Shown here: piece by piece, positions 1 through 64,000 of the stretch
How positions within the stretch are numbered: position 1 is the first letter of the stretch
How the letters are laid out: every line of letters begins with the position of its first letter
IMG/VR virus record: IMGVR_UViG_3300034159_000040
Reading direction: 5' to 3' (one strand)
Origin: an uncultured virus (IMG/VR IMGVR_UViG_3300034159_000040)
Lineage: Duplodnaviria > Heunggongvirae > Uroviricota > Caudoviricetes
DNA: 64,000 bases
Translations under genes and position numbers: made by a program
The notes under the pieces: model-generated
Database searches by the model: none
What the model saw: only the letters and a program-made list of their open reading frames with translations
Told to the model about the DNA's origin: nothing

Positions 1-131
1 GTCGTTCGAAGACCTCAAACGCCACTTCCCGGTCTCGACCTACATCAAGGCTTGCGGCGTAGGCGTGAGCTATCTTCTCCGCGTCTTTGATGGCGCGGTC
101 TCTGTCCCCAATCGTCGGGCTGTCGATGACA

Positions 132-314
132 TTAGGCGCCTGATCCATCGCCCCTCCCAAGTGCTCTGTTCATGGCATCAAGCCACCGTTGGGACCTTGC
201 GTAATGCCGCTCGGCCTTCTCTCGCTCTCCTCGCTCGGAGGCCCTGTTCCCAAGGTACAGCCAGTGCGCGGCCTTTTGCTCTGCGTCGAGCGCTGCGGAT
301 TGCGTGGCGGTCAT
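132..314 (-). CDS. small hypothetical protein (60 aa)
   Basis: ATG ORF with an upstream GAGGAG on the - strand (ctcctc at 323-328); helical, protein-like sequence. Confidence 0.55.
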   Translation of the reverse strand: MTATQSAALDAEQKAAHWLYLGNRASERGEREKAERHYARSQRWLDAMNRALGRGDGSGA

Positions 315-560
315 CTCATCTACTCCTCTGCGGGTCCGCGGTGCGGACCCTGGTTGTTAAAGGTAACGATCCCAGGCCATCATCAGGATGCGCTCGTAGC
401 GCGAGGGGACGCCGCCGACGCTGACGATGAGTACGCCATCAACGGTGTAGCGATTCATGGCCCAATGGCAGATGCGCAGGTAGCGAGAGGGGTCGGCGAG
501 CATGGTCTTTGATCCGCTGGTAAGGCCCCGTTGCCGGGGCTGAGTGTGGAGTTTTCGCGT

Positions 561-812
561 CTAGTAGGTCACGACATCCAGGCCCCCGGTCTCGGGAAAA
601 TCCGTCGCTTCCGCGGAGCGCCAGGAGTCCATCTGATCGGCCGGGATGCGCAGGAAGAGAAGGTCCTTGGAGACTTCATCGAGCCCCTTGCTATGCGGGT
701 CGATACCGATCGTCGCATCAAAGTCCTTGACTGCCTGCCGCACGTCGTCACTTTCCGCGACCCATTGCAGTGCCCCGGACCCCTTCCCGCCCTCGAAAAT
801 CGCGATACCCAT
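561..812 (-). CDS. hypothetical protein (83 aa)
   Basis: Protein-like composition; lies downstream of the leftward promoter near 860-887. Confidence 0.5.
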   Translation of the reverse strand: MGIAIFEGGKGSGALQWVAESDDVRQAVKDFDATIGIDPHSKGLDEVSKDLLFLRIPADQMDSWRSAEATDFPETGGLDVVTY

Positions 813-859
813 GTCGTTCCCCGGTTGCTGGCCCCACCCGTTGCGGTGCCGATGAGTGA

Positions 860-959
860 AGGATAGCAGGTGTTAGGCATAACGCAAGTCCGATCAGTAG
901 AAGCCCGACGAACGCCGCTTGTCGGGTCGCCTTGCTATGTTAGGCGTAACGTCTATCCT
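860..959. promoter_or_regulatory. divergent sigma70-like promoter pair with a TGTTA-N4-TAACG operator in each
   Basis: + strand TTGCTA(932)-N16-TATCCT(954); - strand TTGCGT-N16-TATCCT; operator copies at 871-884 and 938-951, third copy at 355-368. Confidence 0.55.
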
Positions 960-1006
960 TAAGGCATAGGGACAGCATCCAGCGGCCCTACCAGCGGATC
1001 AAGATC

Positions 1007-1210
1007 ATGAAAGAACAAATCGCTCGCATTGACGCAGACCTGAAAGCTAATCACGAGCAGCAACGCATCATCTGGCACGATCACAGCCGATATGGCGAGT
1101 TCGGCGACCTGGAGTTGACCGCCGCCGGGAAGCGCCACATGGCACGGCTAGTCGCCGAGCGCAGACAACTCGAAGAGTCGGCCTCGGCCGCTTATCGGAT
1201 GCCATCATGA
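1007..1210 (+). CDS. hypothetical protein (67 aa)
   Basis: ATG ORF downstream of the rightward promoter; ATGA coupling to the next ORF. Confidence 0.6.
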   Translation: MKEQIARIDADLKANHEQQRIIWHDHSRYGEFGDLELTAAGKRHMARLVAERRQLEESASAAYRMPS

Positions 1211-1401
1211 CCCGCCCCGACCCCAACAACGCCGCCCGCCAAGCGGCTTTCTTAGCCCGGCGTCGCGCCGCCGGCCTGGTCCTGGTCCGTGGACTGTGGG
1301 TTCCAGCCGGCACCGAGGCCCAGGTCCGCGACCTCGCCGAGCGGCTGCGCGCCGGCGGGTCGGACCCGCCAAAAACCACCGGGAAACGCGATAGTGCTTG
1401 A
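1207..1401 (+). CDS. small DNA-binding / antitoxin-like protein (DUF3018-like)
   Basis: RQAAFLARRRAAGLVLVRGLWVP pattern typical of small ribbon-helix-helix-like phage regulators. Confidence 0.45.
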   Translation: MTRPDPNNAARQAAFLARRRAAGLVLVRGLWVPAGTEAQVRDLAERLRAGGSDPPKTTGKRDSA

Positions 1402-1426
1402 CTTTCCGACAAAAAACGGCTAGTTA
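1398..1426 (+). promoter_or_regulatory. putative late promoter
   Basis: TTGACT-N17-TAGTTA just upstream of a terminator and the terminase operon. Confidence 0.4.
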
Positions 1427-1462
1427 TTCCAAAGATCGCGGGTGTCGCGCCCGCACCACATC

Positions 1463-1500
1463 AAGCCCTGCCCCGGTTCTCCGGGGTGGGGCTTTTCTTT
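1463..1500 (+). terminator. intrinsic terminator upstream of terS
   Basis: AAGCCCTGCCCCGG-TTCT-CCGGGGTGGGGCTT stem followed by TTCTTT. Confidence 0.75.
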
Positions 1501-1514
1501 GGGAGTTCTGGGGT

Positions 1515-2045
1515 GTGCCGGATCGGTCGACGAATCGCAAGCTGACCGACAAACAAGCGCGCTTTGCGAACGAATACATTGTTGATCTTGATGTCGCCGC
1601 AGCAGCTATCAGGGCTGGATATTCAAGCAAAACAGCGGTTGTTATTGGGTGTCAGCTACTTAATAAACCTTTAGTTAAAGAAGCTATCCAGATAGCCCAA
1701 CTGGCCCGCAGCGCCCGCACCGGGATCACGCAAGACCGCGTGGTCCAGGAACTGGCCATTCTCGGCTTCGCGGACCTGACCGATTACGTCGACTGGACCG
1801 GCTCCACGGTCACGCTGAAAGACTCAAAGACCCTGGACGTGGCCAAGCGCCGCGCCGTCATCGAGGTCTCCCAGACCGCGACCGGCATCAAGATCAAGCT
1901 GGCGGACAAGAAAGGTGCGCTCGACTCGCTTGGTCGGCATACCAACGCTTTCGATGCCGATAACAAATCCAAGAGCGATGAGCAGGTTAAGGTAAACCTT
2001 TACATCCCGGACAACGGGCGTAACCCACCCAAGCCGACCCCCTGA
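1515..2045 (+). CDS. terS: terminase small subunit
   Basis: LTDKQARFANEYIVDLD..AAIRAGYS..TA motif of the Terminase_2 family; GTG start after GGGAG; directly upstream of TerL. Confidence 0.9.
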   Translation: MPDRSTNRKLTDKQARFANEYIVDLDVAAAAIRAGYSSKTAVVIGCQLLNKPLVKEAIQIAQLARSARTGITQDRVVQELAILGFADLTDYVDWTGSTVTLKDSKTLDVAKRRAVIEVSQTATGIKIKLADKKGALDSLGRHTNAFDADNKSKSDEQVKVNLYIPDNGRNPPKPTP

Positions 2046-3595
2046 TGCCGACCATCGATCTGCGCCCCCAGTCCGGGCCGCAGGAGCGATTCCTGGCGAG
2101 CCAGGCGGACATTGCGATCTATGGGGGGGCGGCCGGCGGCGGTAAGTCCTGGGCGCTGCTGGTCGATCCGCTGCGCCATGCGCTCAACAACAAGGAGTTT
2201 GGAGCGGTCATCTTTCGTCGCACGGTCCCGCAGATACGCAACGAGGGCGCACTGTGGGATGAATCGCTGAAGATCTATAGCCCGCTGCGCGGACAGCCCA
2301 AGGCCCACACGCTGGAGTGGTCATGGCCCCAGGGAGGGACAGTCAGCTTCAGCCACCTCCAGTACGACGAGGATGTCTACGCCTGGCAAGGTGGGCAGAT
2401 TTGCTACCTCGCGTTCGATGAGCTGACGCATTTCACCGCGGCGCAGTTCTGGTACATGCTCAGCCGTAACCGCTCCATGTGCGGGGTGCGGCCCTACGTC
2501 CGGGCAACCTGCAACCCGGACCCCAACAGCTTCGTCGCCCACCTGATCGCCTGGTGGATCGACCAGGACACCGGCTACGCCATCCCTAGCCGCTCGGGCT
2601 TGCTGCGCTGGTTCGTGCGCGTCAACGATGCCCTGCACTGGGCCGATGCGCCGGGGCCGCTCAAGGCCCGCTTCCCGGACGCGGGCGAGCCCAAGAGCCT
2701 GACCTTCATCGGCGCATCGATCGAGGACAACCAAGTCCTGCTGCGGGCCGATCCGGGCTACCTCGCCAACCTAAACGCCCTGCCAACGGTCGAGCGGGAA
2801 CGGCTAAAGAAGGGCAACTGGAAGATTCGCGACGAGCGGCTGTGCATCTACAAGCCGTCCTGGTGGCGAATCTGGCCGGACGACAGGCCATACCCAAAGA
2901 TTCTGCATGTGTTCGCCAGTTGGGACACGGCGTTCACGGCCGCCGATCAGCGCCTCACGGCGAGCGGCAAGCCCCCGGATCAGTCCAAGATTGCCTATTC
3001 AGCCTGCACCGTCTGGGGCGTGTGGCTGGACGAGAAAGACTTCACCAAAGCGGTCCCAGGCGGGCGCCACAAACTGCTCCTGCTGGCCTCCTGGTGGGGG
3101 CGCGTGGACTGGCCAGACCTCAAGACGAAGGTCGCTAAGATCGGTACGGAGAAACTCACCCATCCCAGCGACGCGCACCTGATCGAGAAAGCGGCGTCCG
3201 GGCAATCCCTGCTCCAGGACCTGCGTCGCAACCCGCGCCAATGCCGCGTGATCGGCGTCATGCCGACCGATGGCGACGGCAAGATGGACGCCAAAGTCCT
3301 GCGGGCCTATTTGTTTCAACCATATCTGAAGGACGGCTATGTCTGGGCACCCAACAAGCAGTGGGCACGCGACACCATCGAGTGGCTGGCCGCGTTCCCC
3401 GGCGGCGACCCTCCGTCCGCCGACCTCGCCGACACGATGAGCATGGCCGGGCAGCATCTTACCCGCGGCTGGTGGATTCACCACCCCGACGACGACACCG
3501 AACCGACCCCACCCCCCGAGTTCCCCGACGACGACGACGATCCGCACGCGCGACCGACCGACCGCACAGGAGGGCGCGGATATGGCGCGTGGTGA
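2045..3595 (+). CDS. terL: terminase large subunit
   Basis: Walker A YGGAAGGGKS, Walker B LAFDELTHF, TCNP coupling motif, nuclease motifs SWDTA and DLADT. Confidence 0.95.
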   Translation: MPTIDLRPQSGPQERFLASQADIAIYGGAAGGGKSWALLVDPLRHALNNKEFGAVIFRRTVPQIRNEGALWDESLKIYSPLRGQPKAHTLEWSWPQGGTVSFSHLQYDEDVYAWQGGQICYLAFDELTHFTAAQFWYMLSRNRSMCGVRPYVRATCNPDPNSFVAHLIAWWIDQDTGYAIPSRSGLLRWFVRVNDALHWADAPGPLKARFPDAGEPKSLTFIGASIEDNQVLLRADPGYLANLNALPTVERERLKKGNWKIRDERLCIYKPSWWRIWPDDRPYPKILHVFASWDTAFTAADQRLTASGKPPDQSKIAYSACTVWGVWLDEKDFTKAVPGGRHKLLLLASWWGRVDWPDLKTKVAKIGTEKLTHPSDAHLIEKAASGQSLLQDLRRNPRQCRVIGVMPTDGDGKMDAKVLRAYLFQPYLKDGYVWAPNKQWARDTIEWLAAFPGGDPPSADLADTMSMAGQHLTRGWWIHHPDDDTEPTPPPEFPDDDDDPHARPTDRTGGRGYGAW

Positions 3596-5921
3596 ATATC
3601 GGTTGGCCGAACAGATCGAGCAACTGGACACCGGACACCCCTGGCGCCGGCGCGACGGCCGGCTGGCCCCTATGCCCTTTGAGGCGGTCCCGCCCTCCAC
3701 GGCCCCGGACGGACCGCTCGGGACCTTCATCCCTCCCGGCCCCGAGATCGACCCCGCCGACATCCCGATGGAGTCGGATTTCCTGGCCGCGCTCGGAATC
3801 CAGACATACCCCGGCGACGAGCCGGACGCCGGCCCCGAGTCGGCGGCCGAGGAGTTCGGCGAGAACCTGGCCGAGTATCTGACCCAGGGCGACCGCGATA
3901 CCCTGGCGCAAACCATCATTGACTGGGTGCGGATCGACAAGGCCGGCCGCGCCGAGTGGGAGGATCGCGAGGCACTGGGCATCGTCGCCCTGGGCGTGAC
4001 GCGCGAGCAACTGCGCGATGCGGCCCCGGCCACCTGGAGGTCGCGGTGCGTCCATCCCGGGCTCGCCCTGTCCTGCATCAATTTCTGGGCGCGCGCGTTC
4101 GGCGAACTGTGGCAGGGCGGGAAGCTCGCGAAAACCGTGGTCCTGGGCGAGACGACACCCGAGAGTGAGCAGCAGGCCGCCCGCGTCGCGGACTACCTGA
4201 ACTTCCTCTACAGCGAAGAGATGCCGGCGGCCGCCGACGAGCTGTCGCGGATGCTGTTCAGATTGCCGCTGTCGGGATCGGTGTTCCGCGAGGCGTATTT
4301 CGACCCGATCGAGAAAACGGTCGTGGTCGAGTTCGTGGAAGCGGCCGATCTGGTGAAGCCCTACAAGTCGTCCGATCTGCGTAAGGCCCCGCGGTTCACG
4401 CGCATCAAGCGGATGACGCGCAACGATCTGCACCGACTGGAGATCGAAGGCTATTTCCTGGCCGGGCAGGTCAAAAATCAACCGATCAGCGAGACGCTGG
4501 GCGATTCGGTGATCGATGCGGTGATTGATGATGCCACCGGGCAGCGTCCCGGCGTCGATGCCGGCCGTCACGAGGCCGAGTTCGACAACCGTGACACGCT
4601 CTATGAGTGCTACGGCATCCTGAACCTGGAGGATTACCACTGGACCGATCCCCTGGGCGAGCGCTGGGGCGTGCCGTACCTGGTCACCGTCCACATGGGC
4701 GATCAGAAAACCCTGTCAATCCGGCGCAACTGGCGCCCCTCCGATCCGACCAAGCGGCGGCGGTTGACGGTCACTGAGTACAAGTTCCTGCCGGGGCTGG
4801 ACGGCTACGGGTTCGGGCTGATCCATATCGCCGGCGACCTGGCCGCCGCCCTGACCGGCTTGACGCGCTATGTGATGGACGGCAACACGCTCGATACGCA
4901 AGGGCGGCTCTCCGGCTGGGTGTCCCAGGACGTGGTGGGGGCAGGCGACATGCCCGCCTTCGTGCTCGGGCAGTTCACCAAGATCCCGCAGGGCTCGGCC
5001 GACGAGCTGCGCAAGGGTTTCATCACCCCAGACTTCAAGTGGACGCCCAACAACACGCTGGCGATCATGGAGTATCTCGATAAGCTCATGGGTGCGTTGG
5101 TGTCTAGCACCGAAAGCGTGACCGGGGACGAGAACCAGGCGGTGGCTGTGGGCACGACTTTGGCCCGCATCGAGCAGCGCCTGAAGTCCTTCGTGTCGAT
5201 CTTCAGCCTCCTGCACAGCGCGCTCAAGCGTGAGCTGCGGGCGGTCGCCGAACTGGTCGCCGACAACACCCCGCCGGAAGGCTATCCGTACCGAGTCGAA
5301 GGCCAGGACCAGATGATCCTCGCCACGGATTTCAGCGACCAGGTGGACGTGATCCCCGCCAGTGACCCGAACGTCGTCACCGGTGCGCAGCGCATCGCCA
5401 TGGCGCAGTTGGTCGAGGAGACGGTCTCGAAGGACCCCGAGGTGTTCGGGCCGCGCCAGCGCATGGAAGCCCATCGCAACGTGCTGGAGGCGGCGCGGGT
5501 GCCGAATCTGGACCGCTTCTTCCCCGCGGCGAATGAGCCCCTGCCGGTCGAGGCGGCCCAGGCCGCCCAGCAGCAGGCGATGCAGGCCCAGGTCCGGGCG
5601 CAGCAACCCGACCCGAATGTCCCGCCGCCGCCCGACCCGGTGACCGCGGACGTGCAGCGGCGGGACGCCCAGGCCCAGGCCAAGATCCAAGCGACCCAGG
5701 CCGAGATCGCCCGCAAGGACGCGCAAGCTCAAGCCGAGATCGACGCCAAGGCCCAGGCCATGCAGACCGACATGCCGCTTCAGCGTGAGGGCAGCGCGGC
5801 CGTGGTGCAGTCGCAGCAGGATGCCGAGGTGGCGCAACTGCAACAGGAAATTCTGGCGGCGGCCCGCGAGCAACAGATGGCGAACCAGTACAGCCAGGTT
5901 GGTCCAGAAAATGCGACCTGA
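3582..5921 (+). CDS. portal protein
   Basis: 779 aa directly after TerL; KFLPGLDGYGFGLIH, VGTTLA and DVIPASDPN motifs seen in podovirus portals; Q-rich C-terminal barrel. Confidence 0.85.
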   Translation: MARGEYRLAEQIEQLDTGHPWRRRDGRLAPMPFEAVPPSTAPDGPLGTFIPPGPEIDPADIPMESDFLAALGIQTYPGDEPDAGPESAAEEFGENLAEYLTQGDRDTLAQTIIDWVRIDKAGRAEWEDREALGIVALGVTREQLRDAAPATWRSRCVHPGLALSCINFWARAFGELWQGGKLAKTVVLGETTPESEQQAARVADYLNFLYSEEMPAAADELSRMLFRLPLSGSVFREAYFDPIEKTVVVEFVEAADLVKPYKSSDLRKAPRFTRIKRMTRNDLHRLEIEGYFLAGQVKNQPISETLGDSVIDAVIDDATGQRPGVDAGRHEAEFDNRDTLYECYGILNLEDYHWTDPLGERWGVPYLVTVHMGDQKTLSIRRNWRPSDPTKRRRLTVTEYKFLPGLDGYGFGLIHIAGDLAAALTGLTRYVMDGNTLDTQGRLSGWVSQDVVGAGDMPAFVLGQFTKIPQGSADELRKGFITPDFKWTPNNTLAIMEYLDKLMGALVSSTESVTGDENQAVAVGTTLARIEQRLKSFVSIFSLLHSALKRELRAVAELVADNTPPEGYPYRVEGQDQMILATDFSDQVDVIPASDPNVVTGAQRIAMAQLVEETVSKDPEVFGPRQRMEAHRNVLEAARVPNLDRFFPAANEPLPVEAAQAAQQQAMQAQVRAQQPDPNVPPPPDPVTADVQRRDAQAQAKIQATQAEIARKDAQAQAEIDAKAQAMQTDMPLQREGSAAVVQSQQDAEVAQLQQEILAAAREQQMANQYSQVGPENAT

Positions 5922-6053
5922 CGAAAAAAGCGACCCCCGCGAACGGGGAACACGTCGCGGCGATCTTAGCCCGCGTCTCGGCGTCAGGAGAACCCCAGCG
6001 AACTGGGAAATACCATCAGGTCGCGTGCACAGAATACCACGGGAGCCGATTGC

Positions 6054-6257
6054 TTGACCGACCTGCGCCGCTTCCTGGACGCCTGCCAGGCCGCCATCGA
6101 GGCGCGCCGCACCGAGATCGCCCTGGCCAATGGCATCAGCCGCGACCGTGTGCTCGATCAGTACCGATTCGCGGCCGGGCAATGCGCCGGACTCACCGAG
6201 GCCGCGACCATCCTGGACGCGCAACTGAAGAAACTCACCGAAGAGGAAGCCGACTGA
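6054..6257 (+). CDS. small hypothetical protein between portal and GroES-like gene
   Basis: 67 aa helical ORF (YRFAAGQCAGL); TTG start after GGGAG; coupled to the next gene. Confidence 0.65.
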   Translation: MTDLRRFLDACQAAIEARRTEIALANGISRDRVLDQYRFAAGQCAGLTEAATILDAQLKKLTEEEAD

Positions 6258-6745
6258 TGGGCGTCGCATCGCTGATCCAGATCCCCGCACTTAAAGACCT
6301 GCCGGCCGACCTGCGCCCCGCCGGCGCCATGCGCTTCGAGCTGCCCGAAATCGACCGCGAGCGGTTGCCGGTCGTGGTCGGCTACCGCCTCGCCGTGCTG
6401 CCGGTGCGCCCCCCGCGCGCGACCGAGGGCGGCATTGCCCTGGTGCAGGAGTCGGTGACGAACATGCAGGTCATGCGCACCACCGGCGTCGTGGTGCGGG
6501 TCGGCCCGCTGGCCTTCGGCACCCAACGCGGTTGGCCCGAGGGCTACCGCTCCATCCTGGGGTTCACCGACGCAAACCCGGACCGTGACATCTGGGTCCA
6601 GTTCCAAGCCCATGCTGGGCAGGACGTGCCGATCGCCTCGCGCGACGGCACCGAGCAACTGACCCTGAAATACCTCAACGACGCCGACATCCTGGCGGTG
6701 TTCGCCTCCCCGGATGATGCGCTGGCGTTCACCGTGCTGATCTAG
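6257..6745 (+). CDS. GroES-like co-chaperonin
   Basis: GYRLAVLP..TEGGIAL..GVVVRVGP..YLNDADILAV follows the Cpn10 pattern. Confidence 0.8.
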   Translation: MGVASLIQIPALKDLPADLRPAGAMRFELPEIDRERLPVVVGYRLAVLPVRPPRATEGGIALVQESVTNMQVMRTTGVVVRVGPLAFGTQRGWPEGYRSILGFTDANPDRDIWVQFQAHAGQDVPIASRDGTEQLTLKYLNDADILAVFASPDDALAFTVLI

Positions 6746-6754
6746 GAGCCGCCC

Positions 6755-7537
6755 ATGGCCGACGAAAACGCAGACCTGACCGACCTGGAGCGCGAGATCG
6801 ACGAGACCGTCATCGAGGACGCGCCCACGGATGAGGATTTCAAAGCCGGCGCGGCGGATGACGCCGACGATGCCCTAGACCTCCCGGCCGCGCAACCCGC
6901 CCGCCGCGAGGCCCCCGAGATCGCCGACGACCTGGAGGTGGCCCGCAACCAGGCGGCGCGCGCCGCGCAGGAGTGGGAGGCTTACTACGCCGCCAAGGAC
7001 CAGGAACTTGCCGAGGCGCGCAAAGCCGCCGCGGACGCCAACGAATCAGGCGAACTGACCTCCGCTGAACTGGTCGCCGCCCAAGAGCGGCTCCAGGGCG
7101 CGGTGCTCGACCATCGGGAGGCGGCTAAAGGCGTCCAGAAGGCCCGCGATGACCTCGCGCAAGCGTCCCGGCCCCGGACCCAGGCCGCGCAATCCTGGAT
7201 TGACGCCAATCCGCGCTTCAAAACCGACGTGGCCTTCCGCGACCGGGCGGCGCAGATCGCGGCCGAACTTCAAGCCGACTACCGCACCGACAGCCCCCTT
7301 ATGTACCAGGAACTCGACCGCCGCTTGCGCGCCAAGACCGTCATGGGGAACAAGGGAGCGGCCCGCGCCGGCGGCGCCCCGACCAGCCGGCAGCCGGAGC
7401 GCGGGCGCGATGTCGCCACCGCGACGGCCACGCCGTTCGACGTGAAGTGGATGCGCAAGGTCGGGCTCGACCCCAGCAACAAGCGCCACCTGGGCGAGTG
7501 GAAGAAGCACTACAACGACCTGGCCGCGGAGGGCTAA
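6755..7537 (+). CDS. putative head scaffolding protein
   Basis: Acidic N-terminus, coiled coil, W..NP.F motif and position before the capsid genes. Confidence 0.6.
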   Translation: MADENADLTDLEREIDETVIEDAPTDEDFKAGAADDADDALDLPAAQPARREAPEIADDLEVARNQAARAAQEWEAYYAAKDQELAEARKAAADANESGELTSAELVAAQERLQGAVLDHREAAKGVQKARDDLAQASRPRTQAAQSWIDANPRFKTDVAFRDRAAQIAAELQADYRTDSPLMYQELDRRLRAKTVMGNKGAARAGGAPTSRQPERGRDVATATATPFDVKWMRKVGLDPSNKRHLGEWKKHYNDLAAEG

Positions 7538-7540
7538 CCC

Positions 7541-8194
7541 ATGGCATCACCTGACACCAGCCAGCGGGCCACGGCCCCGCAGCGCCCCTTCACGGCCAAC
7601 AGCGAGCCGACCGACCAGCCCAAGCTCGGGGCCGCGCCCCAGCCCGCCGACCTGCCCCCGCTGACCCTGGACACCCAGGCCGACGGCGTGCCGGAGATCA
7701 TGGGCCTGTTGTTCGCCAACGATGCCATCGGCTCGGCTATCCCACTGCTCGGCGATGACGACGAGATGCGCGAGATCGGGGATCTGGAGCGCAACACCCC
7801 GCCCGTGCGCCCCGGCTTCGTCCATGCCTGGATTCGCGGTTGGTACGCCGACGGCAAGCCGGACAGCAAGAACCTGAACAAGATGCTCGCCAGCCGCCGC
7901 AACCCGCTGGGCTGGACCCCGCGCGTGCCGAGCACCGACGAGGCCGCTTCCTACTCGCTGATCTCCTGGGGTGGGCATTCGCTGATCGCGGTCAACGGCA
8001 TGATCCTGATGGAGCGCACCGTCGAGGCCGACGAGCGCGCCCGCCGGGTTAATCGGCGGCGCATCGAGGAGCAGAGCCTGGGTGCCAACCTGGAGTCCGA
8101 TGGCGCGTTTGACAGCAAATTTGCGCGCACCTTCGGCCGGGCGACAGCCACCGCGAAAGTCGGTCGCGAGGCGGCAGATTTCATTGACAGCTAA
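7541..8194 (+). CDS. hypothetical head-module protein
   Basis: PPVRPGFVHAWIR..GWTP..NGMILME pattern; position in the head operon. Confidence 0.65.
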   Translation: MASPDTSQRATAPQRPFTANSEPTDQPKLGAAPQPADLPPLTLDTQADGVPEIMGLLFANDAIGSAIPLLGDDDEMREIGDLERNTPPVRPGFVHAWIRGWYADGKPDSKNLNKMLASRRNPLGWTPRVPSTDEAASYSLISWGGHSLIAVNGMILMERTVEADERARRVNRRRIEEQSLGANLESDGAFDSKFARTFGRATATAKVGREAADFIDS

Positions 8195-8249
8195 GTCCCG
8201 GCGCAAGCCGGATTCCGGGGCGAACCCCCGCTTTGTGAGGTAACGCGAG

Positions 8250-8813
8250 ATGGCAAACGCCAATGCTCCCAGCGGCTTCACCCCGATTCGTCACCGGACC
8301 GGGGGGAACACGTCAACCAATCCCTACAGCATCGCCAGCGGCTACGCCACCGCCATCGGGCTGGGCGACCCGGTACAGATGACCGGGACCGGCAAGAACA
8401 TCGAGCTGGCGGAAGCCGGCAACGTCGATAACATCGGGGTCTTCGCCGGATGCCAATACAACGACGCCAACGGCGAGCCGAAGTGGGTCGAGCAGTGGAC
8501 GGCTGGCACCGTGGCCACCGACGTGATTGCCTACGTCTACGATGACCCGTTCATGACCTATGAGGCGCAAATGGATACCTGCGCCGCCGCCAACATCGGC
8601 ACCCTGGCCGATTGGGTCATCGGTGCGCCCACGGCGGCGCATCCGCGCTCCTCCACCTACCTGACCGCCGGGGCCGATACCAGCGGCAAGGGTATGCGCA
8701 TTCTGGGGCTCATCAACCGGCCGGACAACGAGTATGGCGCCTATGCCAAAGTCGAGGTCCAGTTCGCTGAGCATGTTCTTCTCACTGGCGCGGCTGGCGC
8801 CGGAGGTGTCTGA
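8250..8813 (+). CDS. putative capsid decoration / cement protein
   Basis: MANANAPSGFTP..IGVFAGCQY..VYDDP beta-rich protein immediately upstream of the MCP. Confidence 0.65.
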   Translation: MANANAPSGFTPIRHRTGGNTSTNPYSIASGYATAIGLGDPVQMTGTGKNIELAEAGNVDNIGVFAGCQYNDANGEPKWVEQWTAGTVATDVIAYVYDDPFMTYEAQMDTCAAANIGTLADWVIGAPTAAHPRSSTYLTAGADTSGKGMRILGLINRPDNEYGAYAKVEVQFAEHVLLTGAAGAGGV

Positions 8814-9724
8814 TGATTAATCGCGCCGCACACGGCAAACTGATGCGCTTGGGCTTGCGCACTCACTTCGGCCTGCAATACACCAAAGCCCCGATGGAGA
8901 TGGAGAAGGTCTTTGAGACCCGCACCTCCAACCAGGCTTATGAGGAGGATGTGAACCTGTTCGGTACCGGCTGGGCCGTGGTCAAGGCCGAGGGCCAGTC
9001 GATAAGTTACGACACCGTGGGTCAGGGCTATACCTCGCGTTATGTCCATGAGACGCTGGCACTGGGGGTGGAGATCACGGAAGAAGCGGTCGAGGACAAC
9101 CTCTATCTGCGGATGATTCCGCAGTTGGGTGCCGGCCTGGCCGATTCGCTGCGCGTCACCCAGGATGTGCGCGCCATCAACGTGCTCAATTACGCAAGCA
9201 GCCCGGCGCACCCCGGCGGGGATGGGCAACCGCTCTTGTCGACCGTGCATCCGCTCACCGGACCCGGGGGCGGCACCGCGAGCAACACCCTGGCGGCCCC
9301 GGCGCAGTTGAGCGAGGCGTCCATCGAGGAGTTGCTCATCAATCTGCGCTACGCCAAGAACGACCGCGGGTTGCCTATCGTCATCAAGCCGACGCGCATC
9401 GTGGCCTCGGCGGCACTGGAGTTTGAGTTGGAGCGCATCCTGGGGTCAGTCGGTCGCGTCGGCACGTCCGACAACGAGATCAACGCGATCCGTTCGCGCG
9501 GGTATTTCCAGGGCGAGCCGATCCTGTTGCGGCATCTGACGAATCCCAATTTCTGGGGGATTCTGACCGATGTACCGAACGGCCTGATCCACTTCACCCG
9601 GCGGGCGCTACGGCAGAAGAACGACGACAACTTCGACACCGGAAACCATAAGTTCAAGGTGGATGCTCGCGACAGTAACGGCTGGACGGACTGGCGCAAG
9701 CTCTTTGCGTGCGATCCGCAATGA
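8813..9724 (+). CDS. major capsid protein (Mu gpT-like HK97 fold)
   Basis: 303 aa; ALGVEITEEAVEDNLY, GGDGQPLLSTVHP, DNFDTGN..GWTDWR. Confidence 0.85.
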   Translation: MINRAAHGKLMRLGLRTHFGLQYTKAPMEMEKVFETRTSNQAYEEDVNLFGTGWAVVKAEGQSISYDTVGQGYTSRYVHETLALGVEITEEAVEDNLYLRMIPQLGAGLADSLRVTQDVRAINVLNYASSPAHPGGDGQPLLSTVHPLTGPGGGTASNTLAAPAQLSEASIEELLINLRYAKNDRGLPIVIKPTRIVASAALEFELERILGSVGRVGTSDNEINAIRSRGYFQGEPILLRHLTNPNFWGILTDVPNGLIHFTRRALRQKNDDNFDTGNHKFKVDARDSNGWTDWRKLFACDPQ

Positions 9725-9885
9725 GTGACATCGGCAAGATCGACGACGACATCGGCCGGCTGCTCACGCTGATCAGCCGTGCCCGCAGCGAACTGCGCGG
9801 CGAGGGCTTCGTGGAGTCCTGGCGCGCGGTTGCCGCCCTGGCGGCCGACATTCTGCGCCAAGCGGAGCCGCCAGCCAAAACGTGA
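9721..9885 (+). CDS. hypothetical protein (54 aa)
   Basis: ATGA-coupled to the MCP stop; MSDIGKIDDDIGRLLTLISRARSELRGEGFVESW... Confidence 0.55.
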   Translation: MSDIGKIDDDIGRLLTLISRARSELRGEGFVESWRAVAALAADILRQAEPPAKT

Positions 9886-9890
9886 AGGGT

Positions 9891-9914
9891 CCGGCCATCC
9901 GTGGCCGGTTGTTT
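9891..9914 (+). terminator. probable intrinsic terminator after the capsid operon
   Basis: CCGGCCA-TCCG-TGGCCGG followed by TTGTTT. Confidence 0.5.
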
Positions 9915-10125
9915 AGGTCAATACGACACGAGGAATGATGCGATGTGTAATGCAGAACCGCAGAAGCCGAGCCAGCCCGACAAGCCCGGTCCCAAGCCTG
10001 ATCCTCATCCGGGTAAGCCGTTCTAGGTCTCGCCAGGGTATCCCCGCTGCCTGAATCGCCGCCCGCAAGGGTGGCGCCCTCTGCACGCTCGGCGCCTCCC
10101 GGCGACCGGGCGTCTCACTGGAGAC

Positions 10126-10938
10126 GTGCACATGCCGACCAACCACAACCTCACCAGCGCCCCTAACCTCTACGTCGGTGGCGGCTACGATTCCGCGATT
10201 GCCGCCCTCAACGGCGGCGCCAAGGGAGTCCCCTTCACCCCCACCACCCGCCTGTCGCTCGGCACCCCGGCCCTGGCCGACGACAACCTCCTGATCGATG
10301 CGGCGACCTCGACCAGTCTTCCCAGCAACTCCACCAAGACCTACACCCCGTTGACCGACGGCACGGCCCCGCTCGACAACGCCGACAGCCCGGCACCGGA
10401 GACCCTGGCCGGCGCCAATGTGCTGGTGTGGACCCTGGACGCGCCCCGCAACATCGTCGCCACCAACACCAAGACCGGCACCACGGCGGCCCTGACGGTG
10501 CTGATCTCGGGCTATGACCTGTACAAGCGGCCGATGACCGAGCTGCTGACCCTGGCCGCGACCGCGACCACCATCACCGCCATCGGCAAGAAGGCGTTCA
10601 AGTACATCGCCTCGATCGCCATCACGTCGGCCGCCAACGCGACCACCAACAGCCTGATCGTCGGCACCGGTTCGGCACTCGGCCTTCCCTACGCCCTGAA
10701 ATCGGTGGGCGACGTGTTCAAGGCCAGCCTGGGCGGCGCGCAGGAACTCGTGAACGTCGCCAGCAACGCGACCGTGGTGGCCGCCGTGGCGACCTCGCCC
10801 GCGACCAACGCCACCGGTGACGTGCGCGGCACCATCACCTTCAACGGCGCCCTCGACGGCGCCAAGGAGGCGGTGGTCTGGGCCTACATCGCCGGGCGCA
10901 ACACGGCCGTGGGTCTGGCTGGCGTCGTCCAGGCGTGA
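10126..10938 (+). CDS. virion structural protein (Thr/Ala-rich)
   Basis: Very high GC3, GGAG RBS, beta-rich; ends ATNATGDVRGT. Confidence 0.7.
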   Translation: MHMPTNHNLTSAPNLYVGGGYDSAIAALNGGAKGVPFTPTTRLSLGTPALADDNLLIDAATSTSLPSNSTKTYTPLTDGTAPLDNADSPAPETLAGANVLVWTLDAPRNIVATNTKTGTTAALTVLISGYDLYKRPMTELLTLAATATTITAIGKKAFKYIASIAITSAANATTNSLIVGTGSALGLPYALKSVGDVFKASLGGAQELVNVASNATVVAAVATSPATNATGDVRGTITFNGALDGAKEAVVWAYIAGRNTAVGLAGVVQA

Positions 10939-10942
10939 GGCC

Positions 10943-11677
10943 GTGACTCCGGCCGACCTGATCCAGATCGCCCGCGCTGACTGGCTCGATGACGCCCCCG
11001 ACACCGTGGGGGCGATGCCCGAGGACCAGTACCGGTTTCGCACGCCCTTCCTGCTGCGCGAGATCGGTAACGCCCAGCGCCAGGCGTGCTACGGGCAGGA
11101 CCTGCGCCACCTCTACGACGAGACGACGCCGGAGATTTGCCGCATCACTTTGGTGGCGGGGCAGGCGTCATATCCGCTCGACCCGCGCATCCTGCGGCTG
11201 CACCGGGTGACGACGGCGAGCGGGTGCAGCCTGGAGCACACGACGCAGGCGCGGGCCGAGGCGTATGGGTGGCCCCATCACGGCCGCGGGAGACCGTCGG
11301 ACGCCTTCTACGTGGTGGACCGCCGGCTGCATTTGTGGACCGACCCGTGGCGGGACCTGATCGGCACCCACCTGCACCTGGCCGTCTGGCGCGAACCGCT
11401 CGGCAACCCGAACCTGACCGACGACCTGGAGTGGCCATCGGATCAGGAGAAACTGCTGCACTGGGTCGCCTACCGCGCCTTCTCCCGGCCCGACGAGGAC
11501 ACCGCCAACGCCAAGTCCGCGGCCGACCACTACGCCCTGTTCTGCCAGGCGTTCGGCGCACCCAATGCAGCCCAGGTGCGCGCCGAGCTGCTGGCCTATC
11601 CCAACGCCCTGACCATCGCCCCGCGGCGCGGGCGGCGCGACTGGTCGGGTGACACTGATTGCCACTTCTGGAACTAG
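10943..11677 (+). CDS. putative head-to-tail adaptor
   Basis: ITLVAGQASYPLDPRILR and LLHWVAYRAFSRPDED..A..HY..F motifs; position after the head genes. Confidence 0.65.
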   Translation: MTPADLIQIARADWLDDAPDTVGAMPEDQYRFRTPFLLREIGNAQRQACYGQDLRHLYDETTPEICRITLVAGQASYPLDPRILRLHRVTTASGCSLEHTTQARAEAYGWPHHGRGRPSDAFYVVDRRLHLWTDPWRDLIGTHLHLAVWREPLGNPNLTDDLEWPSDQEKLLHWVAYRAFSRPDEDTANAKSAADHYALFCQAFGAPNAAQVRAELLAYPNALTIAPRRGRRDWSGDTDCHFWN

Positions 11678-11680
11678 GCT

Positions 11681-12076
11681 ATGTCCGATACCGTCTCCAC
11701 CAAATTCGTCCGCAACGGCCCCACCAAGGCGGTCGTGGTGCTGACCAACGCCAGCGACGGGACCGGCGAGTCCGCCGCCGTCAAGGTCGACAAGTCGACG
11801 CTGGTCAACGCCAACGGCGGCGAGCCGTCGCGGCTGTCGATCCGCAAGGTCCAGTGGTCGATCGCCGGGTTTAGCGCGGTCCGGCTGTATTGGGACCACA
11901 CCACTCCCGAAACCGCCCTGGTGCTGTCCTACGCCGGCGAGCTGTGCTTTGAACATGCTGGCGGACTCACCGACTCGGGGGGCGCGGGCGGCACCGGGGA
12001 CCTGCTGCTGACGGCCACGCCGGCCGCGGCGGCACCCTACGGCGGCTACACGATCGTGCTGCACCTGGCCAAATAA
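11681..12076 (+). CDS. virion structural protein
   Basis: SDGTGESAAVKVD..GGTGDLLLT..YTIVL.L.K; high GC3. Confidence 0.65.
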   Translation: MSDTVSTKFVRNGPTKAVVVLTNASDGTGESAAVKVDKSTLVNANGGEPSRLSIRKVQWSIAGFSAVRLYWDHTTPETALVLSYAGELCFEHAGGLTDSGGAGGTGDLLLTATPAAAAPYGGYTIVLHLAK

Positions 12077-12078
12077 CC

Positions 12079-12480
12079 ATGTCCGGCGTTCGCGCCCTGC
12101 TCCAAGAGTCCGAGCATGTGTCGGGGACCACTTGGCAGGAGCCCTTTGCCCTGCGCCTGCTCGAAGACGGGGCGCCGTGGGACCTGACCGGGGCGACGGC
12201 CCGGCTGCGCCTGGTCGATGGCCTGGGGGCGACGGTGGTGGACTGGACGCTCGGGGCCGGGCTCGAACTCTACCCGGCCGTCGACCCGACCTATCTGTGC
12301 GTGGTCGGAACCGCGGGCCTGGTCACGCCGGCCGATGACGGCGAGCCGGGTCTGGTGGGCGGGGTCCTTACCGCCGCCCCCGGGGTGCTGCACGGCGACC
12401 TGAAGGTCGCGCTCGCCGATGGCACGGTCATGGTGGAGGCAGATATCACCCTGCCCATCATCTCGAGCGTGACGCCATGA
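12079..12480 (+). CDS. BppU-like tail adaptor protein
   Basis: GTTW..F....DGAPWDLTGATARL motif; upstream of the fibre gene. Confidence 0.5.
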   Translation: MSGVRALLQESEHVSGTTWQEPFALRLLEDGAPWDLTGATARLRLVDGLGATVVDWTLGAGLELYPAVDPTYLCVVGTAGLVTPADDGEPGLVGGVLTAAPGVLHGDLKVALADGTVMVEADITLPIISSVTP

Positions 12481-13889
12481 CCACGCGCGTGCTGGAGATC
12501 ATCCGCCACCAGCGCCGGGTGGTGCTCGAACTGAACCCGATGGGTCTGCGCGGCCTGCCCGGCGCCCGCGGTCTCGATGGTCTCCCTGGCCACGGCCTGG
12601 ACCTGCAAGGCACGGTCTCCACTACGGCGGACCTGCCGACCGAGACGGCCTACCCTGGCGACTGCTGGATAGCGCAGGCGGACGCCCATGTGTGGGTCTT
12701 TGATGGCGCCGAGACGTGGTTCGATGCCGGCACGATCCAGGGCGAGCGGGGGGAAATTGGACCCACGGGACAGCCAGGCCAGCAAGGGATTCAAGGACCC
12801 GCCGGCGCGCGCGGAAGTGATGGGCCGAGCGGCGCAGATGGGGTAGATGGGGCCATTGGACCAGTTGGCCCGATGGGGCCAGTTGGACCACAAGGCGACG
12901 CCGGGGAGGTCGGGCCTGCTTCGACGGTTGCCGGACCCCAAGGCCCACAAGGGCCGGCAGGTCATTCACCGGTTCTGACCTGGAGTGCGGATCAGGTCGC
13001 GATTGATGGTGCGGTCACTGGGCCGCACCTGACGGGTCCTACCGGACCCCAAGGCCCAGCCGGCTCTGGCGGCACCGGGGCCGGCGTCACGGATGGCGAC
13101 AAGGGCGACATCGTGGTCTCGGAGTCCGGCGCGGTCTGGACGTTCGACCCCGGCGTAGTCTCGACGGCGGCCCGTGCGCTGCTCGATGACAGCACGGCCG
13201 CCGCCATGCGCGCCACGCTCGAACTGGGCACGGCCGCCACCACCGCCACCACCGCCTACGCCACCGCCGCCCAGGGCACTGACGCGCGCACCCCGATCGT
13301 CACCGGCCTGACCGATATTGGCGCCGCCCTGGCCGACGGCGACGAGTTCCCGGTCTATGACCTCTCGGTGCCAGCGATCCGCAAGAGCGGGTTGTTGCGG
13401 CTGTGGACCTACGTCTCGGGGAAGATCGGGACTCTGGGCGGTGCGGCCTTTAAGGACGTGCCGGCGGCAGCAACCCGAGCCACCGCCGCCCAAGTCCCGC
13501 TCGGCGATGATCCGCGCCTGGTCTCTCGGGGGGTCATTGTTCCCCTGTCGTACCCCAACGCCAACCTCTTCGCTGAGAACAAGAAAGCGGTCTGGTCGTG
13601 GCCCGAAAACCGCACGATTACCGGATTCACGGTGTACTGCGATCCTGCCACCAAGCCCTCCGCGACCCACGCGATCTTCGACCTGAATACGCTTCATGCG
13701 ACCACGGGCGTTGCCACCTCGCTACTGACGACGAATGCCCAGATCAGTACCGGCACCAGCAGTGGCAATGGGACCATCGCCGGATCAACCTATTCCTATA
13801 TTGCCGGCACCTTGCTATCGATTGACGTGGATGCCGGGACCGATGGGCGCGGGTATTTCGCCAGCATTACCACCACGCTAACAGGCTAA
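12477..13889 (+). CDS. collagen-repeat tail fibre protein
   Basis: Long Gly-X-Y run (about 12740-12960), DGDKGDI motif, LLDDSTAAAMRATLELG. Confidence 0.8.
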   Translation: MTTRVLEIIRHQRRVVLELNPMGLRGLPGARGLDGLPGHGLDLQGTVSTTADLPTETAYPGDCWIAQADAHVWVFDGAETWFDAGTIQGERGEIGPTGQPGQQGIQGPAGARGSDGPSGADGVDGAIGPVGPMGPVGPQGDAGEVGPASTVAGPQGPQGPAGHSPVLTWSADQVAIDGAVTGPHLTGPTGPQGPAGSGGTGAGVTDGDKGDIVVSESGAVWTFDPGVVSTAARALLDDSTAAAMRATLELGTAATTATTAYATAAQGTDARTPIVTGLTDIGAALADGDEFPVYDLSVPAIRKSGLLRLWTYVSGKIGTLGGAAFKDVPAAATRATAAQVPLGDDPRLVSRGVIVPLSYPNANLFAENKKAVWSWPENRTITGFTVYCDPATKPSATHAIFDLNTLHATTGVATSLLTTNAQISTGTSSGNGTIAGSTYSYIAGTLLSIDVDAGTDGRGYFASITTTLTG

Positions 13890-13892
13890 ACC

Positions 13893-14525
13893 ATGACTGC
13901 TCCTGTGTTTAATCCCGATCCGCAAGTCATCCTGAGCAAGGTCTATTTCAAGGAAGTGCTCAGTCTGTCGTCGCCGGAAAATCGCTTCGGGACCTTCGTC
14001 AACTGGGGACATATCCACGGCGAACCGCTACCGACCGACAATACCGACCTGCGGTATTGGACGTGCGTCCATGCCGCCGCCGCGGACCGCGATGTCGATC
14101 TTTGCTACGATGCGACCCCGGTCTATGATTTCATTCCCTATGACCCTGACCCAACGGCGGCGCTTCCTCCGGAGAAAGTCTATCCCTACGGGGAGCGGCG
14201 CGAGCGCATCGTCATCACGCGCAAGGGGAATGAGCAATTGAAGGAAGTGGTGTTGGCGCAACGCACCAAGGCGGATTCCCAACTGTTTCCACAAGATGGA
14301 GAAATCGCCGTCTTGGCCGATGTGATGCGCATCCGCTCCTCGAGCGTGGTGTCGGCCCGCGACCAGGCGCGCTTGACCGCGTATGCGCCGATTGAGGCGG
14401 CCCGCGCGGCCAACATGAATAACGCCGAGGATATGTTTGCAGCGATCGACGCGGGGCTCGACTTCGATATTGCCGCGGGATGGACGCCCGATGCGTCAAC
14501 GTGGCCCGTGTCCAGTGTCATTTAA
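13893..14525 (+). CDS. hypothetical protein, possible fibre assembly chaperone
   Basis: 210 aa ORF directly after the fibre gene; ends FDIAAGW. Confidence 0.55.
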   Translation: MTAPVFNPDPQVILSKVYFKEVLSLSSPENRFGTFVNWGHIHGEPLPTDNTDLRYWTCVHAAAADRDVDLCYDATPVYDFIPYDPDPTAALPPEKVYPYGERRERIVITRKGNEQLKEVVLAQRTKADSQLFPQDGEIAVLADVMRIRSSSVVSARDQARLTAYAPIEAARAANMNNAEDMFAAIDAGLDFDIAAGWTPDASTWPVSSVI

Positions 14526-15298
14526 TGAATCACCCGCCGCGCCTTGCACGGGATTTTCCGTGGTTGCCTCGCGAGTGGTCAGGTAAGCCGATCGTGGATA
14601 TCATCAATCCTGTTGCGGCCGGCGCTCCGTGGTGGCTGGCGGGCGGCGTCAACCCGGCCGCGGTGCTCGGTGCCTATCAACCGAAAGGTGCGGAAAATGC
14701 GACCGCGGCCCTAGTCAATGTCGCCAACCCAGGGACAAACGATCTGGTAGGAAATGGCGGCCCCGGTCCCACCTGGAGCGCGGGCAGCGGGCTGATCTTC
14801 ACCCGCACGTCGGCGACGGCTGGGCAGGGGCTGCGCACGACGTTCTATTCGACGGCATTGGGAAATACGCCAGCCATTCTTGTGCGCTACGAGGGAATAG
14901 CTGATGCACTAGCGTCAACCAACTACTTTACGGGGATCTCCGCTACCGCCCGGCAGGTTTATACATTGTTCATGATAGCCAGAAGCACCGCTTCGTACGC
15001 TAATGCAGGATCGGTTACCCCCGACCCGTCTCCCTCTGGTGCTAGTTCCAGTGGCGTGCTAGGGCTTCGGATTAACGCCGGCAAAGTCGAACTTTGGATG
15101 AACGGTGCGCTTTATTCGTCGGCGAATTGTACCTACAACTCGGCCAGGAGTGATTACCTTGGCGTTGGGTGTACTTATTATACCTCGCTGTCTAATTACC
15201 AGAATTTCCTGACTGGTAATATCCTCGCCCTCACCTACATGACCGCGGCCTCGGCGGCGCAGATGGCCGCGATCTCAGCCGCGATGGCCGCGCTCTGA
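14525..15298 (+). CDS. putative receptor-binding / lectin-like tail protein
   Basis: TAATG coupling; beta-rich, Ser/Thr/Tyr-rich C-terminal half with visibly lower GC. Confidence 0.5.
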   Translation: MNHPPRLARDFPWLPREWSGKPIVDIINPVAAGAPWWLAGGVNPAAVLGAYQPKGAENATAALVNVANPGTNDLVGNGGPGPTWSAGSGLIFTRTSATAGQGLRTTFYSTALGNTPAILVRYEGIADALASTNYFTGISATARQVYTLFMIARSTASYANAGSVTPDPSPSGASSSGVLGLRINAGKVELWMNGALYSSANCTYNSARSDYLGVGCTYYTSLSNYQNFLTGNILALTYMTAASAAQMAAISAAMAAL

Positions 15299-15299
15299 C

Positions 15300-16535
15300 G
15301 TGGCCGCCCCCTCTCCCATCCAGATCTTGCCCTGCCCCGGCGGCGAGGACTCGCGCCGACCTGATAGCCATGCCGACCTGCAACCGCAGCGGGTGCCGGG
15401 CGGCGGCTATGCCCCCCCGAAGTTCCAGCGATCGATCACCGACTTGCTGCTCGCGAGCGACGGGGCACTGTCGACCCGACCCGGCGTGGTTGAGGTGGCC
15501 GCCCTGGACGCCCCACGATCGGCCTACGCCTACGCCGGCGCGCTCTACCTGCACGTCGGGACCACCATCGTGCGGCGGGACCTGGCGAGCGGGACCACCA
15601 CCACGGTGGCGACCGGGATCAGCGACGCGCAGCCGGTGGCTTGGTGCGAGCATCAGGGGGCGCTATGGCTCACCGATGGCACCGAGATCGGACGGATAAC
15701 GGCGGCTGGTGTGCTGCTTCCCCTCTTCCCCCAGGCCGCGGCCCCGGCGGTCACCCTCAGTGCCGGGGCCTTGCCGGCGGGCATCTATCTCGTCGCCGTG
15801 ACCTGGGTGGACATGACCGGCGCTGAGTCCGCTTGCGCGGCGCCGACGGCGGTAACGGTCGATGGCGCCAAGTCTTTGGTGGTCGCGATCCCTGCGCTGC
15901 TGCCGGTTGGGGTGTTCTCGGTGCGCCTGTGGTGTTCGCGCTGCAACGAGAAGCTGCTGAGTTTGGTTGGCGACTTCCTTCCCGCCGCGTTCCCCAAGCC
16001 GATCACGATCGAGCCAACCTCGATTGTGTCGCTTCAGACGGCTGGACTGGACCCCCTTCCTCCCGGCGCTGGCCTGACGACGCGCGGCGGATTCATGGTG
16101 TCGTGGTCTGGCTCCGTGGTCTCGTTCTCTCACGGCACCTGGGCACACCTCTATGATCCGCGCACCGACATCAATGAAGTCGATGGCACGATCATAGGTT
16201 GCGTGGGGGTTGATGGCGGTCTGTGGGTCACGAACGCGAATGCACTGTTCTGGCTCGACGGGTCTGACCCATCAAAGAGCGGTCTGGTGCGTACCGGAAA
16301 GCAGCGGGCTTACGCGAACGGCGGAACGCGGCGATATCCTGGCGAGCTTGGCGTGAACACCGCCCGCGAGTTCGCGGTGTTTGCCTCAGATTATGGACTG
16401 GTGTTCGGCCTGTCCGACGGGTCCGCGATTGCGCCGATGAGTGAGTCACAACAGTGGGACGTGGCGGGGAAAACGGCAACGTTTGCGGCGGCTGAGTTTA
16501 ATGGCGAATTGTACCTTGTCGTAGTGGTGACTTAA
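15300..16535 (+). CDS. putative tail (nozzle/hub-like) protein
   Basis: 411 aa beta-rich; GALPAGIYLVAVTWVD..G.ES motif. Confidence 0.55.
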   Translation: MAAPSPIQILPCPGGEDSRRPDSHADLQPQRVPGGGYAPPKFQRSITDLLLASDGALSTRPGVVEVAALDAPRSAYAYAGALYLHVGTTIVRRDLASGTTTTVATGISDAQPVAWCEHQGALWLTDGTEIGRITAAGVLLPLFPQAAAPAVTLSAGALPAGIYLVAVTWVDMTGAESACAAPTAVTVDGAKSLVVAIPALLPVGVFSVRLWCSRCNEKLLSLVGDFLPAAFPKPITIEPTSIVSLQTAGLDPLPPGAGLTTRGGFMVSWSGSVVSFSHGTWAHLYDPRTDINEVDGTIIGCVGVDGGLWVTNANALFWLDGSDPSKSGLVRTGKQRAYANGGTRRYPGELGVNTAREFAVFASDYGLVFGLSDGSAIAPMSESQQWDVAGKTATFAAAEFNGELYLVVVVT

Positions 16536-18542
16536 ATGGCATGGTCGCAAACATCATGGTCCACACTTCCGGAGTCGACCAAGATAGTTCTGAATCAAGG
16601 ACTTTATTCAACGGAGATTGTTTCGTCTGCGAACGTCCTTGGCAACAGTGTCGGGGCGGCACTCGACTCGATGCTGTCGAAAGCGCAAGCCATTAACGAG
16701 GACCTCTCGACCGGGATTGCCGACATCAAGAGCACTTGGGATGATGCGTTGGTCACGCTGGCCGCTGTTTATAGCCTGACGCTCGGCACCAACACCTACA
16801 GCGCACCCACCAGCAGCACCACGGCTCCAGATTTCTCCGCGTCGTTTCCCTCTACCATCGCCCTGCCGGACGCGCCGACGCTGGCCGATGCGCCGACCCT
16901 GACCAATCCCAGCGCGAGCTTTCCAGTCGCACCCACGATCGGCACCGCACCCAGCGTTGCAACGGCCCCGACGCTGGCCGCCGTAAGCCCAAGCTTCTCC
17001 GACGCCCCAGCGCTGGGCACGATCCCGACGACCAGCACCGCGCCGACCTACGTCGGCGTAACCCCGAGCTTTCCAACGGCCCCCGGCCTGGGGACCGTGC
17101 CGACAACCTCAGAGACGCCATCCTATTCCACGATTGTGGCCGCGTTCCCGAGCGCCTTTACCTTGCCGACGGCGCCGACGTTGAGTGCCCCACCCAGCAT
17201 TGCTGCACTGACCGCGATGGCCACCCCACCTACGGCTCCCGCCGTTGGTGGGGTGCTGACCGCGGAGTATTCCACGTCGTATGCGCTGGCGCGCCAGGCG
17301 GCCCTGGAGAACGAGGCACTGGAGACCTGGCAGGCATCCTACGGCGCCGCGGCGAGCGGACGCGGGCTCCCACTCGCGGCGCAGCAAGTCGCCGTACAGC
17401 AGGCGGCGCTGCGGCGCCTGCAAGCCACGTCGACCGCCGCGCTTGATGCGTCACGGCTCCAGGCGTCGCACTTGCGCGAGGATACCCGGTGGTCGGTGGA
17501 GCAGCGCCTGGCTTATTGGTCGAAGATCGAAGACGTGACGTTGCAACGCTGGCAAGCCGAGCAGACGCTGCGGTTGTCGAGTTGGACGCAGACGATCAAC
17601 GGACAACTTCAATCTTATTCGCAGTTCGCTGATGTTCTCATAAAGAATTTTGGCGCACTCTCGGCGAACGAATCCCAACGACTGACGGCACTGCTGGCGC
17701 AGGAGACTTTCAAGCTGGATCAGTGGGTAAAGGCCAATAGCGCGACGCTGGAGTTTTGGGCTAAGCCGGTAGAGGTTGCCTCCTCACTTTATCAAACGGG
17801 GGTACAGGCCGAATCATCACGGGTGACGGCCTTGATTCAATCCGATACGCTGGCGCTGGAGAAATGGGCAAAGGAAAACCAGACCCGAATTGACCTGTGG
17901 TCCAAGTCGCTGGCAGTACAGGATAGTCTGTACAAGACTGATGTTGCGAAGGAAACTAGCCGGGTTGCCGCGCTGGTATCTGCAAACGCACAATTGCTTG
18001 AGAAGTGGGGAAAGGATAACCAAACGGCGCTTGAGTTCTGGTCTAAGCCACTGGAGATCGAAGCAACGGTTTATCAAACAACAACGCAAGGCGAAGCGGC
18101 TCGTGTTAAGTCAGCAATTGACTACGCAAACCTGTTGGTAGAGTCCTGGTCGAAGCAGGTAACCACGGAAGTCGAATCATACAAGGCCGTATCCGGAGTG
18201 ACCGTCAGTGCGGCACAAGCGTCAGGCGCAATTCTGGCGCAGAGATTTAATTCCGAGACGCAACGATTTTCGGCGTCGATCCAAAACCTCAGCCTGGGGA
18301 TGCAAGAGATTGAGCAGCGCCGGCAATGGTGGGCGGCTGACAGTGAATTGAAAATAAAGGACGCGGCAGCACGGGCTCAGGATGCTCGCGAGATCCAGAA
18401 GATTCTAGTCGATACCGGTGAGAAAGCGGTCTATGCCTATGCCGCCGGGTTGGCTGAACAGATGAAGGCGTGGTTGTCTGCGGTTCACTACCAGGCAAGC
18501 GTGGCCGCGCACATCCAAGGCCAGCAGATCGTGTCGGGCTGA
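16536..18542 (+). CDS. repeat-containing virion protein
   Basis: 668 aa; about 20-aa Pro/Thr repeats followed by 47-aa helical repeats. Confidence 0.65.
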   Translation: MAWSQTSWSTLPESTKIVLNQGLYSTEIVSSANVLGNSVGAALDSMLSKAQAINEDLSTGIADIKSTWDDALVTLAAVYSLTLGTNTYSAPTSSTTAPDFSASFPSTIALPDAPTLADAPTLTNPSASFPVAPTIGTAPSVATAPTLAAVSPSFSDAPALGTIPTTSTAPTYVGVTPSFPTAPGLGTVPTTSETPSYSTIVAAFPSAFTLPTAPTLSAPPSIAALTAMATPPTAPAVGGVLTAEYSTSYALARQAALENEALETWQASYGAAASGRGLPLAAQQVAVQQAALRRLQATSTAALDASRLQASHLREDTRWSVEQRLAYWSKIEDVTLQRWQAEQTLRLSSWTQTINGQLQSYSQFADVLIKNFGALSANESQRLTALLAQETFKLDQWVKANSATLEFWAKPVEVASSLYQTGVQAESSRVTALIQSDTLALEKWAKENQTRIDLWSKSLAVQDSLYKTDVAKETSRVAALVSANAQLLEKWGKDNQTALEFWSKPLEIEATVYQTTTQGEAARVKSAIDYANLLVESWSKQVTTEVESYKAVSGVTVSAAQASGAILAQRFNSETQRFSASIQNLSLGMQEIEQRRQWWAADSELKIKDAAARAQDAREIQKILVDTGEKAVYAYAAGLAEQMKAWLSAVHYQASVAAHIQGQQIVSG

Positions 18543-18545
18543 TAG

Positions 18546-20720
18546 ATGAAGCGATTAGGTGACGAACTACGGCGTAAATCGACCCCCGAAGGGTCGGTTT
18601 TCAGCAATCCGTCACCCATCAGTTTCTACTTTGGTAATCCTGGAATTAATCGCGGCACAATTGAGAAGCTGCTCGATGCGCAAGCTGACGCAGAGTTCTT
18701 TGTGCAGCACGCGATTCTCGCCGATGGGACGAAGGTGCGGATGGTGGTGCAAGGGAACATGCGCAGGGTTGAGGTTGTTAACCCTGAAGAAGATCTTGAA
18801 CGAAAAAAACCCGTTATCAAGAAATACGAACTGTATCATGGTTGGTTGCCCTTCTACCCACCAGCCTATCCCGGAGGACCGCCCGACCCGCGGGTCTACT
18901 GCGACACGCGCACGCTCGCCTATCTCTCGGGGGCTGGCACCGCGCACCCTGAACTATCAGGCGCTCATCAATACCTGATCGGCCTCGCGACGATATCGGG
19001 AGGATATCCGACCTGGCCCGCGATCACGCCAGATGAGGCTCACGGAGAGCCGGGTCGCCCCCCGACCCTTGATGGCGACCATTCCTATCTCTACCCGCGC
19101 CCGACGCCATCGTCTCGCAGCGCGCCCCCGGTATGGACCGGCGAGGCCCGCTGTCGCGACCAGTGCGGCCCGCTGGCCGGGGGGCTATCGTGGGCTGAGG
19201 TCCTGCCGACCGGCTGGGCGGCCGACTCTACGTCCGTCGGCTATGTGTGGCTCGGTGGCGCGCCGTATGTCGCGCGGTGCACCGCTGATGGACTAGATAT
19301 AGCGCCGGTCGATTTGCCCGCCGATCTACTCGCCCTACTTGTTTGGCTTGCCGGTACAGTGACCGGGATCGATGCGCAGATGATGCGGGCGTGGGTCTAT
19401 GCGTTCGGGTCGGCGCGCAGGATGGCAGTAACCCGGTTGCTGGACGCCGCCGATATGTCCCCTTGCTATGCTGGCGGCGCGAGTTCCCTGCACCCTCAGT
19501 GTGGATGGCAGTGGTTGTGGCAACCCGAGATCGGATCACCAGCGGCAGCGGTGCAGGTGCTTACCTACACAACAAGCGGTCATTACGCTTCGCGGCGGTG
19601 TGATGTTACCCTGTCCATGGTCGATGGGGCGCCGCACGCTGAGGTAGCTGTTGGTCCAAGCCAGCAGTGGGGCGGGGCGTTGTTTGTGGTATGGACGCCG
19701 ACAGGACTCGGGCACGAAGTATCGCTGATCCCAATCGGGTCGTCCGCAGGGGGTACGGAGGCTACGGTTTACGCTTTTACAACCACGAAAGGTGGCGTAG
19801 TGGAGTGTACGCGAGTTGCTGAGGGCGCAGGTGGAACGGTCAGTCTTGGCCCAACACCAACTTGGGAAACTATTTGTGAGGCAGGGACTATAGCGGCGTC
19901 GGGAGGTAGTTCAACGCGCGTCGGGTCGGGCGGATGGCGGCTGACCGGAGCCGTCAATTACGACGGATCGATCCATGTGGAAAGCGCACGAACAATCACG
20001 TCCCTGGCGGCGTCTGTGACAGCCACAGAAACCCGCAGCGGACATTTCAACGGCGGGTATCCGGGCGATGTGATTGCTTCATTGGCATCCCCCCTGTGTC
20101 GCAACGAGTCGCACGCGACAACAAACGAACGGAGCCTAGAGTGGGGATCAAGCTACTGCCGGAAGCGGACCGGAAACCTCTCGTCTGGGGGTGGGGCGGC
20201 GGCATTGGTGCTACTGCCAGGAGACAGCGGTGTAGTGGTTACTGCGTGGCAGGGGTGGGGCGGTGGGACGGCCACCGACGACACTCGGACCCGCGACTAC
20301 ATATCTATTCGTGCCAGGTTGCGTAACTCGGATGTCGGGGCTCAGCACGGGCCTGGTTTCATTTCTAACACGGGATTCATTTATAACTATTACTCAAACC
20401 CAGCGGATGCGTGGTCGTATAACACCCACTCCGGCTACGGCGCAAACCTGATGGGATCGACGGCCGCACCGCCCGGCTCGTGGAACGAAGAGCGCATGGT
20501 GATCGCGTCAACGTCAGGGGTGATGCACTCCCTGTCGTTGACAGACTGGCCAGGGCTAAAATCGGTATCGGCTGGAGCCCTCGCGACGGCGCCTCTGTGT
20601 CGCACGACGGGCGGCGGCCAAGACACCTATAGCCCCACCCCCAGTTCAGTTACCTGGCCGGGTGGGTTATCGAGTGTCGCCACCGGGGCACCGGCGGTTG
20701 ACCCAATAGGTGCAACTTGA
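18546..20720 (+). CDS. hypothetical tail-region protein (724 aa)
   Basis: Long ORF co-oriented with the tail operon; Gly/Ser/Thr-rich C-terminal part. Confidence 0.6.
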   Translation: MKRLGDELRRKSTPEGSVFSNPSPISFYFGNPGINRGTIEKLLDAQADAEFFVQHAILADGTKVRMVVQGNMRRVEVVNPEEDLERKKPVIKKYELYHGWLPFYPPAYPGGPPDPRVYCDTRTLAYLSGAGTAHPELSGAHQYLIGLATISGGYPTWPAITPDEAHGEPGRPPTLDGDHSYLYPRPTPSSRSAPPVWTGEARCRDQCGPLAGGLSWAEVLPTGWAADSTSVGYVWLGGAPYVARCTADGLDIAPVDLPADLLALLVWLAGTVTGIDAQMMRAWVYAFGSARRMAVTRLLDAADMSPCYAGGASSLHPQCGWQWLWQPEIGSPAAAVQVLTYTTSGHYASRRCDVTLSMVDGAPHAEVAVGPSQQWGGALFVVWTPTGLGHEVSLIPIGSSAGGTEATVYAFTTTKGGVVECTRVAEGAGGTVSLGPTPTWETICEAGTIAASGGSSTRVGSGGWRLTGAVNYDGSIHVESARTITSLAASVTATETRSGHFNGGYPGDVIASLASPLCRNESHATTNERSLEWGSSYCRKRTGNLSSGGGAAALVLLPGDSGVVVTAWQGWGGGTATDDTRTRDYISIRARLRNSDVGAQHGPGFISNTGFIYNYYSNPADAWSYNTHSGYGANLMGSTAAPPGSWNEERMVIASTSGVMHSLSLTDWPGLKSVSAGALATAPLCRTTGGGQDTYSPTPSSVTWPGGLSSVATGAPAVDPIGAT

Positions 20721-21175
20721 AAGTCATCGCCACCACCACCCTCGCCGTCGCCACTTGGACGCCCGCCTGGTCCGCAGTCATCGCCGTCGGGTCCGACCTC
20801 TACGGCCTGTCGGCGACCGGCCTGGAGCGCCTCGCCGGGCCGATCGAGGCCACGGCCACGCCTTACGTCGAGTCCGGCAAGCTCAACCTGGCGCCGGGCC
20901 ACTCGGTCAACGTCCCGCGCGCCTATGCCCTGGTGCAGTCCAGCGGCCCGCTGGAGCTTACGGCGACCCCGGACGTGCAAGGGCGTGAGGTGACGGTCAA
21001 AACGCGCCTACCGGCCCGCCCAGGGGCTCAGGAGCGCGAGCGCACGGTGTCCCTGCCGCGCGGGCCGGAAGGGGTCGCCTGGAAGTTCCGGTTGGGCTCG
21101 CCGGCGGGGGCCGTCGCCCCGTGGTCGGTGTCGTCGCTCAGCGTGTTGCCGGCGCGGGTGCGGCCGGTACGGTGA
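20717..21175 (+). CDS. hypothetical tail-region protein
   Basis: TTGA coupling; high GC3. Confidence 0.6.
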   Translation: MKVIATTTLAVATWTPAWSAVIAVGSDLYGLSATGLERLAGPIEATATPYVESGKLNLAPGHSVNVPRAYALVQSSGPLELTATPDVQGREVTVKTRLPARPGAQERERTVSLPRGPEGVAWKFRLGSPAGAVAPWSVSSLSVLPARVRPVR

Positions 21176-21178
21176 GGG

Positions 21179-21463
21179 TCAAAGCAGCTTCACCAGGGCC
21201 GCGATGACCGCGGTTTGCGCGATCAACAGGCCCGCGACCCACTTGATCATGTCCGACTGAGATACCGCGATCGCCGCTTTCATGCGGCTTTCCGTGTCGC
21301 GCAGATCGTCGCGCACCATGCGGATATCGCCCTTGGTGGCCAGTTCGGCATTCTCCTGGGCGGCCTTGAAGGCGTTGGCGATGGCTTCCGCCTGCGGCAC
21401 CGGGATGCCAGAGTCGGCGATGGTGCGGATGAACAGGTGGGTGTCGAAAGTAACGGCGCTCAT
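21179..21463 (-). CDS. DUF1640/CCDC90-like coiled-coil membrane protein
   Basis: FDTH.F...L..SG....QAEA..LATKGDI..MIKWVAGLLIAQ signature; counter-oriented to the operon. Confidence 0.8.
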   Translation of the reverse strand: MSAVTFDTHLFIRTIADSGIPVPQAEAIANAFKAAQENAELATKGDIRMVRDDLRDTESRMKAAIAVSQSDMIKWVAGLLIAQTAVIAALVKLL

Positions 21464-21545
21464 AGTTGTATCAATATCCAAAAATTCGCATAGATTCATG
21501 CGGATAGTCGTAGTTTAACACAGTGAAACCCGAAGGCTCTCGATC

Positions 21546-24500
21546 ATGGCAACGCCAAAGGTGAAGAAGGTCCAGGTCAAGGCTCACGTCCGCACCGTAC
21601 CTTTGCGCGCTAAGCCCAAGGCACCGCCATCCCCCGCAGCCGCCTTCGGGATGCCGATGCCCGGCCAGATGCCCGAGCAGACCCCCGGCTACCGCGGCGG
21701 CGGCCAGGTCGACCCCCTGGCGAACCCGACCCTGCGCGACACCAGCCACGACGATGTGGCCTGGCGCAACACCCCGGGCGCGACCTCGCTGGAGCAGTAC
21801 CAGGCGCAGCAGGTCCAGCGCGGCGCGCAGTCCTTCAACGATGACCTGCGGCGCACCGCCGGATCAAACCTGACGACCGGCCAGGCCCAGGACCGCGCCA
21901 ACCAGTACGCCGGGATTCAGGCCGACGCCATGGCATTGGGGAAGGTGGCCCCGGCCGCTCAGGTAGCCCAGGCCAAGCCCGCGGTCGACCCCGCGCAAGA
22001 CCAGGCCGCGGCGGCAGCGGGAGACCTCCAGGCCCAGCCCGCGGCGGCGGCACCCCTGACGGCGCCCAAGCCGCCCCAGCCGACCACCTTCGGGATCGGG
22101 CTCGACTATGGCTCATGGACCTCGCTTCCGGGCGATGCGACAGTCAGTGGCAGCAACCGCGACCAGCTACTTGGCCCCGACCCCAAACTGTTTGCCCGCG
22201 GCGGACCCATCGTCGGCGGCATTCCCGGCCGCGATACGGTCGACATCAAGGCCCAGCAGGGCGAGTACGAACTGCCCGTCCCCACGGTGCGCGCCGTCGG
22301 CAAGCCCGCGCTCGATCAGTTGGTGCGCGACACCACCGGGCAGGAGCCCGGACCGCAGCCCATTACTCAGGACGGGCGCCCGTTGCCACGGGGCAACACG
22401 AAGCGCCCGGCGCAAGTCGGGCGGCACCCGGCCGCCGCCTTCGAGCGGGGCGGTCGGGCCGACCCCTTAATCCCCATCGCCCTGGCCGCCGCCCCCGCGG
22501 CGGCGCTGGCCGCCCAACCCTATGCCGCCGCGGCCGGCCGCGCCCTGGCCTACCCCTACACCGAGAACCAGGTCGTCAACCGGGTGCCGAAGCCCAACGC
22601 CTCCACGCTGATGGATGGACGCCAACCCGCCTCACCATCGGCGGTGACGCACGCATCGAGGGCAATGGCGCCCGCGGAACTCGACGCGATCCGCCGCACC
22701 GGGTTTGCGACCCCGCCGCCTGGGGGGTCAGCGTTCAGCCCCGAGGGCAAGTGGTGGTCGGCGGCGGATGAGCAGGGCCGGTTTGGTCGCGCCTGGAAGG
22801 CCGGGGCGGATGCGCAGACCGTGCGGGCGCCCATCGACGCGGTATCCGCCAACCGCGCCGTGCCCGCGCGGGCGCTGCAAGTGCTGTCGCCTGCGGGTGA
22901 GTGGGGGCCGGTCGGGGCCAACCGTGGGGCCGCCGGCATGACGATGGCCAAGACGGCGCTGGGCCGGGTGGGATCGGCGGCCGGCCGGGCGGCGGCTGTG
23001 GTCGGGGGTTCGCTGGCGACCGGGGTTGGCCTGGCCCTGACGCCTTCCAACCGCATCGCCACGGACGACCAGGAACAGGCGCAGATGCCCGGCGGGAGGT
23101 ATCCGGCCGCCGCGTTTGGGCAGGGCGGTCCGGTGCAGGACGAGGCGTATTTCCACCAGAACTTCAATACCGCGCTGACGCCTGCCGAACAGGCTCAGTA
23201 TCAATCGTGGGCGGCAACGCAGGCCCAGGCCAAGGGCCGCCCCGTGGGGTCGGACGACACCTACGACTACGACAACCAAGGGTACTGGAAGGGCAACGTC
23301 GCCACGGGACAGCCAACGGTCGACCCAAGCGGGCGCGGTCACACGTCCGATCAGTACAAGAAGCCGAACCACCCCACCTTCAGCGATCAAAGCATCTACA
23401 GCGGGACACCCAACCCCGGCGGCGGTACCTATCAGGGAGGGACATGGGCGCCTGACGCATCGACCTACACGCCCAGCCAGTCCATGCTCGATTCGACCCA
23501 CGAGCCGGGGCGCCTGCAACGCTACATGGATCGAGCCGAACCCAATACCCGCGTGGTCCTGCCGCCCGGAACGCCGCAGAAGTATGGGCCAGGTTACGCC
23601 CAGGGTGGGGCAGTCGAGCGGGCCGCGCAGGCGCTCACCAACCGCCGGCAGTACATCGACAGCGTGGTGGCTCAGGCCGAAAGCGGAACCTCGACGCCAC
23701 CCCTGACCCCGGCCGGCTACAGCATGCCCCCGGCGCCCGTGCCGACCCCGGCGCCCGTTGCTGGCCCTCCTGCCCCGCGCGCCAACCCGACTCCGGCCAG
23801 TGCGAGCAATGCCGAGTGGATGCGGGCGCATGGGTTTGCAGGAGGAGGGGAGGTGCCGGGGTTTGCGGGGGGCGGGTCGACAGCGATGACGCCCGCTGAG
23901 ATTGCGGATTACAAGTGGGCGAAGAACGTGCAAGGAACTCCCAATGTTAAGTTTCTAGATTACCAGCCGTTACCGCTGGCATCTATTGGCGTGGGTCGGG
24001 CGCGAGCTGACGCCCTAGTGGATATTCCGGCGAAACTTCCCGATCAAGATCAGCGAGTGGCTGACTGGACTTCGGCGCCCGTGGTGTCGACCATGCCGGC
24101 GGTACCGGCGGTCGCGTCAGCCCCGCCACCGGCCGCACCAGTTGAGCATTGGTGGACCCCGAAGCCGATCGGCAACGCCCTGTACGACCGTAAGCAAGCG
24201 GCCAAGGATCAAGCCGCAGACCGCGGCAACGCCTACGGCGGTACCGGCGCCTCACCGGCGCTTCAAGCGGCCGTCCAGAGTGTCCCAGGGCAACTGGATA
24301 ACGCCCTCTTTGGCGTCCCGAGCGGGATCGGGGGCGCGGTTGCTGCTGCGCCCGCCGCGGCGGCGCAGGCGATCGAAAACACGCCGATGGTCCAGCAGGA
24401 TCGCGCCATGCAGGCGCGGATCGAAGCGCAGAACCGGGAGAATCTCGGTCCCGGAAACCCGTTCGTGGGGTTGGGTCGCCAGCGCCCCGCGCGTCTGTCC

Positions 24501-25472
24501 AAAGAGGCGCAGGCGGCGCTCGACGTGCGCCCTGATGCGCCTAAGCCTGCCGCCGCCTTCGGCCAGCCGGCCGCGACTGCAACCCAGGAAAACTCCCTAG
24601 CCTCCGAGGACGCCTACCAGCGCCAGATCGAAGCGGCCGGCGGCCGGCGCCTTGCCGGCGGTGGATGGGAGATGCCCGCCAATGCGGCCGTCACGCCCCA
24701 AGGACTCGACCGCCAGATCCGGGCCAACGGCGGTACCACGATGACCGCGGCGCAAGCCTTTACCCCCGAGCGGGTTGCCGCCGCGCGCGCCGATGCCCAG
24801 GCCCACCCCAACAAACCAGACTCCTACGGCGGCTACGACGTGTCCCAGATGGGACCGGCAGAGTACGGCGCGCTCCAGCAACAGATGGCCGCCGAAGCCC
24901 AGGACCTCGCCGGGGCCAAAGCCTACTATGCCATGCCACCCGACGAGCGCGGGCCGGCGCCCGCGAGCGTGCAGCGGGCGATGGCCCCTGGGGTCAGCCC
25001 GTCGGCGGCGTTCGGGATGAAGGCAGAGGAGCGGGCGCGGGGATCGGCGGCGGCGACGCAGAAGCTGCAGGCGGACTTGCTGGGCGAGCAGATCAAGGCG
25101 GGCGGGACGGCTGCGAAGGATTCTGGGATTGCCAAGCGGGCCGAGAACAAGCAGTTCACCTCCACGTTCGATTCGCTGACCAAGGGTGTTGCCGGCGGCG
25201 AGCCAGGAGTTGAGGGCGAGCATCGCGACGCGGCTATTTCAACGCTGGGGGCGCTTGAGGCTGCCGGGTACGGACTGGACGTAGACGCCAAGACGAAGGC
25301 CGCGATGGCGGCCGGGTATGCCAGGACCAGAAGCAAGATCATGGCGCAGGCACAAGCCGAGGCATTGAAGCAAGGACTGGTGGGTCCCGCCGCCGATGCT
25401 TATCTCGCGGACGCCGCCAAGCGGGCAGACGTTCAAGCGCGGGCGCAGTTCAAACCGTTGATGGGAGGCTAG
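21546..25472 (+). CDS. large modular internal virion / ejection-like protein (1308 aa)
   Basis: Long ORF before the giant gene; Ala/Pro-rich linkers; D.YDY..GYW..KKPNHPTFS..S.YS domain; repeated [YF]xxGG motifs. Confidence 0.7.
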   Translation: MATPKVKKVQVKAHVRTVPLRAKPKAPPSPAAAFGMPMPGQMPEQTPGYRGGGQVDPLANPTLRDTSHDDVAWRNTPGATSLEQYQAQQVQRGAQSFNDDLRRTAGSNLTTGQAQDRANQYAGIQADAMALGKVAPAAQVAQAKPAVDPAQDQAAAAAGDLQAQPAAAAPLTAPKPPQPTTFGIGLDYGSWTSLPGDATVSGSNRDQLLGPDPKLFARGGPIVGGIPGRDTVDIKAQQGEYELPVPTVRAVGKPALDQLVRDTTGQEPGPQPITQDGRPLPRGNTKRPAQVGRHPAAAFERGGRADPLIPIALAAAPAAALAAQPYAAAAGRALAYPYTENQVVNRVPKPNASTLMDGRQPASPSAVTHASRAMAPAELDAIRRTGFATPPPGGSAFSPEGKWWSAADEQGRFGRAWKAGADAQTVRAPIDAVSANRAVPARALQVLSPAGEWGPVGANRGAAGMTMAKTALGRVGSAAGRAAAVVGGSLATGVGLALTPSNRIATDDQEQAQMPGGRYPAAAFGQGGPVQDEAYFHQNFNTALTPAEQAQYQSWAATQAQAKGRPVGSDDTYDYDNQGYWKGNVATGQPTVDPSGRGHTSDQYKKPNHPTFSDQSIYSGTPNPGGGTYQGGTWAPDASTYTPSQSMLDSTHEPGRLQRYMDRAEPNTRVVLPPGTPQKYGPGYAQGGAVERAAQALTNRRQYIDSVVAQAESGTSTPPLTPAGYSMPPAPVPTPAPVAGPPAPRANPTPASASNAEWMRAHGFAGGGEVPGFAGGGSTAMTPAEIADYKWAKNVQGTPNVKFLDYQPLPLASIGVGRARADALVDIPAKLPDQDQRVADWTSAPVVSTMPAVPAVASAPPPAAPVEHWWTPKPIGNALYDRKQAAKDQAADRGNAYGGTGASPALQAAVQSVPGQLDNALFGVPSGIGGAVAAAPAAAAQAIENTPMVQQDRAMQARIEAQNRENLGPGNPFVGLGRQRPARLSKEAQAALDVRPDAPKPAAAFGQPAATATQENSLASEDAYQRQIEAAGGRRLAGGGWEMPANAAVTPQGLDRQIRANGGTTMTAAQAFTPERVAAARADAQAHPNKPDSYGGYDVSQMGPAEYGALQQQMAAEAQDLAGAKAYYAMPPDERGPAPASVQRAMAPGVSPSAAFGMKAEERARGSAAATQKLQADLLGEQIKAGGTAAKDSGIAKRAENKQFTSTFDSLTKGVAGGEPGVEGEHRDAAISTLGALEAAGYGLDVDAKTKAAMAAGYARTRSKIMAQAQAEALKQGLVGPAADAYLADAAKRADVQARAQFKPLMGG

Positions 25473-25473
25473 G

Positions 25474-28400
25474 ATGGGCGATCAAGGGCCTTCCGCGTTC
25501 GACGTTTGGCAGCAGACCGGAATCATCCCGCCCGCCCCGGCGGCACCTAAACCCCAGGCGTCGGCGGCTTCCGCCTTCGGGCTGATGCCCGCGCTTGATG
25601 TACCGGCGGCCCCAGCGTTTGGGATGCCCCCGCCTGTGGTCCCGCCTGTGGTCCCGCCCGCGCAACCTTTCACGGCCCCCGCCCCGCCGCCCCCTGCCCC
25701 GAGCAAGCCCGCGCTGTCCGCTTTCGACCAATGGCAGCAAACCGGCGTCATCCCCCCTGCGTCCACGGCCGCCGCGCCAACGCCAGCACCCGCACCGACC
25801 GCGTTTGAACCTCCCGCCGCCGCACCCCCGATCGCAGCAACCCCCGATCGGGCCGCCGACCCCTATGCCTTCCGTCCCGGTGAGGCCCCGGATCAGTACG
25901 TCAAGCGCCAGCAGATCGCCAACATGGGCGACGTAGAAGCCGGGCTTCGCGGCGGCCTGGAGTCGGTCAAGAGCCTGGGCTATGGCGCCCTCGCGGCTGG
26001 AGCAGATGCGGTCGGCGCAGACAGGGTGAAGGGTTGGGCGTTGCAGGGCTACCGCGACACCGAGAAAGCGGCGGCGCCCTACCAAGAGGGTCGCCCGGCG
26101 AGTCTGGAGGACATCAAACTCGGGGAGTCCGGCGGGATCGGGCGGGCGGTCGACTGGGCACAGTACCAGTTTGGCAACGTCCTCCCGTCGATTGCCGAGA
26201 CCGTCGTCGCCGGCGCGATTGGTGCCGCGGTGGGTTCGTCGGTACCGGGTGCGGGAACCGCGGTCGGGACGGTGGCGAGCGCGGCCGGCAAAGGGTTGGC
26301 GAAAGACTGGATCAAGGGCCAGGTGGCAAAGTACGTCGCGGCCGACGTGGCGAAGGGCGTAGCCGCCGACGTGGCGCAGCAAGCCGCGCACAAGGCGGTG
26401 GCGGGTCAGATTGGCACCCGGCTGGGCATGCTGGCGTCTGGCTACCAGATGGGCCTGGGTGACGTGTACAGCGAGACCCTGAACGCCGACCAGACCGACG
26501 GCAACGCCGGGATCGCGTTCGTCGCGGCGTTGCCCTACGCGGTGTTGGATGCGGTAACGGAAATCGGCATCCTTGACCGGATCGGAAAAGGCGTGGGTGC
26601 CGACAGCCTGACCAAGTTCGCCGGCGCGATCTTCAAGGAAGCCGGCACCACGGCGCTGAAGGAAGGCGTGACCGAGGCCGCGCAAGAGGCGGTCCTGTTG
26701 GCGGCTGGGATCGCGGAAGGAAAGACCTACACCAGCGACGAGGTACTGTCGCGGTTGGGCAACGCGGGCGCGGCGGGCGCGGTGGCCGGCGGCGGTATGG
26801 GTGGCATCAGCGGGCTTGCGCGCGGGATGCAACAGACGCCTGAACAGATCGCCGCGGCGGGCGCGCAGCAGATCCAGGCTGAACCCGATCCGGCGAAACG
26901 CGAAGCGTTGAGGCAGGCGGCGGTTACGGCAGCAGCGGCGGCGATGGGGCAGGGCGGAAAGCCGCCGGCGGCAGCGCCCACACCCCCCTCCGTCAACCCC
27001 AACGCCGGCCCCCTGACAAATGCCGCCGACCTCGCTATTGCCACCGGAGCTACCAATGTCGCGGCGCAATCAGACCAAACGCAAAGCACGTCGCCGGTTT
27101 CAACTGCAACGCCGCTGGGCGGGGGCGGAAATCTTACGGATGCGGCGGCAGTACCGGGAAACATTCAATCGGGGGCGCAAGGAATACCTGGATCGACAGA
27201 TGCGGTCGGGAATCCCGCCGATAGAGGTACGACTCAAGCACCTGCTGGTGTGACCGGAGCGCCAACTGGCGAGCCACCGCCCGGGCCCCAACCACCCACC
27301 ACCCCGCCGGTATTGCCCGCTCCAGCAGACCCCGCAACCACCTCGACGGCCGAGCAGATCAAAGCCGGCATGGCCGCGCTCGCCCAGGGCGCTGGCTACG
27401 CCGGGCAACTGCGCACCGCCGAGCTGGTCGCCAAGCACGGCGAAACCCCCCTGGCAAAGCCCGAATCGATCGCGGCGGCCAAGGCTAGTCCGCTCTATCA
27501 CGTCCGCGACAACCCCGACGGCACCGCCTCGATTATTGGCGCGGTGCATCCCGACACCGGGCAGTGGGTCGGTGTCGCCCCGCCTGGAGCCCCCAATGTC
27601 GCCATTCCGCCTGCGCCGTTTGTATCCGGAAACGAAACTGGAGCAACTCAACAGCCGCCTGGGGCTGATGTGGGGGTACCGGGATCTGGTGCTCGGGAAA
27701 CACTGGATGGCGCAGGAGCGACGCCGGCGCCAGGCGCGCCATTGGCTGTACCGCAACCGCCAGGTGCACCGGCGCCTGAACTTCGACCGGCCGACTTGGC
27801 AGCAACGCCTGAAGGGCCGCCTGTGGCCCCCACACCGGCCGCACAGCCGCCCGTAGACCTTGCCCCTACGCCGACCCCTCCCGCGACCGCGGCGCCCGTA
27901 GCGGCCGCCCCGGAAACCGTCGATCCATTTAAGCCAATTATTGAGAAGATCAAGGACGGGTCTGCGTCGTTAGAGGAAGCCAAGGCGCTGGATGCGGAGT
28001 TCGTTAAACGTGCCTATTCCATCATCAATGATCCGAATGTAGTTATTCGGAGGCTTAATAGCGAGCCACTTACGGCACACGAGCAATGGGCTTATGACTT
28101 TTTGAAAAGCAAGGAGCGGAAGCTAACCCCAGCACAAGGGGAGCTATTGGATAAACTATTCTGGCCCCAGAATCTATCATCCACCCCGGAGACCCCAGCC
28201 AATGGCCCAGAAAGACCCCCGCAAGCCGACCAAACCGAGCAAGGGGCGCCCCCCGCCGTTCCCGCCGGAACGCAGCGCCAAGCAGCAGGGGCGCCCGAAC
28301 CGCAAGGAGCGGCGGGAGCCGACGGGCGCCTGGAAGGGGCCGCTGTTCCTGTAGCGCCCACGCATGAGGCGGCCGACGGCGCCCCGTTGTGGGCGACCGC

Positions 28401-31400
28401 TACGCCGGGCCTGTATCTGGATGCCGACGGCATCGAGACCGCGGATCGCTATGCGACCCCGGTAACCACCACCCCAACCGGAGCACCACCCAATGGCCAA
28501 GCCACCCACACCACCGCCTCCACAGACGCCACGCCAGGAGCGCGGGGAGAAGCCAAGCCGCCAGGACAAGGCGAAGGACCGGGGCAAGGGACCGGATCGG
28601 GACTAGGCCAGACCACCACCCCAGCAACTGGAGATCAGACCAATGTCGAAGCATCACCAACCCCTGAAAGCCTGCGCCCCGCCGAAGGGCAAGGGCGGCG
28701 CAAAGGGCAAGGGCAAGGGCAAACCGCCGGCCAGAGGGTAGCCCCCACCGCCGCGACCGAGGGGCCGACCGCGGCCCCGATCGCCCGCGAGATCGCCGGC
28801 CAGCCGCGCGCCTACAACCTGGGGCGGGCCGCGGCGCTGGATGGGAAGCCCTCGCCCAAGGTCCCACGCACGGCGTTCGCCCGCGGCTATGCCGATGTGC
28901 AGGCCGAGCAGGCGCGGCGGAAACCTACGGTCCCCACCCCCGCGGCGCCAGTTGGCAAGGAATCCTTGACGACTGCGCCAGCGGCGGGAAAAGCGCCTAA
29001 GAATATGGGCGACTTGGGCGCCGAAGTTCACGCCAATAGATTCGTCAAAAAACTGCATGATGCGGGTATTTCGGCAGCGCGAGTCTGGACCAAAGAAAAG
29101 ATCGGAACCCGAATTTACCTTCCGGGTAACTCCGGTTACATGACGATTAGCGACGATGGCACGCTATCGGATAGTGACCGCAGCAAGGTAGCTTATGAGC
29201 CAAATCAACTTTACCCGAAACAGCGACAAGCCATCGCGAAGGCGGTAAAGGAATACCGAAAGGAATCGACTGCGCTCGGCGACGAGATATTCGCACGCAA
29301 CGAATCGACCTACACCGCGGCAACTGACAAGGAATCCTTACCAGTTGGAGCGGACCAGACCCAACCACAGCCGACCTCAACCCCCCAGACCCCAGCCGCG
29401 CCGGTCGAGCCGGGCGCCGTGGTCGAGCCGGCGGCCAAGCCGGATGGAAATGACACCACGGCGATAGTCAATGCCGCCATCGACAGCGAACTTGACGCAC
29501 TCTTTGGCGTAGCCTCCGACGCGGCACCGCCAGCGACCCCCACACCGGGACCCAGCAGAACAGCCGGCCGGGCCGCGGTCAGAGCCGGGGCGAATGTTGG
29601 CAAGGGCCTCAGCGAGATCGCCAGCGGGCTGACTGCCCTCTTTGGTAGCCCCGGCCGACTGGGGTCCGGGTTGACCTTCGATGAAACGTCATACGAAAAG
29701 GCCAAGCCCCTCTTCATCGCTGGAGTCGCCCACTTCAAGGAGGCGGCGACCGATATCTCCGAGATGGTGAAGTTGCTGGTGCGCGCCCTGGTCAAGGACC
29801 ACGGACTACAGCGCGAGACCATCGAGAACATGCGGCCCTACATCCAGCGGTTCGTGCAGGACGTGCAGTCTGGTGCGGTGACGTTGGGCGAGCAGCCGCA
29901 GGAAGAACCGACCGTTGAACCGCCGACCGAGACGCCCGTGGCCACGGGCGAGCAGGAGCCGATCCCGGAACCAACGCCGACACCCGAGCCTCCCCCGACG
30001 ACCGAAGGCCCCGGCGAACAGACCAAGCCCGAGAAGGTCAAGACCCCCAAGAAGACCACGGGCGAAGCTAAGACCCCCAGGGTCAAAAAGACTACTCCAG
30101 CGGACGCGAAGGTTCCCCGCGGGGCCAAGGACCGCGGGGCTGGCACGGTGCTGGTGCGCCCGATGGATGCGATCCGCCGGGCGCTCGCGGCGCTGCGTGC
30201 GACCGACCCCAAGCACTACGTCGAGGCGGCGCTGAAGGCCGCGACGCCGGGGAAGGTGTGGGACCTGCCCGCCGTGCGCGAGGGCGTCACCCCTGGCACC
30301 CTGCGGGCGCAGGAGTGGCTGCGCGGCCAGTTGTTGAGCCCGCTGGAGTACCTTGGCGCCAAGCATGGGGGGGCGCTGGGAAAGTACCGCACCAGCTACG
30401 CCGATGCCATCGTGCGCTGGCTCAATGGTGCGGAGCGCAACAGCGACCGGGAGACGGCGCGGGCCGCCTTCGAGTCCGAGGTCGCCGACTACATCACCAC
30501 CGTTGAGGCCCTGGGGGCGAAACTCTCCGGGGCGGGCAACGTGGCCCAGGTCGCGGCGGCGATGCAGGAGTATTTGACGCCAAACGCAGTCGAGCGCGCC
30601 AAGTTCATGGACATGGACGAAGACGGCCGGGTCGAGGGGCGGTGGGGGCGCACCAAGCTCTTCGACTACACGGTCGCCGAGCAGGCCGATGCCTACGGCA
30701 AGCGCCTGCTGGAGATGCTGCGCGCGCCCCGCGACAAGCGCGGCCACAAGCTCGACCGCATCGATACCTACTTCCTTCAGGAGACCAACGAAAAATCCCC
30801 GTGGTATGGGTTCCTCAAGGGCGAAGCCGACACCGTAACCAAGCTCATCGAGCCCAAGCGGCCGGTGCTCAAAAAGATCGTGCGCGAAGGCTTCAAGGAC
30901 GTGCTTCAGGGCCGCGAGCCGACCTCCGAACTGGTCAAGGCCGAGTTCAACTTTGCGGCGGTGCCGGTTGGTAACTATGTGACCAGCACCAGCGGGGCGG
31001 CGCACCTGACCGGTTCCTTCGAGGGACTGCACGACCTGGCCGAGTTGATCGGCGCTGACCCCAAGACCGACCTGTCCTTCGGCGGGGAGTTGCACTACAG
31101 CATCGGCAAGCTCGGGCGCGGCGGGAAGGCGTCCGCCTTTTTCGCGCCGGCGTGGCCGATCTTCCGGGTCACTGAGGACGGGAAAGAGGCACTAGACGAT
31201 AACGGAATGCCGATCGTTGACGGCCATGTGAAGGCGATCAACATCACCAAGGCGGCCGGGGACGGGTCGGTTGCTCACGAGTGGGGCCACGCCCTGGACG
31301 ATGCCCTTGACGCTACCCCCGAGGGCCGGCGCATGACCGCTTTGGTCAAGGCGGCGCTGATGCACCGCCTGGACCCGGCCCGGCTGGAATCGGTCCTGGA

Positions 31401-34400
31401 TAGCATCCTGACCGGCGCCCGGTCCGATGTGGGCTACGGGTTTGACACCAAGACCAAGCGCGGGCGTCTGGATGCCGCCGCGGCGTTCCTGGAGAACGAC
31501 GGGTGGGAGTTCCCGAAGTACGGCATCAAGCGTGAGACCGACTTCTACGACCAGGCCACGCAGTTGGGCGATTACTGGAAGCGCCCGCAAGAGCTGTGGG
31601 CGCGCTCCTGGGAGGCGTCGATCTATGACTGGATGGGCGCGGAGCGGCGCTCCGACTATCTGGTCAGCGATTTCGTGAAAGAGGGGCAGTACACCAAGGG
31701 CCTGATGTACAGCGGAACCCCCTACCCGACGGGGACTGAGCGGATCGCCTTCTCGGCCATGTGGCACGAGATGCTCAAGCACGTCACTTGGGTCGACGGC
31801 AAACCCAAGGCGCTGGGCAGTTTTCAAGACCCGCTGACCGCACAACGCGACGCCATCCGTGCGCTTGCCGAGGAGTTGAAGGCCGACCTGCGCGCGCGCT
31901 ATGCCGCGCTCAACGGGATCGAGTCCGCAGATAAGCACTATTGGTATGCGTATACTGAGGACAGACGCGGGCCGGGCGCGCAACCGCCAGGCTTTGCCGC
32001 CTACGACGACGCGCATCGCCAGGGCGAGGCAACCGAGGCCCTGGGCGCGGTCGCCTACCTGGAGCCGCTGGGACCCGAGGAGATCAACTCCTTCCTGCTG
32101 GAACCGTTCCAGCACGAGGCCGGGCCATCCACCACTTACTTGACCGAGGACGAACGTGGAAACCAAGTTGACCGGGTGGGCGCACCAGGTGTGGTTGGAT
32201 CTGAAGACCAACCGACCGGCGGCGTTCGCGGCCCTGGAGCAGGCGGGAACGCTGCGGGAGACCTGCGTGACGATTCAGGAAGCGGCGAAGGATCAGGGCG
32301 CGGAACTGACATCACGGGGACTGCCGTACAACCAGGCGATGGAACTGGTGTTCAACAACCTGCTGAGGGTCCCGACGGAACAGGAGGAACCGGAGACGCC
32401 ACTGCGATTCCGGCCACCGGCAATTTCTCCGTCACCCGCCCTGATGATTTGATCCCGTCCGGCAAGGCGGAAGCCTTCGCCGACAACATCCGCGCGATCC
32501 GCCTTCTGAAGGAGATTGAAGCCGCGGGGCGCATGGCCACGCCCGCCGAGCAGGCGATCCTGGTGCAGTTCCACGGCTGGGGCGGGATCGCCAATGAGTT
32601 GTTCAGCTACCGCCGGCTGGAACCGGCCTGGCAGCGGCGCTTTGATGCGCTGGAGCAACTGTTGAGCTACGAGGAGATGACCGCGGCGCGGGCCTCTACC
32701 GTCAATGCCAACTATACCGACCCGGCGGTGGTGCGCGCCATGTGGTCGACCCTGGAGCGGATGGGCTTCGCTGGGGGCAAGGTGCTCGACCCCTCCTGCG
32801 GCGTGGGCTACTTCTTCGCCATGATGCCCAAGGAGATGGAGGCGGCATCCAAACTGATGGCGATCGACCTTGATCCGATCTCAGCGCGCCTGGCGTCCCA
32901 GGTGTTGCAGCGCACCGCGGTCAAGCAGTCGGGGTTTGAGGATGTGAAGCTGCCCGAGCGCTACTTCGACCTGGTGGTCAGCAACGTCCCCTTTGCCGAC
33001 TTTGCCCCAGTCGACAAGAAGTACAACCCTGGCAAGCGTTTCCTGCACGACTACTTCTTCCTGAAGTCGATCGAGTTGGTACGCCCCGGCGGCATCGTTG
33101 CCTTCATCACCTCGCGCGGGACCCTGGACAAGATCGCCAAGGGCGGCCCCGAGGTGCGCGCGGCCCTGGCCGCCAAGGCCGACCTGATCGGCGCCGTGCG
33201 CCTGCCCGAGAACGCCTTCAAGGAAGCGGGCATGACCACGGTCACCACCGACATCATCTTCCTGCGGCGCAAGGCCGGGGACAAAACTGACCTGACCGAG
33301 ACCTGGGGCGAGTCCCAGCCGATGGAGTTGGCAGGCATGGAGGACGTGCGCGCGGTGACGCTCGACAAGGAGGCCGGAGACGAGCGCGGCACCTACGGCC
33401 AGAAGACCGCCAACGTCAACGAGTATTACCACCGCCACCCCGAGCAGATGGCAACCCGCATGATTTGGCGTGCCGGGCGCTACGGCAACGCCTACGAACC
33501 GGCGATGGAGCCCAGCGACCAACCGATCGGCGAGACGGTACTGCCGCTGCTGGCCCGACTGCCGGGTGCCGTCATGATGGAGGAGGGCCAGGCCGCCTTT
33601 GCCGACGAGTCCATGTACGCGGTGTCGGCGGAAGTGGGCGACGTGAAGGACGGCGGCTTTGCCGAGCACGAGGGTGCCTTGTGGGTGAAGCGCGAAGGGA
33701 TGCTCTACCCGCTTGATCCGCCGCTCAAGGCCGACGACCAAGCGCGCGTGCGCGGTTACCTGGAGGTCATGAAGGGGCGGCGCGCGGTGCTCAACGCCGA
33801 GCTGCGCCAAGCCGACGACCAGGAGTTGAAGCGCCTGCGCCAGGGGCTACGCAAGCAGTATGACGCCTTCGTTAAGGCGCACGGGCCGCTCAATCTCAAG
33901 GAGAACGCCAAGGCGTTTTGGTCCGATCCGGACGCCCCGGCGGTGCTCGCCCTGGAGCATTGGGATGCCGAGGCGCAGAAGGTCGGGCGCCTGGCCGATA
34001 TCTTCACCGAGCGGGTGGTGGCGATCCGGCAGGCCCCGACCCACGCCGACAGTCCGCTCGATGCGCTCGCCGCGGCGCTCAACTACCGCGGGCGCGTGGA
34101 CTGGAAGTACATGCAGTCGCTGACCGGCCAACCCTTCGAGGCGGTGCGCGAGGGGCTACGCGGGACGGTCTACAACGATCCGCTGGCCGGCTGGGTGACG
34201 GCCGATGCGTACTTGAGCGGAAACGTGCGCGAGAAGCTCACGGCAGCCAAGACCGCGGCCGAGGTGGATGACGCCTACCAGGAGAATGTCGCGGCACTGG
34301 AGGCGATCCAGCCGCCCGACCTGACCCCGCAAGAGATCCATGCCAACTTGGGCGCGAACTGGGTCCCGGCCGAGACGGTGCGCGACTTCGTGTCTCATCT

Positions 34401-37400
34401 GCTCGACCTGAACTACCGCGGGCAAGATGCGCTGATCGTCAGCTACGCCAGGCCGACCGGTAAGTGGCATGTGCAAATCGGCGGGGAGAACGGTGCGGCG
34501 GCCAATCGCAACCAGGCCGCCATCCTGTCATCGACGCCGGCGACCGTCACCTGGGGCACCAAGCGCGCCCATCTGCTGGACCTGCTGGATCTCGCGCTCA
34601 ACGGTGGGGTGCCGCGCGTCACTGATCCGGTGGAGTATTTCGAGGACGGCCGGCGCAAGGTCCGCCAAGTCGTCAACGAGGAACAGACCGAGGCGGCCCG
34701 CGCCAAACTGGAGGCGATCCGCGACGAGTTCCAACGCTGGACCTGGGCCGACCGCTACCGCTCCGAGGCCATGGGACGGGTCTACAACGACTTGCGCAAC
34801 GCCGAGGTGCTGCGCAAATTCCAGCATCCCTATTACGTCGCAGCAAAGCCACAGGAGGCATTCCCTGGCCAGAGTCCGCACGAGCAGTTGCGCGACTACC
34901 AAGCCGGCGCGGTGTGGCGCATTCAGCAGGACCTGGACGCCTACCTGGGACACGAGGTCGGAACCGGTAAGACCTTTGAGATGATTACCGCGGGCATGGA
35001 GTTAAAGCGCACCGGGGTGAAGAAGAAACCCATGTACGCGGTGCTTGGCTCCACCGTTGGGCAGTTCCGCGCCGAGTTCCTGCGGCTCTATCCGAACGCC
35101 AATATCCTGACGATCCATATTGGCGATAACGCCCGGCAGCGGCGGTTGGCGCTGGGTCGAATCGCCAACAACAATTGGGATGCGGTGATTGTCACCCATG
35201 AGAGCTTTAACCGGATTCCGGTATCTCCCGATACCGAGATGAAGCGGATCGCTCAGGAGTTGGAGGACCTGGAGGAGGCGTTGCGCGGTGCGCGCGAGAC
35301 GGACACCGGAGGGGGGAGTTGGTCGGCGCGCGGTAAGAAGCCACCGAGCCAGGCGGTCAAGGCCCTGGAGAAGGCCAAGAAGCGACTGGAATCCAAACTC
35401 AAGACGCTCGGCGATATTCGCGAGAAGGATCAGGGGACGAGCTTCGAGGATCTGGGCGTCGATATGCTGTTTGTCGATGAGGCGCAGGAGTACAAAAACC
35501 TAGCCTTCTATACCAAACTGCAAGGTCAGGTGAAAGGGCTCGGAAACCCCAAAGGATCGGGCCGCGCCTGGGGTTTGTTCATGAAGGCGCGCTACCTGCA
35601 AGACACCTTCGGCGGCGGCGTGGTGTTGGCGAGCGGGACCCCGGTATCCAATTCGGTCGCCGAGGTCTACACCATTCAGCGGTATCTGGACTATCCCGCG
35701 TTGCGCGCGTCCGGTCTGCATCACTTTGACCGTTGGGCATCGGAGTACGGCGACATTGGGGTCGCGTCCGAGTATGCCCCCGAGGGCGGCGGCTTCCGCG
35801 AGGTGGTGCGCTTCCGGCGCTTCTACAACGCCCCGGAGATGCTGCGCGCGGTCTATCGCCGGCTCGACGTGATGACCGCGGCCGAGGCCGGCGTGCCGCG
35901 TCCAGCGATGACGGGAGGGGCGCCCGAGCAGATCGTGGTGCCACAGACCCCGACCCTGGCGGCCTTCCAAGAGACGCTGATCGTGCGGGCGAAGCGGGTG
36001 CGCAAGAATCCGCGCCAAGCCTTGCCCGACAACATGCTGAACATCGTCACCGACGGGCGCAAGGCGGCGATGGATATGCGGATGATCGACCCGGCTAATC
36101 CCGATGAGGCCGACAGCAAGACCAACAAGGCGGTCGACACGGTGTTTCGCGAGTACCAGCGCACCACCGGGATTTCCGTGAAGGACCCGACTGACCCCAA
36201 GAAGACCATCAAAATCGATGGTGTTGCGTTGGTCTTTGCTGACCTTGGGGTGCCCAACAAAGAAGGGCGCTTCTCGATCTACGACGAACTGAAGAGGAAG
36301 TTAATCGAGCGCGGAATCCCGGCGGCAGAGATCGCCTTTGCGCAAGAGACCAGCGGCTCGACCGATGTGCGGCGAGCGGCGCGATTGGCGCAGCATGGGC
36401 GAGTGCGGGCCGGAAAGATCAGGGTCTATATCGGATCAACGTCGACCATGGGCACCGGGGTGAACGTGCAGACGCGCGTCTCCCTACTGCTGCACATGGA
36501 TGTCTGGTGGAACCTCTCCAACTGGCTGCAACGCAACGGCCGCGGTATCCGCTTCGGCAACCTGTTCAGTGAAGTGAAGGTCCTCAACATCGGTGCCGAG
36601 CGCACGGTGGACACCTTCGTCTGGGACAAGGTGCAGCAGAAGGGCATCATTGTCGACAAGATTCTCAGCAAGAACCTGATCGAGCGCACCATCGAGGACG
36701 TGTCGCAAGACACCATGAGCGCAGGCGAGGCGATGGCCGCCTTCAGTGGCGATCCACGCATCAAGCGCCGGGCTGACCTTCAGGCCGACGTGCGCCGCAT
36801 GGCGGCACTGGAACGCGCCTACCAAGAAGCCCGCCGCGATGTCTTTGGGCGACTCAATCGGGCGAAGGCATGGGTCAAGCAGGCTCTCGCCGAAACGCCG
36901 GAGCAGGGCGAATACCGCGACCAACTCGAAGACCTGACGATCGACGGCGGGCTCTTGATCTTCGAGCCCAAGCGGGCGACCGCCACCGCCTTTTCGTTCC
37001 AGGAAGATGCGCAGAACAAGCGGGCTGGCGATATCACCAAGGCGCTGATTGCTGCCTATCAAGGGCAGGCGAATAAGCTGCGGGCGCAAGACTCCGCGGC
37101 TTACGATCAGGCCGATAAGGATTGGCACGACAACCCGAAGAACAAAGGCACGTTGTTGCCCTGGTCCAATTATCCCACTCGCCATCATCTACCCCCGTTG
37201 TCGGTCGGAATCTTCGCCGGGCACGGGATCAGCGCCACCTGGACGGTGAAGGACAACACGCGCCTGGAACCGCACGCCGACGACTTCGTGTCGATCCTTG
37301 CCACCAAACGCGGCAGTTACGAGTTTGGCGCGGACACCACCCCGCGCACTTTGGCGCAGGGACTACTCGCGCACATCGAGGGGAAGAATCAGGACCGCAT

Positions 37401-40400
37401 TGTGGGTCTCAAGGAGGCGCAGCGCGAGATTCCGCGGTTGGAAGCTGAGTATTCAAAGCCTTTCGCGCAGGCCGACGAGTTGCGCGACAAGGCCGATGAG
37501 TTGGACCGGTTGACTGCGGACCTGCTGCTGTCCACCGAGGATAAGTCGGTCGTGGTCGATGCGGCAGCCGAAGAACAGGCGGATGCGGCGGACCAGGGCG
37601 AGGACGAGGAGTCTGTCGATGACCAGGGCGAGGCGCTTTTCTCGCTCGGCAACCTCCCCGGCGTGCCGACCCAGACCCGCACGCGGTCCCCAGACCTGCC
37701 GCGCCTGACGCAAGCCTTCCTCGACGCCAAACTGCAACCCCTGTTTGCCAAGCTCAAGGGGCTCTCGCGCGCGGCCGACCTCCGGGTGGTGCAGACGGAA
37801 GGGGAACTGCCCGCGGCGGCCGTGGCGGGGCTGCGCGAGGCTCGCAAGGCCAACCCGAGCGCGACGGCGAAGGCGGTGTTCATCCCCGGCGAGAAGGGCG
37901 CCAAGGGGACCATCTGGGCGGTGGCGGACAATTTGGCCGACGTGCGCGATGGGATAGTGACGGTCCTCAGTCATGAGGCGTTTCACAGTGGCTTACGCCA
38001 GGCGTTCGGCCCAACCCTCAACCCCTTCCTGGACGAGTTGATCGCCGACCGCCAGGCCGACGTTGCCCTGTACGCCCGCGCACGGGGTTTGTCCATGGAA
38101 AACCTGGACGAACGCCGGGAAGCGGCTGATGAGTTCCTGGCGCACCTGGCCGAGGTCAACGCCCAGGCCGACCTGCCCTTCCTGCGCCGGGTCTATGCCG
38201 CGATCCGGGCCTGGTTGCGCAAGGCCGGCTTCGTGCTGCACTTCTCCGACGCCGACCTGCGCGAGATCGTCGCCGGGGTGGCGCAGTACAACCGCACCGG
38301 GGAGGATCGGGTGCGGGCGCAGTTGCGGGCAAGGTTTGGGCAGATGGCCGGTGAGCGAACGGGCGGGTGGCGGTTCTCAACCGGGCGGGCCGATACCGAA
38401 TTTGCTCCCGAATACCTGGCTGACGTTGGAGTGGATAACCAGGCTGATCCGCGCCTTGTGCCATCATCCCAAGCCAAGGAGTTTGACGCAGGAAAGACGG
38501 TCACACTCTACCGCGCTATGTCGATGATCGACGGCAAACTGTATCCGCCAATGTCGGCGAAGATGACCGACGAGATGGGTAATCTTGCGCTGCGTAAGCC
38601 CGAGCCAGTCGGGAAGTGGATGCGTTCCGAGGAACGGCCGGACTTGGTTCCGACTGACGGGATGTATAAAGGGCAGTTCCCGCTTAAAAAGCCAGGTGGC
38701 GGGACGACGTGGGCACTGTATGCCCCTTACTTCCACGCTTCCCCTGTTCCATTGAATGACCAGTTCACTGCCGCATGGAAGAATGATGGGGTAGAGCGTC
38801 CCCAGCTTGTGACCGTGGAAGTCGAGGTTCCCATAAGCGAGATAACAAGCGGTTATCAAGCGGAAGGATCAGTCAAAAAAGTTGGACCAAACAAGTGGAA
38901 CAGCGGCGTGGTGGCGTCCAAGGTTCCCGGTGGGCGCGAGGTTGTGCTCTCTCGGTACCTGAGAATCAAGCGAGTCGTTCCTGACTCAGAGGTAGCGCAG
39001 AAGATTGCGGCGATCGTCAACAAGAACAGGCTGAGTATTCCTGAAAACACGGTCACGCCACAACTGCGCGCAGAGTTGGAGAAAAACGGCGTTCGCATTG
39101 CGCGGAAAGGAACCAAGGGTGATGACATCCGCTATGCCACCGGCCGGGCGGGGGAACCATCCGGAACCGCCGGAGAGTTCACCGAGTCCGCCTACCGCCC
39201 CGCCGTGGTGGCCTGGGCCAAGGCGCGCTTCGGCGAGCAGCGGGCACCGGATGGGGGGTTGGCGTGGCAGAACTTTGCGCGCTGGTTCGGCAATAGCGCA
39301 ATGGTCGATCAAGCGGGGGAGCCTGTTGCACTCTATCGCGGAGACAAAGACCCGACCTTCACGACATTTGAACCGGACAAGATGGGAACGAACACAAGAA
39401 CGGAAGGATCGAAAATAGGGTTCTTTTTCACTCCTAACCGGATGTTCGCGATTAGCCCCCAATACGGCGGCGAGGTGCGAGCGTTTTATTCAAATTCGGA
39501 AAATCCATATTTTGTAAAACTCAAAAACCGCCAGATCGAGACGCAACTATTATCTGATTCGGATAAGATCGACACCAACCCACAAAAAGTGAGATCGTGG
39601 TTATTGGATCGCGGGTACGATTCAGTGATGATAGAGGGGGCTACGGCCGACAAACACATGGAATTGATAATATTGAAGTCGGAAAACGTCAAGTCAGCGA
39701 CAGATAACACCGGAGCTTTCGGCCCCTCCCCCGACATCCGCTACGCCCTGGGCGGGGCGCCGGCCGGGCCGCGGGTCGCCAGCACGCCCACCCTCACTAG
39801 CCGCATTGCTGCCGCCTTTGAACGCTACGCCCCCTACGGCTACAACATCCCCGGCCGGGCCACGTCCAAGCGCGTGCGCGGCTGGGACAAGACCGTCGGC
39901 ACCCCGCGCAACCTGGCACTCAACCAGCCCGAGTTCCGGCCGGTCTATGACGGGCTGTCGCGCCAGGCCGACTCCAATTCGAGCTATGCCATGGAGGCCG
40001 AGGCGCTGGCCCCGCACTGGTTCACCCAGATGGAGCAGGGGCCGCGCGCAGCCTGGCGTTCGGCGAAGCTGGTGCGCGGGGCGATGAGCCCGCGCGAGCT
40101 GGCCGCGGTCCAACTGGCGCTCAACGAGGGGACGCTGGCCGAGCACCGCTACAGCCCCGCCGAGTTGCAAGCCCGCGGGCTCAACGCGCGCCAGGTCGCG
40201 AGCTACACCCAGGCGCTGGCCGCCACCCACCGCAGCCTCGACAGCACCGCGCAGACCTTCCAGGCCGGGGCGCTGCGCGCGCTGCTGGAGGAACTGCACC
40301 CCGATCTACCGCCCCCCGTGCGCCATGCGATGAGCGGGCGGCTGTCGCGCCTGATCCTGGGGGAGAACGTCGCGGAGGCCGCGAGCAACGCCGAGCAGGC

Positions 40401-42771
40401 CCTGAGCCCGCTGCGCGAGGACGCGGTGCAGCGCTTCCAGGAGGCGCGGCACATGGTCACGCTGATGCGCGGGGAGCATGGCGCAGACCAGGTGGCAGAC
40501 ACCGCGGCGCAGCAGGCCCTGACGCGCGCTCAGAAGGCCCTGGACGGTGCTACTGCCAAGACCTATACCAAGGCGCACGCCGACCTGACGGCGGCGCAGA
40601 AAGCCCAGCAGGGCACCGCGCGGGCCTTGGCGCAGTCCACCAGGAATCTGGACGCGGCCGAGATGGGGCTCAAGCAAGCCGACGCCCTTGTCAAGAAGAT
40701 CGACGCCACCCAGGCGAGCATCGACGGCATCGCCGAGCGGGTCGCGGATCTGAAGGACAATGCCTATTTCCCGCTGATGCGCTTCGGTCAGTTCGCGGTC
40801 ACGGTATGGGCTGAGGAGACTGACCCGGTGACCGGGCAGACCGAGCGCAAGGTGGTGTTCTTCCGCAAGTACGCCTCTGAAGCCGAGCAGATGGACGCCT
40901 TCAAGGCGATCGATGCGGCCAAGGGACCGGGGGAGGAGGTCCACCACGGCATCACCAGCGAGGAGGGCCACAAGCTGTTCCGCGGGCTCAACATGGACAC
41001 CCTCGCGCTCTTCGCCGACCACATCGATACCACCAGCCAGGACGGCAAAGACACCGCGGCGCTGATGCAGCAGTACATCCGGCTCGCCGCGGCCGAGGCA
41101 TCGGCGCTGAAGCGCACCCTGCACCGCGAGGGCATCGCCGGCTACTCGCCCGAGGCGCAGCGGGTGTTGGCCAGCTACATCGTCAGCAACGCCCGGCTCG
41201 CCTCCAACAACCTGCACGCCGGGGACGTGGGCTATGCCATCGACGCGATCCCCCAGGGCCACGGGGATCTGCGCGACTACGCCATCAACCTGCGCGACTA
41301 CCTGGCCGATCCGGGCGAGGAGTTCGCCGGGCTGCGGCAGTTTATGTTCGCCTGGTACCTGGGGGCGTCGGTGTCCTCCGCGCTGACCAACCTCAGCCAG
41401 GTGCCGATGGTCACCGCCCCCTACCTGACCCATCAGCCGGGAAACGTGACGCGGCTCTTGAAGAACGCTTATGCCCAGGTGCTCAAGGGGCGCAAGGGGC
41501 GGCCGGACCCGGCGACGGCGCTCGGCAAAGCCTACCTGCAGGCCGAGCAGGAGGGGCTGATCTCGCCCCAGGGCATCTACAACCTGATGGCGACGGCGCG
41601 CGGCGGGACGCTGAGCCCAAGCGGCTTCATGAGCGGCCCCAACGCGCAGTTTGTGATGACGGTATGGGGGGGGTTCTTTTCGCTCGCCGAGCAAGCAAAC
41701 CGTCAGGTGACGTTCATCGCCGCCTACAACCAGGCGCTCGGCAACGGACTGAAGGACGCGGGCGCCTATGACTATGCCGCCGAGGCGGTGAACCAGACGC
41801 AGTTCGTCATGCGCAAGGAGAACCGGCCGGTGTGGGCGCGCGGGCTTGGCGCTCCGCTGTTCACCTTCAAAATGTTCACCGTAAACTACCTCGAACTGCT
41901 CGCGCGGATGCCGCTGAAGCAACGCTCGCTGATGCTGGCCGCCCTGGTAGTCGGGGCCGGACTCGGGGGACTGCCGGGCGCCGACGACGCCGAGGACATC
42001 ATCGACACCCTGATGCAGTGGTTCGGGCACAACTTCCAGTCTAAGGAGGAACTGGACCGGTGGGCCAACGCCCTGCTGGGCGAGGCTATCGGCCCCGTGG
42101 TCACTCATGGCATCAGCCGCGCCGGGTTGCCGTTCGACATCGCCAGTCGTGTCGGCATGGGCAACCTGATCCCCGGCACCGGGATACTGAAGCCAGGCAA
42201 CATCGGATCGGCCCGCGAGCAGTCGGAGTTGTGGGGGCCGATCGCCGGCATCGTCAAGGATCTCGGTACCGCCACCGAGCAGGCCGCGCGCGGCAACTGG
42301 AGCCGGGCCGCCTACGCCGCCATGCCGCGCGCCATCAAGGGCCTGGTGGATGGGACCTCGGCGATCCTCACCGGTGAGGCGCAAGACCGGTTTGGCACGC
42401 CGCTGATTCCGCTCTCGCGCACCGAGTCGATCTTCAAGGCGATCGGCTTCAACCCCGTGCGCGTGGCGCAGTTCAACGAGCAGAAGTACAGCATCCTGGA
42501 GCGCGACACCTACCGCAAGAAAATGGAGTCGGCCTACATGGACCACATGGCGCGCGCGGCACTCAAGGGCGATGCCGCCGGGGTGCAGGCGGCCAAGGAG
42601 CAGATTGCGGGGTGGAACAAGACCAACCCGGAGACCCCGATCAAGTGGACCCATGCCCAACTGCGCCAGCGGGTGAAGTCGCTGAAGTTGACCAGCAGCG
42701 CGCGGTTCCTGAAGGCGCTGTCTCCGGAACTCAGGCAGGAGGCGGCGGCAGCGTTCGGGGCTGGGGGTTAG
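25474..42771 (+). CDS. giant polyvalent DarB-like virion protein (LPD1/MPTase, N6A-MTase, SNF2 helicase, second MPTase, ART-like, PLxRFG)
   Basis: HEWGH (31276), YWKRPQELWAR, DPSCGVG (32788), NVPF (32983), HEVGTGKT (34951), DEAQ (35476), QRNGR, HEAFH (37972), WFGNS..YRGD..GFFF (about 39280-39430), PLMRFG (40771). Confidence 0.9.
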   Translation: MGDQGPSAFDVWQQTGIIPPAPAAPKPQASAASAFGLMPALDVPAAPAFGMPPPVVPPVVPPAQPFTAPAPPPPAPSKPALSAFDQWQQTGVIPPASTAAAPTPAPAPTAFEPPAAAPPIAATPDRAADPYAFRPGEAPDQYVKRQQIANMGDVEAGLRGGLESVKSLGYGALAAGADAVGADRVKGWALQGYRDTEKAAAPYQEGRPASLEDIKLGESGGIGRAVDWAQYQFGNVLPSIAETVVAGAIGAAVGSSVPGAGTAVGTVASAAGKGLAKDWIKGQVAKYVAADVAKGVAADVAQQAAHKAVAGQIGTRLGMLASGYQMGLGDVYSETLNADQTDGNAGIAFVAALPYAVLDAVTEIGILDRIGKGVGADSLTKFAGAIFKEAGTTALKEGVTEAAQEAVLLAAGIAEGKTYTSDEVLSRLGNAGAAGAVAGGGMGGISGLARGMQQTPEQIAAAGAQQIQAEPDPAKREALRQAAVTAAAAAMGQGGKPPAAAPTPPSVNPNAGPLTNAADLAIATGATNVAAQSDQTQSTSPVSTATPLGGGGNLTDAAAVPGNIQSGAQGIPGSTDAVGNPADRGTTQAPAGVTGAPTGEPPPGPQPPTTPPVLPAPADPATTSTAEQIKAGMAALAQGAGYAGQLRTAELVAKHGETPLAKPESIAAAKASPLYHVRDNPDGTASIIGAVHPDTGQWVGVAPPGAPNVAIPPAPFVSGNETGATQQPPGADVGVPGSGARETLDGAGATPAPGAPLAVPQPPGAPAPELRPADLAATPEGPPVAPTPAAQPPVDLAPTPTPPATAAPVAAAPETVDPFKPIIEKIKDGSASLEEAKALDAEFVKRAYSIINDPNVVIRRLNSEPLTAHEQWAYDFLKSKERKLTPAQGELLDKLFWPQNLSSTPETPANGPERPPQADQTEQGAPPAVPAGTQRQAAGAPEPQGAAGADGRLEGAAVPVAPTHEAADGAPLWATATPGLYLDADGIETADRYATPVTTTPTGAPPNGQATHTTASTDATPGARGEAKPPGQGEGPGQGTGSGLGQTTTPATGDQTNVEASPTPESLRPAEGQGRRKGQGQGQTAGQRVAPTAATEGPTAAPIAREIAGQPRAYNLGRAAALDGKPSPKVPRTAFARGYADVQAEQARRKPTVPTPAAPVGKESLTTAPAAGKAPKNMGDLGAEVHANRFVKKLHDAGISAARVWTKEKIGTRIYLPGNSGYMTISDDGTLSDSDRSKVAYEPNQLYPKQRQAIAKAVKEYRKESTALGDEIFARNESTYTAATDKESLPVGADQTQPQPTSTPQTPAAPVEPGAVVEPAAKPDGNDTTAIVNAAIDSELDALFGVASDAAPPATPTPGPSRTAGRAAVRAGANVGKGLSEIASGLTALFGSPGRLGSGLTFDETSYEKAKPLFIAGVAHFKEAATDISEMVKLLVRALVKDHGLQRETIENMRPYIQRFVQDVQSGAVTLGEQPQEEPTVEPPTETPVATGEQEPIPEPTPTPEPPPTTEGPGEQTKPEKVKTPKKTTGEAKTPRVKKTTPADAKVPRGAKDRGAGTVLVRPMDAIRRALAALRATDPKHYVEAALKAATPGKVWDLPAVREGVTPGTLRAQEWLRGQLLSPLEYLGAKHGGALGKYRTSYADAIVRWLNGAERNSDRETARAAFESEVADYITTVEALGAKLSGAGNVAQVAAAMQEYLTPNAVERAKFMDMDEDGRVEGRWGRTKLFDYTVAEQADAYGKRLLEMLRAPRDKRGHKLDRIDTYFLQETNEKSPWYGFLKGEADTVTKLIEPKRPVLKKIVREGFKDVLQGREPTSELVKAEFNFAAVPVGNYVTSTSGAAHLTGSFEGLHDLAELIGADPKTDLSFGGELHYSIGKLGRGGKASAFFAPAWPIFRVTEDGKEALDDNGMPIVDGHVKAINITKAAGDGSVAHEWGHALDDALDATPEGRRMTALVKAALMHRLDPARLESVLDSILTGARSDVGYGFDTKTKRGRLDAAAAFLENDGWEFPKYGIKRETDFYDQATQLGDYWKRPQELWARSWEASIYDWMGAERRSDYLVSDFVKEGQYTKGLMYSGTPYPTGTERIAFSAMWHEMLKHVTWVDGKPKALGSFQDPLTAQRDAIRALAEELKADLRARYAALNGIESADKHYWYAYTEDRRGPGAQPPGFAAYDDAHRQGEATEALGAVAYLEPLGPEEINSFLLEPFQHEAGPSTTYLTEDERGNQVDRVGAPGVVGSEDQPTGGVRGPGAGGNAAGDLRDDSGSGEGSGRGTDITGTAVQPGDGTGVQQPAEGPDGTGGTGDATAIPATGNFSVTRPDDLIPSGKAEAFADNIRAIRLLKEIEAAGRMATPAEQAILVQFHGWGGIANELFSYRRLEPAWQRRFDALEQLLSYEEMTAARASTVNANYTDPAVVRAMWSTLERMGFAGGKVLDPSCGVGYFFAMMPKEMEAASKLMAIDLDPISARLASQVLQRTAVKQSGFEDVKLPERYFDLVVSNVPFADFAPVDKKYNPGKRFLHDYFFLKSIELVRPGGIVAFITSRGTLDKIAKGGPEVRAALAAKADLIGAVRLPENAFKEAGMTTVTTDIIFLRRKAGDKTDLTETWGESQPMELAGMEDVRAVTLDKEAGDERGTYGQKTANVNEYYHRHPEQMATRMIWRAGRYGNAYEPAMEPSDQPIGETVLPLLARLPGAVMMEEGQAAFADESMYAVSAEVGDVKDGGFAEHEGALWVKREGMLYPLDPPLKADDQARVRGYLEVMKGRRAVLNAELRQADDQELKRLRQGLRKQYDAFVKAHGPLNLKENAKAFWSDPDAPAVLALEHWDAEAQKVGRLADIFTERVVAIRQAPTHADSPLDALAAALNYRGRVDWKYMQSLTGQPFEAVREGLRGTVYNDPLAGWVTADAYLSGNVREKLTAAKTAAEVDDAYQENVAALEAIQPPDLTPQEIHANLGANWVPAETVRDFVSHLLDLNYRGQDALIVSYARPTGKWHVQIGGENGAAANRNQAAILSSTPATVTWGTKRAHLLDLLDLALNGGVPRVTDPVEYFEDGRRKVRQVVNEEQTEAARAKLEAIRDEFQRWTWADRYRSEAMGRVYNDLRNAEVLRKFQHPYYVAAKPQEAFPGQSPHEQLRDYQAGAVWRIQQDLDAYLGHEVGTGKTFEMITAGMELKRTGVKKKPMYAVLGSTVGQFRAEFLRLYPNANILTIHIGDNARQRRLALGRIANNNWDAVIVTHESFNRIPVSPDTEMKRIAQELEDLEEALRGARETDTGGGSWSARGKKPPSQAVKALEKAKKRLESKLKTLGDIREKDQGTSFEDLGVDMLFVDEAQEYKNLAFYTKLQGQVKGLGNPKGSGRAWGLFMKARYLQDTFGGGVVLASGTPVSNSVAEVYTIQRYLDYPALRASGLHHFDRWASEYGDIGVASEYAPEGGGFREVVRFRRFYNAPEMLRAVYRRLDVMTAAEAGVPRPAMTGGAPEQIVVPQTPTLAAFQETLIVRAKRVRKNPRQALPDNMLNIVTDGRKAAMDMRMIDPANPDEADSKTNKAVDTVFREYQRTTGISVKDPTDPKKTIKIDGVALVFADLGVPNKEGRFSIYDELKRKLIERGIPAAEIAFAQETSGSTDVRRAARLAQHGRVRAGKIRVYIGSTSTMGTGVNVQTRVSLLLHMDVWWNLSNWLQRNGRGIRFGNLFSEVKVLNIGAERTVDTFVWDKVQQKGIIVDKILSKNLIERTIEDVSQDTMSAGEAMAAFSGDPRIKRRADLQADVRRMAALERAYQEARRDVFGRLNRAKAWVKQALAETPEQGEYRDQLEDLTIDGGLLIFEPKRATATAFSFQEDAQNKRAGDITKALIAAYQGQANKLRAQDSAAYDQADKDWHDNPKNKGTLLPWSNYPTRHHLPPLSVGIFAGHGISATWTVKDNTRLEPHADDFVSILATKRGSYEFGADTTPRTLAQGLLAHIEGKNQDRIVGLKEAQREIPRLEAEYSKPFAQADELRDKADELDRLTADLLLSTEDKSVVVDAAAEEQADAADQGEDEESVDDQGEALFSLGNLPGVPTQTRTRSPDLPRLTQAFLDAKLQPLFAKLKGLSRAADLRVVQTEGELPAAAVAGLREARKANPSATAKAVFIPGEKGAKGTIWAVADNLADVRDGIVTVLSHEAFHSGLRQAFGPTLNPFLDELIADRQADVALYARARGLSMENLDERREAADEFLAHLAEVNAQADLPFLRRVYAAIRAWLRKAGFVLHFSDADLREIVAGVAQYNRTGEDRVRAQLRARFGQMAGERTGGWRFSTGRADTEFAPEYLADVGVDNQADPRLVPSSQAKEFDAGKTVTLYRAMSMIDGKLYPPMSAKMTDEMGNLALRKPEPVGKWMRSEERPDLVPTDGMYKGQFPLKKPGGGTTWALYAPYFHASPVPLNDQFTAAWKNDGVERPQLVTVEVEVPISEITSGYQAEGSVKKVGPNKWNSGVVASKVPGGREVVLSRYLRIKRVVPDSEVAQKIAAIVNKNRLSIPENTVTPQLRAELEKNGVRIARKGTKGDDIRYATGRAGEPSGTAGEFTESAYRPAVVAWAKARFGEQRAPDGGLAWQNFARWFGNSAMVDQAGEPVALYRGDKDPTFTTFEPDKMGTNTRTEGSKIGFFFTPNRMFAISPQYGGEVRAFYSNSENPYFVKLKNRQIETQLLSDSDKIDTNPQKVRSWLLDRGYDSVMIEGATADKHMELIILKSENVKSATDNTGAFGPSPDIRYALGGAPAGPRVASTPTLTSRIAAAFERYAPYGYNIPGRATSKRVRGWDKTVGTPRNLALNQPEFRPVYDGLSRQADSNSSYAMEAEALAPHWFTQMEQGPRAAWRSAKLVRGAMSPRELAAVQLALNEGTLAEHRYSPAELQARGLNARQVASYTQALAATHRSLDSTAQTFQAGALRALLEELHPDLPPPVRHAMSGRLSRLILGENVAEAASNAEQALSPLREDAVQRFQEARHMVTLMRGEHGADQVADTAAQQALTRAQKALDGATAKTYTKAHADLTAAQKAQQGTARALAQSTRNLDAAEMGLKQADALVKKIDATQASIDGIAERVADLKDNAYFPLMRFGQFAVTVWAEETDPVTGQTERKVVFFRKYASEAEQMDAFKAIDAAKGPGEEVHHGITSEEGHKLFRGLNMDTLALFADHIDTTSQDGKDTAALMQQYIRLAAAEASALKRTLHREGIAGYSPEAQRVLASYIVSNARLASNNLHAGDVGYAIDAIPQGHGDLRDYAINLRDYLADPGEEFAGLRQFMFAWYLGASVSSALTNLSQVPMVTAPYLTHQPGNVTRLLKNAYAQVLKGRKGRPDPATALGKAYLQAEQEGLISPQGIYNLMATARGGTLSPSGFMSGPNAQFVMTVWGGFFSLAEQANRQVTFIAAYNQALGNGLKDAGAYDYAAEAVNQTQFVMRKENRPVWARGLGAPLFTFKMFTVNYLELLARMPLKQRSLMLAALVVGAGLGGLPGADDAEDIIDTLMQWFGHNFQSKEELDRWANALLGEAIGPVVTHGISRAGLPFDIASRVGMGNLIPGTGILKPGNIGSAREQSELWGPIAGIVKDLGTATEQAARGNWSRAAYAAMPRAIKGLVDGTSAILTGEAQDRFGTPLIPLSRTESIFKAIGFNPVRVAQFNEQKYSILERDTYRKKMESAYMDHMARAALKGDAAGVQAAKEQIAGWNKTNPETPIKWTHAQLRQRVKSLKLTSSARFLKALSPELRQEAAAAFGAGG
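27056..27253 (+). CDS. nested +1-frame ORF A (65 aa, Arg-rich)
   Basis: GGAG(27046)-ctacca-ATG; MSRRNQTKRKARRRFQ...LKHLLV. Confidence 0.5.
   Translation: MSRRNQTKRKARRRFQLQRRWAGAEILRMRRQYRETFNRGRKEYLDRQMRSGIPPIEVRLKHLLV
27596..27856 (+). CDS. nested +1-frame ORF B (86 aa, Arg/Trp-rich)
   Basis: GGAG(27586)-ccccca-ATG; MSPFRLRRLYPETKLEQLN... Confidence 0.5.
   Translation: MSPFRLRRLYPETKLEQLNSRLGLMWGYRDLVLGKHWMAQERRRRQARHWLYRNRQVHRRLNFDRPTWQQRLKGRLWPPHRPHSRP
28202..28354 (+). CDS. nested +1-frame ORF C (50 aa, Lys/Arg/Pro-rich)
   Basis: GGAG(28188)-N10-ATG; nearly all codons end in G/C in this frame. Confidence 0.55.
   Translation: MAQKDPRKPTKPSKGRPPPFPPERSAKQQGRPNRKERREPTGAWKGPLFL
28493..28606 (+). 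CDS. nested +1-frame ORF D (37 aa)
   Basis: GGAG(28480)-N9-ATG; MAKPPTPPPPQTPRQERGEKPSRQDKAKDRGKGPDRD. Confidence 0.5.
   Translation: MAKPPTPPPPQTPRQERGEKPSRQDKAKDRGKGPDRD
28643..28741 (+). CDS. nested +1-frame ORF E (32 aa, Gly/Lys-rich)
   Basis: GGAG(28630)-N9-ATG; MSKHHQPLKACAPPKGKGGAKGKGKGKPPARG. Confidence 0.5.
   Translation: MSKHHQPLKACAPPKGKGGAKGKGKGKPPARG
32156..32452 (+). CDS. nested +1-frame ORF F, TnpV-like (98 aa)
   Basis: GAGGA(32146)-N5-GTG; GW....LKTNRPAAFAALEQAGTL......QEAA....AMELV resembles the TnpV pattern. Confidence 0.6.
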   Translation: METKLTGWAHQVWLDLKTNRPAAFAALEQAGTLRETCVTIQEAAKDQGAELTSRGLPYNQAMELVFNNLLRVPTEQEEPETPLRFRPPAISPSPALMI

Positions 42772-43115
42772 GGCAGCGCCGGCGCGGGATGCCCCGTCGC
42801 TTGATCCAGGTCGTATTTCCAGACGAACACACCAGCCGGTAATCGTTCCAGCGCGGCCTTGTCGATCCGCTCGGCTGCACAGAACGATCTCCAGTCGGCC
42901 AGCCATTGCCGCCGGGGATAGGCGGTATACCGATTGAGTTTGGGTCCCGCGCGATAGGTATCCAACGACCCTAAGATCGCATCCCACGTTTCGCGTCGAC
43001 CAGGAATCTCCCGGACACGCTCCCAGTCGATGCAGAACGGCAGGGCGCGCACCGGGAGCGCCGGCTTCCCGGCGATGACGACGACGACGTTCATCGGGGA
43101 CCGGGGGCTAGTCAT
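42768..43115 (-). CDS. hypothetical protein
   Basis: Last gene of the leftward arm, convergent with the giant gene; ALPVRALPF..LPAGVFVW. Confidence 0.55.
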   Translation of the reverse strand: MTSPRSPMNVVVVIAGKPALPVRALPFCIDWERVREIPGRRETWDAILGSLDTYRAGPKLNRYTAYPRRQWLADWRSFCAAERIDKAALERLPAGVFVWKYDLDQATGHPAPALP

Positions 43116-43350
43116 GGCGGTCGCTCGACTCGGGCAGCATCCGCCCCTCGGCGTTGGCGATGAACTCCTTGAGCGCCACCAGCATGTCCTCGCGCACGGC
43201 GTTGCTGATGTAGTTCATCCGCCCCTGGGTGGTGTTGCGGTCGAACACCAGCAGGCAGAACCCGCCGCCGTGCAGCGCATGGTCCAAGATGCGCCCGATC
43301 TCGTTCATCTCGACGGCGTACTTTTCCTCGATGGGTTCTTTCATGCTCAA
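43108..43350 (-). CDS. hypothetical phage protein
   Basis: GFCLLVF..GRMNYISNA.REDM motif common in small phage proteins. Confidence 0.7.
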   Translation of the reverse strand: MSMKEPIEEKYAVEMNEIGRILDHALHGGGFCLLVFDRNTTQGRMNYISNAVREDMLVALKEFIANAEGRMLPESSDRHD

Positions 43351-43399
43351 AGCCTTCTTCGTCTATAATTAGTAGGTTATCCCACCCCCAGGCGACCCT

Positions 43400-43888
43400 A
43401 TGCCCAAGCCCGCCGACTACGACGACTACCAACAAGCCGCCTACTGGCGCCTCACCGGAACCCCCGAGCATCGCCTGCGCGAGTGCGAGCGGCTGTTGCG
43501 CGCGGCCCAGGCCGAAGTGGATCGGCTGCACCTGGTCGCCGATCACCTGGGGCACACCAAGGTGACGATCCACAATCTCTATCTCGGGTCGTTCGCGGCC
43601 CCACCCCATCTGCTCGACCACCTGGACGCGCAGCTCTCCGCCATCCACACGAGGCTTTCCGCTATGTCCGTCTCCCTCGACGCCCTGACCGAACAAGTCA
43701 CCGCCATTGAAACCGTCGCCGACTCGGCGATCACCCTGCTCAACGGGATTTCCCAGCAACTCAAGGACGCCCTGGCCAGCAATGATCCGACGGCCGTGCA
43801 GGCACTCAGCGATCGTTTGGCGGCGCAGTCTCAGGAACTGGCCGATGCGATCACGGCCAATACGCCGGCCGAGGATGAACCGGTCTGA
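43400..43888 (+). CDS. coiled-coil hypothetical protein
   Basis: C-terminal SAITLLNG..LADAITANTP helical domain; counter-oriented; TATAAT at 43364 upstream. Confidence 0.6.
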   Translation: MPKPADYDDYQQAAYWRLTGTPEHRLRECERLLRAAQAEVDRLHLVADHLGHTKVTIHNLYLGSFAAPPHLLDHLDAQLSAIHTRLSAMSVSLDALTEQVTAIETVADSAITLLNGISQQLKDALASNDPTAVQALSDRLAAQSQELADAITANTPAEDEPV

Positions 43889-43913
43889 TCGTGACGCGGG
43901 GCTCCGGCCCCGC

Positions 43914-44144
43914 CTAATGCCGCGGCGAAAACCGCGCCACAACTTGTTTCGGTTCCTGGCAGTCTTTGGTCGCCGCCTCCAGGTAGCCTTGGACCTGCTC
44001 CAATGGCGCCAGCCCCTTCATCAACGCGATGCCGATGTTGACCAGCACCTCAGCGGCAGCGAGGTGTTGCTCCGCGGGAACCTCCGCAAGCGCGGCCATG
44101 ATGCGATCGACGGTCGCGCCCACATCCAGTCCGTCGTTATCCAT
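43914..44144 (-). CDS. hypothetical protein
   Basis: ATG with GGAGAGG RBS; coupled within the leftward operon. Confidence 0.55.
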   Translation of the reverse strand: MDNDGLDVGATVDRIMAALAEVPAEQHLAAAEVLVNIGIALMKGLAPLEQVQGYLEAATKDCQEPKQVVARFSPRH

Positions 44145-44376
44145 TAGCCTCTCCGTCCGCTTCGCCGTCAGGCTTCTGGGCCTCATCTGGCACCGCTTCG
44201 AGAGTGATCTTCACTCCGCGCCAGCCCTTGCAGTCGTCCCGATGAACCGGGAAGAACAGCGTCAGCGGTTGGGTTACGCTCATTGGCGCAAGCGGTGACC
44301 TCAGCATCGACTCGGCCACCAATTGCACGCCGAATGGATTCAGGCCAACCGCGTGCAAGTCGTTCATGATATTCAT
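44137..44376 (-). CDS. hypothetical protein
   Basis: Overlap-coupled ORF MNIMNDLH... Confidence 0.5.
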   Translation of the reverse strand: MNIMNDLHAVGLNPFGVQLVAESMLRSPLAPMSVTQPLTLFFPVHRDDCKGWRGVKITLEAVPDEAQKPDGEADGEANG

Positions 44377-44939
44377 ATCGTCACCCCCGCCAACCGCTGG
44401 GACGCCAGCGCCACGCAGACCACCGCCGCCGACTCGATCGTGTTGCGCCCGCCGTTGTCCCGCTTGTCGTTCGCCATCGCCTCCTCGCGCACGTCCATCA
44501 GCATCTGGAAGACCGCGCGATCCTCTGGCGTCTTGAAGACGCGCTCCGGGCTCCATTGGTTGATCGCCGCGTTGATATCGGCACGATCCCCCTGTAGCCG
44601 ACAGAAGAACAACCGCCGGCAATCGTATTCTCGGCAACTCGCCGGCCGCCGGGCATAGACGCTACACCGACCATCGATCAGGTACGCACAGGCCCCGTCG
44701 TCGGCGTGCGGCAGGATACGGTCGTAGTCGCCTGTCCCTGGTACCGTCTCCAAGGTCTGGTCGTCGCTCGCGCGGACCTCGACGGCATAGCCGTGGCAGC
44801 AGGCGGTGCAGGTCCCGCAGGGCACTGCCAACTCGAAGGGTTCATGGGCCTGATAGGATCGCAGGGCCGCCACGGTGCGGCGCAGCCAGGTGGCGACGGC
44901 TCCGGGGTGTTGGCTGGCCGCAGGGGCTGGGGTGGTCAT
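44373..44939 (-). CDS. YkgJ-family cysteine cluster protein
   Basis: CxxCxxCC (CGTCTACC), CAYL, CSVYARRPASCREYDC. Confidence 0.85.
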   Translation of the reverse strand: MTTPAPAASQHPGAVATWLRRTVAALRSYQAHEPFELAVPCGTCTACCHGYAVEVRASDDQTLETVPGTGDYDRILPHADDGACAYLIDGRCSVYARRPASCREYDCRRLFFCRLQGDRADINAAINQWSPERVFKTPEDRAVFQMLMDVREEAMANDKRDNGGRNTIESAAVVCVALASQRLAGVTI

Positions 44940-45304
44940 GGTGCTTTCCTGGCAATCAGCGCATCGGCGGCGGCGTCAATGTCGGTGATTTGAACGTCAG
45001 CGCTGCCTGCAAGCGTCCAGACACATTTTCCTGTCAACGGATCGAATCCGTATGCGAAATATCCGCTGTCTCGCAGCGCCAGGTATCGCTCGGCGTCGCG
45101 GCGCAGATCTGAATCTGGATCGGTACGGCGCGCGGGCGTCGTCGGTGGCGCGCCCCCCGCGCGGATCAGTTCGGAAATCCGCCACAGCGAGCGGTAACTG
45201 ATCCCGTGGTCGGGCTGGGCGTCAACGATGGCCGCGCAGCGCACACGCTCGGCGGCGACCGCGGCGTTCAGATCGGCATTATCGGCTGGGGCGGGGGCGG
45301 TCAA
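44936..45304 (-). CDS. hypothetical phage protein
   Basis: AAERVRCAAI and RDAERYLALR..IDAAAD motifs typical of Ead-region proteins. Confidence 0.65.
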   Translation of the reverse strand: MTAPAPADNADLNAAVAAERVRCAAIVDAQPDHGISYRSLWRISELIRAGGAPPTTPARRTDPDSDLRRDAERYLALRDSGYFAYGFDPLTGKCVWTLAGSADVQITDIDAAADALIARKAP

Positions 45305-45621
45305 GGGATCTCGCTCCTGCTCAACACGAGACTGCCTGACGTGTCGATCCCTTTACGCTTGCAGTGGCGGATCAGCTTTATAACGTAGGCGTCGACGCTC
45401 GGGACCGTCATTGCACAGTAGTATTGCATCTGCATTTCCAGTCCTCCGTCTTCGATCAGGTAATAAGTCCCCGCGCGTTCGCCGTGATCGTACTCGACGG
45501 TTGCTATGAACGACATGCCGCGCTCCTGGCAGCGGATTGCCAGTGCGGCCAACGCCGGCGCAATCTCGGCGTCATACCACGCTTCGTTTTCCGTTTTTTC
45601 TGGGCTCTCTGGGTCGCTCAT
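45301..45621 (-). CDS. hypothetical phage protein
   Basis: E..YDAEIAP.L....C...GMSF.A.VEY pattern. Confidence 0.65.
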   Translation of the reverse strand: MSDPESPEKTENEAWYDAEIAPALAALAIRCQERGMSFIATVEYDHGERAGTYYLIEDGGLEMQMQYYCAMTVPSVDAYVIKLIRHCKRKGIDTSGSLVLSRSEIP

Positions 45622-45642
45622 AAATTACTCGCTTCGTGAACT

Positions 45643-45670
45643 ATGGCCGATAATACCAATTATGTTAAAT
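45643..45670 (+). other. dif: XerC/XerD dif-like recombination site
   Basis: ATGGCCGATAA-TACCAA-TTATGTTAAAT; XerD arm identical to the canonical dif arm; 11-6-11 geometry; intergenic. Confidence 0.85.
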
Positions 45671-45810
45671 AAATCACGGACTTGCGCTACCGCAAACGAC
45701 GCTGTAACGGCGCGTCCGGGCGCGCGGGCGCGAGTACCACAGGGGCGGCAGCCAGGCCAGCGTCGCGCACCGCGTTTTCCCGACGGGCGGGTCGCGACGC
45801 TTGGCCTAAA

Positions 45811-46077
45811 TTAAATGGCTTGACAGTGCGCTGGTTGGTCATGGTCGGAATCAGGCGGCGCCTGCTCTGCCGCCAACCGCGCCACCGCCGCGGCCTCAGC
45901 CAGCTGCCGGTCCTCACCCCACAGGGTCGCACCGGTGCGGCTGAACTCCCACCACCGCACGCCGGCGACGAAATCGGCGATCCGGCCGCGCCGTAACCGC
46001 TCGACCTCCGCGAAGGCCGCTCGCGCCGCTTGTTCGTCGGACTGGTAGGAAATGCGCCACGCTTCGTAGGTCATCAC
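45811..46077 (-). CDS. hypothetical protein
   Basis: MTYEAWRISYQSDEQAARAA; coupled ORF. Confidence 0.6.
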   Translation of the reverse strand: MMTYEAWRISYQSDEQAARAAFAEVERLRRGRIADFVAGVRWWEFSRTGATLWGEDRQLAEAAAVARLAAEQAPPDSDHDQPAHCQAI

Positions 46078-46277
46078 TCGCCCCCGCCATCCACCACGAA
46101 CCGACCGTAGACCGCCCGAAATCCCCGCGCCTTAGCCGCGGCGATGTCGTCGGCATCCGGCCAACCCAGCACGACCCGCCAGGCCGCGGCCTCGTCCTGG
46201 AAGTCGCTGTCGGCGACCACGCCGCCGGGGCCGATGATGGCCCAGACGCGGTACTCGGTTTCGGTTTGAGAGCCCAT
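46074..46277 (-). CDS. hypothetical protein
   Basis: Coupled ORF; AW..LGWPD..I..AKARG. Confidence 0.55.
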   Translation of the reverse strand: MGSQTETEYRVWAIIGPGGVVADSDFQDEAAAWRVVLGWPDADDIAAAKARGFRAVYGRFVVDGGGE

Positions 46278-46696
46278 CAGTGCCTCAGCCTCTTGAAGAA
46301 CGCCCGGCACTCGGCGTCGAGATTGCCCAAGTGCTGCGCTCCGACCTCCTCGTCCATGTCGTCGTCAAACCCCGCCATGATCGACAGGATCGCCGCAGCG
46401 CCGCAGTAGAACCCCTTGCGCATCTCGCTCACCTGGACTGCCGGGGCGTCGCGCGGGATCCCGGTGCGCCGGTAGGCGTCGAACAGTTCCGCGAGCGTCG
46501 CGGGCCGGTGCAGGCGCTCCTTGAGCATCGCCAACGCCGACGCGCGATCCGGCGCGGAAAACGGCGGGACGATCGCCGCCACGAAGGCGTTGCCAGCCAG
46601 GTCGCGCGCCACCGGATCGTCTCCGGGCGTGTGGCGCTTCAGGTGGACCGAGCCGTCAATGTGCTGGTAGCCGTACCACTCCAGATCGGTGCTCAT
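46277..46696 (-). CDS. hypothetical phage protein
   Basis: WYGYQH.DGS and QVSEMRKGFYCGA motifs. Confidence 0.65.
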   Translation of the reverse strand: MSTDLEWYGYQHIDGSVHLKRHTPGDDPVARDLAGNAFVAAIVPPFSAPDRASALAMLKERLHRPATLAELFDAYRRTGIPRDAPAVQVSEMRKGFYCGAAAILSIMAGFDDDMDEEVGAQHLGNLDAECRAFFKRLRH

Positions 46697-46914
46697 GGCT
46701 GGCCTCCAGCGGCGGATTGTCGGTGCGGACGCGCCGCGGTGGCGGGCGCCCGGCGGTTGAAAACCGCCTCGATCACGCGATCGCCGGCTCGCCCGAAATC
46801 AAACTGCACCGCGCACGGCTGGCAGTAGACGAACGCATCGCCGTTGGGGTGCGTCTGAACCGCCCCGACCCGACCGCCGCAGAAGGGGCATGGACGAAGC
46901 TCCGCGGTGCTCAA
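46693..46914 (-). CDS. Lar-family restriction alleviation zinc-finger protein
   Basis: ELRPCPFCGG..VYCQPC..FNRRA. Confidence 0.75.
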   Translation of the reverse strand: MSTAELRPCPFCGGRVGAVQTHPNGDAFVYCQPCAVQFDFGRAGDRVIEAVFNRRAPATAARPHRQSAAGGQP

Positions 46915-47246
46915 GCCTCACCCCCAGGCGCCGCACCCGCGGCCAGGTGGTCGCCGATGGTGCGGGTGTCGCCGGGGTCGGAACCGACCAGTCTCCGCTC
47001 CAGTGTCAATTCAATACCCAGGTCATCCAGGTCGGCGGTCTTCTCGATCAAACCCGAAGAGACGCGAAAATCGGAACGCAGGGGGCTCGCGATCTGGCCC
47101 AGGGCAATCTCCTCGGCCTGCCGCAGGTTGTCGGCGATCACCAAGACACAGCAATCCATGTCAACGGCGTACAGGGGCATGGGGGTCTCCAGGGCGGTTT
47201 CGTTGATGGTTGCGGCAGGCTCGGTCTGGCCGGTGCTGATGGTCAC
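46911..47246 (-). CDS. hypothetical protein
   Basis: Coupled ORF in the leftward operon; start uncertain. Confidence 0.45.
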   Translation of the reverse strand: MTISTGQTEPAATINETALETPMPLYAVDMDCCVLVIADNLRQAEEIALGQIASPLRSDFRVSSGLIEKTADLDDLGIELTLERRLVGSDPGDTRTIGDHLAAGAAPGGEA

Positions 47247-47467
47247 CAGGACACCTCCGGGACCAACGTCGCGGGGTCGCACGATTGGGCGGTGGCGCGC
47301 TCCCACCCATGCCGCGCCACCGATTGGTCGAAGCGCACAAAAGCGTTGACGTGGTTCTTACTGCTGACCATGCCGTGCTCGCAGTCCTTGTGGGTAGGGT
47401 CGCCGTTGGCGTGGTTTGGCACATAGATCACCCGCTGGCCGGCTTGGATCGCGTCAAGGTCCATCAC
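47243..47467 (-). CDS. hypothetical phage protein
   Basis: GQRVIYVPNHANGD..H.DCE.G.VSS. Confidence 0.65.
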   Translation of the reverse strand: MMDLDAIQAGQRVIYVPNHANGDPTHKDCEHGMVSSKNHVNAFVRFDQSVARHGWERATAQSCDPATLVPEVSW

Positions 47468-47853
47468 GCACCACCTGCGGCTCGAACGGCCGCATCGATC
47501 TGGCGCGCCAGGTCCCGCTGCCGCGCCGCTTCAGCCGGTGTCAGAATCGGAAACCACCGCACCGGGTTGGCCGGGATCTGGAACTCGCTGCCGCGCAGAA
47601 ACCACCAATCGGGCATTTCCTCGTGCGGGCCTTCCAGTCCGCCGTCGTCGCTGTATCCCCCGCCCCACTGCACCACGTTCAGCCCGTCATCCACATGCCC
47701 CTCACCCTCGGCCCAGGCGCCATAGGCGGTCAGCGTGTGCCCGCCAGGTTCCTCGACGTAGGGGTCTGCTGCATGATCGCACCAGGCCACGATCGGGGTC
47801 CCGTCGCGGGGTGCGGTGTCCATCGGTTGCCACTTGTTGTCCATGGCTACCAC
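47464..47853 (-). CDS. DUF551-like phage protein
   Basis: WQPMDTAPRDGT..P..W.P. Confidence 0.7.
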   Translation of the reverse strand: MVAMDNKWQPMDTAPRDGTPIVAWCDHAADPYVEEPGGHTLTAYGAWAEGEGHVDDGLNVVQWGGGYSDDGGLEGPHEEMPDWWFLRGSEFQIPANPVRWFPILTPAEAARQRDLARQIDAAVRAAGGA

Positions 47854-48020
47854 CGCCCCATCGCGTCGTTGTAGGCGCGCTCGGCGGCCTCCTCTGCCGC
47901 GCCCCGCTGCTCGCGTTGCAGTTCGCGCAGTTGCTGTCTGAACTCTTCTCGCGTGATCAGTCCCTCGCGCAAGTCGCGATCAAGGCGATCTTCCTCTCGT
48001 TCGTACTGGTTCATCTTCAT
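47847..48020 (-). CDS. small hypothetical protein
   Basis: GLITREEF SHOCT-like motif; GGGAG RBS. Confidence 0.55.
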   Translation of the reverse strand: MKMNQYEREEDRLDRDLREGLITREEFRQQLRELQREQRGAAEEAAERAYNDAMGRW

Positions 48021-49339
48021 ACTCCCGCCGCGTCCAGCCACTCGCCAGTTTCCGGATCGTGCGCCGGGGCCTTACCGCGCTTCTTACCTCGCGTGGGGGC
48101 CGGGTCCGGCGCGGCCGGCAACACCTCGCCGGTCATCGCCTCGCCATCCCCCGCATCATCGTCGGCGCCGGGCACGCGCTCGGCCGCGGCCTGCTCCAGG
48201 CGGCGCGCGCGGTCATCGTAGGTCTCGGTCTTGGCGGCGATCTCCTGCGCGTACAGGCTGGCGGCCTGTGCGTTCAACTCCGCGGCCCGCCAGTCGGCAT
48301 CGGCGCGCGCCGGCGGGTTGCTGTCTGCGTTGGCCTCGGCCCGCGCGGCGGCGGCCTGCCGGCGCAGATCAAGCACCGCGGCGCTAGGCTGGACCTCGGC
48401 CGCGGTTTGCTGCGCGGCCTCGGCGGCCTCGCGCTCGGCACGCAACTGCGCCTGCGCGGCCCACTCCTCCAGCTTCACATCGAGCTTGTCGTGCAGGGCC
48501 TCGGGCAATTCGTTGAGGTGCTGCACCCGCCAGGCGCGGGCGATCCAGTCTTTCACGCGCTCGCGCTTCAGGCCCATCTCGTGGATGCGCGCCTCCAGGC
48601 GCCGGTGCTGCGCCTCGCTGATGTAGGGGCCGGGGGGCGGGGTCTGGTCGGTCGCTGGCGAACTCGCGGTGTGGGTCCGTGGGTCAGGGTCGGCCGGGGT
48701 CTGGGGCGGCTCCTGCGGGGCGCTGGCGCGCTCGGGGGCGGGTTGCGTGGCGGCCGGCGCGGTATCGACCCGCTCGGCGCGGCCCATGTTGCGCACGTTG
48801 GTGGGCCGCGGGCGCGCCGGCTCCATGTCGCTGACCTCCTCGGGTGTGTAGACCCCGCACATCACGCCCGGCAGCATCGTGCGTACCCCTTCCGAGATCA
48901 CCCGCGCCCGCAGCATCGCCCGCGGGAATTTCTTCCATGTGTCGTTTCCGAGCAGGCCCGCCTGCTTGGCGCGGTCAATGGTCCACTCCAGGCGCAGACT
49001 GCCGCCGGAGGGGTGAGTGAAGGTGGCGTCGACGTTGGTGTCGGTGTAGGCGTGCCACTCGACCCGCCCGCCCGCTTCCTGGAAGCGGGCCAGGATCGCG
49101 TCGGCCTTGAGCGTCGGGCGGCCCTGGATAATGTGGTAGTCGCGCGCGGCGATGGCCGGGTGGCGGCCTTCCGCTTGCGCGATGAGCATGAGCGCCAGCG
49201 CCTGATCCGGGCTCTTGACGCCGAACAGTTGGGACTTGGCGATGGCGCCGGCCATCCGCTCAATGTCAGACAACGGGATCAGGGCCGGGGTGAGCGCGAC
49301 CGCGCGCTGTTGTTCGTAGGTCATCGGGACGGTGCTCAT
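48017..49339 (-). CDS. RecT/Red-beta-like single-strand annealing protein
   Basis: HIIQGRP, WT..RAKQAGL..W.KFPRAML.AR..G.YTPEE; C-terminal DPETGE. Confidence 0.8.
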   Translation of the reverse strand: MSTVPMTYEQQRAVALTPALIPLSDIERMAGAIAKSQLFGVKSPDQALALMLIAQAEGRHPAIAARDYHIIQGRPTLKADAILARFQEAGGRVEWHAYTDTNVDATFTHPSGGSLRLEWTIDRAKQAGLLGNDTWKKFPRAMLRARVISEGVRTMLPGVMCGVYTPEEVSDMEPARPRPTNVRNMGRAERVDTAPAATQPAPERASAPQEPPQTPADPDPRTHTASSPATDQTPPPGPYISEAQHRRLEARIHEMGLKRERVKDWIARAWRVQHLNELPEALHDKLDVKLEEWAAQAQLRAEREAAEAAQQTAAEVQPSAAVLDLRRQAAAARAEANADSNPPARADADWRAAELNAQAASLYAQEIAAKTETYDDRARRLEQAAAERVPGADDDAGDGEAMTGEVLPAAPDPAPTRGKKRGKAPAHDPETGEWLDAAGV

Positions 49340-49572
49340 GCGGCGATCCTCTGTGCGTGGTGGTGGGAGTCGGCGGGGATCTTGACCTCGACGCGGCAGT
49401 GCAGGTACAGCCAGCCCGGAAGTTCGCGCGCCGCGGCGACGGCCGCATCGCTGATCGCGTCCTCGGCCTCCTGGCGGTAGTCGACCCGGTAGCCGACGGT
49501 CGGGATGACGGGGGCGCCGACGACTGCGGTGCGCGGCGGGCGGAAGGTGACGATGAAGACGGGGGCGCTCAC
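49336..49572 (-). CDS. hypothetical protein
   Basis: GTG start coupled to the upstream stop. Confidence 0.45.
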   Translation of the reverse strand: MSAPVFIVTFRPPRTAVVGAPVIPTVGYRVDYRQEAEDAISDAAVAAARELPGWLYLHCRVEVKIPADSHHHAQRIAA

Positions 49573-49862
49573 GACTGGACCTCGTGCGTGGGCCGCAACA
49601 GGTGGTCGGTGCACACCGGGGTCAGCGGCGGGTACTCCTTGTCCGAGAGCCTCACGGCGAAGGCGACCAACTCCCCAACCCGGAAGAACTGGAGATAGGT
49701 CCAGTGTTTGCGCTTCATCTTCCCGCAATGGGCGCAGGGGACGGCGCGGCGGTATTGCAGGAAGTGGGTGCAGGCGTTCATCTCGTCGCTGAACGCCGGG
49801 TTAGGCTTCGCGCCGCTGACCACGACATCGGCGATCTCGGAGGGGAAGGGCTTAGCGGCCAT
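49569..49862 (-). CDS. zinc-finger hypothetical protein
   Basis: CAHC..CTDH; GGAGG RBS. Confidence 0.6.
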   Translation of the reverse strand: MAAKPFPSEIADVVVSGAKPNPAFSDEMNACTHFLQYRRAVPCAHCGKMKRKHWTYLQFFRVGELVAFAVRLSDKEYPPLTPVCTDHLLRPTHEVQS

Positions 49863-50059
49863 CAGAAGTCCTCCACGGCGACCACGCCGAACGGTGCCAG
49901 GGTGCACGGGAAGTCGGGCTCCAGGTGCCCGTCGTCGTCCAGGTCCGGGGCGTTGGGGTCGGGGCGGCTGGCGCCGTAACGCGGGTCCGGCATGAACCCG
50001 CGAGCGGCGCTCAGGGCGTAGGCGGGAGAGGGGTGGCGGTTAAGTGTGATGGCGTGCAT
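49862..50059 (-). CDS. hypothetical protein, first gene of the leftward arm
   Basis: 65 aa ORF coupled to the next gene. Confidence 0.5.
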   Translation of the reverse strand: MHAITLNRHPSPAYALSAARGFMPDPRYGASRPDPNAPDLDDDGHLEPDFPCTLAPFGVVAVEDF

Positions 50060-50106
50060 GGGGTTGATCCGCTGGTTAGATCGATCGCTGTTGGGGTGCG
50101 CCCATA

Positions 50107-50222
50107 GTAGGCTACCCTACCAACCTATACAACGGGGTCATAGTCGAAATATTAGGGCTACCTACGTCGTACTGGAGCGACTACATAGCGACTATTTGAC
50201 TTCCTGGATGCGGCTGCCCTAC
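50107..50222. promoter_or_regulatory. operator-like imperfect palindromes (GTAGG-N4-CCTAC type)
   Basis: GTAGGCTACCCTAC 50107-50120, TTAGGGCTACCTAC 50152-50165, TGCGGCTGCCCTAC 50209-50222, between divergent genes. Confidence 0.5.
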
Positions 50223-50259
50223 CGTAAGAGTCCCGCGCTATGCGGTCAGGATCGCCACC

Positions 50260-50520
50260 ATGAACCACGACGCTAAATCCCTACATCCAGACTCAGCAAT
50301 TATCGACCGGCTTGGTGGAACTGCCGCCGTGTCTCGGCTGTGCCAGATCAAATCGTCCTCCGTGTCGGAGTGGCGCCAGGTCGGGATCTCCAAGGCGCGC
50401 CGCCAGCTTCTGCAACTGATGCACCCCGAAGCGTTCGGCCTGCCGGTGGCGCCTGCGCTCAAGCCGCGGTCCCGCCGGGCTACCGTCTCCGCTTCAGCCG
50501 CGGCCTCCGCTTCCGCCTGA
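50260..50520 (+). CDS. Cro/YdaS-like HTH regulator
   Basis: IIDRLGGTAAVSRLCQIKSSSVSEWR..GI..AR. Confidence 0.8.
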   Translation: MNHDAKSLHPDSAIIDRLGGTAAVSRLCQIKSSSVSEWRQVGISKARRQLLQLMHPEAFGLPVAPALKPRSRRATVSASAAASASA

Positions 50521-50822
50521 ACCCCGCGCCGTCCGGTGCGGGCTGGCCTGTCCCTCAGAATACAACTTGGAGCGTAGCGCGCAACCTGGTAGCGGGTTAG
50601 GGCGGGCGCGATGGTGCGCGGGCTATCGGCCAGCTATCGGCCAAAGCGCGGGCGTGGCCGGTTGGCGCTGGTCCCCTCTTTTATTCTGGCGAAGCGTGTA
50701 AAAAGTCCCGTGCGCCGCAGGCGAAGCCGCGCGCGCGGATTTAAGTTCAGATTAAGAGAAGATTAGCGGGTCCGCCAAGCGCGCACACGTCATTGATATA
50801 TCTGGGTATAGTCAATACCATC

Positions 50823-50916
50823 GGCGCCTTCTATCCCGCACCCTGGCGCCTTCTATCCCGCGGGTCGGCGCCTTCTATCCCGCACCCTGGGGCGCCAAGT
50901 GCGCCTTCTATCCCGC
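50823..50916. repeat. iteron array of a plasmid-type origin
   Basis: GCGCCTTCTATCCCGC at 50824, 50846, 50868 and 50901 (spacing 22/22/33); AT-rich tract 50740-50820; DnaA-box-like TTATGCACG on the - strand at 50922-50930. Confidence 0.9.
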
Positions 50917-50931
50917 ACCCCCGTGCATAAC

Positions 50932-51828
50932 TTAACGCCCGGAAAACGAGTCTGTCGGCCCTTTCCGGTGCATCAGGTGTTGGCGCTGGCTGCGGCTTGG
51001 AACGACCTCGACGCGCACCAAGTCGTCGGCGCCCAGGGTCCAGGTCCAGCCGGTCGCGGCGGTGACCCGTTCCAGTGCAACCCGCAACTTCGGTCGGAAG
51101 TCGTTCAGCGCCTTGGTCTCGCTGCCGCACAACCGGTGCAAGGTCTCGACCTTGAGTGGATGGGGTTTAGCATGGGTGGCGTAGAAGCCGTGCAGCCATT
51201 GAGCAAGGGCCATGCCTTTGAGCTTCAGGCGCTGCTCCCATTGGACTTGCGTCCAGTCGCTCACCCCATAGAACGCGGAAATCTCCGGATCGACCCAGAC
51301 GACATAGTGCTGGTCCTGATCGTCGCGCTCGTACTTGGCGAGCAGATTACCCGACCTCGCCGGCTTTCCTTTTTCGACAATCTCCACCTTCGCGGAAGTC
51401 AGGCGGCGGATCGCGTTCTTGATCCATTCCAAGTCCTTGCCCCCGGAGCAGCGCCCAATGGATCGTAAAAACTCTCTGGCGGTAAAGGCTATCGGCGTGG
51501 TCAGAGGGGCGTGTCGCGCTCGGTGCAGGCATGATTCCCACACGTCCAGGTCGGCCTGATCGAGCCGCGGGCCAGTGTAGAGCAGGTCGATTCCGGCAAC
51601 ACTGGCAACGTGAACGCCGGTGAGAAATACCCGCGGTCCCCTGGCGACGGCTCCAAATAAGGAAGAGCGCAGCATCCCGTTGGGGACTCCGCGTACCGGC
51701 TCAGGCCACTTCGGAAGCGTCCCAGCGGGAGCTGGTGCGGGCGGCTCCAAAGGACCGGCTACCGCTTTCTTCCCCCGCGTCCTGGCGATCGCCCGCGTCG
51801 CCTCTATGCGCGCCTCCAGGTCGCTCAC
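50932..51828 (-). CDS. trfA: TrfA-family plasmid replication initiator
   Basis: W.E..RGVPN..LRS.LF, YTG.RLDQ.D.DVW, LAQWLHGFY.TH..P.P.KVETL..LCGS. Confidence 0.85.
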   Translation of the reverse strand: MSDLEARIEATRAIARTRGKKAVAGPLEPPAPAPAGTLPKWPEPVRGVPNGMLRSSLFGAVARGPRVFLTGVHVASVAGIDLLYTGPRLDQADLDVWESCLHRARHAPLTTPIAFTAREFLRSIGRCSGGKDLEWIKNAIRRLTSAKVEIVEKGKPARSGNLLAKYERDDQDQHYVVWVDPEISAFYGVSDWTQVQWEQRLKLKGMALAQWLHGFYATHAKPHPLKVETLHRLCGSETKALNDFRPKLRVALERVTAATGWTWTLGADDLVRVEVVPSRSQRQHLMHRKGPTDSFSGR

Positions 51829-52046
51829 GCGGCCCCCTGGGGCGTCTCGGGCGGGACCTGGGGCCAGGCCCCCGGCAGGTGCTCCACGCCCGCCAGGCCC
51901 TCCAGGATCGCCGTTGCGGCGGCATCCAGATGGGCACGCGCCGCCGCGCCATAGACCGGTCGCGTGGCCATCCCGCGCAGATAGCCGACCAAGTGGATCA
52001 GGCGCTCGCGCTCGGGGTCGTGGGTGGGTCTGGTATCGGTCGGCAT
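51825..52046 (-). CDS. hypothetical protein
   Basis: Coupled to the trfA-like gene. Confidence 0.5.
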   Translation of the reverse strand: MPTDTRPTHDPERERLIHLVGYLRGMATRPVYGAAARAHLDAAATAILEGLAGVEHLPGAWPQVPPETPQGAA

Positions 52047-52050
52047 GGGG

Positions 52051-52263
52051 TCACTGGTGATGCGAACTTTTCAGCTCGCCTGATGCGACCGCATCCATCA
52101 ACATGGTGTACTTTTCCGAAATGCCCTTGTGCTTCAAATAGTCCTTCCGAAATTCGGCGACGGAAGCCGGCGGCTCAATGTCAGCCCATAGGCACGCGAC
52201 CTGCCACAACTGCAAGGCTTCTCCCTTGTCCCACTTTAGGTAATTGGCTTTCTTGAATTTCAT
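52051..52263 (-). CDS. hypothetical protein
   Basis: LQLWQVACLWADIEP; lower GC than the flanks. Confidence 0.55.
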   Translation of the reverse strand: MKFKKANYLKWDKGEALQLWQVACLWADIEPPASVAEFRKDYLKHKGISEKYTMLMDAVASGELKSSHHQ

Positions 52264-52266
52264 GGT

Positions 52267-52737
52267 TTACTCCGGCTCGGGCAGGGCAAACCACCGCACC
52301 ACGCGCCAGGCATCAGGGAGCGGCGGCTCGTCCCCGCCTACTCTGTGCCAGACAAACTCATCATCGGCCCCGCGATAGCCGTTCAACCAGAACCGCAACC
52401 CCGACCCGTCGCCAGGGTCGATCAGCAGCAGCAGGGAGGCGAGCGGCTCCGGCAAGGGGGCGGCCGGGCCGGGGGTGATGCCGGTCAGGGTCAGGGTGTC
52501 GTTGGGCATGGGTGATCCGCTGGTAAAAACAAACCGAACATGCCGGCGCCGGCGCACGGTCTCGGCTTCATCGTAAGTCGAGAAAAACCCGCAATGCTCT
52601 GGATCTTCATCAATTACGTCGCGCCAGTCGGCGTTCGTCTGGCGGATGACCTCGTATCGCGTCTTGTCCATCGTGCGACGGGCGCAGTACGGTGAATCGC
52701 CAAAGATCGCATCGATCTGTTCGTCTGAGATATCCAT
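52267..52737 (-). CDS. hypothetical protein
   Basis: ATG-started part of the 197-aa ORF; C-terminal V..W..LP motif. Confidence 0.5.
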   Translation of the reverse strand: MDISDEQIDAIFGDSPYCARRTMDKTRYEVIRQTNADWRDVIDEDPEHCGFFSTYDEAETVRRRRHVRFVFTSGSPMPNDTLTLTGITPGPAAPLPEPLASLLLLIDPGDGSGLRFWLNGYRGADDEFVWHRVGGDEPPLPDAWRVVRWFALPEPE

Positions 52738-52875
52738 ATTTGACAAATCGTTAAGCGGATGACTAAGCCCGTCGTATGGGTAAGTTGACGCCCCCGGCGC
52801 GGTCAGGTTTGCGCGCCTTACAGTGCCGGGTGCGGGGCCGAGGAGAGTCGGACGGCCCACGGTGAGTGTAGCCGC

Positions 52876-53154
52876 TCAGGCGCGCTCCAAGATGAACTCG
52901 CGCGCCCGCTGCAGCGTGATCCGCGAGTCGTCGTCCAGATCCGCGATCTCCTCCAGAGTGGCCTTCTGCGGTATCAGGTCGTCGGCAAAGCACAACATCC
53001 CGGCACACTTGATGCAGATGGACAAATCGCCTGGGGTCGGGGTGTTCGCTTTATCGCTAATCCCAGCCGCCGCGTTCAGTTCGGTCCCGCACCAAGGGCA
53101 CGGCGTGGTCTTGTCAAAGTGCATACGCACTGTCTCCGGTTTATTTTTGCCCAA
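52876..53154 (-). CDS. zinc-ribbon hypothetical protein
   Basis: CPWC..P.PGD.SICIKC. Confidence 0.65.
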   Translation of the reverse strand: MGKNKPETVRMHFDKTTPCPWCGTELNAAAGISDKANTPTPGDLSICIKCAGMLCFADDLIPQKATLEEIADLDDDSRITLQRAREFILERA

Positions 53155-53247
53155 TCCAACAACGCCCGGTCGGCGGCGGTAATCCGGCCGGCATCAGTGC
53201 CAATCGCCGCGCCATCCTGCTGCCCTGGCCGGACGTTATCCACCGCC

Positions 53248-53297
53248 CTCTGCGCAGACTGTACGCTCTGCGCAGACTGTACGCTCTGCGCAGAGCG
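53248..53297. repeat. 18-bp tandem repeat with palindromic core
   Basis: CTCTGCGCAGACTGTACG x2.6; intergenic. Confidence 0.85.
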
Positions 53298-53304
53298 CCC
53301 CCGA

Positions 53305-53571
53305 TCAACCGCCACCGCACCCCGGCGCCCACACGGCAACCCGCACCCCGTAGACATCGAGCAGCCACGGCTCCATGGCCGCGAGCAGGAGCCCCGCGGC
53401 AGCCACCTGGGCGGCATCGAGCCCCAGGGGGGCCAGGTCGGCCACCACCGTCGGCGGGCAGCCAGCGGGGGCGATATGGGCCAGCGGGACCAGCGGCAGG
53501 CCCAGGGTGGGCCACACCTCGGCCTGGATGCGCTCGATCACTTCCTGCGGTGCGCGGAACGGATTGCACAT
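53305..53571 (-). CDS. hypothetical protein
   Basis: 88 aa ORF downstream of the repressor. Confidence 0.45.
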   Translation of the reverse strand: MCNPFRAPQEVIERIQAEVWPTLGLPLVPLAHIAPAGCPPTVVADLAPLGLDAAQVAAAGLLLAAMEPWLLDVYGVRVAVWAPGCGGG

Positions 53572-53582
53572 AGGTCAACGTC

Positions 53583-54044
53583 CTACGGCGATGCGCCCTC
53601 CGGGTCGGTGGGCGGCAAAAGCCGCTGTATTAACTCAGCAATCTGGGCGTGCTCGGTCGGATTGCACACATAGCGCACGATAAGACCACTCACTGTCTCG
53701 CGCAACACCGGATCGGCCTGGGACAACCGCTCGGCCATCGCTTGCATCAACTCCGCGAGCGGCAGGCGCTCCAGGTCCACCGGCGGCGGGCGCAGTTGTT
53801 CCGGGTCGCCCAGGCCCGTCGTCAACCACTCGACCGTGACGCGCAGCGCACCGGCCAACTTCACGACCTCGCGGCTGCTGGCGATCTCCCCGCACTCCAC
53901 CGCACTGATGGTCTGCTGGCTGACCCCGGAGCGGGCCGCCAACTCGCCCTGCGACCAGCCATCCGCGCGCCGACGCGACTTCAGCCGCGCGCCCCAATGC
54001 GTCGCGGCGGCCGGGCATTTATCGGTCTTTGCTTGTTGGTCCAT
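53583..54044 (-). CDS. XRE-family (CI-like) repressor
   Basis: GARLK..R...GWSQGELA.RSGVSQQTIS.VE.G..KLA.AL.V..EWL..G; no C-terminal S24 peptidase domain. Confidence 0.85.
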   Translation of the reverse strand: MDQQAKTDKCPAAATHWGARLKSRRRADGWSQGELAARSGVSQQTISAVECGEIASSREVVKLAGALRVTVEWLTTGLGDPEQLRPPPVDLERLPLAELMQAMAERLSQADPVLRETVSGLIVRYVCNPTEHAQIAELIQRLLPPTDPEGASP

Positions 54045-54200
54045 AGCCTTAGTTTACGCTATTGGTTGTAAGTTGCCGCGCATTCTAACCAGCAAACGCG
54101 CAGGGTCAAGGCGAACCGCTGTATGCCGTTCGTCCGAATCTACCCGTTAGATGGTTGACGGATTACTGTACAGGACGTTGACTGAGGGATTATGCCAACT

Positions 54201-54551
54201 ATGTCACAGTCCTCTCGCCGCCTGCTGCACGCCGCCCTGGAGCGCGCCTGGACAATCTATAGAACCCAGACCCGCCTGGGCGACTACCTGGGCGTGTCCC
54301 AACAAACCACCTCGAAATACATGCTCGGCGAGCTGCTCCCCGGCGCGCGCCAAACGCTGCGGCTGGCGCGGCTGCTGGCGGCTGAGCAGCCGGAGGGGCG
54401 CTATGCCCCCGAGAAGCTGCGCCCGGACCTGTTTGAGCCGGGGTGGGTAGATCTGGTGGCGGTCGCCCCGCGGCGCCGCGGGAGGCCGCGGGGTGGGGCG
54501 AAGGTTGAACCTGATGAGCCGCGCGAGGCGCGTGCCCAGGCCCAGACGTAA
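54201..54551 (+). CDS. Cro/YdaS-like HTH regulator
   Basis: TQTRLG.YLGVSQQTTSKY..EKLRPDLF; divergent from the CI-like gene. Confidence 0.8.
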   Translation: MSQSSRRLLHAALERAWTIYRTQTRLGDYLGVSQQTTSKYMLGELLPGARQTLRLARLLAAEQPEGRYAPEKLRPDLFEPGWVDLVAVAPRRRGRPRGGAKVEPDEPREARAQAQT

Positions 54552-54715
54552 AAACGCCCCCGCCAGCCAAAGCCAGCGGGGGCGCGTGTCACAAAAGGTG
54601 CCGCCCCGAACGCGGATCAGGCTTCGGGGACGGCGATGCACTCCCACCGTGAGGTCGGCGTGACCCCGCGAGTATCGGTCCCACCCCCGCCCCGTCAACC
54701 ACCAGGACCCCAGCC

Positions 54716-54928
54716 ATGCAGCCGCACGCACCCGCGCCCACCCCCATCGAGGCCCTGGAAACCCTGGCCCAGCTCGCCCGCGGGGTGCCACCGGCCGGGC
54801 CAGTCCCGCGCACGCACTGCCGGATCTGCGGTAGCCGCCTGCCGATCGAGTGCCGGGAGCGCGGCCGGTGCCACTCCTGCGAGACCGATGAACTGCGCTG
54901 GGACCTGCAAGCGGGAAACTGGGATTGA
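54716..54928 (+). CDS. zinc-finger hypothetical protein
   Basis: CRIC..CHSC; AGGA RBS. Confidence 0.55.
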   Translation: MQPHAPAPTPIEALETLAQLARGVPPAGPVPRTHCRICGSRLPIECRERGRCHSCETDELRWDLQAGNWD

Positions 54929-55176
54929 CCGCCATGCCCTACCGCGCCTCACCGGCCACCCTGCACACTGCCATGCGCGCCCACTTCTGCTCTTGGTGTG
55001 GGGAGGCGATCCAGCCGGGAGAGATGTACTACCAGGCGCGCCTGACTTGGGACCAGGGGCTCTCCACGCTCGATCACACGCACAGTGAATGCCACGCGGC
55101 AGCGACCGCCGCGGCAGCGTCCCCCTGGAAGACCGCCCACCACCACCGCGGCCAGACCGCGGACACCGAGGATTAG
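54925..55176 (+). CDS. zinc-finger hypothetical protein
   Basis: H.CSWCGE.I.PGE.Y..H.EC. Confidence 0.6.
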   Translation: MTAMPYRASPATLHTAMRAHFCSWCGEAIQPGEMYYQARLTWDQGLSTLDHTHSECHAAATAAAASPWKTAHHHRGQTADTED

Positions 55177-55179
55177 CCG

Positions 55180-55470
55180 ATGGCGACCTGGGACCCTTAC
55201 CCCGACGGCACTTACGTCGCACAACTGCGCATCCTCGATCGCATCGCCACCGGGCCGCGGCAGATCGATGTGATCTACCGGGTTCGGTACTTGTGCTGTG
55301 GGGCCATCGGCGAACTGACCCACGCCGACGTGCTGCGGGTGCCGGACTCGAAGGGCTACGTCCCCGGCTGGGGCTGGCCGATCAGTTTCGGGCCGTTGCA
55401 GGTCACGGCCCAGGCCGAGGCGCGGCGGCAAAGGACCGGGCTCTTTCCCACGGAGTATGCGGCGCCATGA
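55180..55470 (+). CDS. hypothetical protein
   Basis: ATG after GAGGA; coupled to the next ORF. Confidence 0.55.
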   Translation: MATWDPYPDGTYVAQLRILDRIATGPRQIDVIYRVRYLCCGAIGELTHADVLRVPDSKGYVPGWGWPISFGPLQVTAQAEARRQRTGLFPTEYAAP

Positions 55471-55709
55471 CCCGCCACACCATCCTATTCGAGTGGCCGG
55501 GCGACACCGTGCCAAATATCGACCGCAAGCAAACATGGTGCGGAGGTAAGTTGCAAGCAATTGGTTTTGAAGATGTTTTCTGGGAACATGCCCGATTGCG
55601 CGCGGCCCTGGAGCGCATCGCCGACGGCTGGGGGATTACCGACCTGGAGGGGGCGCGCGAGGCGGCTGAGGCGGCGTTGCGCCGGCCCACGGAGGGCCAG
55701 CCGTCGTGA
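55467..55709 (+). CDS. hypothetical protein
   Basis: ATGA coupling; RLRAALERIA motif. Confidence 0.55.
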   Translation: MTRHTILFEWPGDTVPNIDRKQTWCGGKLQAIGFEDVFWEHARLRAALERIADGWGITDLEGAREAAEAALRRPTEGQPS

Positions 55710-56041
55710 GCGCCGAGACCCGCGGTCCCGTCATCGAGCGCGTCGGCCTGGTCGCGGTCACGGTCCAGGTGCAGCAGGAGGCCGGGCAGTGGATCGCTAG
55801 GATATCCAGCATCGGGCGCGGAAGCCTGACCAGCCAACCCTGCGCCAGCGCCGATGACGCCGTGGCATCGGTGTGCAGGCTGGCGAGCTATCCGCATCGG
55901 CTGCCGGAGTATGCCGCTCCGACGACCTACCGCGCCGAGCGTGACCGGCCATGCACCTGCCATCCAGACGACCGGCCGCCCGGTCCCTGCCCACGGCGTT
56001 ATGCGGCCAGCGAGTGCCAACAAGCGGCCATTGAACCATGA
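55706..56041 (+). CDS. hypothetical protein
   Basis: CTCHPDDRPP.PCPRRYA..EC motif. Confidence 0.55.
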   Translation: MSAETRGPVIERVGLVAVTVQVQQEAGQWIARISSIGRGSLTSQPCASADDAVASVCRLASYPHRLPEYAAPTTYRAERDRPCTCHPDDRPPGPCPRRYAASECQQAAIEP

Positions 56042-56267
56042 CTTACCCTCACGCCGAGCCCGCGGCGACCGAGCCCGACCGCCCCTTTCGTAGCCCCGTC
56101 ACGGACTCAGGGCCACGTCTTCGCCTATCAGGTCACCGACCACCCCGGACGATGGCTGCGCGTGATCGCCCCCGAGGACACCCTGGAGATCCTGGAGGCG
56201 GACCTGCGCGAGCAGTTCGGGGACCGGTTCGTGGCGGTGCGGGCCGACTCGTGGCGGGCGGTGCGCC

Positions 56268-56504
56268 ATGACCACTGACCCCACCCCGACCCCGCGCTCG
56301 TGCCTCACCTGCCGCTGGTGCGCGCCCGGCTCGCCCACCGAGCCAGCGACCTGCGCGTGGCTGCGCCACCTGCTCGACGGCCGCGAGCCACCGCCCTGGG
56401 TGGCGATCTTGCTGGTGCCCCAGCACGTCCTGGTCGGCGACGGCGCGATGGGGGCTCGCTGCCGGGCCTGGCTGCGGGGAAGGTCGGGGGAGGGGGTGGC
56501 GTGA
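56268..56504 (+). CDS. Cys-containing hypothetical protein
   Basis: SCLTCRW..C..C pattern. Confidence 0.45.
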   Translation: MTTDPTPTPRSCLTCRWCAPGSPTEPATCAWLRHLLDGREPPPWVAILLVPQHVLVGDGAMGARCRAWLRGRSGEGVA

Positions 56505-56566
56505 ACGCGCTTGATTTCGCCTTATCTCAGGCATACAGTCGGCACACCGCAACAAGGTGTCACAAT

Positions 56567-56806
56567 ATGCCAAATCTAACCGAAACCAACCGCCCCCGTG
56601 TCTGGCACACCGAAGAACAGGAGGCCGCGCGCCTCGGCTTCAAGCACCGGACCCTGCGCCTGTGGCGCGCGAGCAAAAAAGGACCGCCGTTCATGCTCAT
56701 CAACGGGTCGATCCGCTACAACCCGGATGCGGTAGATGCCTGGGTCCTGGCGCAGAACGTCCAACCAGAAGGCGATCAGGACGAGAAAAGCGCCGCAAGT
56801 CGCTGA
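56567..56806 (+). CDS. excisionase/AlpA-like HTH protein
   Basis: EAARLG...RTL..WR...KGPPF..I.GSIRY...VDAW. Confidence 0.8.
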   Translation: MPNLTETNRPRVWHTEEQEAARLGFKHRTLRLWRASKKGPPFMLINGSIRYNPDAVDAWVLAQNVQPEGDQDEKSAASR

Positions 56807-56815
56807 GAAAAAAAC

Positions 56816-57673
56816 ATGAGTAACGACGCTACCCACTGGGCTTGGCGGCAAGTTGTGAACAGCAGCAGCGCAAAGCTCGTGTTGCTTTCGATCGCGGATC
56901 GCGCCGACGAAATGCACACGGCTTACCCAAGTATCGAGCGGTTAGCAATGGATACTGAACTTGACCGGAAGACAGTGATGTTGGCCATTGAACACCTAGA
57001 GAAAGTTGGCGTGATCTCCGCAGATCGGGGAAACGGAAGACGGACTCACTACCAACTGGTCGGGGTGATCGGCCGAGAGGATGGACAAACAAGACCAGTA
57101 CCAAAAACGGGACTGGTCGAAAAACGCAAAATCGGTACCAAAAACGGGACCGGTACCAAAAACGGGACCGGTACCAAAAACGGGACCCAGACCAGTCCCG
57201 AAAACGGGACTGGAGCAGTACCAAAAACGGGACACGAACCAATCAATAACCAATCAGTGAACCGGAAAGAGGGGGAGAAGGGGCGCCCGACCGACTCGAC
57301 TCCTGCTGAGACACCGCAGGCGGCTGCGCCGCAACCCCCTCCCCGCCGCGCCCGATTTGTTCCTCCCACGGTTGAGGAGGTCCGCGCCTACTGCCGTGAG
57401 CGCGGGAATGCCATCGATCCTGAGCGTTTCATGAACTACAACAACTCATCTGGCTGGGTAATCGGAAAGTCCCTGAAGCCGATGAGCGACTGGAGAGCAG
57501 CAATCAGGACTTGGGAAACAAACCAAGGCCAACACACCAACACCCCCGGAGGCAACCATGGCCAGCGACCCGACCGACCCACCTTCAGCGAACTCAACCG
57601 ACTCGACTACGAGCAACATTGCGGACATCAAGATCCACCGGAGAGAGTCGTGTCTGGCATGGTTGTTCCGTGA
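56816..57673 (+). CDS. phage replication initiator (HTH_36, lambda O-like)
   Basis: AKLVLL.IADRA....AYPSI.RLA..T, PKTG/TKNG repeats, F.PPT.EEV..YC, M.DW.AA.RTW. Confidence 0.85.
   Translation: MSNDATHWAWRQVVNSSSAKLVLLSIADRADEMHTAYPSIERLAMDTELDRKTVMLAIEHLEKVGVISADRGNGRRTHYQLVGVIGREDGQTRPVPKTGLVEKRKIGTKNGTGTKNGTGTKNGTQTSPENGTGAVPKTGHEPINNQSVNRKEGEKGRPTDSTPAETPQAAAPQPPPRRARFVPPTVEEVRAYCRERGNAIDPERFMNYNNSSGWVIGKSLKPMSDWRAAIRTWETNQGQHTNTPGGNHGQRPDRPTFSELNRLDYEQHCGHQDPPERVVSGMVVP
57098..57233 (+). repeat. intragenic iterons of the phage origin
   Basis: GTACCAAAAACGGGAC at 57098, 57135, 57153, 57171 and 57218; variant at 57195. Confidence 0.9.
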
Positions 57674-58172
57674 GCTTGGCAACGAGTTCAAGGGGCGCTG
57701 GTCGGCCGACATGAAGTCGGCCGCGGATGTGCGCGACGCGAAAGTCTCGTGGTGGACGCACATCCACGACCTGAGCAAAGAGGAAATCCAGCACGCCCTG
57801 AGCGTCATGCCGACCGGCAAGGATGCCTGGCCTCCGGGTCCGCGCGAGTTCCGCAAGCTGGCCCGCTCCAATCGCCCGGCCCAGCCGGCGACCTACCTGC
57901 CGTCCCCACCGCGCACCCGCGACCAGCACCAGGCCGCGCTCGGGCACCTGCAAGCGATCCGCACGCTGCTGCCGCAGGTCCCGGTAGCCGCCGCCGTACT
58001 GCCCCAGGCGGACGGAGCGGTCCCTGACGATCCGGAGGCCGCCGCGCCGCTGGTCGATCCGCTCGCCCAGCGTCGCGCCTTCCTGGATCGCCATGCCGAG
58101 GACCTGCACGCGCTCGGGTTGGCGCGGTTCGCCCGTGAGCGGCCGGTCACGCAACCGCTCGATGCGCCGTGA
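57558..58172 (+). CDS. lambda P-like helicase loader / replication protein
   Basis: GGAGG RBS; W...I..LS.EEI..AL..WPP.P.EF..L; follows the O-like gene. Confidence 0.6.
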   Translation: MASDPTDPPSANSTDSTTSNIADIKIHRRESCLAWLFRELGNEFKGRWSADMKSAADVRDAKVSWWTHIHDLSKEEIQHALSVMPTGKDAWPPGPREFRKLARSNRPAQPATYLPSPPRTRDQHQAALGHLQAIRTLLPQVPVAAAVLPQADGAVPDDPEAAAPLVDPLAQRRAFLDRHAEDLHALGLARFARERPVTQPLDAP

Positions 58173-58182
58173 TGTATGACCG

Positions 58183-59568
58183 ATGGCCAGCTATCGCGCC
58201 TATCTCGACAGCCCGGCGTGGCGGTCGCTACGCCGGGCCGCCAGGCAGCGGGCGGGGAATCGGTGCGAATTGTGCGGGGCCGGCGCGGATGCGGTGCATC
58301 ACGTCACCTACCCTAAGCGATGGGCAGATGACCACCTGGACAACTTGATTGTCGTTTGTAATTACCACCACGATCTTTTGCATGGGGTACGAGGTGAAAC
58401 TATGAGCGGTGAGGTTCTTATCATTGAGGGGATCGAAAGCAAAGACGGATGGCTGGACTTCGATCAACTGCATGCGCTGCTGCATACCTACAAAATAACG
58501 TCGAAACATGACGGTCAAGACTTTATTTCAAGGAGCAATGCTAAGTCGTGCGACTGGTACTATGACCAAATTAAACCGAAGTACAAGAAGCTCGGCAGCG
58601 TCAAATTGCTATCAGGAGCAACCATCAATCGCCGGTGGGTGAACGAGCATGGAGCCTATCAATTCGCTTTGATGTGCAACACACCAAACGCTGAGCCGTT
58701 CCAGGAATTGGTTTTGGAAAAGATCATTCCTCAAGTGAGAAGAACAGGATCATTCGTCCCTGAGTTAACTGGAAACAACCTTGCCGATTTTGCGCTGAAC
58801 CTAAGCGAGCAAGCGAAGATCGTGGCGCGCTCTATTTTAGAATCAGCGGAAGCAAAGCGGGTTGCCGATAAGGCCGCGCAGGACGCGCACGAAGCCAGCA
58901 TCGGCGTGGCGGACTGTCGCACTCGGCTTGATGATGCGGTCCAGCGCCTTGACGAAATTACCGGGGACAAGGTTTTAATGACCGCGATGCTCTTTTTGAA
59001 GAAATCTGGAGTCAATCCACAAGCAATCTATCCCCGGACGCGCGACACGAACGCCAAAGTGCTTGGTGGGTGGTGCACGAGGGAGAGCCGGCGCCGCGGA
59101 CTGCCGTTGCCGGAGAAGATCGCCATGGGCGGTTTCGACGTCAATCAATATGAGCCCGCCTTACTGAGCGAGGGAGTCAAGGCGCTTGGAATGATACAAG
59201 ACCAAAATCGCGCCACCGATCCGGCGTGCTCGCAATTTCGTTGGAAGCTGCCCACCAACACCGCCGAGTGGCATCGCCTGGTCGACGGATTAAAGATCAC
59301 TGGCATAGCCGCGCAACTAGCCCGTCATTGCAATCTCGTCGCGTTGAGTGACGGGCACTTGACGTTGCAACTTGATCCAGCCGCCGAAGATCTACGCACG
59401 CCGACGATTGAGGAACGGCTGCGGTCATCCGTAGCCGCCGCACTTAATGAACCGGCGTTGCGGTTGGAGGTTCGCGTGGTGCGACTCGATAACGACGTGG
59501 TGGTGAAGCGATTGCGCGAACAATTCGGGGCGGCGGTTGTTCCTGGTAGCGTCCAAATATGTCCATGA
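58183..59568 (+). CDS. HNH-like / Bro-N-like / coiled coil / DnaX tau C-terminal domain fusion
   Basis: Y..YL.S..W..RCELC..VHH.TY..NL...C..HH; VNEHGAYQ..AEPFQ..V...IIPQVRRTGSF; C-terminal W..LV..L...G.A.QLA.HC..F.A.VVPGSV. Confidence 0.7.
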   Translation: MASYRAYLDSPAWRSLRRAARQRAGNRCELCGAGADAVHHVTYPKRWADDHLDNLIVVCNYHHDLLHGVRGETMSGEVLIIEGIESKDGWLDFDQLHALLHTYKITSKHDGQDFISRSNAKSCDWYYDQIKPKYKKLGSVKLLSGATINRRWVNEHGAYQFALMCNTPNAEPFQELVLEKIIPQVRRTGSFVPELTGNNLADFALNLSEQAKIVARSILESAEAKRVADKAAQDAHEASIGVADCRTRLDDAVQRLDEITGDKVLMTAMLFLKKSGVNPQAIYPRTRDTNAKVLGGWCTRESRRRGLPLPEKIAMGGFDVNQYEPALLSEGVKALGMIQDQNRATDPACSQFRWKLPTNTAEWHRLVDGLKITGIAAQLARHCNLVALSDGHLTLQLDPAAEDLRTPTIEERLRSSVAAALNEPALRLEVRVVRLDNDVVVKRLREQFGAAVVPGSVQICP

Positions 59569-59870
59569 CCAACCCCTCCCCCGGGCCCCAGCCCTGGACC
59601 GGCCTACCCGACCCGGCCGACCTGTCGGCTGACCTGGACGCCGAGGCGCACCCGCGCACCGCCGCCGACTGGACCCCGGAGGCGATCCGCGCCTGGTGCC
59701 TCCCCCGCGGTCGCGACCCGGCCTGGTTTCTCGATCCGGCGCCGCGGTCCAATCCCGACCCCGACCCGGTGCAGCGGATGGCCGCCAGAGCGCACCAGCG
59801 CCCCGTAGAGCCATCCGCGGCCCCTGACCCTGCCCACCCTACCGACCAACCCCCGGAGAGCCCCCAATGA
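59559..59870 (+). CDS. Pro-rich hypothetical protein
   Basis: Coupled ORF. Confidence 0.45.
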   Translation: MSMTNPSPGPQPWTGLPDPADLSADLDAEAHPRTAADWTPEAIRAWCLPRGRDPAWFLDPAPRSNPDPDPVQRMAARAHQRPVEPSAAPDPAHPTDQPPESPQ

Positions 59871-60130
59871 GCGATATCAGCGACCGCATCCGCCGCATCG
59901 ACCGCCTGCTGGCCGATGCCGCGACCCAGCAGCCGAAAACCACGGCTGGCAGGCTAGAAATCATGGAGGGCATCATCGCGGCCTTGCCCGTGTCCATGCA
60001 GGTCGAAACCGCCTGGTGCGCCGCGGCCCTGGAGCGGCTGCTCGAAGGCTACCCGCCGGCGACAGCCGCGATGGCGCTGACGTTCGTGGAGGCCCGTTTG
60101 GCCGCGCGGGTACTGGGGGGCAAGCCGTGA
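59867..60130 (+). CDS. hypothetical protein
   Basis: GGAG RBS, ATGA coupling. Confidence 0.6.
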   Translation: MSDISDRIRRIDRLLADAATQQPKTTAGRLEIMEGIIAALPVSMQVETAWCAAALERLLEGYPPATAAMALTFVEARLAARVLGGKP

Positions 60131-60585
60131 CCGGCCCGCGCTACAACACGGGTCGCAACCCGCCCAAGCGACGCATGGACCCGGACGCCCTGGCGGCATC
60201 GATGCTGATCCAGGCCCCGAGCGCCGAGGCGCTGGCCGCCCGTAAGGCGATGGCGGCCCACCAGGCGGCGGCGCAGATCCCGGCCGAGCATGTTTTCCCG
60301 CGCGAGCTGGAGGCCCGGCTGCGCGAGATGGACCCGCCACCGCGCCCCCCGCCCCGGGCACCGCCGGTCGAAGTCCAACCCCACCCGCCCGAGGTGGGCG
60401 ACCCGGCGCTGCTGCTGGCCGTCCTGCGCGAGCACTACAGCGACGCCTGCCGGCTGCTGGCGGCCGAGGCGCCCTACGACGCATCGCAGGGACGGGCGCC
60501 GAGCCAGTGGGTGCGGGGTTTCGAGTGCTGCGCGCAACTGGCGCTGCTGCGGGCCGGGTTTTCGCTGTTTGAGCCGGAGTCGTGA
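60127..60585 (+). CDS. hypothetical protein
   Basis: GTGA coupling. Confidence 0.5.
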   Translation: MTGPRYNTGRNPPKRRMDPDALAASMLIQAPSAEALAARKAMAAHQAAAQIPAEHVFPRELEARLREMDPPPRPPPRAPPVEVQPHPPEVGDPALLLAVLREHYSDACRLLAAEAPYDASQGRAPSQWVRGFECCAQLALLRAGFSLFEPES

Positions 60586-60764
60586 GTGCCGACTACACCG
60601 CCCGCGACGGCAACCGGCAAACGGCACCCTGGGAGCGGGCCTAGAATGCCCGCAGAATTTCTAAAACGTCGAGCAAAATGGCATCTACGCGAAAAGCGGC
60701 CCACTGGCGGTGCGAGTGTGGCGGGTAGCCGGCCAGCTATCCAAAAACGAGGAGATTCCCAGCG

Positions 60765-61229
60765 ATGACCAAATCCGAGCTGTTCGCCGCCTTCGACAGC
60801 CAGATCTCCAGGACGGCGATCCGGCAGGATTTTGACGGTTGCGCCGACAACGAGTGGGCGGTCGTCGGCAAGTTCTGCCGCATCGTGCCCATCGCGAGCG
60901 GTTGGGACGTGTGGCTGTGCAACTCCCGCGACCCAACGGCGGGCCTGACGCCGCGCAAGGTGACGGCGATCCTGGTCGGTCTCGCTGACCTGCTGGCCCC
61001 GGACCACGCGCCGCACGCGCCGGGTGCGGCTGCGACCTGGGGTGCGTGGCATGTGCTCGACGGGGAGGCGTGGACGCGGCGGTTGACGCGCGACGAGATA
61101 CTGGCGTGCCTGTCGATCCTGGGCATCCGGCGGCGCAAAGTGGTCAGCGACGCCTGGCGGGCGGCGGCTCGCGAGCGACTGGTCGCCCTGCGCCCTGTGG
61201 GCGGTGCGGCCGTATCAGCGGATGACTGA
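60765..61229 (+). CDS. hypothetical protein
   Basis: GAGGAG RBS, 154 aa. Confidence 0.65.
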   Translation: MTKSELFAAFDSQISRTAIRQDFDGCADNEWAVVGKFCRIVPIASGWDVWLCNSRDPTAGLTPRKVTAILVGLADLLAPDHAPHAPGAAATWGAWHVLDGEAWTRRLTRDEILACLSILGIRRRKVVSDAWRAAARERLVALRPVGGAAVSADD

Positions 61230-61234
61230 GAATA

Positions 61235-61438
61235 ATGACTAATCGATCCCAAACAAAAGAACTTTATCTTTTCGCCGAAGATGATACTTGGATGAAATTC
61301 GAGTTAAGGGCTGATTACGAGTTTTTTATAACCTACATTCCCGATACGTTGGTTGAAACAGAAGAAACTGAGCTTCCTTTCCTTTCCAGGGAAGACGCCA
61401 AGAAACTGCGCGATTTTCTTATCTATGCTCTTGCGTGA
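61235..61438 (+). CDS. hypothetical protein (AT-rich)
   Basis: LSREDAKKLRDFL motif. Confidence 0.55.
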   Translation: MTNRSQTKELYLFAEDDTWMKFELRADYEFFITYIPDTLVETEETELPFLSREDAKKLRDFLIYALA

Positions 61439-61824
61439 TTGAAATGAAAAATATCAACAATATGACAGCCGACGAAATCCGTCAGCTGCTAGATCGATTG
61501 AAGCGCGACAAGGACGAGATCACCAAGCAGTTGGAGGACGCCCGCAGTGCGGCGGCGGTGGACGGGGTATTTTCCGACCGTGAATGGTTTACGTCCGCTA
61601 AACACGCCGAGCGGATCAAGGGCCGCCAGATCGGCGAGGTGCAGATCGCGCTTGGGGTTGCCCTAAAGGAGCAGCGCGCCACCGCTTCTGAGGCCCAGAG
61701 TGTGCGTTTCGAGCGCGAGTTTATGCGCCAAGCGCGTGCCATTCTGCCGCGAGTCCTGTACGAGGAAGTGCTGAACGAAACCGTGGCGGCGACGACCAAT
61801 GACAGCGATCCCGACCCAACTTGA
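61435..61824 (+). CDS. coiled-coil hypothetical protein
   Basis: D.EW...AK.A..FEREFM..AR..L. Confidence 0.65.
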   Translation: MIEMKNINNMTADEIRQLLDRLKRDKDEITKQLEDARSAAAVDGVFSDREWFTSAKHAERIKGRQIGEVQIALGVALKEQRATASEAQSVRFEREFMRQARAILPRVLYEEVLNETVAATTNDSDPDPT

Positions 61825-62263
61825 CCTCTTCGACGGCCGCCGCAAGGCCCGCAACCCGATCGTCTGGCCGACCGAGCACGAGGACCAATGCGCGCTCATC
61901 GCCTGGGCCGCTTGGGAGGAGCGCCGACGCCCCGAACTGCGCCTGTTGCACGCCATACCCAACGGCGGCGAGCGGTATGCCGCGGTCGCGGTGGGGCTCC
62001 AGGCCGAGGGCGTGAAGCCGGGTGTCCCGGATCTGGACCTACCGGTGCCCCGTGGCAACTTCTGCGGTCTGCGCATTGAAATGAAACGGCAAGGGCGCAA
62101 GCCGAAGCCGACGAGCGAGCAGTCGCAGTGGCTTGCAGACCTGGCCGCCGTGGGCCACTCCTGCCACGTTTGCCAGGGCTGGGAAGCGGCCCGCGCCGTG
62201 ATTCTGGCGTACCTCGCGCTCGATGCCGGCCGCGGTTCTCTGCCGCCCGCAGATACCCGCTAG
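61799..62263 (+). CDS. VRR-NUC domain nuclease
   Basis: EHEDQ..L.AIPNGG.R..EGV.PGVPDL..GL.IEMK..Q..W. Confidence 0.9.
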   Translation: MTAIPTQLDLFDGRRKARNPIVWPTEHEDQCALIAWAAWEERRRPELRLLHAIPNGGERYAAVAVGLQAEGVKPGVPDLDLPVPRGNFCGLRIEMKRQGRKPKPTSEQSQWLADLAAVGHSCHVCQGWEAARAVILAYLALDAGRGSLPPADTR

Positions 62264-62295
62264 ACTGTACACATCAACCCGCAACCGAGTATTCC

Positions 62296-62607
62296 ATGAG
62301 CTATTTCGACGCCCCCTTGCCTGACCCGACAGTCCCGACCGGCCCCGTGGTGGTCGTGATCTCGCCCCGTACCGCGGTCACCCGCTGGCTGCTCGCCCGT
62401 GCCCGCGAGGCATCGACCTGGCGCAGCCTGGGGCGGCTCGCGACGCTGGTCTTGATCCTTATCTGGCCAACAAAAATCAAGGAAATCGGAATGTTGGGTG
62501 TCGCCGCGTCAGAGGTGCTCGGTGTCCTGCTGCCCGACCGGGTGCTCGGCGGGGCCGCGACCCGCATCACCGATCCGGGGCAACCGGGCAATGCCGATGC
62601 GGGATGA
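62296..62607 (+). CDS. putative holin
   Basis: RAREASTWR motif, hydrophobic segments ending LLPD; upstream of the endolysin. Confidence 0.6.
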   Translation: MSYFDAPLPDPTVPTGPVVVVISPRTAVTRWLLARAREASTWRSLGRLATLVLILIWPTKIKEIGMLGVAASEVLGVLLPDRVLGGAATRITDPGQPGNADAG

Positions 62608-62914
62608 TCGTATCAGCATCGACCGCTATCGCAGCACGGACGAGGACCCCTCGCTGTCATTCGAGCGGCGACTGGTGGCGATTGAGGGCAAGCTGGTGCT
62701 GATGCAGGACCAGCTTGCGGACGTGCATGGCGACGTGCATAACGTGAAAATGGTGGCTGATGCCATGTCGATGATGCTGATCGAGGAAACCAACCGCCGC
62801 AATGCGCAGCGTGAGAGCAATTCGGCCCGCTGGATCAAATTGATTACCATCGGCACTGGAATTGCTATTACCGTAGCCGCGATATTGACGGTGCTGAGGG
62901 GGGCAACTCCATGA
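62597..62914 (+). CDS. coiled-coil protein with C-terminal TM helix (lysis module)
   Basis: WIKLITIGTGIAITVAAILTVL at the C-terminus. Confidence 0.55.
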   Translation: MRDDRISIDRYRSTDEDPSLSFERRLVAIEGKLVLMQDQLADVHGDVHNVKMVADAMSMMLIEETNRRNAQRESNSARWIKLITIGTGIAITVAAILTVLRGATP

Positions 62915-63354
62915 GTATCACCGCCGCCCAAGCCCTCGCCCGCTACGGCGATCCAACACGGGAGAAAGCGATGGTGTTGTACGATGTTCCAACCGCCCTG
63001 GAAATCGGCGCGGTCCCCAGGCGGGTCTATTGCAATCGGGACCTGGTGGGGCCGCTCAGCCGCGCCTTGGGGTTGATTGTAGAGCGCGACCTGACTGGGT
63101 TGCTGCGCACCTGGGACGGCTGTTTCCAGGTGCGAAGGAAGCGCGGCCGGGCAACGATGTCGCTGCACTCGTGGGGCCTGGCGGTGGACATAAACGCGGC
63201 CTGGAACCCGCTGGGGGCGGCATCTAAGCAGGACCCGCGGCTGACCGCCTGTTTCGTGGAGGCTGGTTTCGCGTGGGGTGGGGCCTGGAGGGGGAGATTG
63301 GATTGTATGCACTATGAACTTGCCGCCCTGCCGCGCCTGCCGGGGGTGAAATAG
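62911..63354 (+). CDS. endolysin, M15-family metallopeptidase
   Basis: R..RG....SLHSWGLAVDIN..GF.WGG.W..D.MHYE. Confidence 0.9.
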   Translation: MSITAAQALARYGDPTREKAMVLYDVPTALEIGAVPRRVYCNRDLVGPLSRALGLIVERDLTGLLRTWDGCFQVRRKRGRATMSLHSWGLAVDINAAWNPLGAASKQDPRLTACFVEAGFAWGGAWRGRLDCMHYELAALPRLPGVK

Positions 63355-63947
63355 TGCGACCGACAGCCATAGCACGCAAGCGCCGCCTGCCCGAGTGGCC
63401 GGGCGACGAGCGCCGGCCCGATCCCGTGGAGCAGGTCGTGCGCGGGTTTGCCATCGCCGCCCGCGGCTGGGACCAGTTACGCGAGGGTTCGGCCGGGACT
63501 TCCGGCGCGCACGGCGCCTCCTGGGAGCGCGCGGTGTTCGCCTGCCGGGGGATGCGGCCCGAGGCCCTGGCGTGCTTGTTGTGGTCCAACGGCGTGGATG
63601 ACGACACCATCCACGCCGAGGTGTTGCGGGCACTGGTCGGTAAGGCCGAGGACCTGGAGGTCCGGCTGAAGTCCATGAAGCACGGGCGGTGGTGGCCCCA
63701 GGGCATGGTCTCGGCGCTGGCGGGGTTGGCGGTGTGGGAGCTGCGCCCGGCGGTGCAGATGCGCAACCCGCGGGTCAGCGACGAGGAGCGTCGCGGGATG
63801 ATCGCGCGTGACTGGCCGGGCCTTCCGGCGCGTCACGATGGCTCGTGGCGGGGGGAGTGGAAGGCGCGCTACCTCGACATCCTAGCCGCCGGGCGGCGGC
63901 TGGAGGGGGAGGCTGGAGGGTGGATTAGGGCTCACTGGAGGGGCTAA
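63354..63947 (+). CDS. hypothetical protein, possible Q-like antiterminator
   Basis: C-terminal W...W..RY helix motif; position at the end of the rightward arm. Confidence 0.4.
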   Translation: MRPTAIARKRRLPEWPGDERRPDPVEQVVRGFAIAARGWDQLREGSAGTSGAHGASWERAVFACRGMRPEALACLLWSNGVDDDTIHAEVLRALVGKAEDLEVRLKSMKHGRWWPQGMVSALAGLAVWELRPAVQMRNPRVSDEERRGMIARDWPGLPARHDGSWRGEWKARYLDILAAGRRLEGEAGGWIRAHWRG

Positions 63948-64000
63948 AACCGCCGTTCGTCGGGGCGAACGCGAAACCGCTTGCAGGTGTCGGGGCGAAC

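Follow-up and report, generated by a model that had tools for sequence, protein, structure and literature searches.

Putative small genes nested in the +1 frame at the linkers of a giant polyvalent phage gene

Can the DNA behind an inter-domain linker of a giant phage protein also encode small proteins of its own? The question is raised by a stretch of 64,000 nucleotides from an uncultured virus (IMG/VR IMGVR_UViG_3300034159_000040; this whole stretch is called the window below), a peat-soil phage whose anti-restriction gene is one ORF of 5765 codons (25474..42771; like all features described here, on the + strand). The 5765-aa product is a DarB-like polyvalent virion protein with LPD1, N6-methylase, SNF2 helicase and ART-PolyVal domains, DarB-like in that several conflict-related domains including methylase and SNF2 helicase lie in one polypeptide. 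The scores of LPD1 (44.1 bits, cutoff 27), ART-PolyVal (46.6, cutoff 31.2) and Helicase_C (27.6, cutoff 23.5) all exceed their cutoffs, and the product of 32449-36900 is matched by 101 phage records at 33–37% identity, 74 of them with at least 80% coverage. It is the same kind of host gene as those of the polyvalent, DarB-like antirestriction proteins of Bcep22-like phages (Iyer et al. 2017, PMC5512222), in whose description nested genes are absent (TnpV, overlapping, frameshift and linker each occur 0 times).

Start signals of five small ORFs

The initial annotation had reported five ORFs in one common +1 frame of the linker, each opened by GGAG, 6–10 nt ending in CCA and an ATG, and we found their coordinates, frame, start signals and the peptides that the giant frame reads at these sites as described. 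Including the Shine-Dalgarno (SD) motif, ORF A covers 27046..27253 (GGAG 27046-27049, ATG 27056, TGA 27251-27253; 65 aa, Arg-rich), ORF B 27586..27856 (GGAG 27586-27589, ATG 27596, TAG 27854-27856; 86 aa), ORF C 28188..28354 (GGAG 28188-28191, ATG 28202, TAG 28352-28354; 50 aa, Pro/Lys/Arg-rich), ORF D 28480..28606 (GGAG 28480-28483, ATG 28493; 37 aa) and ORF E 28630..28741 (GGAG 28630-28633, ATG 28643; 32 aa with Gly/Lys repeats). Together with ORF F, described below, they are complete from start to stop and lie in the +1 frame within the giant ORF. The spacers of A–E measure 6, 6, 10, 9 and 9 nt, each ending in CCA, and the giant frame reads GATNV, GAPNV, ETPANG, GAPPNG and GDQTNV at the starts. 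The starts themselves need a qualification, as the frame of A has an earlier ATG at 27020 and that of B a TTG at 27536. Between zones A and B the giant frame encodes a conserved mini-domain (27343..27585; matches to residues 609-707) with 39–48% identity to P0144 and P0057, and this homology stops at ...WVGVAPP, immediately 5' of the SD of ORF B.

All statistics on A–E were computed post hoc with the pattern already seen. When the synonymous codons of the linker (26902-29001) were shuffled 3000 times without altering giant protein or local codon usage, we obtained 0.70 ± 0.77 ORFs of the type GGAG-N5-11-ATG with at least 30 aa, compared to 5 observed (P = 0.0003), so that the density of starts, which the initial annotation had proposed to check, does exceed that of shuffled controls. 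In 38.5 kb of + strand genes we counted eight off-frame GGAG-ATG starts, namely A–E, one true gene start (3582) and two others, corresponding to 5 per 1.7 kb for A–E versus 2 in the remaining ~36 kb of + strand coding DNA. The codons needed for these starts are rare elsewhere (GGA before G in 33/398, 8%; AAT before G in 22/112, 20%). Real genes of the phage carry GGAG or GGAGG 5–9 nt 5' of their start, and a Ser or Ala second codon follows in 14 of 24 believable real starts, in all five of A–E and in 12 of 98 other +1 ATGs. Local RNA structure is weak at the starts of A–E, with dG(-30..+32) of -9.9 (A), -12.5 (B), -4.6 (C), -7.1 (D) and -6.9 (E) compared to -19.5 ± 6.6 for the linker background, -20.2 for other +1 ATGs and -13.4 for real starts.

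An artefact of composition and pausing might also produce such sites: rare A/T-ending codons and SD-like GGAG would slow down ribosomes between domains, and the ATGs would be by-products of AAT followed by G. That all sites lie at domain boundaries suits this explanation, as do the +1 ORF lengths, which are not unusual compared to the shuffles (P = 0.09 to 1.0); stops in the +1 frame are weakly depleted in the linker (14 versus 17.9 expected, P = 0.065). Nevertheless we consider it improbable, as five starts are far more than shuffling yields with protein and codon composition unchanged, the second codons are uniformly Ser or Ala, and pausing would work without an ATG spaced to fit an SD.

Coding signal in the +1 frame

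Composition also has to be weighed in the codon usage, as low GC3 is enough to make an Ala/Pro/Gly/Thr-rich frame appear coding in +1. The claim that the giant frame loses its third-position G/C across A–E was confirmed: four-fold sites end in G or C in 125 of 205 cases (0.61) within zones A–E versus 0.76 elsewhere in the linker and 0.855 elsewhere in the gene, and other Ala/Pro/Gly/Thr-rich blocks stay at 0.79 and show no flip, which again argues against a pure composition effect. The codon-usage likelihood favours +1 in 12 of 229 segments tested along the giant gene, all 12 of them within zones A–F. The scores of the frame-flip segments are 10.5 (A), 24.6 (B), 9.4 (C), 12.2 (D/E) and 35.7 (F), with the segment 28204-28350 coinciding with ORF C and the segment 28534-28722 being common to ORFs D and E. 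Since control genes reach 12.8 and 9.9, the scores of A, C and D/E are individually marginal.

When synonymous codons were shuffled within each zone, thus keeping the composition, the means of the shuffles were already positive in +1, so the +1 codon score is mostly composition-driven, as the pausing artefact would have it. What remains is the arrangement of the synonymous codons, with z values of 1.68 (A), 3.04 (B), 2.91 (C), 1.93 (D), -0.54 (E) and 2.37 (F) against 172 control segments (mean -0.14, 95th percentile 1.51, maximum 2.37). B and C exceed all controls, which the artefact does not account for, and A and D, below the control maximum, are borderline. ORF E has no coding signal beyond composition, given its z of -0.54, and here the artefact fits.

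By these intrinsic signals B and C are well supported and A and D moderately, B being the strongest case among the five; E is the weakest and doubtful, its start signal being its sole support. The AF2 model of ORF B is a single long helix (pLDDT 71, pTM 0.33), the ESM recognition of ORF B is low (1419), and the products of C–E are peptides of low complexity (Pro/Lys/Arg/Gly).

ORF F and the conserved nested families

A sixth ORF in the +1 frame, ORF F (32156-32452; with its SD 32146..32452, GAGG 32146-32149, GTG 32156, TGA 32450-32452), encodes a TnpV-like protein of 98 aa and directly adjoins the methylase module, whose homology begins near 32449 as the ORF ends at 32452. The initial annotation had overlooked it, though it is the best nested case. 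A homologue, P0152, is 59% identical and starts and ends at the same residues, and a Logan contig carries ORF F as a called gene. Its Atlas recognition is 2496 with matches to clusters of ~100 aa, a nearby cluster carrying TnpV on 13% of its members, and the AF2 model shows a 4-helix core (pLDDT 84–87). ORF F, P0152 and the homologue from phage Itty13 match profile positions 21-81 of TnpV (PF14198) with E values of 0.0056, 0.00044 and 0.015; because their scores of 17.1, 20.6 and 15.7 bits do not reach the gathering score of 27 bits, we call ORF F TnpV-like only.

TnpV is a small protein of conjugative transposons and its genes are free-standing. The family defined here, e2, differs in being nested in a larger gene: it comprises the TnpV-like genes nested upstream of a DarB-like methylase. 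ORF F belongs to it as it aligns with the members from IL02, JC1, Gamede and Itty13 and, in the +1 frame of a giant ORF that stays open, immediately precedes the methylase module. In all 12 cultured phages checked, e2 has an SD and a start codon, ~100–110 aa and a position in the +1 frame of an annotated giant CDS. A profile of six members, with ORF F as a seed row, matches four phages outside the member set (E 1e-16 to 7e-24, all in +1). Of 79 loci from IMG/VR, 42 have a profile match, at a GC content of 0.31–0.69; every one of these 42 matches lies in +1, and the giant frame runs through it without a stop. Over the whole e2 ORF the giant frame is stop-free in 41/41 cases, for which the shuffle expectation multiplies to 1e-33, and the third frame across these loci is full of stops. 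Among loci with a GC content of at least 0.57 a flip to +1 just upstream of the methylase was present in 29/29, with further +1 segments in 11 of them and a +2 segment in only 2.

The same loci bear on a recoding model, in which giant-frame ribosomes would shift to +1 near GGAG...CCAATG and terminate, yielding truncated N-terminal fragments with basic tails. SD-like elements are known to stimulate frameshifting in prfB and dnaX, and in phage PBC5 the upstream half of the giant gene shares its frame with e2, which forms its end; phrog_938 includes e2 at profile positions 2084-2160 of 2185. Against such a shift, 18 of 41 loci have a stop in the e2 frame no more than 10 codons before the start, 27 of 41 have a start codon at most 12 nt away from profile position 1, and P0152 and ORF F share both their first and last residues. 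Moreover, frameshifting out would not require an open giant frame, yet it is open throughout, and we regard recoding as highly improbable.

The second family, e1, is a small +1 ORF of the giant genes of Lessievirus and Cimandefvirus. For e2 in five Lessieviruses, which are Burkholderia phages, pN/pS is 0.46 in +1 versus 0.94 in the giant frame, with 28 synonymous events versus 18.1 expected (P = 0.002), and for e1 in three Lessieviruses it is 0.45 versus 1.53, with 11 synonymous events versus 5.9 expected (P = 0.012), a test that rests on 25 events. A control stretch of the methylase shows the opposite pattern. This purifying selection on the same architecture in relatives is a further point against the pausing artefact. 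The z values of these proven nested genes range from -1.76 to 3.36 (median for e2 ~2.3), and those of e1 are negative in two phages (-0.88 and -1.76). In Gamede a nested ORF of 184 aa encodes an HNH endonuclease (phrog_3377, E 1.6e-56). It is missing from Heva and Dimitile, its presence differing between near-identical phages.

As judged from these comparisons, the nested arrangement of the e2 family is real, old and under selection, and e1 is a real nested gene in Burkholderia and Ralstonia phages. Because e2 including ORF F is conserved, nested in +1 and selected in the nested frame, internally initiated nested genes appear to be real in this giant gene family, and by its profile matches the ORF F family is conserved yet unannotated in dozens of phages. 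A fold model of ORF F with the methylase module (ipSAE 0.77, 0.76 and 0.00, median 0.76; best of three controls 0.00) supports binding of the two, with a predicted contact region at 33652..33978 (residues 401-509 of 32452-34551). Going by this model, the ORF F product probably acts in cis on the giant protein, as a small subunit or assembly partner of the neighbouring domain.

Relatives of A–E, known systems and the role of the linkers

No such family was found for A–E. None of the five matched Pfam or PHROGs, an exact look-up of the set found 0 of 7 variants, a word search with ORF B gave no homologue, and homologues were absent from the 79 IMG/VR loci; tblastn against the phage collection, a check of the kind that the initial annotation had proposed, returned chance-level rows only. 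ORF B was considered as a relative of e1 and rejected, the pairwise E of 0.03 being untrustworthy and the e1 profile staying at background among 1318 ORF segments of the window (best E 1.1, not ORF B); likewise, a profile of the mini-domain before B had no match before e1. Membership in e2 was rejected for A–E and applies to ORF F only. In the peat runs the zones of A–E are present as identical copies only, and contigs of relatives from these runs align at the flanks and not in zones C and D/E, which are therefore either fast-evolving or replaced.

These results could also mean that A–E are fossil frames, i.e. remnants of small genes or inserted cassettes that were recently captured and are untranslated today. 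The codon signature marks +1 as the older frame, and cassettes do enter the giant gene, as the HNH ORF of Gamede illustrates; both would fit, as do the missing homologues and the unalignable zones. However, all of A–E retain SD, ATG, open frame and an unstructured start, of which decay should have cost some, and similar nested genes of relatives are under purifying selection, so we regard fossil frames as unlikely.

The reading we favour, and hold to be probable, is that internally initiated small +1 genes are nested at the linkers of the giant protein and that A–D, with E doubtful, are lineage-specific examples and putative cis partners. The small genes would occupy the +1 frame of stretches that encode inter-domain linkers of the giant protein, each with an SD and a start codon of its own at a site where the late mRNA is locally unstructured, and would be translated via internal initiation. 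Giant-frame ribosomes would read through these stretches too, and the resulting Ala/Pro/Gly/Glu-rich linker would be disordered, with the absence of stops as its sole constraint. The initial annotation's claim of internally initiated +1 genes in linkers thus holds for F, e1 and e2 by conservation, SD and start codon, and selection, and for A–E it is intrinsic signals that speak for it. Nothing in the results points to its operon of basic peptides as a functional unit, or to the DNA-condensing, inhibitor or regulator roles it had suggested. We infer that A–D, and doubtfully E, are lineage-specific genes of the e2/e1 kind, and by analogy the products of A–E might act in cis on the domains next to them, either as small subunits or in assembly.

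The embedded Rz/Rz1 spanins of lambda-like and Bcep22-like phages, with Rz1 in the +1 frame, are likewise a small gene with its own start inside a larger same-strand gene in another frame, but there both products are structured partners and one gene is nested, whereas here the host frame is the disordered linker of a 4000–6000-aa polyvalent protein, is under no amino-acid selection (pN/pS 0.94–1.53) and holds several nested ORFs. Such a spanin pair is annotated in relatives (BcepIL02 gp75/gp76; JC1, PMC9144972), and the passages of the JC1 paper on DarB speak of a single massive protein only. In the overprinted genes of small viruses (PMC8227390) both frames of one DNA stretch are translated as well. 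In overprinting it is the new frame whose codon usage is atypical, while here the nested frame is genome-typical and selected and the giant frame atypical. Since codon usage and pN/pS mark +1 as constrained and the giant frame as merely open, 'overprinted', the word in the title of the initial annotation, does not describe the small ORFs; by these measures the giant frame is the passenger. The other suggestion of the initial annotation, a linker formed by read-through of small genes, fits better, the giant frame being merely kept open. The nested HNH ORF of Gamede resembles free-standing phage homing endonuclease genes in kind and sporadic presence but lies inside an open coding frame, whereas those are found in intergenic DNA, introns or inteins.

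More tentatively, and as a possibility we rate below an even chance, giant polyvalent phage genes may use small genes as linkers, with the products docking on neighbouring nascent domains. If this is true, inter-domain DNA would encode dedicated small +1 proteins (e2, e1, the HNH cassette and A–E) from the same mRNA by internal initiation, and new linkers and new small partners would arise together upon capture or insertion of a small gene in the only frame that casts a shadow free of stops.

The giant gene and the solidity of its sequence

The window is part of a Bcep22-like phage with its late genes on the + strand, and the product of its giant ORF (25474–42771, 5765 aa) belongs to the polyvalent, DarB-like proteins and carries the Pfam domains LPD1, methyltransferase, SNF2/Helicase_C and ART-PolyVal. 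The residues encoded by 32449–36900 are matched by 101 phage records at 33–37% identity, mostly annotated as 'DarB-like antirestriction'. The sequence itself is solid, as an IMG/VR contig matches it with 100% identity from 29731 on, where the contig ends, and independent peat-metagenome Logan contigs span 26500–28818 with a single differing letter. The stretch 26900–29000 is present in nine peat-metagenome runs from nine studies, seven of them with at least half of the sampled words and five flagged as possible sources. Contigs of the sequencing runs X6–X9 hold identical copies of the linker stretch, and in these runs the contig joints at 28233/28355 and 28463/28946 as well as the uncovered parts are ambiguous. 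None of the sequencing runs listed for the linker is of RNA. A relative of about 80–86% identity was seen at 30301–32826 only, at low depth in run X6.

Five SD-led +1 ORFs in the linker

The initial annotation had described five small ORFs (A 27056–27253, B 27596–27856, C 28202–28354, D 28493–28606 and E 28643–28741), each lying in +1 relative to the giant gene and each starting with GGAG, 6–10 nt ending in CCA and ATG, and we found all five to be real and complete as claimed. Such starts exceed a shuffled-codon control, with 5 SD-led +1 ORFs of at least 30 aa observed against 0.70 ± 0.77 expected (P = 0.0003, n = 3000) when synonymous codons were permuted within the linker 26902–29001, preserving the giant protein together with local codon usage. 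Across 38.5 kb of + strand genes eight off-frame GGAG-N5-11-ATG ORFs of at least 30 aa exist, namely A–E, the start of one true gene and two more. The latter two, at 33965 (+1, 52 aa) and 2323 (+2, 32 aa), both show no codon-usage flip. A true gene start at 59867 (59855–59869) has the context GGAG...CCCCCAATG as in the five ORFs. Outside the five sites GGA makes up 8% of the Gly codons before a G and AAT 20% of the Asn codons before a G, so that the codons needed for the starts of A–E are disfavoured elsewhere. Three further start properties lie outside the criteria by which the ORFs had been selected. Ser or Ala follows the ATG in 5/5 of them, compared to 12/98 other +1 ATGs and 14/24 believable gene starts; only weak RNA structure is predicted around the five ATGs (-4.6 to -12.5 kcal/mol vs -19.5 ± 6.6 for the linker background, and -13.4 ± 5.6 kcal/mol at 31 real starts); and the GGAG/GGAGG signal is common to A–E and the real genes of the same phage. 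The start pattern of A–E exceeds chance, all of the above tests having been computed post hoc with the pattern already seen.

Training a codon-usage likelihood on genes of the phage itself, we found the +1 frame preferred in 12 of 229 windows across the giant gene, all of them within zones A, B, C, D/E or 32149–32448, the zone of a sixth ORF (ORF F) that the initial annotation had missed. The best flip segments coincide with the ORFs and score 10.5 (A), 24.6 (B), 9.4 (C; segment 28204–28350), 12.2 (D/E) and 35.7 (ORF F zone). As control genes reach 12.8 and 9.9, only B and the ORF F zone are individually distinct. The strongest +1 flip outside the giant gene (12768–12974, score 12.8) lies within the gene 12477–13889. 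The loss of third-position G/C in the giant frame, also noted in the initial annotation, was confirmed at four-fold sites, with a GC3 of 0.61 in A–E and 0.46 in the ORF F zone vs 0.855 for the remainder of the gene and 0.79 in other Ala/Pro/Gly/Thr-rich blocks; this drop and the +1 flip are one and the same signal. In order to part composition from selection synonymous codons were shuffled within each zone, which placed the +1 score at z = 1.68 (A), 3.04 (B), 2.91 (C), 1.93 (D), -0.54 (E) and 2.37 (F), with 172 control segments showing a mean of -0.14, a 95th percentile of 1.51 and a maximum of 2.37, and proven nested genes in relatives ranging from -1.76 to 3.36. Against the hypothesis, the +1 ORFs have the lengths to be expected and the depletion of +1 stops is weak.

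No homologues of A–E were found in any search, including tblastn against the phage collection and 79 IMG/VR loci, nor did an Atlas search with ORF B give a match. For the linker, the phage collection, searched by blastn and tblastn, and the genome and metagenome contigs yielded no match, viral contigs returned the same phage only, and no DNA repeats were found among the five zones. That A–F might be in-frame domains displaced by a compensated frameshift was rejected, a set of 150 homologous large proteins having given no match to their +1 peptides (best E 0.12). An overlap of the stops of A and F with a frame-0 GTG/TTG was dropped, being expected in three of four cases for any TGA. The products of C, D and E are basic and of low complexity, and E lacks a coding signal. 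The frame-0 homology to P0057 stops at 27585, immediately 5' of the SD of B. With the nested genes of relatives all five have in common the start architecture, the frame and the placement at domain boundaries; the coding signal of A–D falls within the range of proven nested genes, being borderline for A and D. We consider it rather probable that at least some of A–D are translated, selected genes, and unlikely that all five are.

A TnpV-like nested gene upstream of the methylase module

ORF F runs on the + strand from GTG 32156 to TGA 32452 (98 aa) with GAGG six bases 5' of its start, and shows a weak match to TnpV (E 0.0056). P0152, from another metagenome, is a 104-aa homologue with 59% identity over 83 gap-free residues and the same start and end. 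No relatives longer than ORF F itself were found, and P0152 had no matches in plasmid and phage collections. A language model recognises ORF F and places it close to clusters of free-standing, roughly 100-aa proteins, and a gene caller had previously picked it on a Logan contig. A four-helix domain is predicted (core pLDDT 84–87); its fold model matched nothing in the PDB at E ≤ 0.001, and the best row in BFVD (E 0.072) is part of an unnamed large protein. Three runs of a model of it together with the methylase module, made from a two-row alignment, gave ipSAE values of 0.77, 0.76 and 0.00 (median 0.76; best of 3 controls 0.00), a mark attained by 116 solved complexes out of 157 and by 2 mismatched pairs out of 215, with a partner pLDDT of at least 69 and run agreement of at least 1% of contacts. 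The predicted contact involves residues 481–499 of the module and 44–55 of F. On the model alone, ORF F may bind the methylase module.

At the same place in the giant CDS a +1 ORF, here called e2, is present in the Burkholderia phages BcepIL02, DC1, BcepMigl, JC1 and CSP3, the Ralstonia phages Gamede and Heva and the Pseudomonas phage Itty13. These copies of about 107 aa lie directly 5' of the methylase homology, have a strong SD and ATG and reach flip scores of 84–131. A six-member profile matches e2 in the +1 frame of Klebsiella SopranoGao, Vibrio VvAW1, Ochrobactrum POI1126 and Agrobacterium Atu_ph08 (E 1e-16 to 7e-24), and tblastn added Erwinia and Microcystis phages. The Itty13-type copy occurs in 21 database records, 18 of which annotate the giant gene alone beneath the match, the remaining three being two of Itty13, with CDSs on the other strand, and one of PBC5 ('orf33'). 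Likewise, eight locus tables from phages of Burkholderia and Ralstonia show no CDS annotated within the giant CDS. For Itty13 (NC_070969.1, 161–11419) RefSeq lists three 'hypothetical proteins' opposite a 4111-codon open frame that matches a DarB-like protein, and the strand annotated for its giant gene seems to be the wrong one. In Sinorhizobium phage PBC5 the giant gene is annotated as two pieces (4898–11440 and 13072–20646) and e2 is in frame with the upstream piece, forming its C-terminus, which reflects either a genuine split with fusion or a mistake in an old sequence. The family phrog_938 ('endolysin', 2185 columns) contains e2 at positions 2084–2160.

Among the 79 IMG/VR loci, collected with a methylase alignment and including two pairs that look like duplicates, 42 have an e2 profile match 5' of the methylase. 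The match is in +1 and the methylase frame is open across it in 42/42, at a GC content of 0.31–0.69. Wherever a start could be set (41 loci) the giant frame is open across the whole nested ORF, for which synonymous shuffles of the nested gene give a mean probability of 0.32 per locus and a product of 1e-33. A nested-frame stop lies at most 10 codons 5' of the start in 18 of the 41, and the third frame is stop-rich in low-GC examples. All 29 high-GC loci show the +1 flip just 5' of the methylase, with further +1 segments in 11 and a +2 segment in 2 only. A flip of at least 12 was absent at thirteen distant polyvalent loci (GC 0.35–0.52), a weak negative since the method detected e2 in just 3 of 39 low-GC loci.

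Selection and biological meaning of the nested genes

Besides conserved sequence features and the openness of the giant frame, selection on the nested frame is evident for e2 as well as for e1, a second small +1 ORF in the giant genes of Burkholderia and Ralstonia phages (Lessievirus, Cimandefvirus). In five Lessieviruses the pN/pS of the e2 zone is 0.46 in the nested, 0.94 in the giant and 1.13 in the third frame, and the adjoining methylase shows 0.19 in the giant frame. With substitution events placed at random, 28 synonymous events in the nested frame stand against 18.1 ± 3.2 expected (P = 0.002) and 18 against 19.3 in the giant frame, and a control stretch behaved in the opposite way. With 96.5–99.5% aa identity, the Ralstonia trio is too similar for such tests. 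e1 (48–62 aa, AGGAGG/GGAGG signal) is located 2.5–2.9 kb into the giant gene in 7/7 Burkholderia and Ralstonia phages, and its copies in JC1 and Gamede share 46% identity. It shows a pN/pS of 0.45 in the nested vs 1.53 in the giant frame and 11 synonymous events vs 5.9 expected (P = 0.012; 25 events, three phages), and its giant-frame context (…QEAAN A…, …LEEAN G…) is built like the window's five sites. ORF B as a homologue of e1 was rejected, as neither the e1 profile nor that of the mini-domain (27343–27585, frame 0, between zones A and B) gave a match, and a supposed likeness of the mini-domains at B and at e1 was withdrawn.

Inside gp42 of Ralstonia phage Gamede a nested HNH endonuclease gene (L018, the phage record, 10337–10891; 184 aa, AAGGAG and ATG; phrog_3377, E 1.6e-56) lies in +1 of the giant CDS without closing it; the gene is absent from Heva and Dimitile, whose giant proteins are 96.5% identical and lack about 94 codons there. 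From this comparison it looks like a mobile cassette inserted within the coding frame. A short +1 flip (scores 14–17) recurs about 10.4 kb into the giant gene in the phage record L017 (17350–17424) and at the same place in DC1, JC1 and CSP3, with no SD-led start in three of the four phages.

Nested +1 genes are, by these sequence comparisons, a proven feature of the DarB-like giant gene family, and the giant frame across them is a passenger that needs only to stay open. They would be translated by internal initiation on the late mRNA, and their products might act in cis on the nascent giant protein. As to their origin, small genes may have been captured by or inserted in the single frame with a stop-free shadow.

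Nested genes are known in phages. A literature search linking DarB-like proteins with embedded or nested genes, or TnpV with DarB or polyvalent proteins, gave nothing relevant, and an earlier mention elsewhere may exist. In the polyvalent-protein paper (PMC5512222) TnpV, overlapping, frameshift and linker are all unmentioned, and passages of the JC1 paper (PMC9144972), which reports virion MS, describe one massive DarB-like protein in virions and apply 'embedded' to Rz1 only. Within the literature searched, nested genes inside polyvalent/DarB-like giant genes were not previously known.

Well-studied phages that carry the TnpV-like nested gene include those of Burkholderia, Ralstonia, Pseudomonas, Klebsiella, Erwinia, Vibrio, Agrobacterium and Ochrobactrum, and genes of the e2 type have been systematically overlooked by gene finders. 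No longer a curiosity, the five ORFs of the linker can plausibly be placed, as lineage-specific members, in a class that is proven. Dual coding over about 100 codons has been retained for a very long time, with one of the two frames merely a spacer, and e2, with its predicted partner surface on the methylase module, may be a missing component of a widespread anti-restriction machine.

Follow-up and report, generated by a model that had tools for sequence, protein, structure and literature searches.

The window analysed here is the whole 64,000-nucleotide stretch of DNA from an uncultured virus (IMG/VR record IMGVR_UViG_3300034159_000040). It comprises the near-whole genome of a lambda-like phage, with terminase, portal and capsid genes at its left end and, further on, RecT-like, repressor, Cro-like, O-like and P-like genes, followed by lysis genes. 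Because an IMG/VR contig identical to the window extends beyond the window end into the terminase small-subunit gene, the genome is ~65 kb in size and circularly permuted, and the window looks near-complete. The sequencing runs that contain the phage are peat metagenomes; no RNA run was among those listed, which counts neither way. Neither a DNA polymerase gene nor an integrase gene was found among the selected ORFs of this near-complete genome that we scanned. As predicted originally, the gene under study lies directly after the O/P-like replication genes, its start being 11 bases past the P-like stop codon, and its features are as follows.

56816..57673, plus strand: O-like replication initiator (PHROG, 1e-34)
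57558..58172, plus strand: P-like helicase loader (PHROG, 2e-5)
58183..59568, plus strand: fusion ORF P0001, 461 aa, with HNH, Bro-N, coil, small α/β domain and tau domain V (ORF translation; contig-spanned)
58189..58392, plus strand: HNH domain (YPK subtype), residues ~3–70 (PHROG HNH, E 9e-11)
58402..58404, plus strand: candidate internal start Met74, with a GAGG ribosome-binding motif upstream (sequence and relatives)
58408..58752, plus strand: Bro-N/antirepressor-like DNA-binding domain, residues ~76–190 (Pfam, PHROG, Atlas)
58780..59187, plus strand: alanine-rich helical segment, probably coiled-coil (read by eye), and small domain (sequence; joint alignment)
59260..59484, plus strand: globular core of tau domain V, type-II KH-like, residues 360–434 (Pfam, phmmer, AF2 fold search, tree)
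59484..59485, plus strand: in-frame deletion junction, ~24 DnaX residues gone (E. coli ~593–617, helix 6; alignment)
59485..59565, plus strand: retained α-binding tail, equivalent to E. coli 618–643 (alignment; predicted interface in the co-fold)

Elsewhere in the window we observed a TrfA-family plasmid replication initiator (50932–51828, minus strand; Pfam E 4e-18); its presence alongside the O/P-like genes possibly indicates a second replicon and a phage-plasmid lifestyle. Further observations were a polyvalent protein of 5765 aa (25474–42771, plus strand), with LPD1, N6-methylase, helicase and ART-PolyVal domains in the first 5000 residues scanned, and a CxxCxxCC zinc- or iron-chelating protein (44373–44939, minus strand; Pfam E 2e-7). 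A repeated peptide unit within the O-like gene (57120–57240) probably reflects origin iterons. Beyond the fusion gene, at 59607–59660, a 677-nucleotide metagenome contig matches the next gene and differs in its upstream DNA, and it perhaps comes from a related phage that has no fusion gene there.

The GC content of the fusion ORF is 0.47–0.62, below that of the flanking DNA. An assembly artefact as the cause of the fusion or of the missing helix described below was ruled out, because one 2103-nucleotide contig, from a run outside those marked as possible sources, covers the gene from end to end with zero differences and contigs of two further runs reach across the junction. The HNH domain keeps His39, His40, Asn54, His63 and His67 and three of the four zinc cysteines, the fourth, present in most relatives, being His62 here; the HNH endonuclease motif (His-Asn-His with zinc cysteines) is present in the sequence, and nuclease activity is only predicted. 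Initiation at Met74 would yield a 388-aa form without the HNH domain. A methionine follows the HNH domain in 18 of the 25 rows examined (including L077, L081 and L085–L100), 7 with GGAG or GAGG upstream, and gene callers have deposited both lengths; alternative starts giving forms with and without HNH are thus possible. The Bro-N domain reached E 7e-5 and 23.8 bits in Pfam, against a cut-off of 25.6, with many PHROG Ant matches (to 7e-10) and Atlas leads below 0.9. The small domain after the coil corresponds to the end of ~350-aa relatives that have no tau part, by a weak profile match (E 2e-4, among 3 sequences). The AAA+ domains I–III and the DnaB-binding domain IV of DnaX are absent, the N-terminal 350 residues being HNH/Bro-N by Pfam and PHROG.

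The last 100 codons and the stop codon of the ORF (59266–59568) had been predicted to be the C-terminal domain of a host DnaX (Pol III tau) captured on an HNH/Bro-N protein. Sequence, fold and phylogeny all point to DnaX, and these 100 residues are confirmed as a true DnaX tau domain V. The expected likeness to the tau profile was borne out by E value (Pfam PF12170, DNA_pol3_tau_5, E 4.4e-6) but not by score, which at 27.4 bits fell just below the 28.8 cut-off, the internal deletion taking out part of the PF12170 model. Using phmmer against 1.84 billion representative proteins, we found 295 matches at E<=1e-3; the best was a DnaX (E 6e-22, 52% identity), and the leading DnaX C-termini were 48–52% identical. 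Nearly all of the best 150 of these 295 matches have tau-V-type C-termini, mostly in DnaX or DnaX fragments; one of the 150 is the protein's own cluster, and two very long proteins (P0007, an Ig-repeat protein, and P0069) were omitted. P0020 and P0031, in which an intact tau V follows unrelated domains, were taken as likely chimeric calls. Searching the PDB by phmmer with the single domain gave no match at E<=10, and a profile search joined the domain to E. coli tau in 5FKU, 8GJ0 and 2AYA.

The AF2 model of the core, built from an alignment rich in DnaX, had a pLDDT of ~90–95, and its top three PDB fold matches were E. coli tau V (E 4e-3 to 7e-3). Fold matches 4, 5 and 8 were of the DciA N-terminal domain/DnaA domain I type, with DciA right after tau V; no viral fold match was found at E<=1e-3. 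A structure search of the ESM Atlas with the Atlas's own model gave PF12170 in all 8 matches listed (TM 0.65–0.70). DciA was considered as an alternative identity and rejected: Pfam DciA reached E 0.008 against E 4e-6 for tau_5, and the tau tail is also present. DciA-type genes reach just E 7e-6 to 8e-4 with the tau profile.

The domain is not an intact copy. The absence of the "ETPA..helix" segment, part of the original prediction, proved correct: the phage copy has 0 residues at this place, compared with 20–36 in 169 of 174 aligned rows (24 in 140), and whereas the four other short rows have no tail, the phage copy keeps it. The equivalents of E. coli I618, D621, I624, L627, F631, A633, L635, S639 and I640 are identical or conservatively changed in the phage tail, and two well-conserved prolines are changed in the phage copy. 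The tail agrees with the consensus in 6 of its 7 conserved columns; compared with four Thiodictyon/Lamprocystis-type rows, it matches at 1–2 of 7 variable columns, a small contrast (p 0.05–0.5) that is gone against P0005 (4 of 7 variable columns). According to the part of Jergic et al. (2007; PMC1888804) available to us, α binding resides in the tau C-terminal tail in E. coli: domain V binds α at 0.13–0.26 nM and a 32-mer tail at 3.8 μM, binding by the core alone is unmeasurable, and domain V shows no DNA binding. Table 1 of the same source gives the cost in α binding of S617P, a helix-6 break, as 4.1 kcal/mol, of L627P as 5.4 and of F631I as 3.8, and the residues kept by the phage are those whose mutation weakens α binding there. 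Retention of the α-binding residues is thus supported at the level of sequence. In the DNA-free state, as described in the accessible part of Fernandez-Leiro et al. (2015; PMC4703070), the tau tail contacts the C-terminal domain of α and the core contacts its fingers, an arrangement proposed to be a release switch. The helix 6 deletion would remove the spacer between these tail and core contacts, and because helix 6 is lost, affinity for α should fall strongly, to the micromolar range.

Next we modelled the domain with the C-terminal 200 residues of a Thiodictyon DnaE and with three controls. The model predicts an interaction with DnaE, as foreseen originally, with a score of 0.75 compared with 0.00 for the best control, a result that may come from likeness to the host tau-α pair. 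Among solved complexes 116 of 157 reach this score mark, and among mismatched pairs 2 of 215, counts that hold roughly with the alignments used, of which the one for this pair had host-type DnaX in 12 of 16 rows; the score carries no affinity information. The runs agreed in at least 94% of contacts, with a partner pLDDT of at least 82, and confident contacts were made at domain residues 81–109 (the tail) alone, with residues 101–151 and 182–184 of the DnaE fragment on the other side. In this model the deletion would leave the tail free to dock on DnaE, and the domain may let the phage grab the host polymerase.

The best-match phylogeny, which had been expected to suggest the host, narrowed the donor to Thiodictyon/Lamprocystis. 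These are the closest named genomes (26 loci), with 43–44 of 74 core residues identical, and a 66% nucleotide match over 165 bases remains. In a tree built on 74 core columns and 35 rows, a selection from the 88 rows of an initial tree, the phage copy grouped with Thiodictyon/Lamprocystis DnaX (support 85/95, not starred) and paired with the stand-alone core P0009 (86/87, not starred), on a branch of 0.44 compared with 0–0.30 in neighbouring hosts. The tree thereby supports a capture from host DnaX, and because of the donor group the phage host is probably a purple sulfur bacterium. A scan of 251 donor-family genomes, in which the best 16 candidates per genome were scored, gave a match in 242 and more than one match in 10. 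Nine of these 10 and one weak single match were re-searched; the extra matches proved to be dnaX (split, duplicated or frameshifted) or weak frames of 156–174 aa, and the three frames that we read were DciA-type; the tenth genome has two full-length matches. No extra tau V copy was found among the donor-family genomes re-searched. Within 18 donor-genus genomes no close prophage was found, and one extra match there seems, on reading, to be an unrelated enzyme.

To judge how the captured domain has evolved, we compared it with host loci. Across 8 of them, pS was 0.61–0.78 and pN 0.26–0.36 in the core, and pS was 0.60–0.79 and pN 0.31–0.39 in the tail, which has only ~18 synonymous sites. Fourfold-degenerate sites were identical in 7 of 25 to 14 of 33 codons (nine host loci), i.e. 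near saturation, and despite this the protein remains ~58% identical to the nearest hosts. GC3 has moved from 0.76–0.90 in those hosts to 0.56–0.65 in the phage domain, matching the remainder of the phage gene. Of 16 conserved columns the core keeps 12, compared with 14 in host pairs of like identity. Saturated synonymous sites, a kept protein and the GC3 shift together argue for constraint over a long time, part of which may stem from an unsampled donor.

Other non-DnaX copies of the domain are few. The same phmmer search returned P0037, a 471-aa HNH-scaffold-tau fusion that is 26% identical overall and shares the N-terminal tau boundary with the phage fusion, and two stand-alone tau-V cores (P0009 and P0024), one of 89 aa and one of 81 aa, the 81-aa core having three variants. 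All three end after the core, without a tail, and keep 14–16 of the 16 conserved core columns. The stand-alone cores of 81–89 aa (P0009, P0024, P0153 and P0154) have their own start and stop codons and nest near Thiodictyon/Lamprocystis DnaX. AU tests did not reject one origin for the two fusions (p 0.28) or for all four non-DnaX copies (p 0.16), and one capture and two captures were not told apart. Word-index homolog searches (253–825 aa) returned the protein itself, alone or with P0037. When IMG/VR was searched with the domain, the N-terminal part, P0037, P0009 and three alignments, the only matches were an identical phage contig and a stand-alone HNH; GenBank phages and PLSDB plasmids gave no match, and the combination of HNH/Bro-N with tau V was absent among the Pfam, PHROG and Atlas rows listed. 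In the searches made, the tail-bearing form was found in one phage lineage only.

A metagenome scan with the HNH yielded 42 loci, which with one viral locus made 43 read, and none of these has a tau V at E<=1. Fourteen of the 43 are complete proteins of ~350 aa that end where tau begins in the phage fusion, their C-terminal likeness to it being weak; these complete relatives indicate that tau V is an addition to an already complete scaffold. L072 (1372–2661) has a different add-on of 65 aa that is reminiscent of a TubC-N-like domain; no match was found for it. In the ~350-aa HNH-coil family (L077, L087–L089, L091–L093, L095–L098 and L100–L102) Pfam names HNH alone in the 8 members scanned, and several members stand in contexts that do not look phage-like.

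Taken together, we tentatively favor a reading, which we hold to be quite possible, in which the fusion protein, tethered to DNA, serves as a weak and multivalent handle on host Pol III α. A modular HNH/Bro-N protein of a lambdoid phage has gained, at its C terminus, domain V from a Chromatiaceae DnaX. By its sequence this domain has lost the helix-6 spacer and kept the tail, which in the model docks on the α C-terminal domain. Each copy would bind α weakly, at micromolar affinity, so that the protein would act by avidity, being oligomerized through the coil and bound to DNA through Bro-N. Such a handle would hold host Pol III locally at the phage DNA during O/P-driven replication or, alternatively, at a nick made by the HNH domain; clamp loading and DnaB coupling are ruled out for the fusion protein by its lack of domains I–IV. 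As the ORFs scanned in the near-complete genome yielded no DNA polymerase gene, we prefer local recruitment to a global block. Against a handle stand the missing tail of all three other non-DnaX copies, the 14 full-length scaffold relatives without tau and the loss of helix 6, to be read with the 4.1 kcal/mol for its break and the gap between tail-only and full binding in the available part of PMC1888804. Doubtful, in our view, is a wider proposal: that mobile elements of purple sulfur bacteria captured and trimmed tau V more than once, and that the phage form tethers Pol III independently of the clamp loader, as a DNA-binding oligomer which would hold α via the tail and, without helix 6, be uncoupled from the core-to-fingers release switch, so that it could redirect or lock the host polymerase on phage DNA.

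Rather unlikely is the possibility that the selected unit is the KH-like core, serving as a contact module for nucleic acid, helicase or α fingers, with the phage tail as a remnant. Three of the four non-DnaX copies do stop right after the core (16/16, 14/16 and 14/16 conserved columns), the fold is common to DciA and DnaA domain I (our fold search; Marsin et al. 2021, PMC8216460, in the part available), and the core makes its separate contact with the α fingers (PMC4703070, in part). However, the accessible part of PMC1888804 gives no measurable α binding for the core and no DNA binding for domain V, an in-frame internal deletion that spares the tail, with tail pS above pN, is not what decay predicts, and P0009 and P0024 may be dnaX debris. 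Improbable, too, is a soluble dominant-negative decoy that would strip α from the host clamp loader and stall chromosome replication. The phage copy does keep the tail, by alignment and co-fold, and in E. coli low-level expression of domain V, even of its 7-residue truncation, is lethal (PMC1888804, in the part seen); but a free decoy is unlikely because the loss of helix 6 should cut affinity strongly, to micromolar against sub-nanomolar for native tau, the phage itself seems to depend on host Pol III, with no polymerase found in the ORFs scanned, and a decoy needs no fusion to DNA-binding domains. We likewise give little weight to a passenger, put by chance recombination on an antirepressor-like protein that works without it and persisting as a stable harmless fold, as the 14 tau-less relatives, the other add-on in L072, the rarity of the fusion and the longer phage branch would allow, but against which stand the open frame with ~58% identity at saturated synonymous sites, the GC3 shift to the level of the rest of the gene and the second, 26%-identical fusion with the same N-terminal boundary.

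Returning to the DNA-tethered handle, if DnaE is bound, the fusion protein would be a phage-made mimic of the tightest joint in the bacterial replisome and a way of taking over replication that did not turn up in the literature searched. That search, with subscription journals mostly outside it and supplements excluded, found no published case of a phage-borne tau domain V. With helix 6 naturally deleted, the contacts that tau makes through its tail and through its core are separated. The part that the core plays in releasing the polymerase, which is debated, thereby becomes open to direct test, and the α-tau interface is indicated as one that phages can attack.

Overall, the phage domain has the same core fold, conserved core residues and α-binding tail as DnaX tau domain V (PF12170; E. 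coli 499–643; PDB 2AYA, 5FKU and 5FKV), whereas it lacks the AAA+ domains I–III, domain IV and helix 6 and is fused to HNH/Bro-N; by its sequence it would act like the α-binding end of tau, yet it is no DnaX. The DciA N-terminal domain and DnaA domain I belong to the same type-II KH-like fold class, but the phage sequence is far closer to DnaX. With Bro-N/Ant antirepressor-like phage proteins it shares the Bro-N-like domain, the coil, a variable C-terminal domain and a place in a lambdoid early region, to which the fusion adds an N-terminal HNH and a terminal domain of host replisome origin. N4 gp8 and the staphylococcal phage inhibitors of the clamp or DnaI are phage proteins that engage parts of the host replisome. 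Mu C with the β clamp and the SPP1 helicase system likewise represent phage engagement of the host replisome, as far as the available parts of the sources go. To our knowledge, none of these is DnaX-derived. Unlike them, the present protein has captured and trimmed the host interaction domain itself, and it is a real, rare case, a new form both of modular Bro-N protein and of phage engagement with the host replisome.
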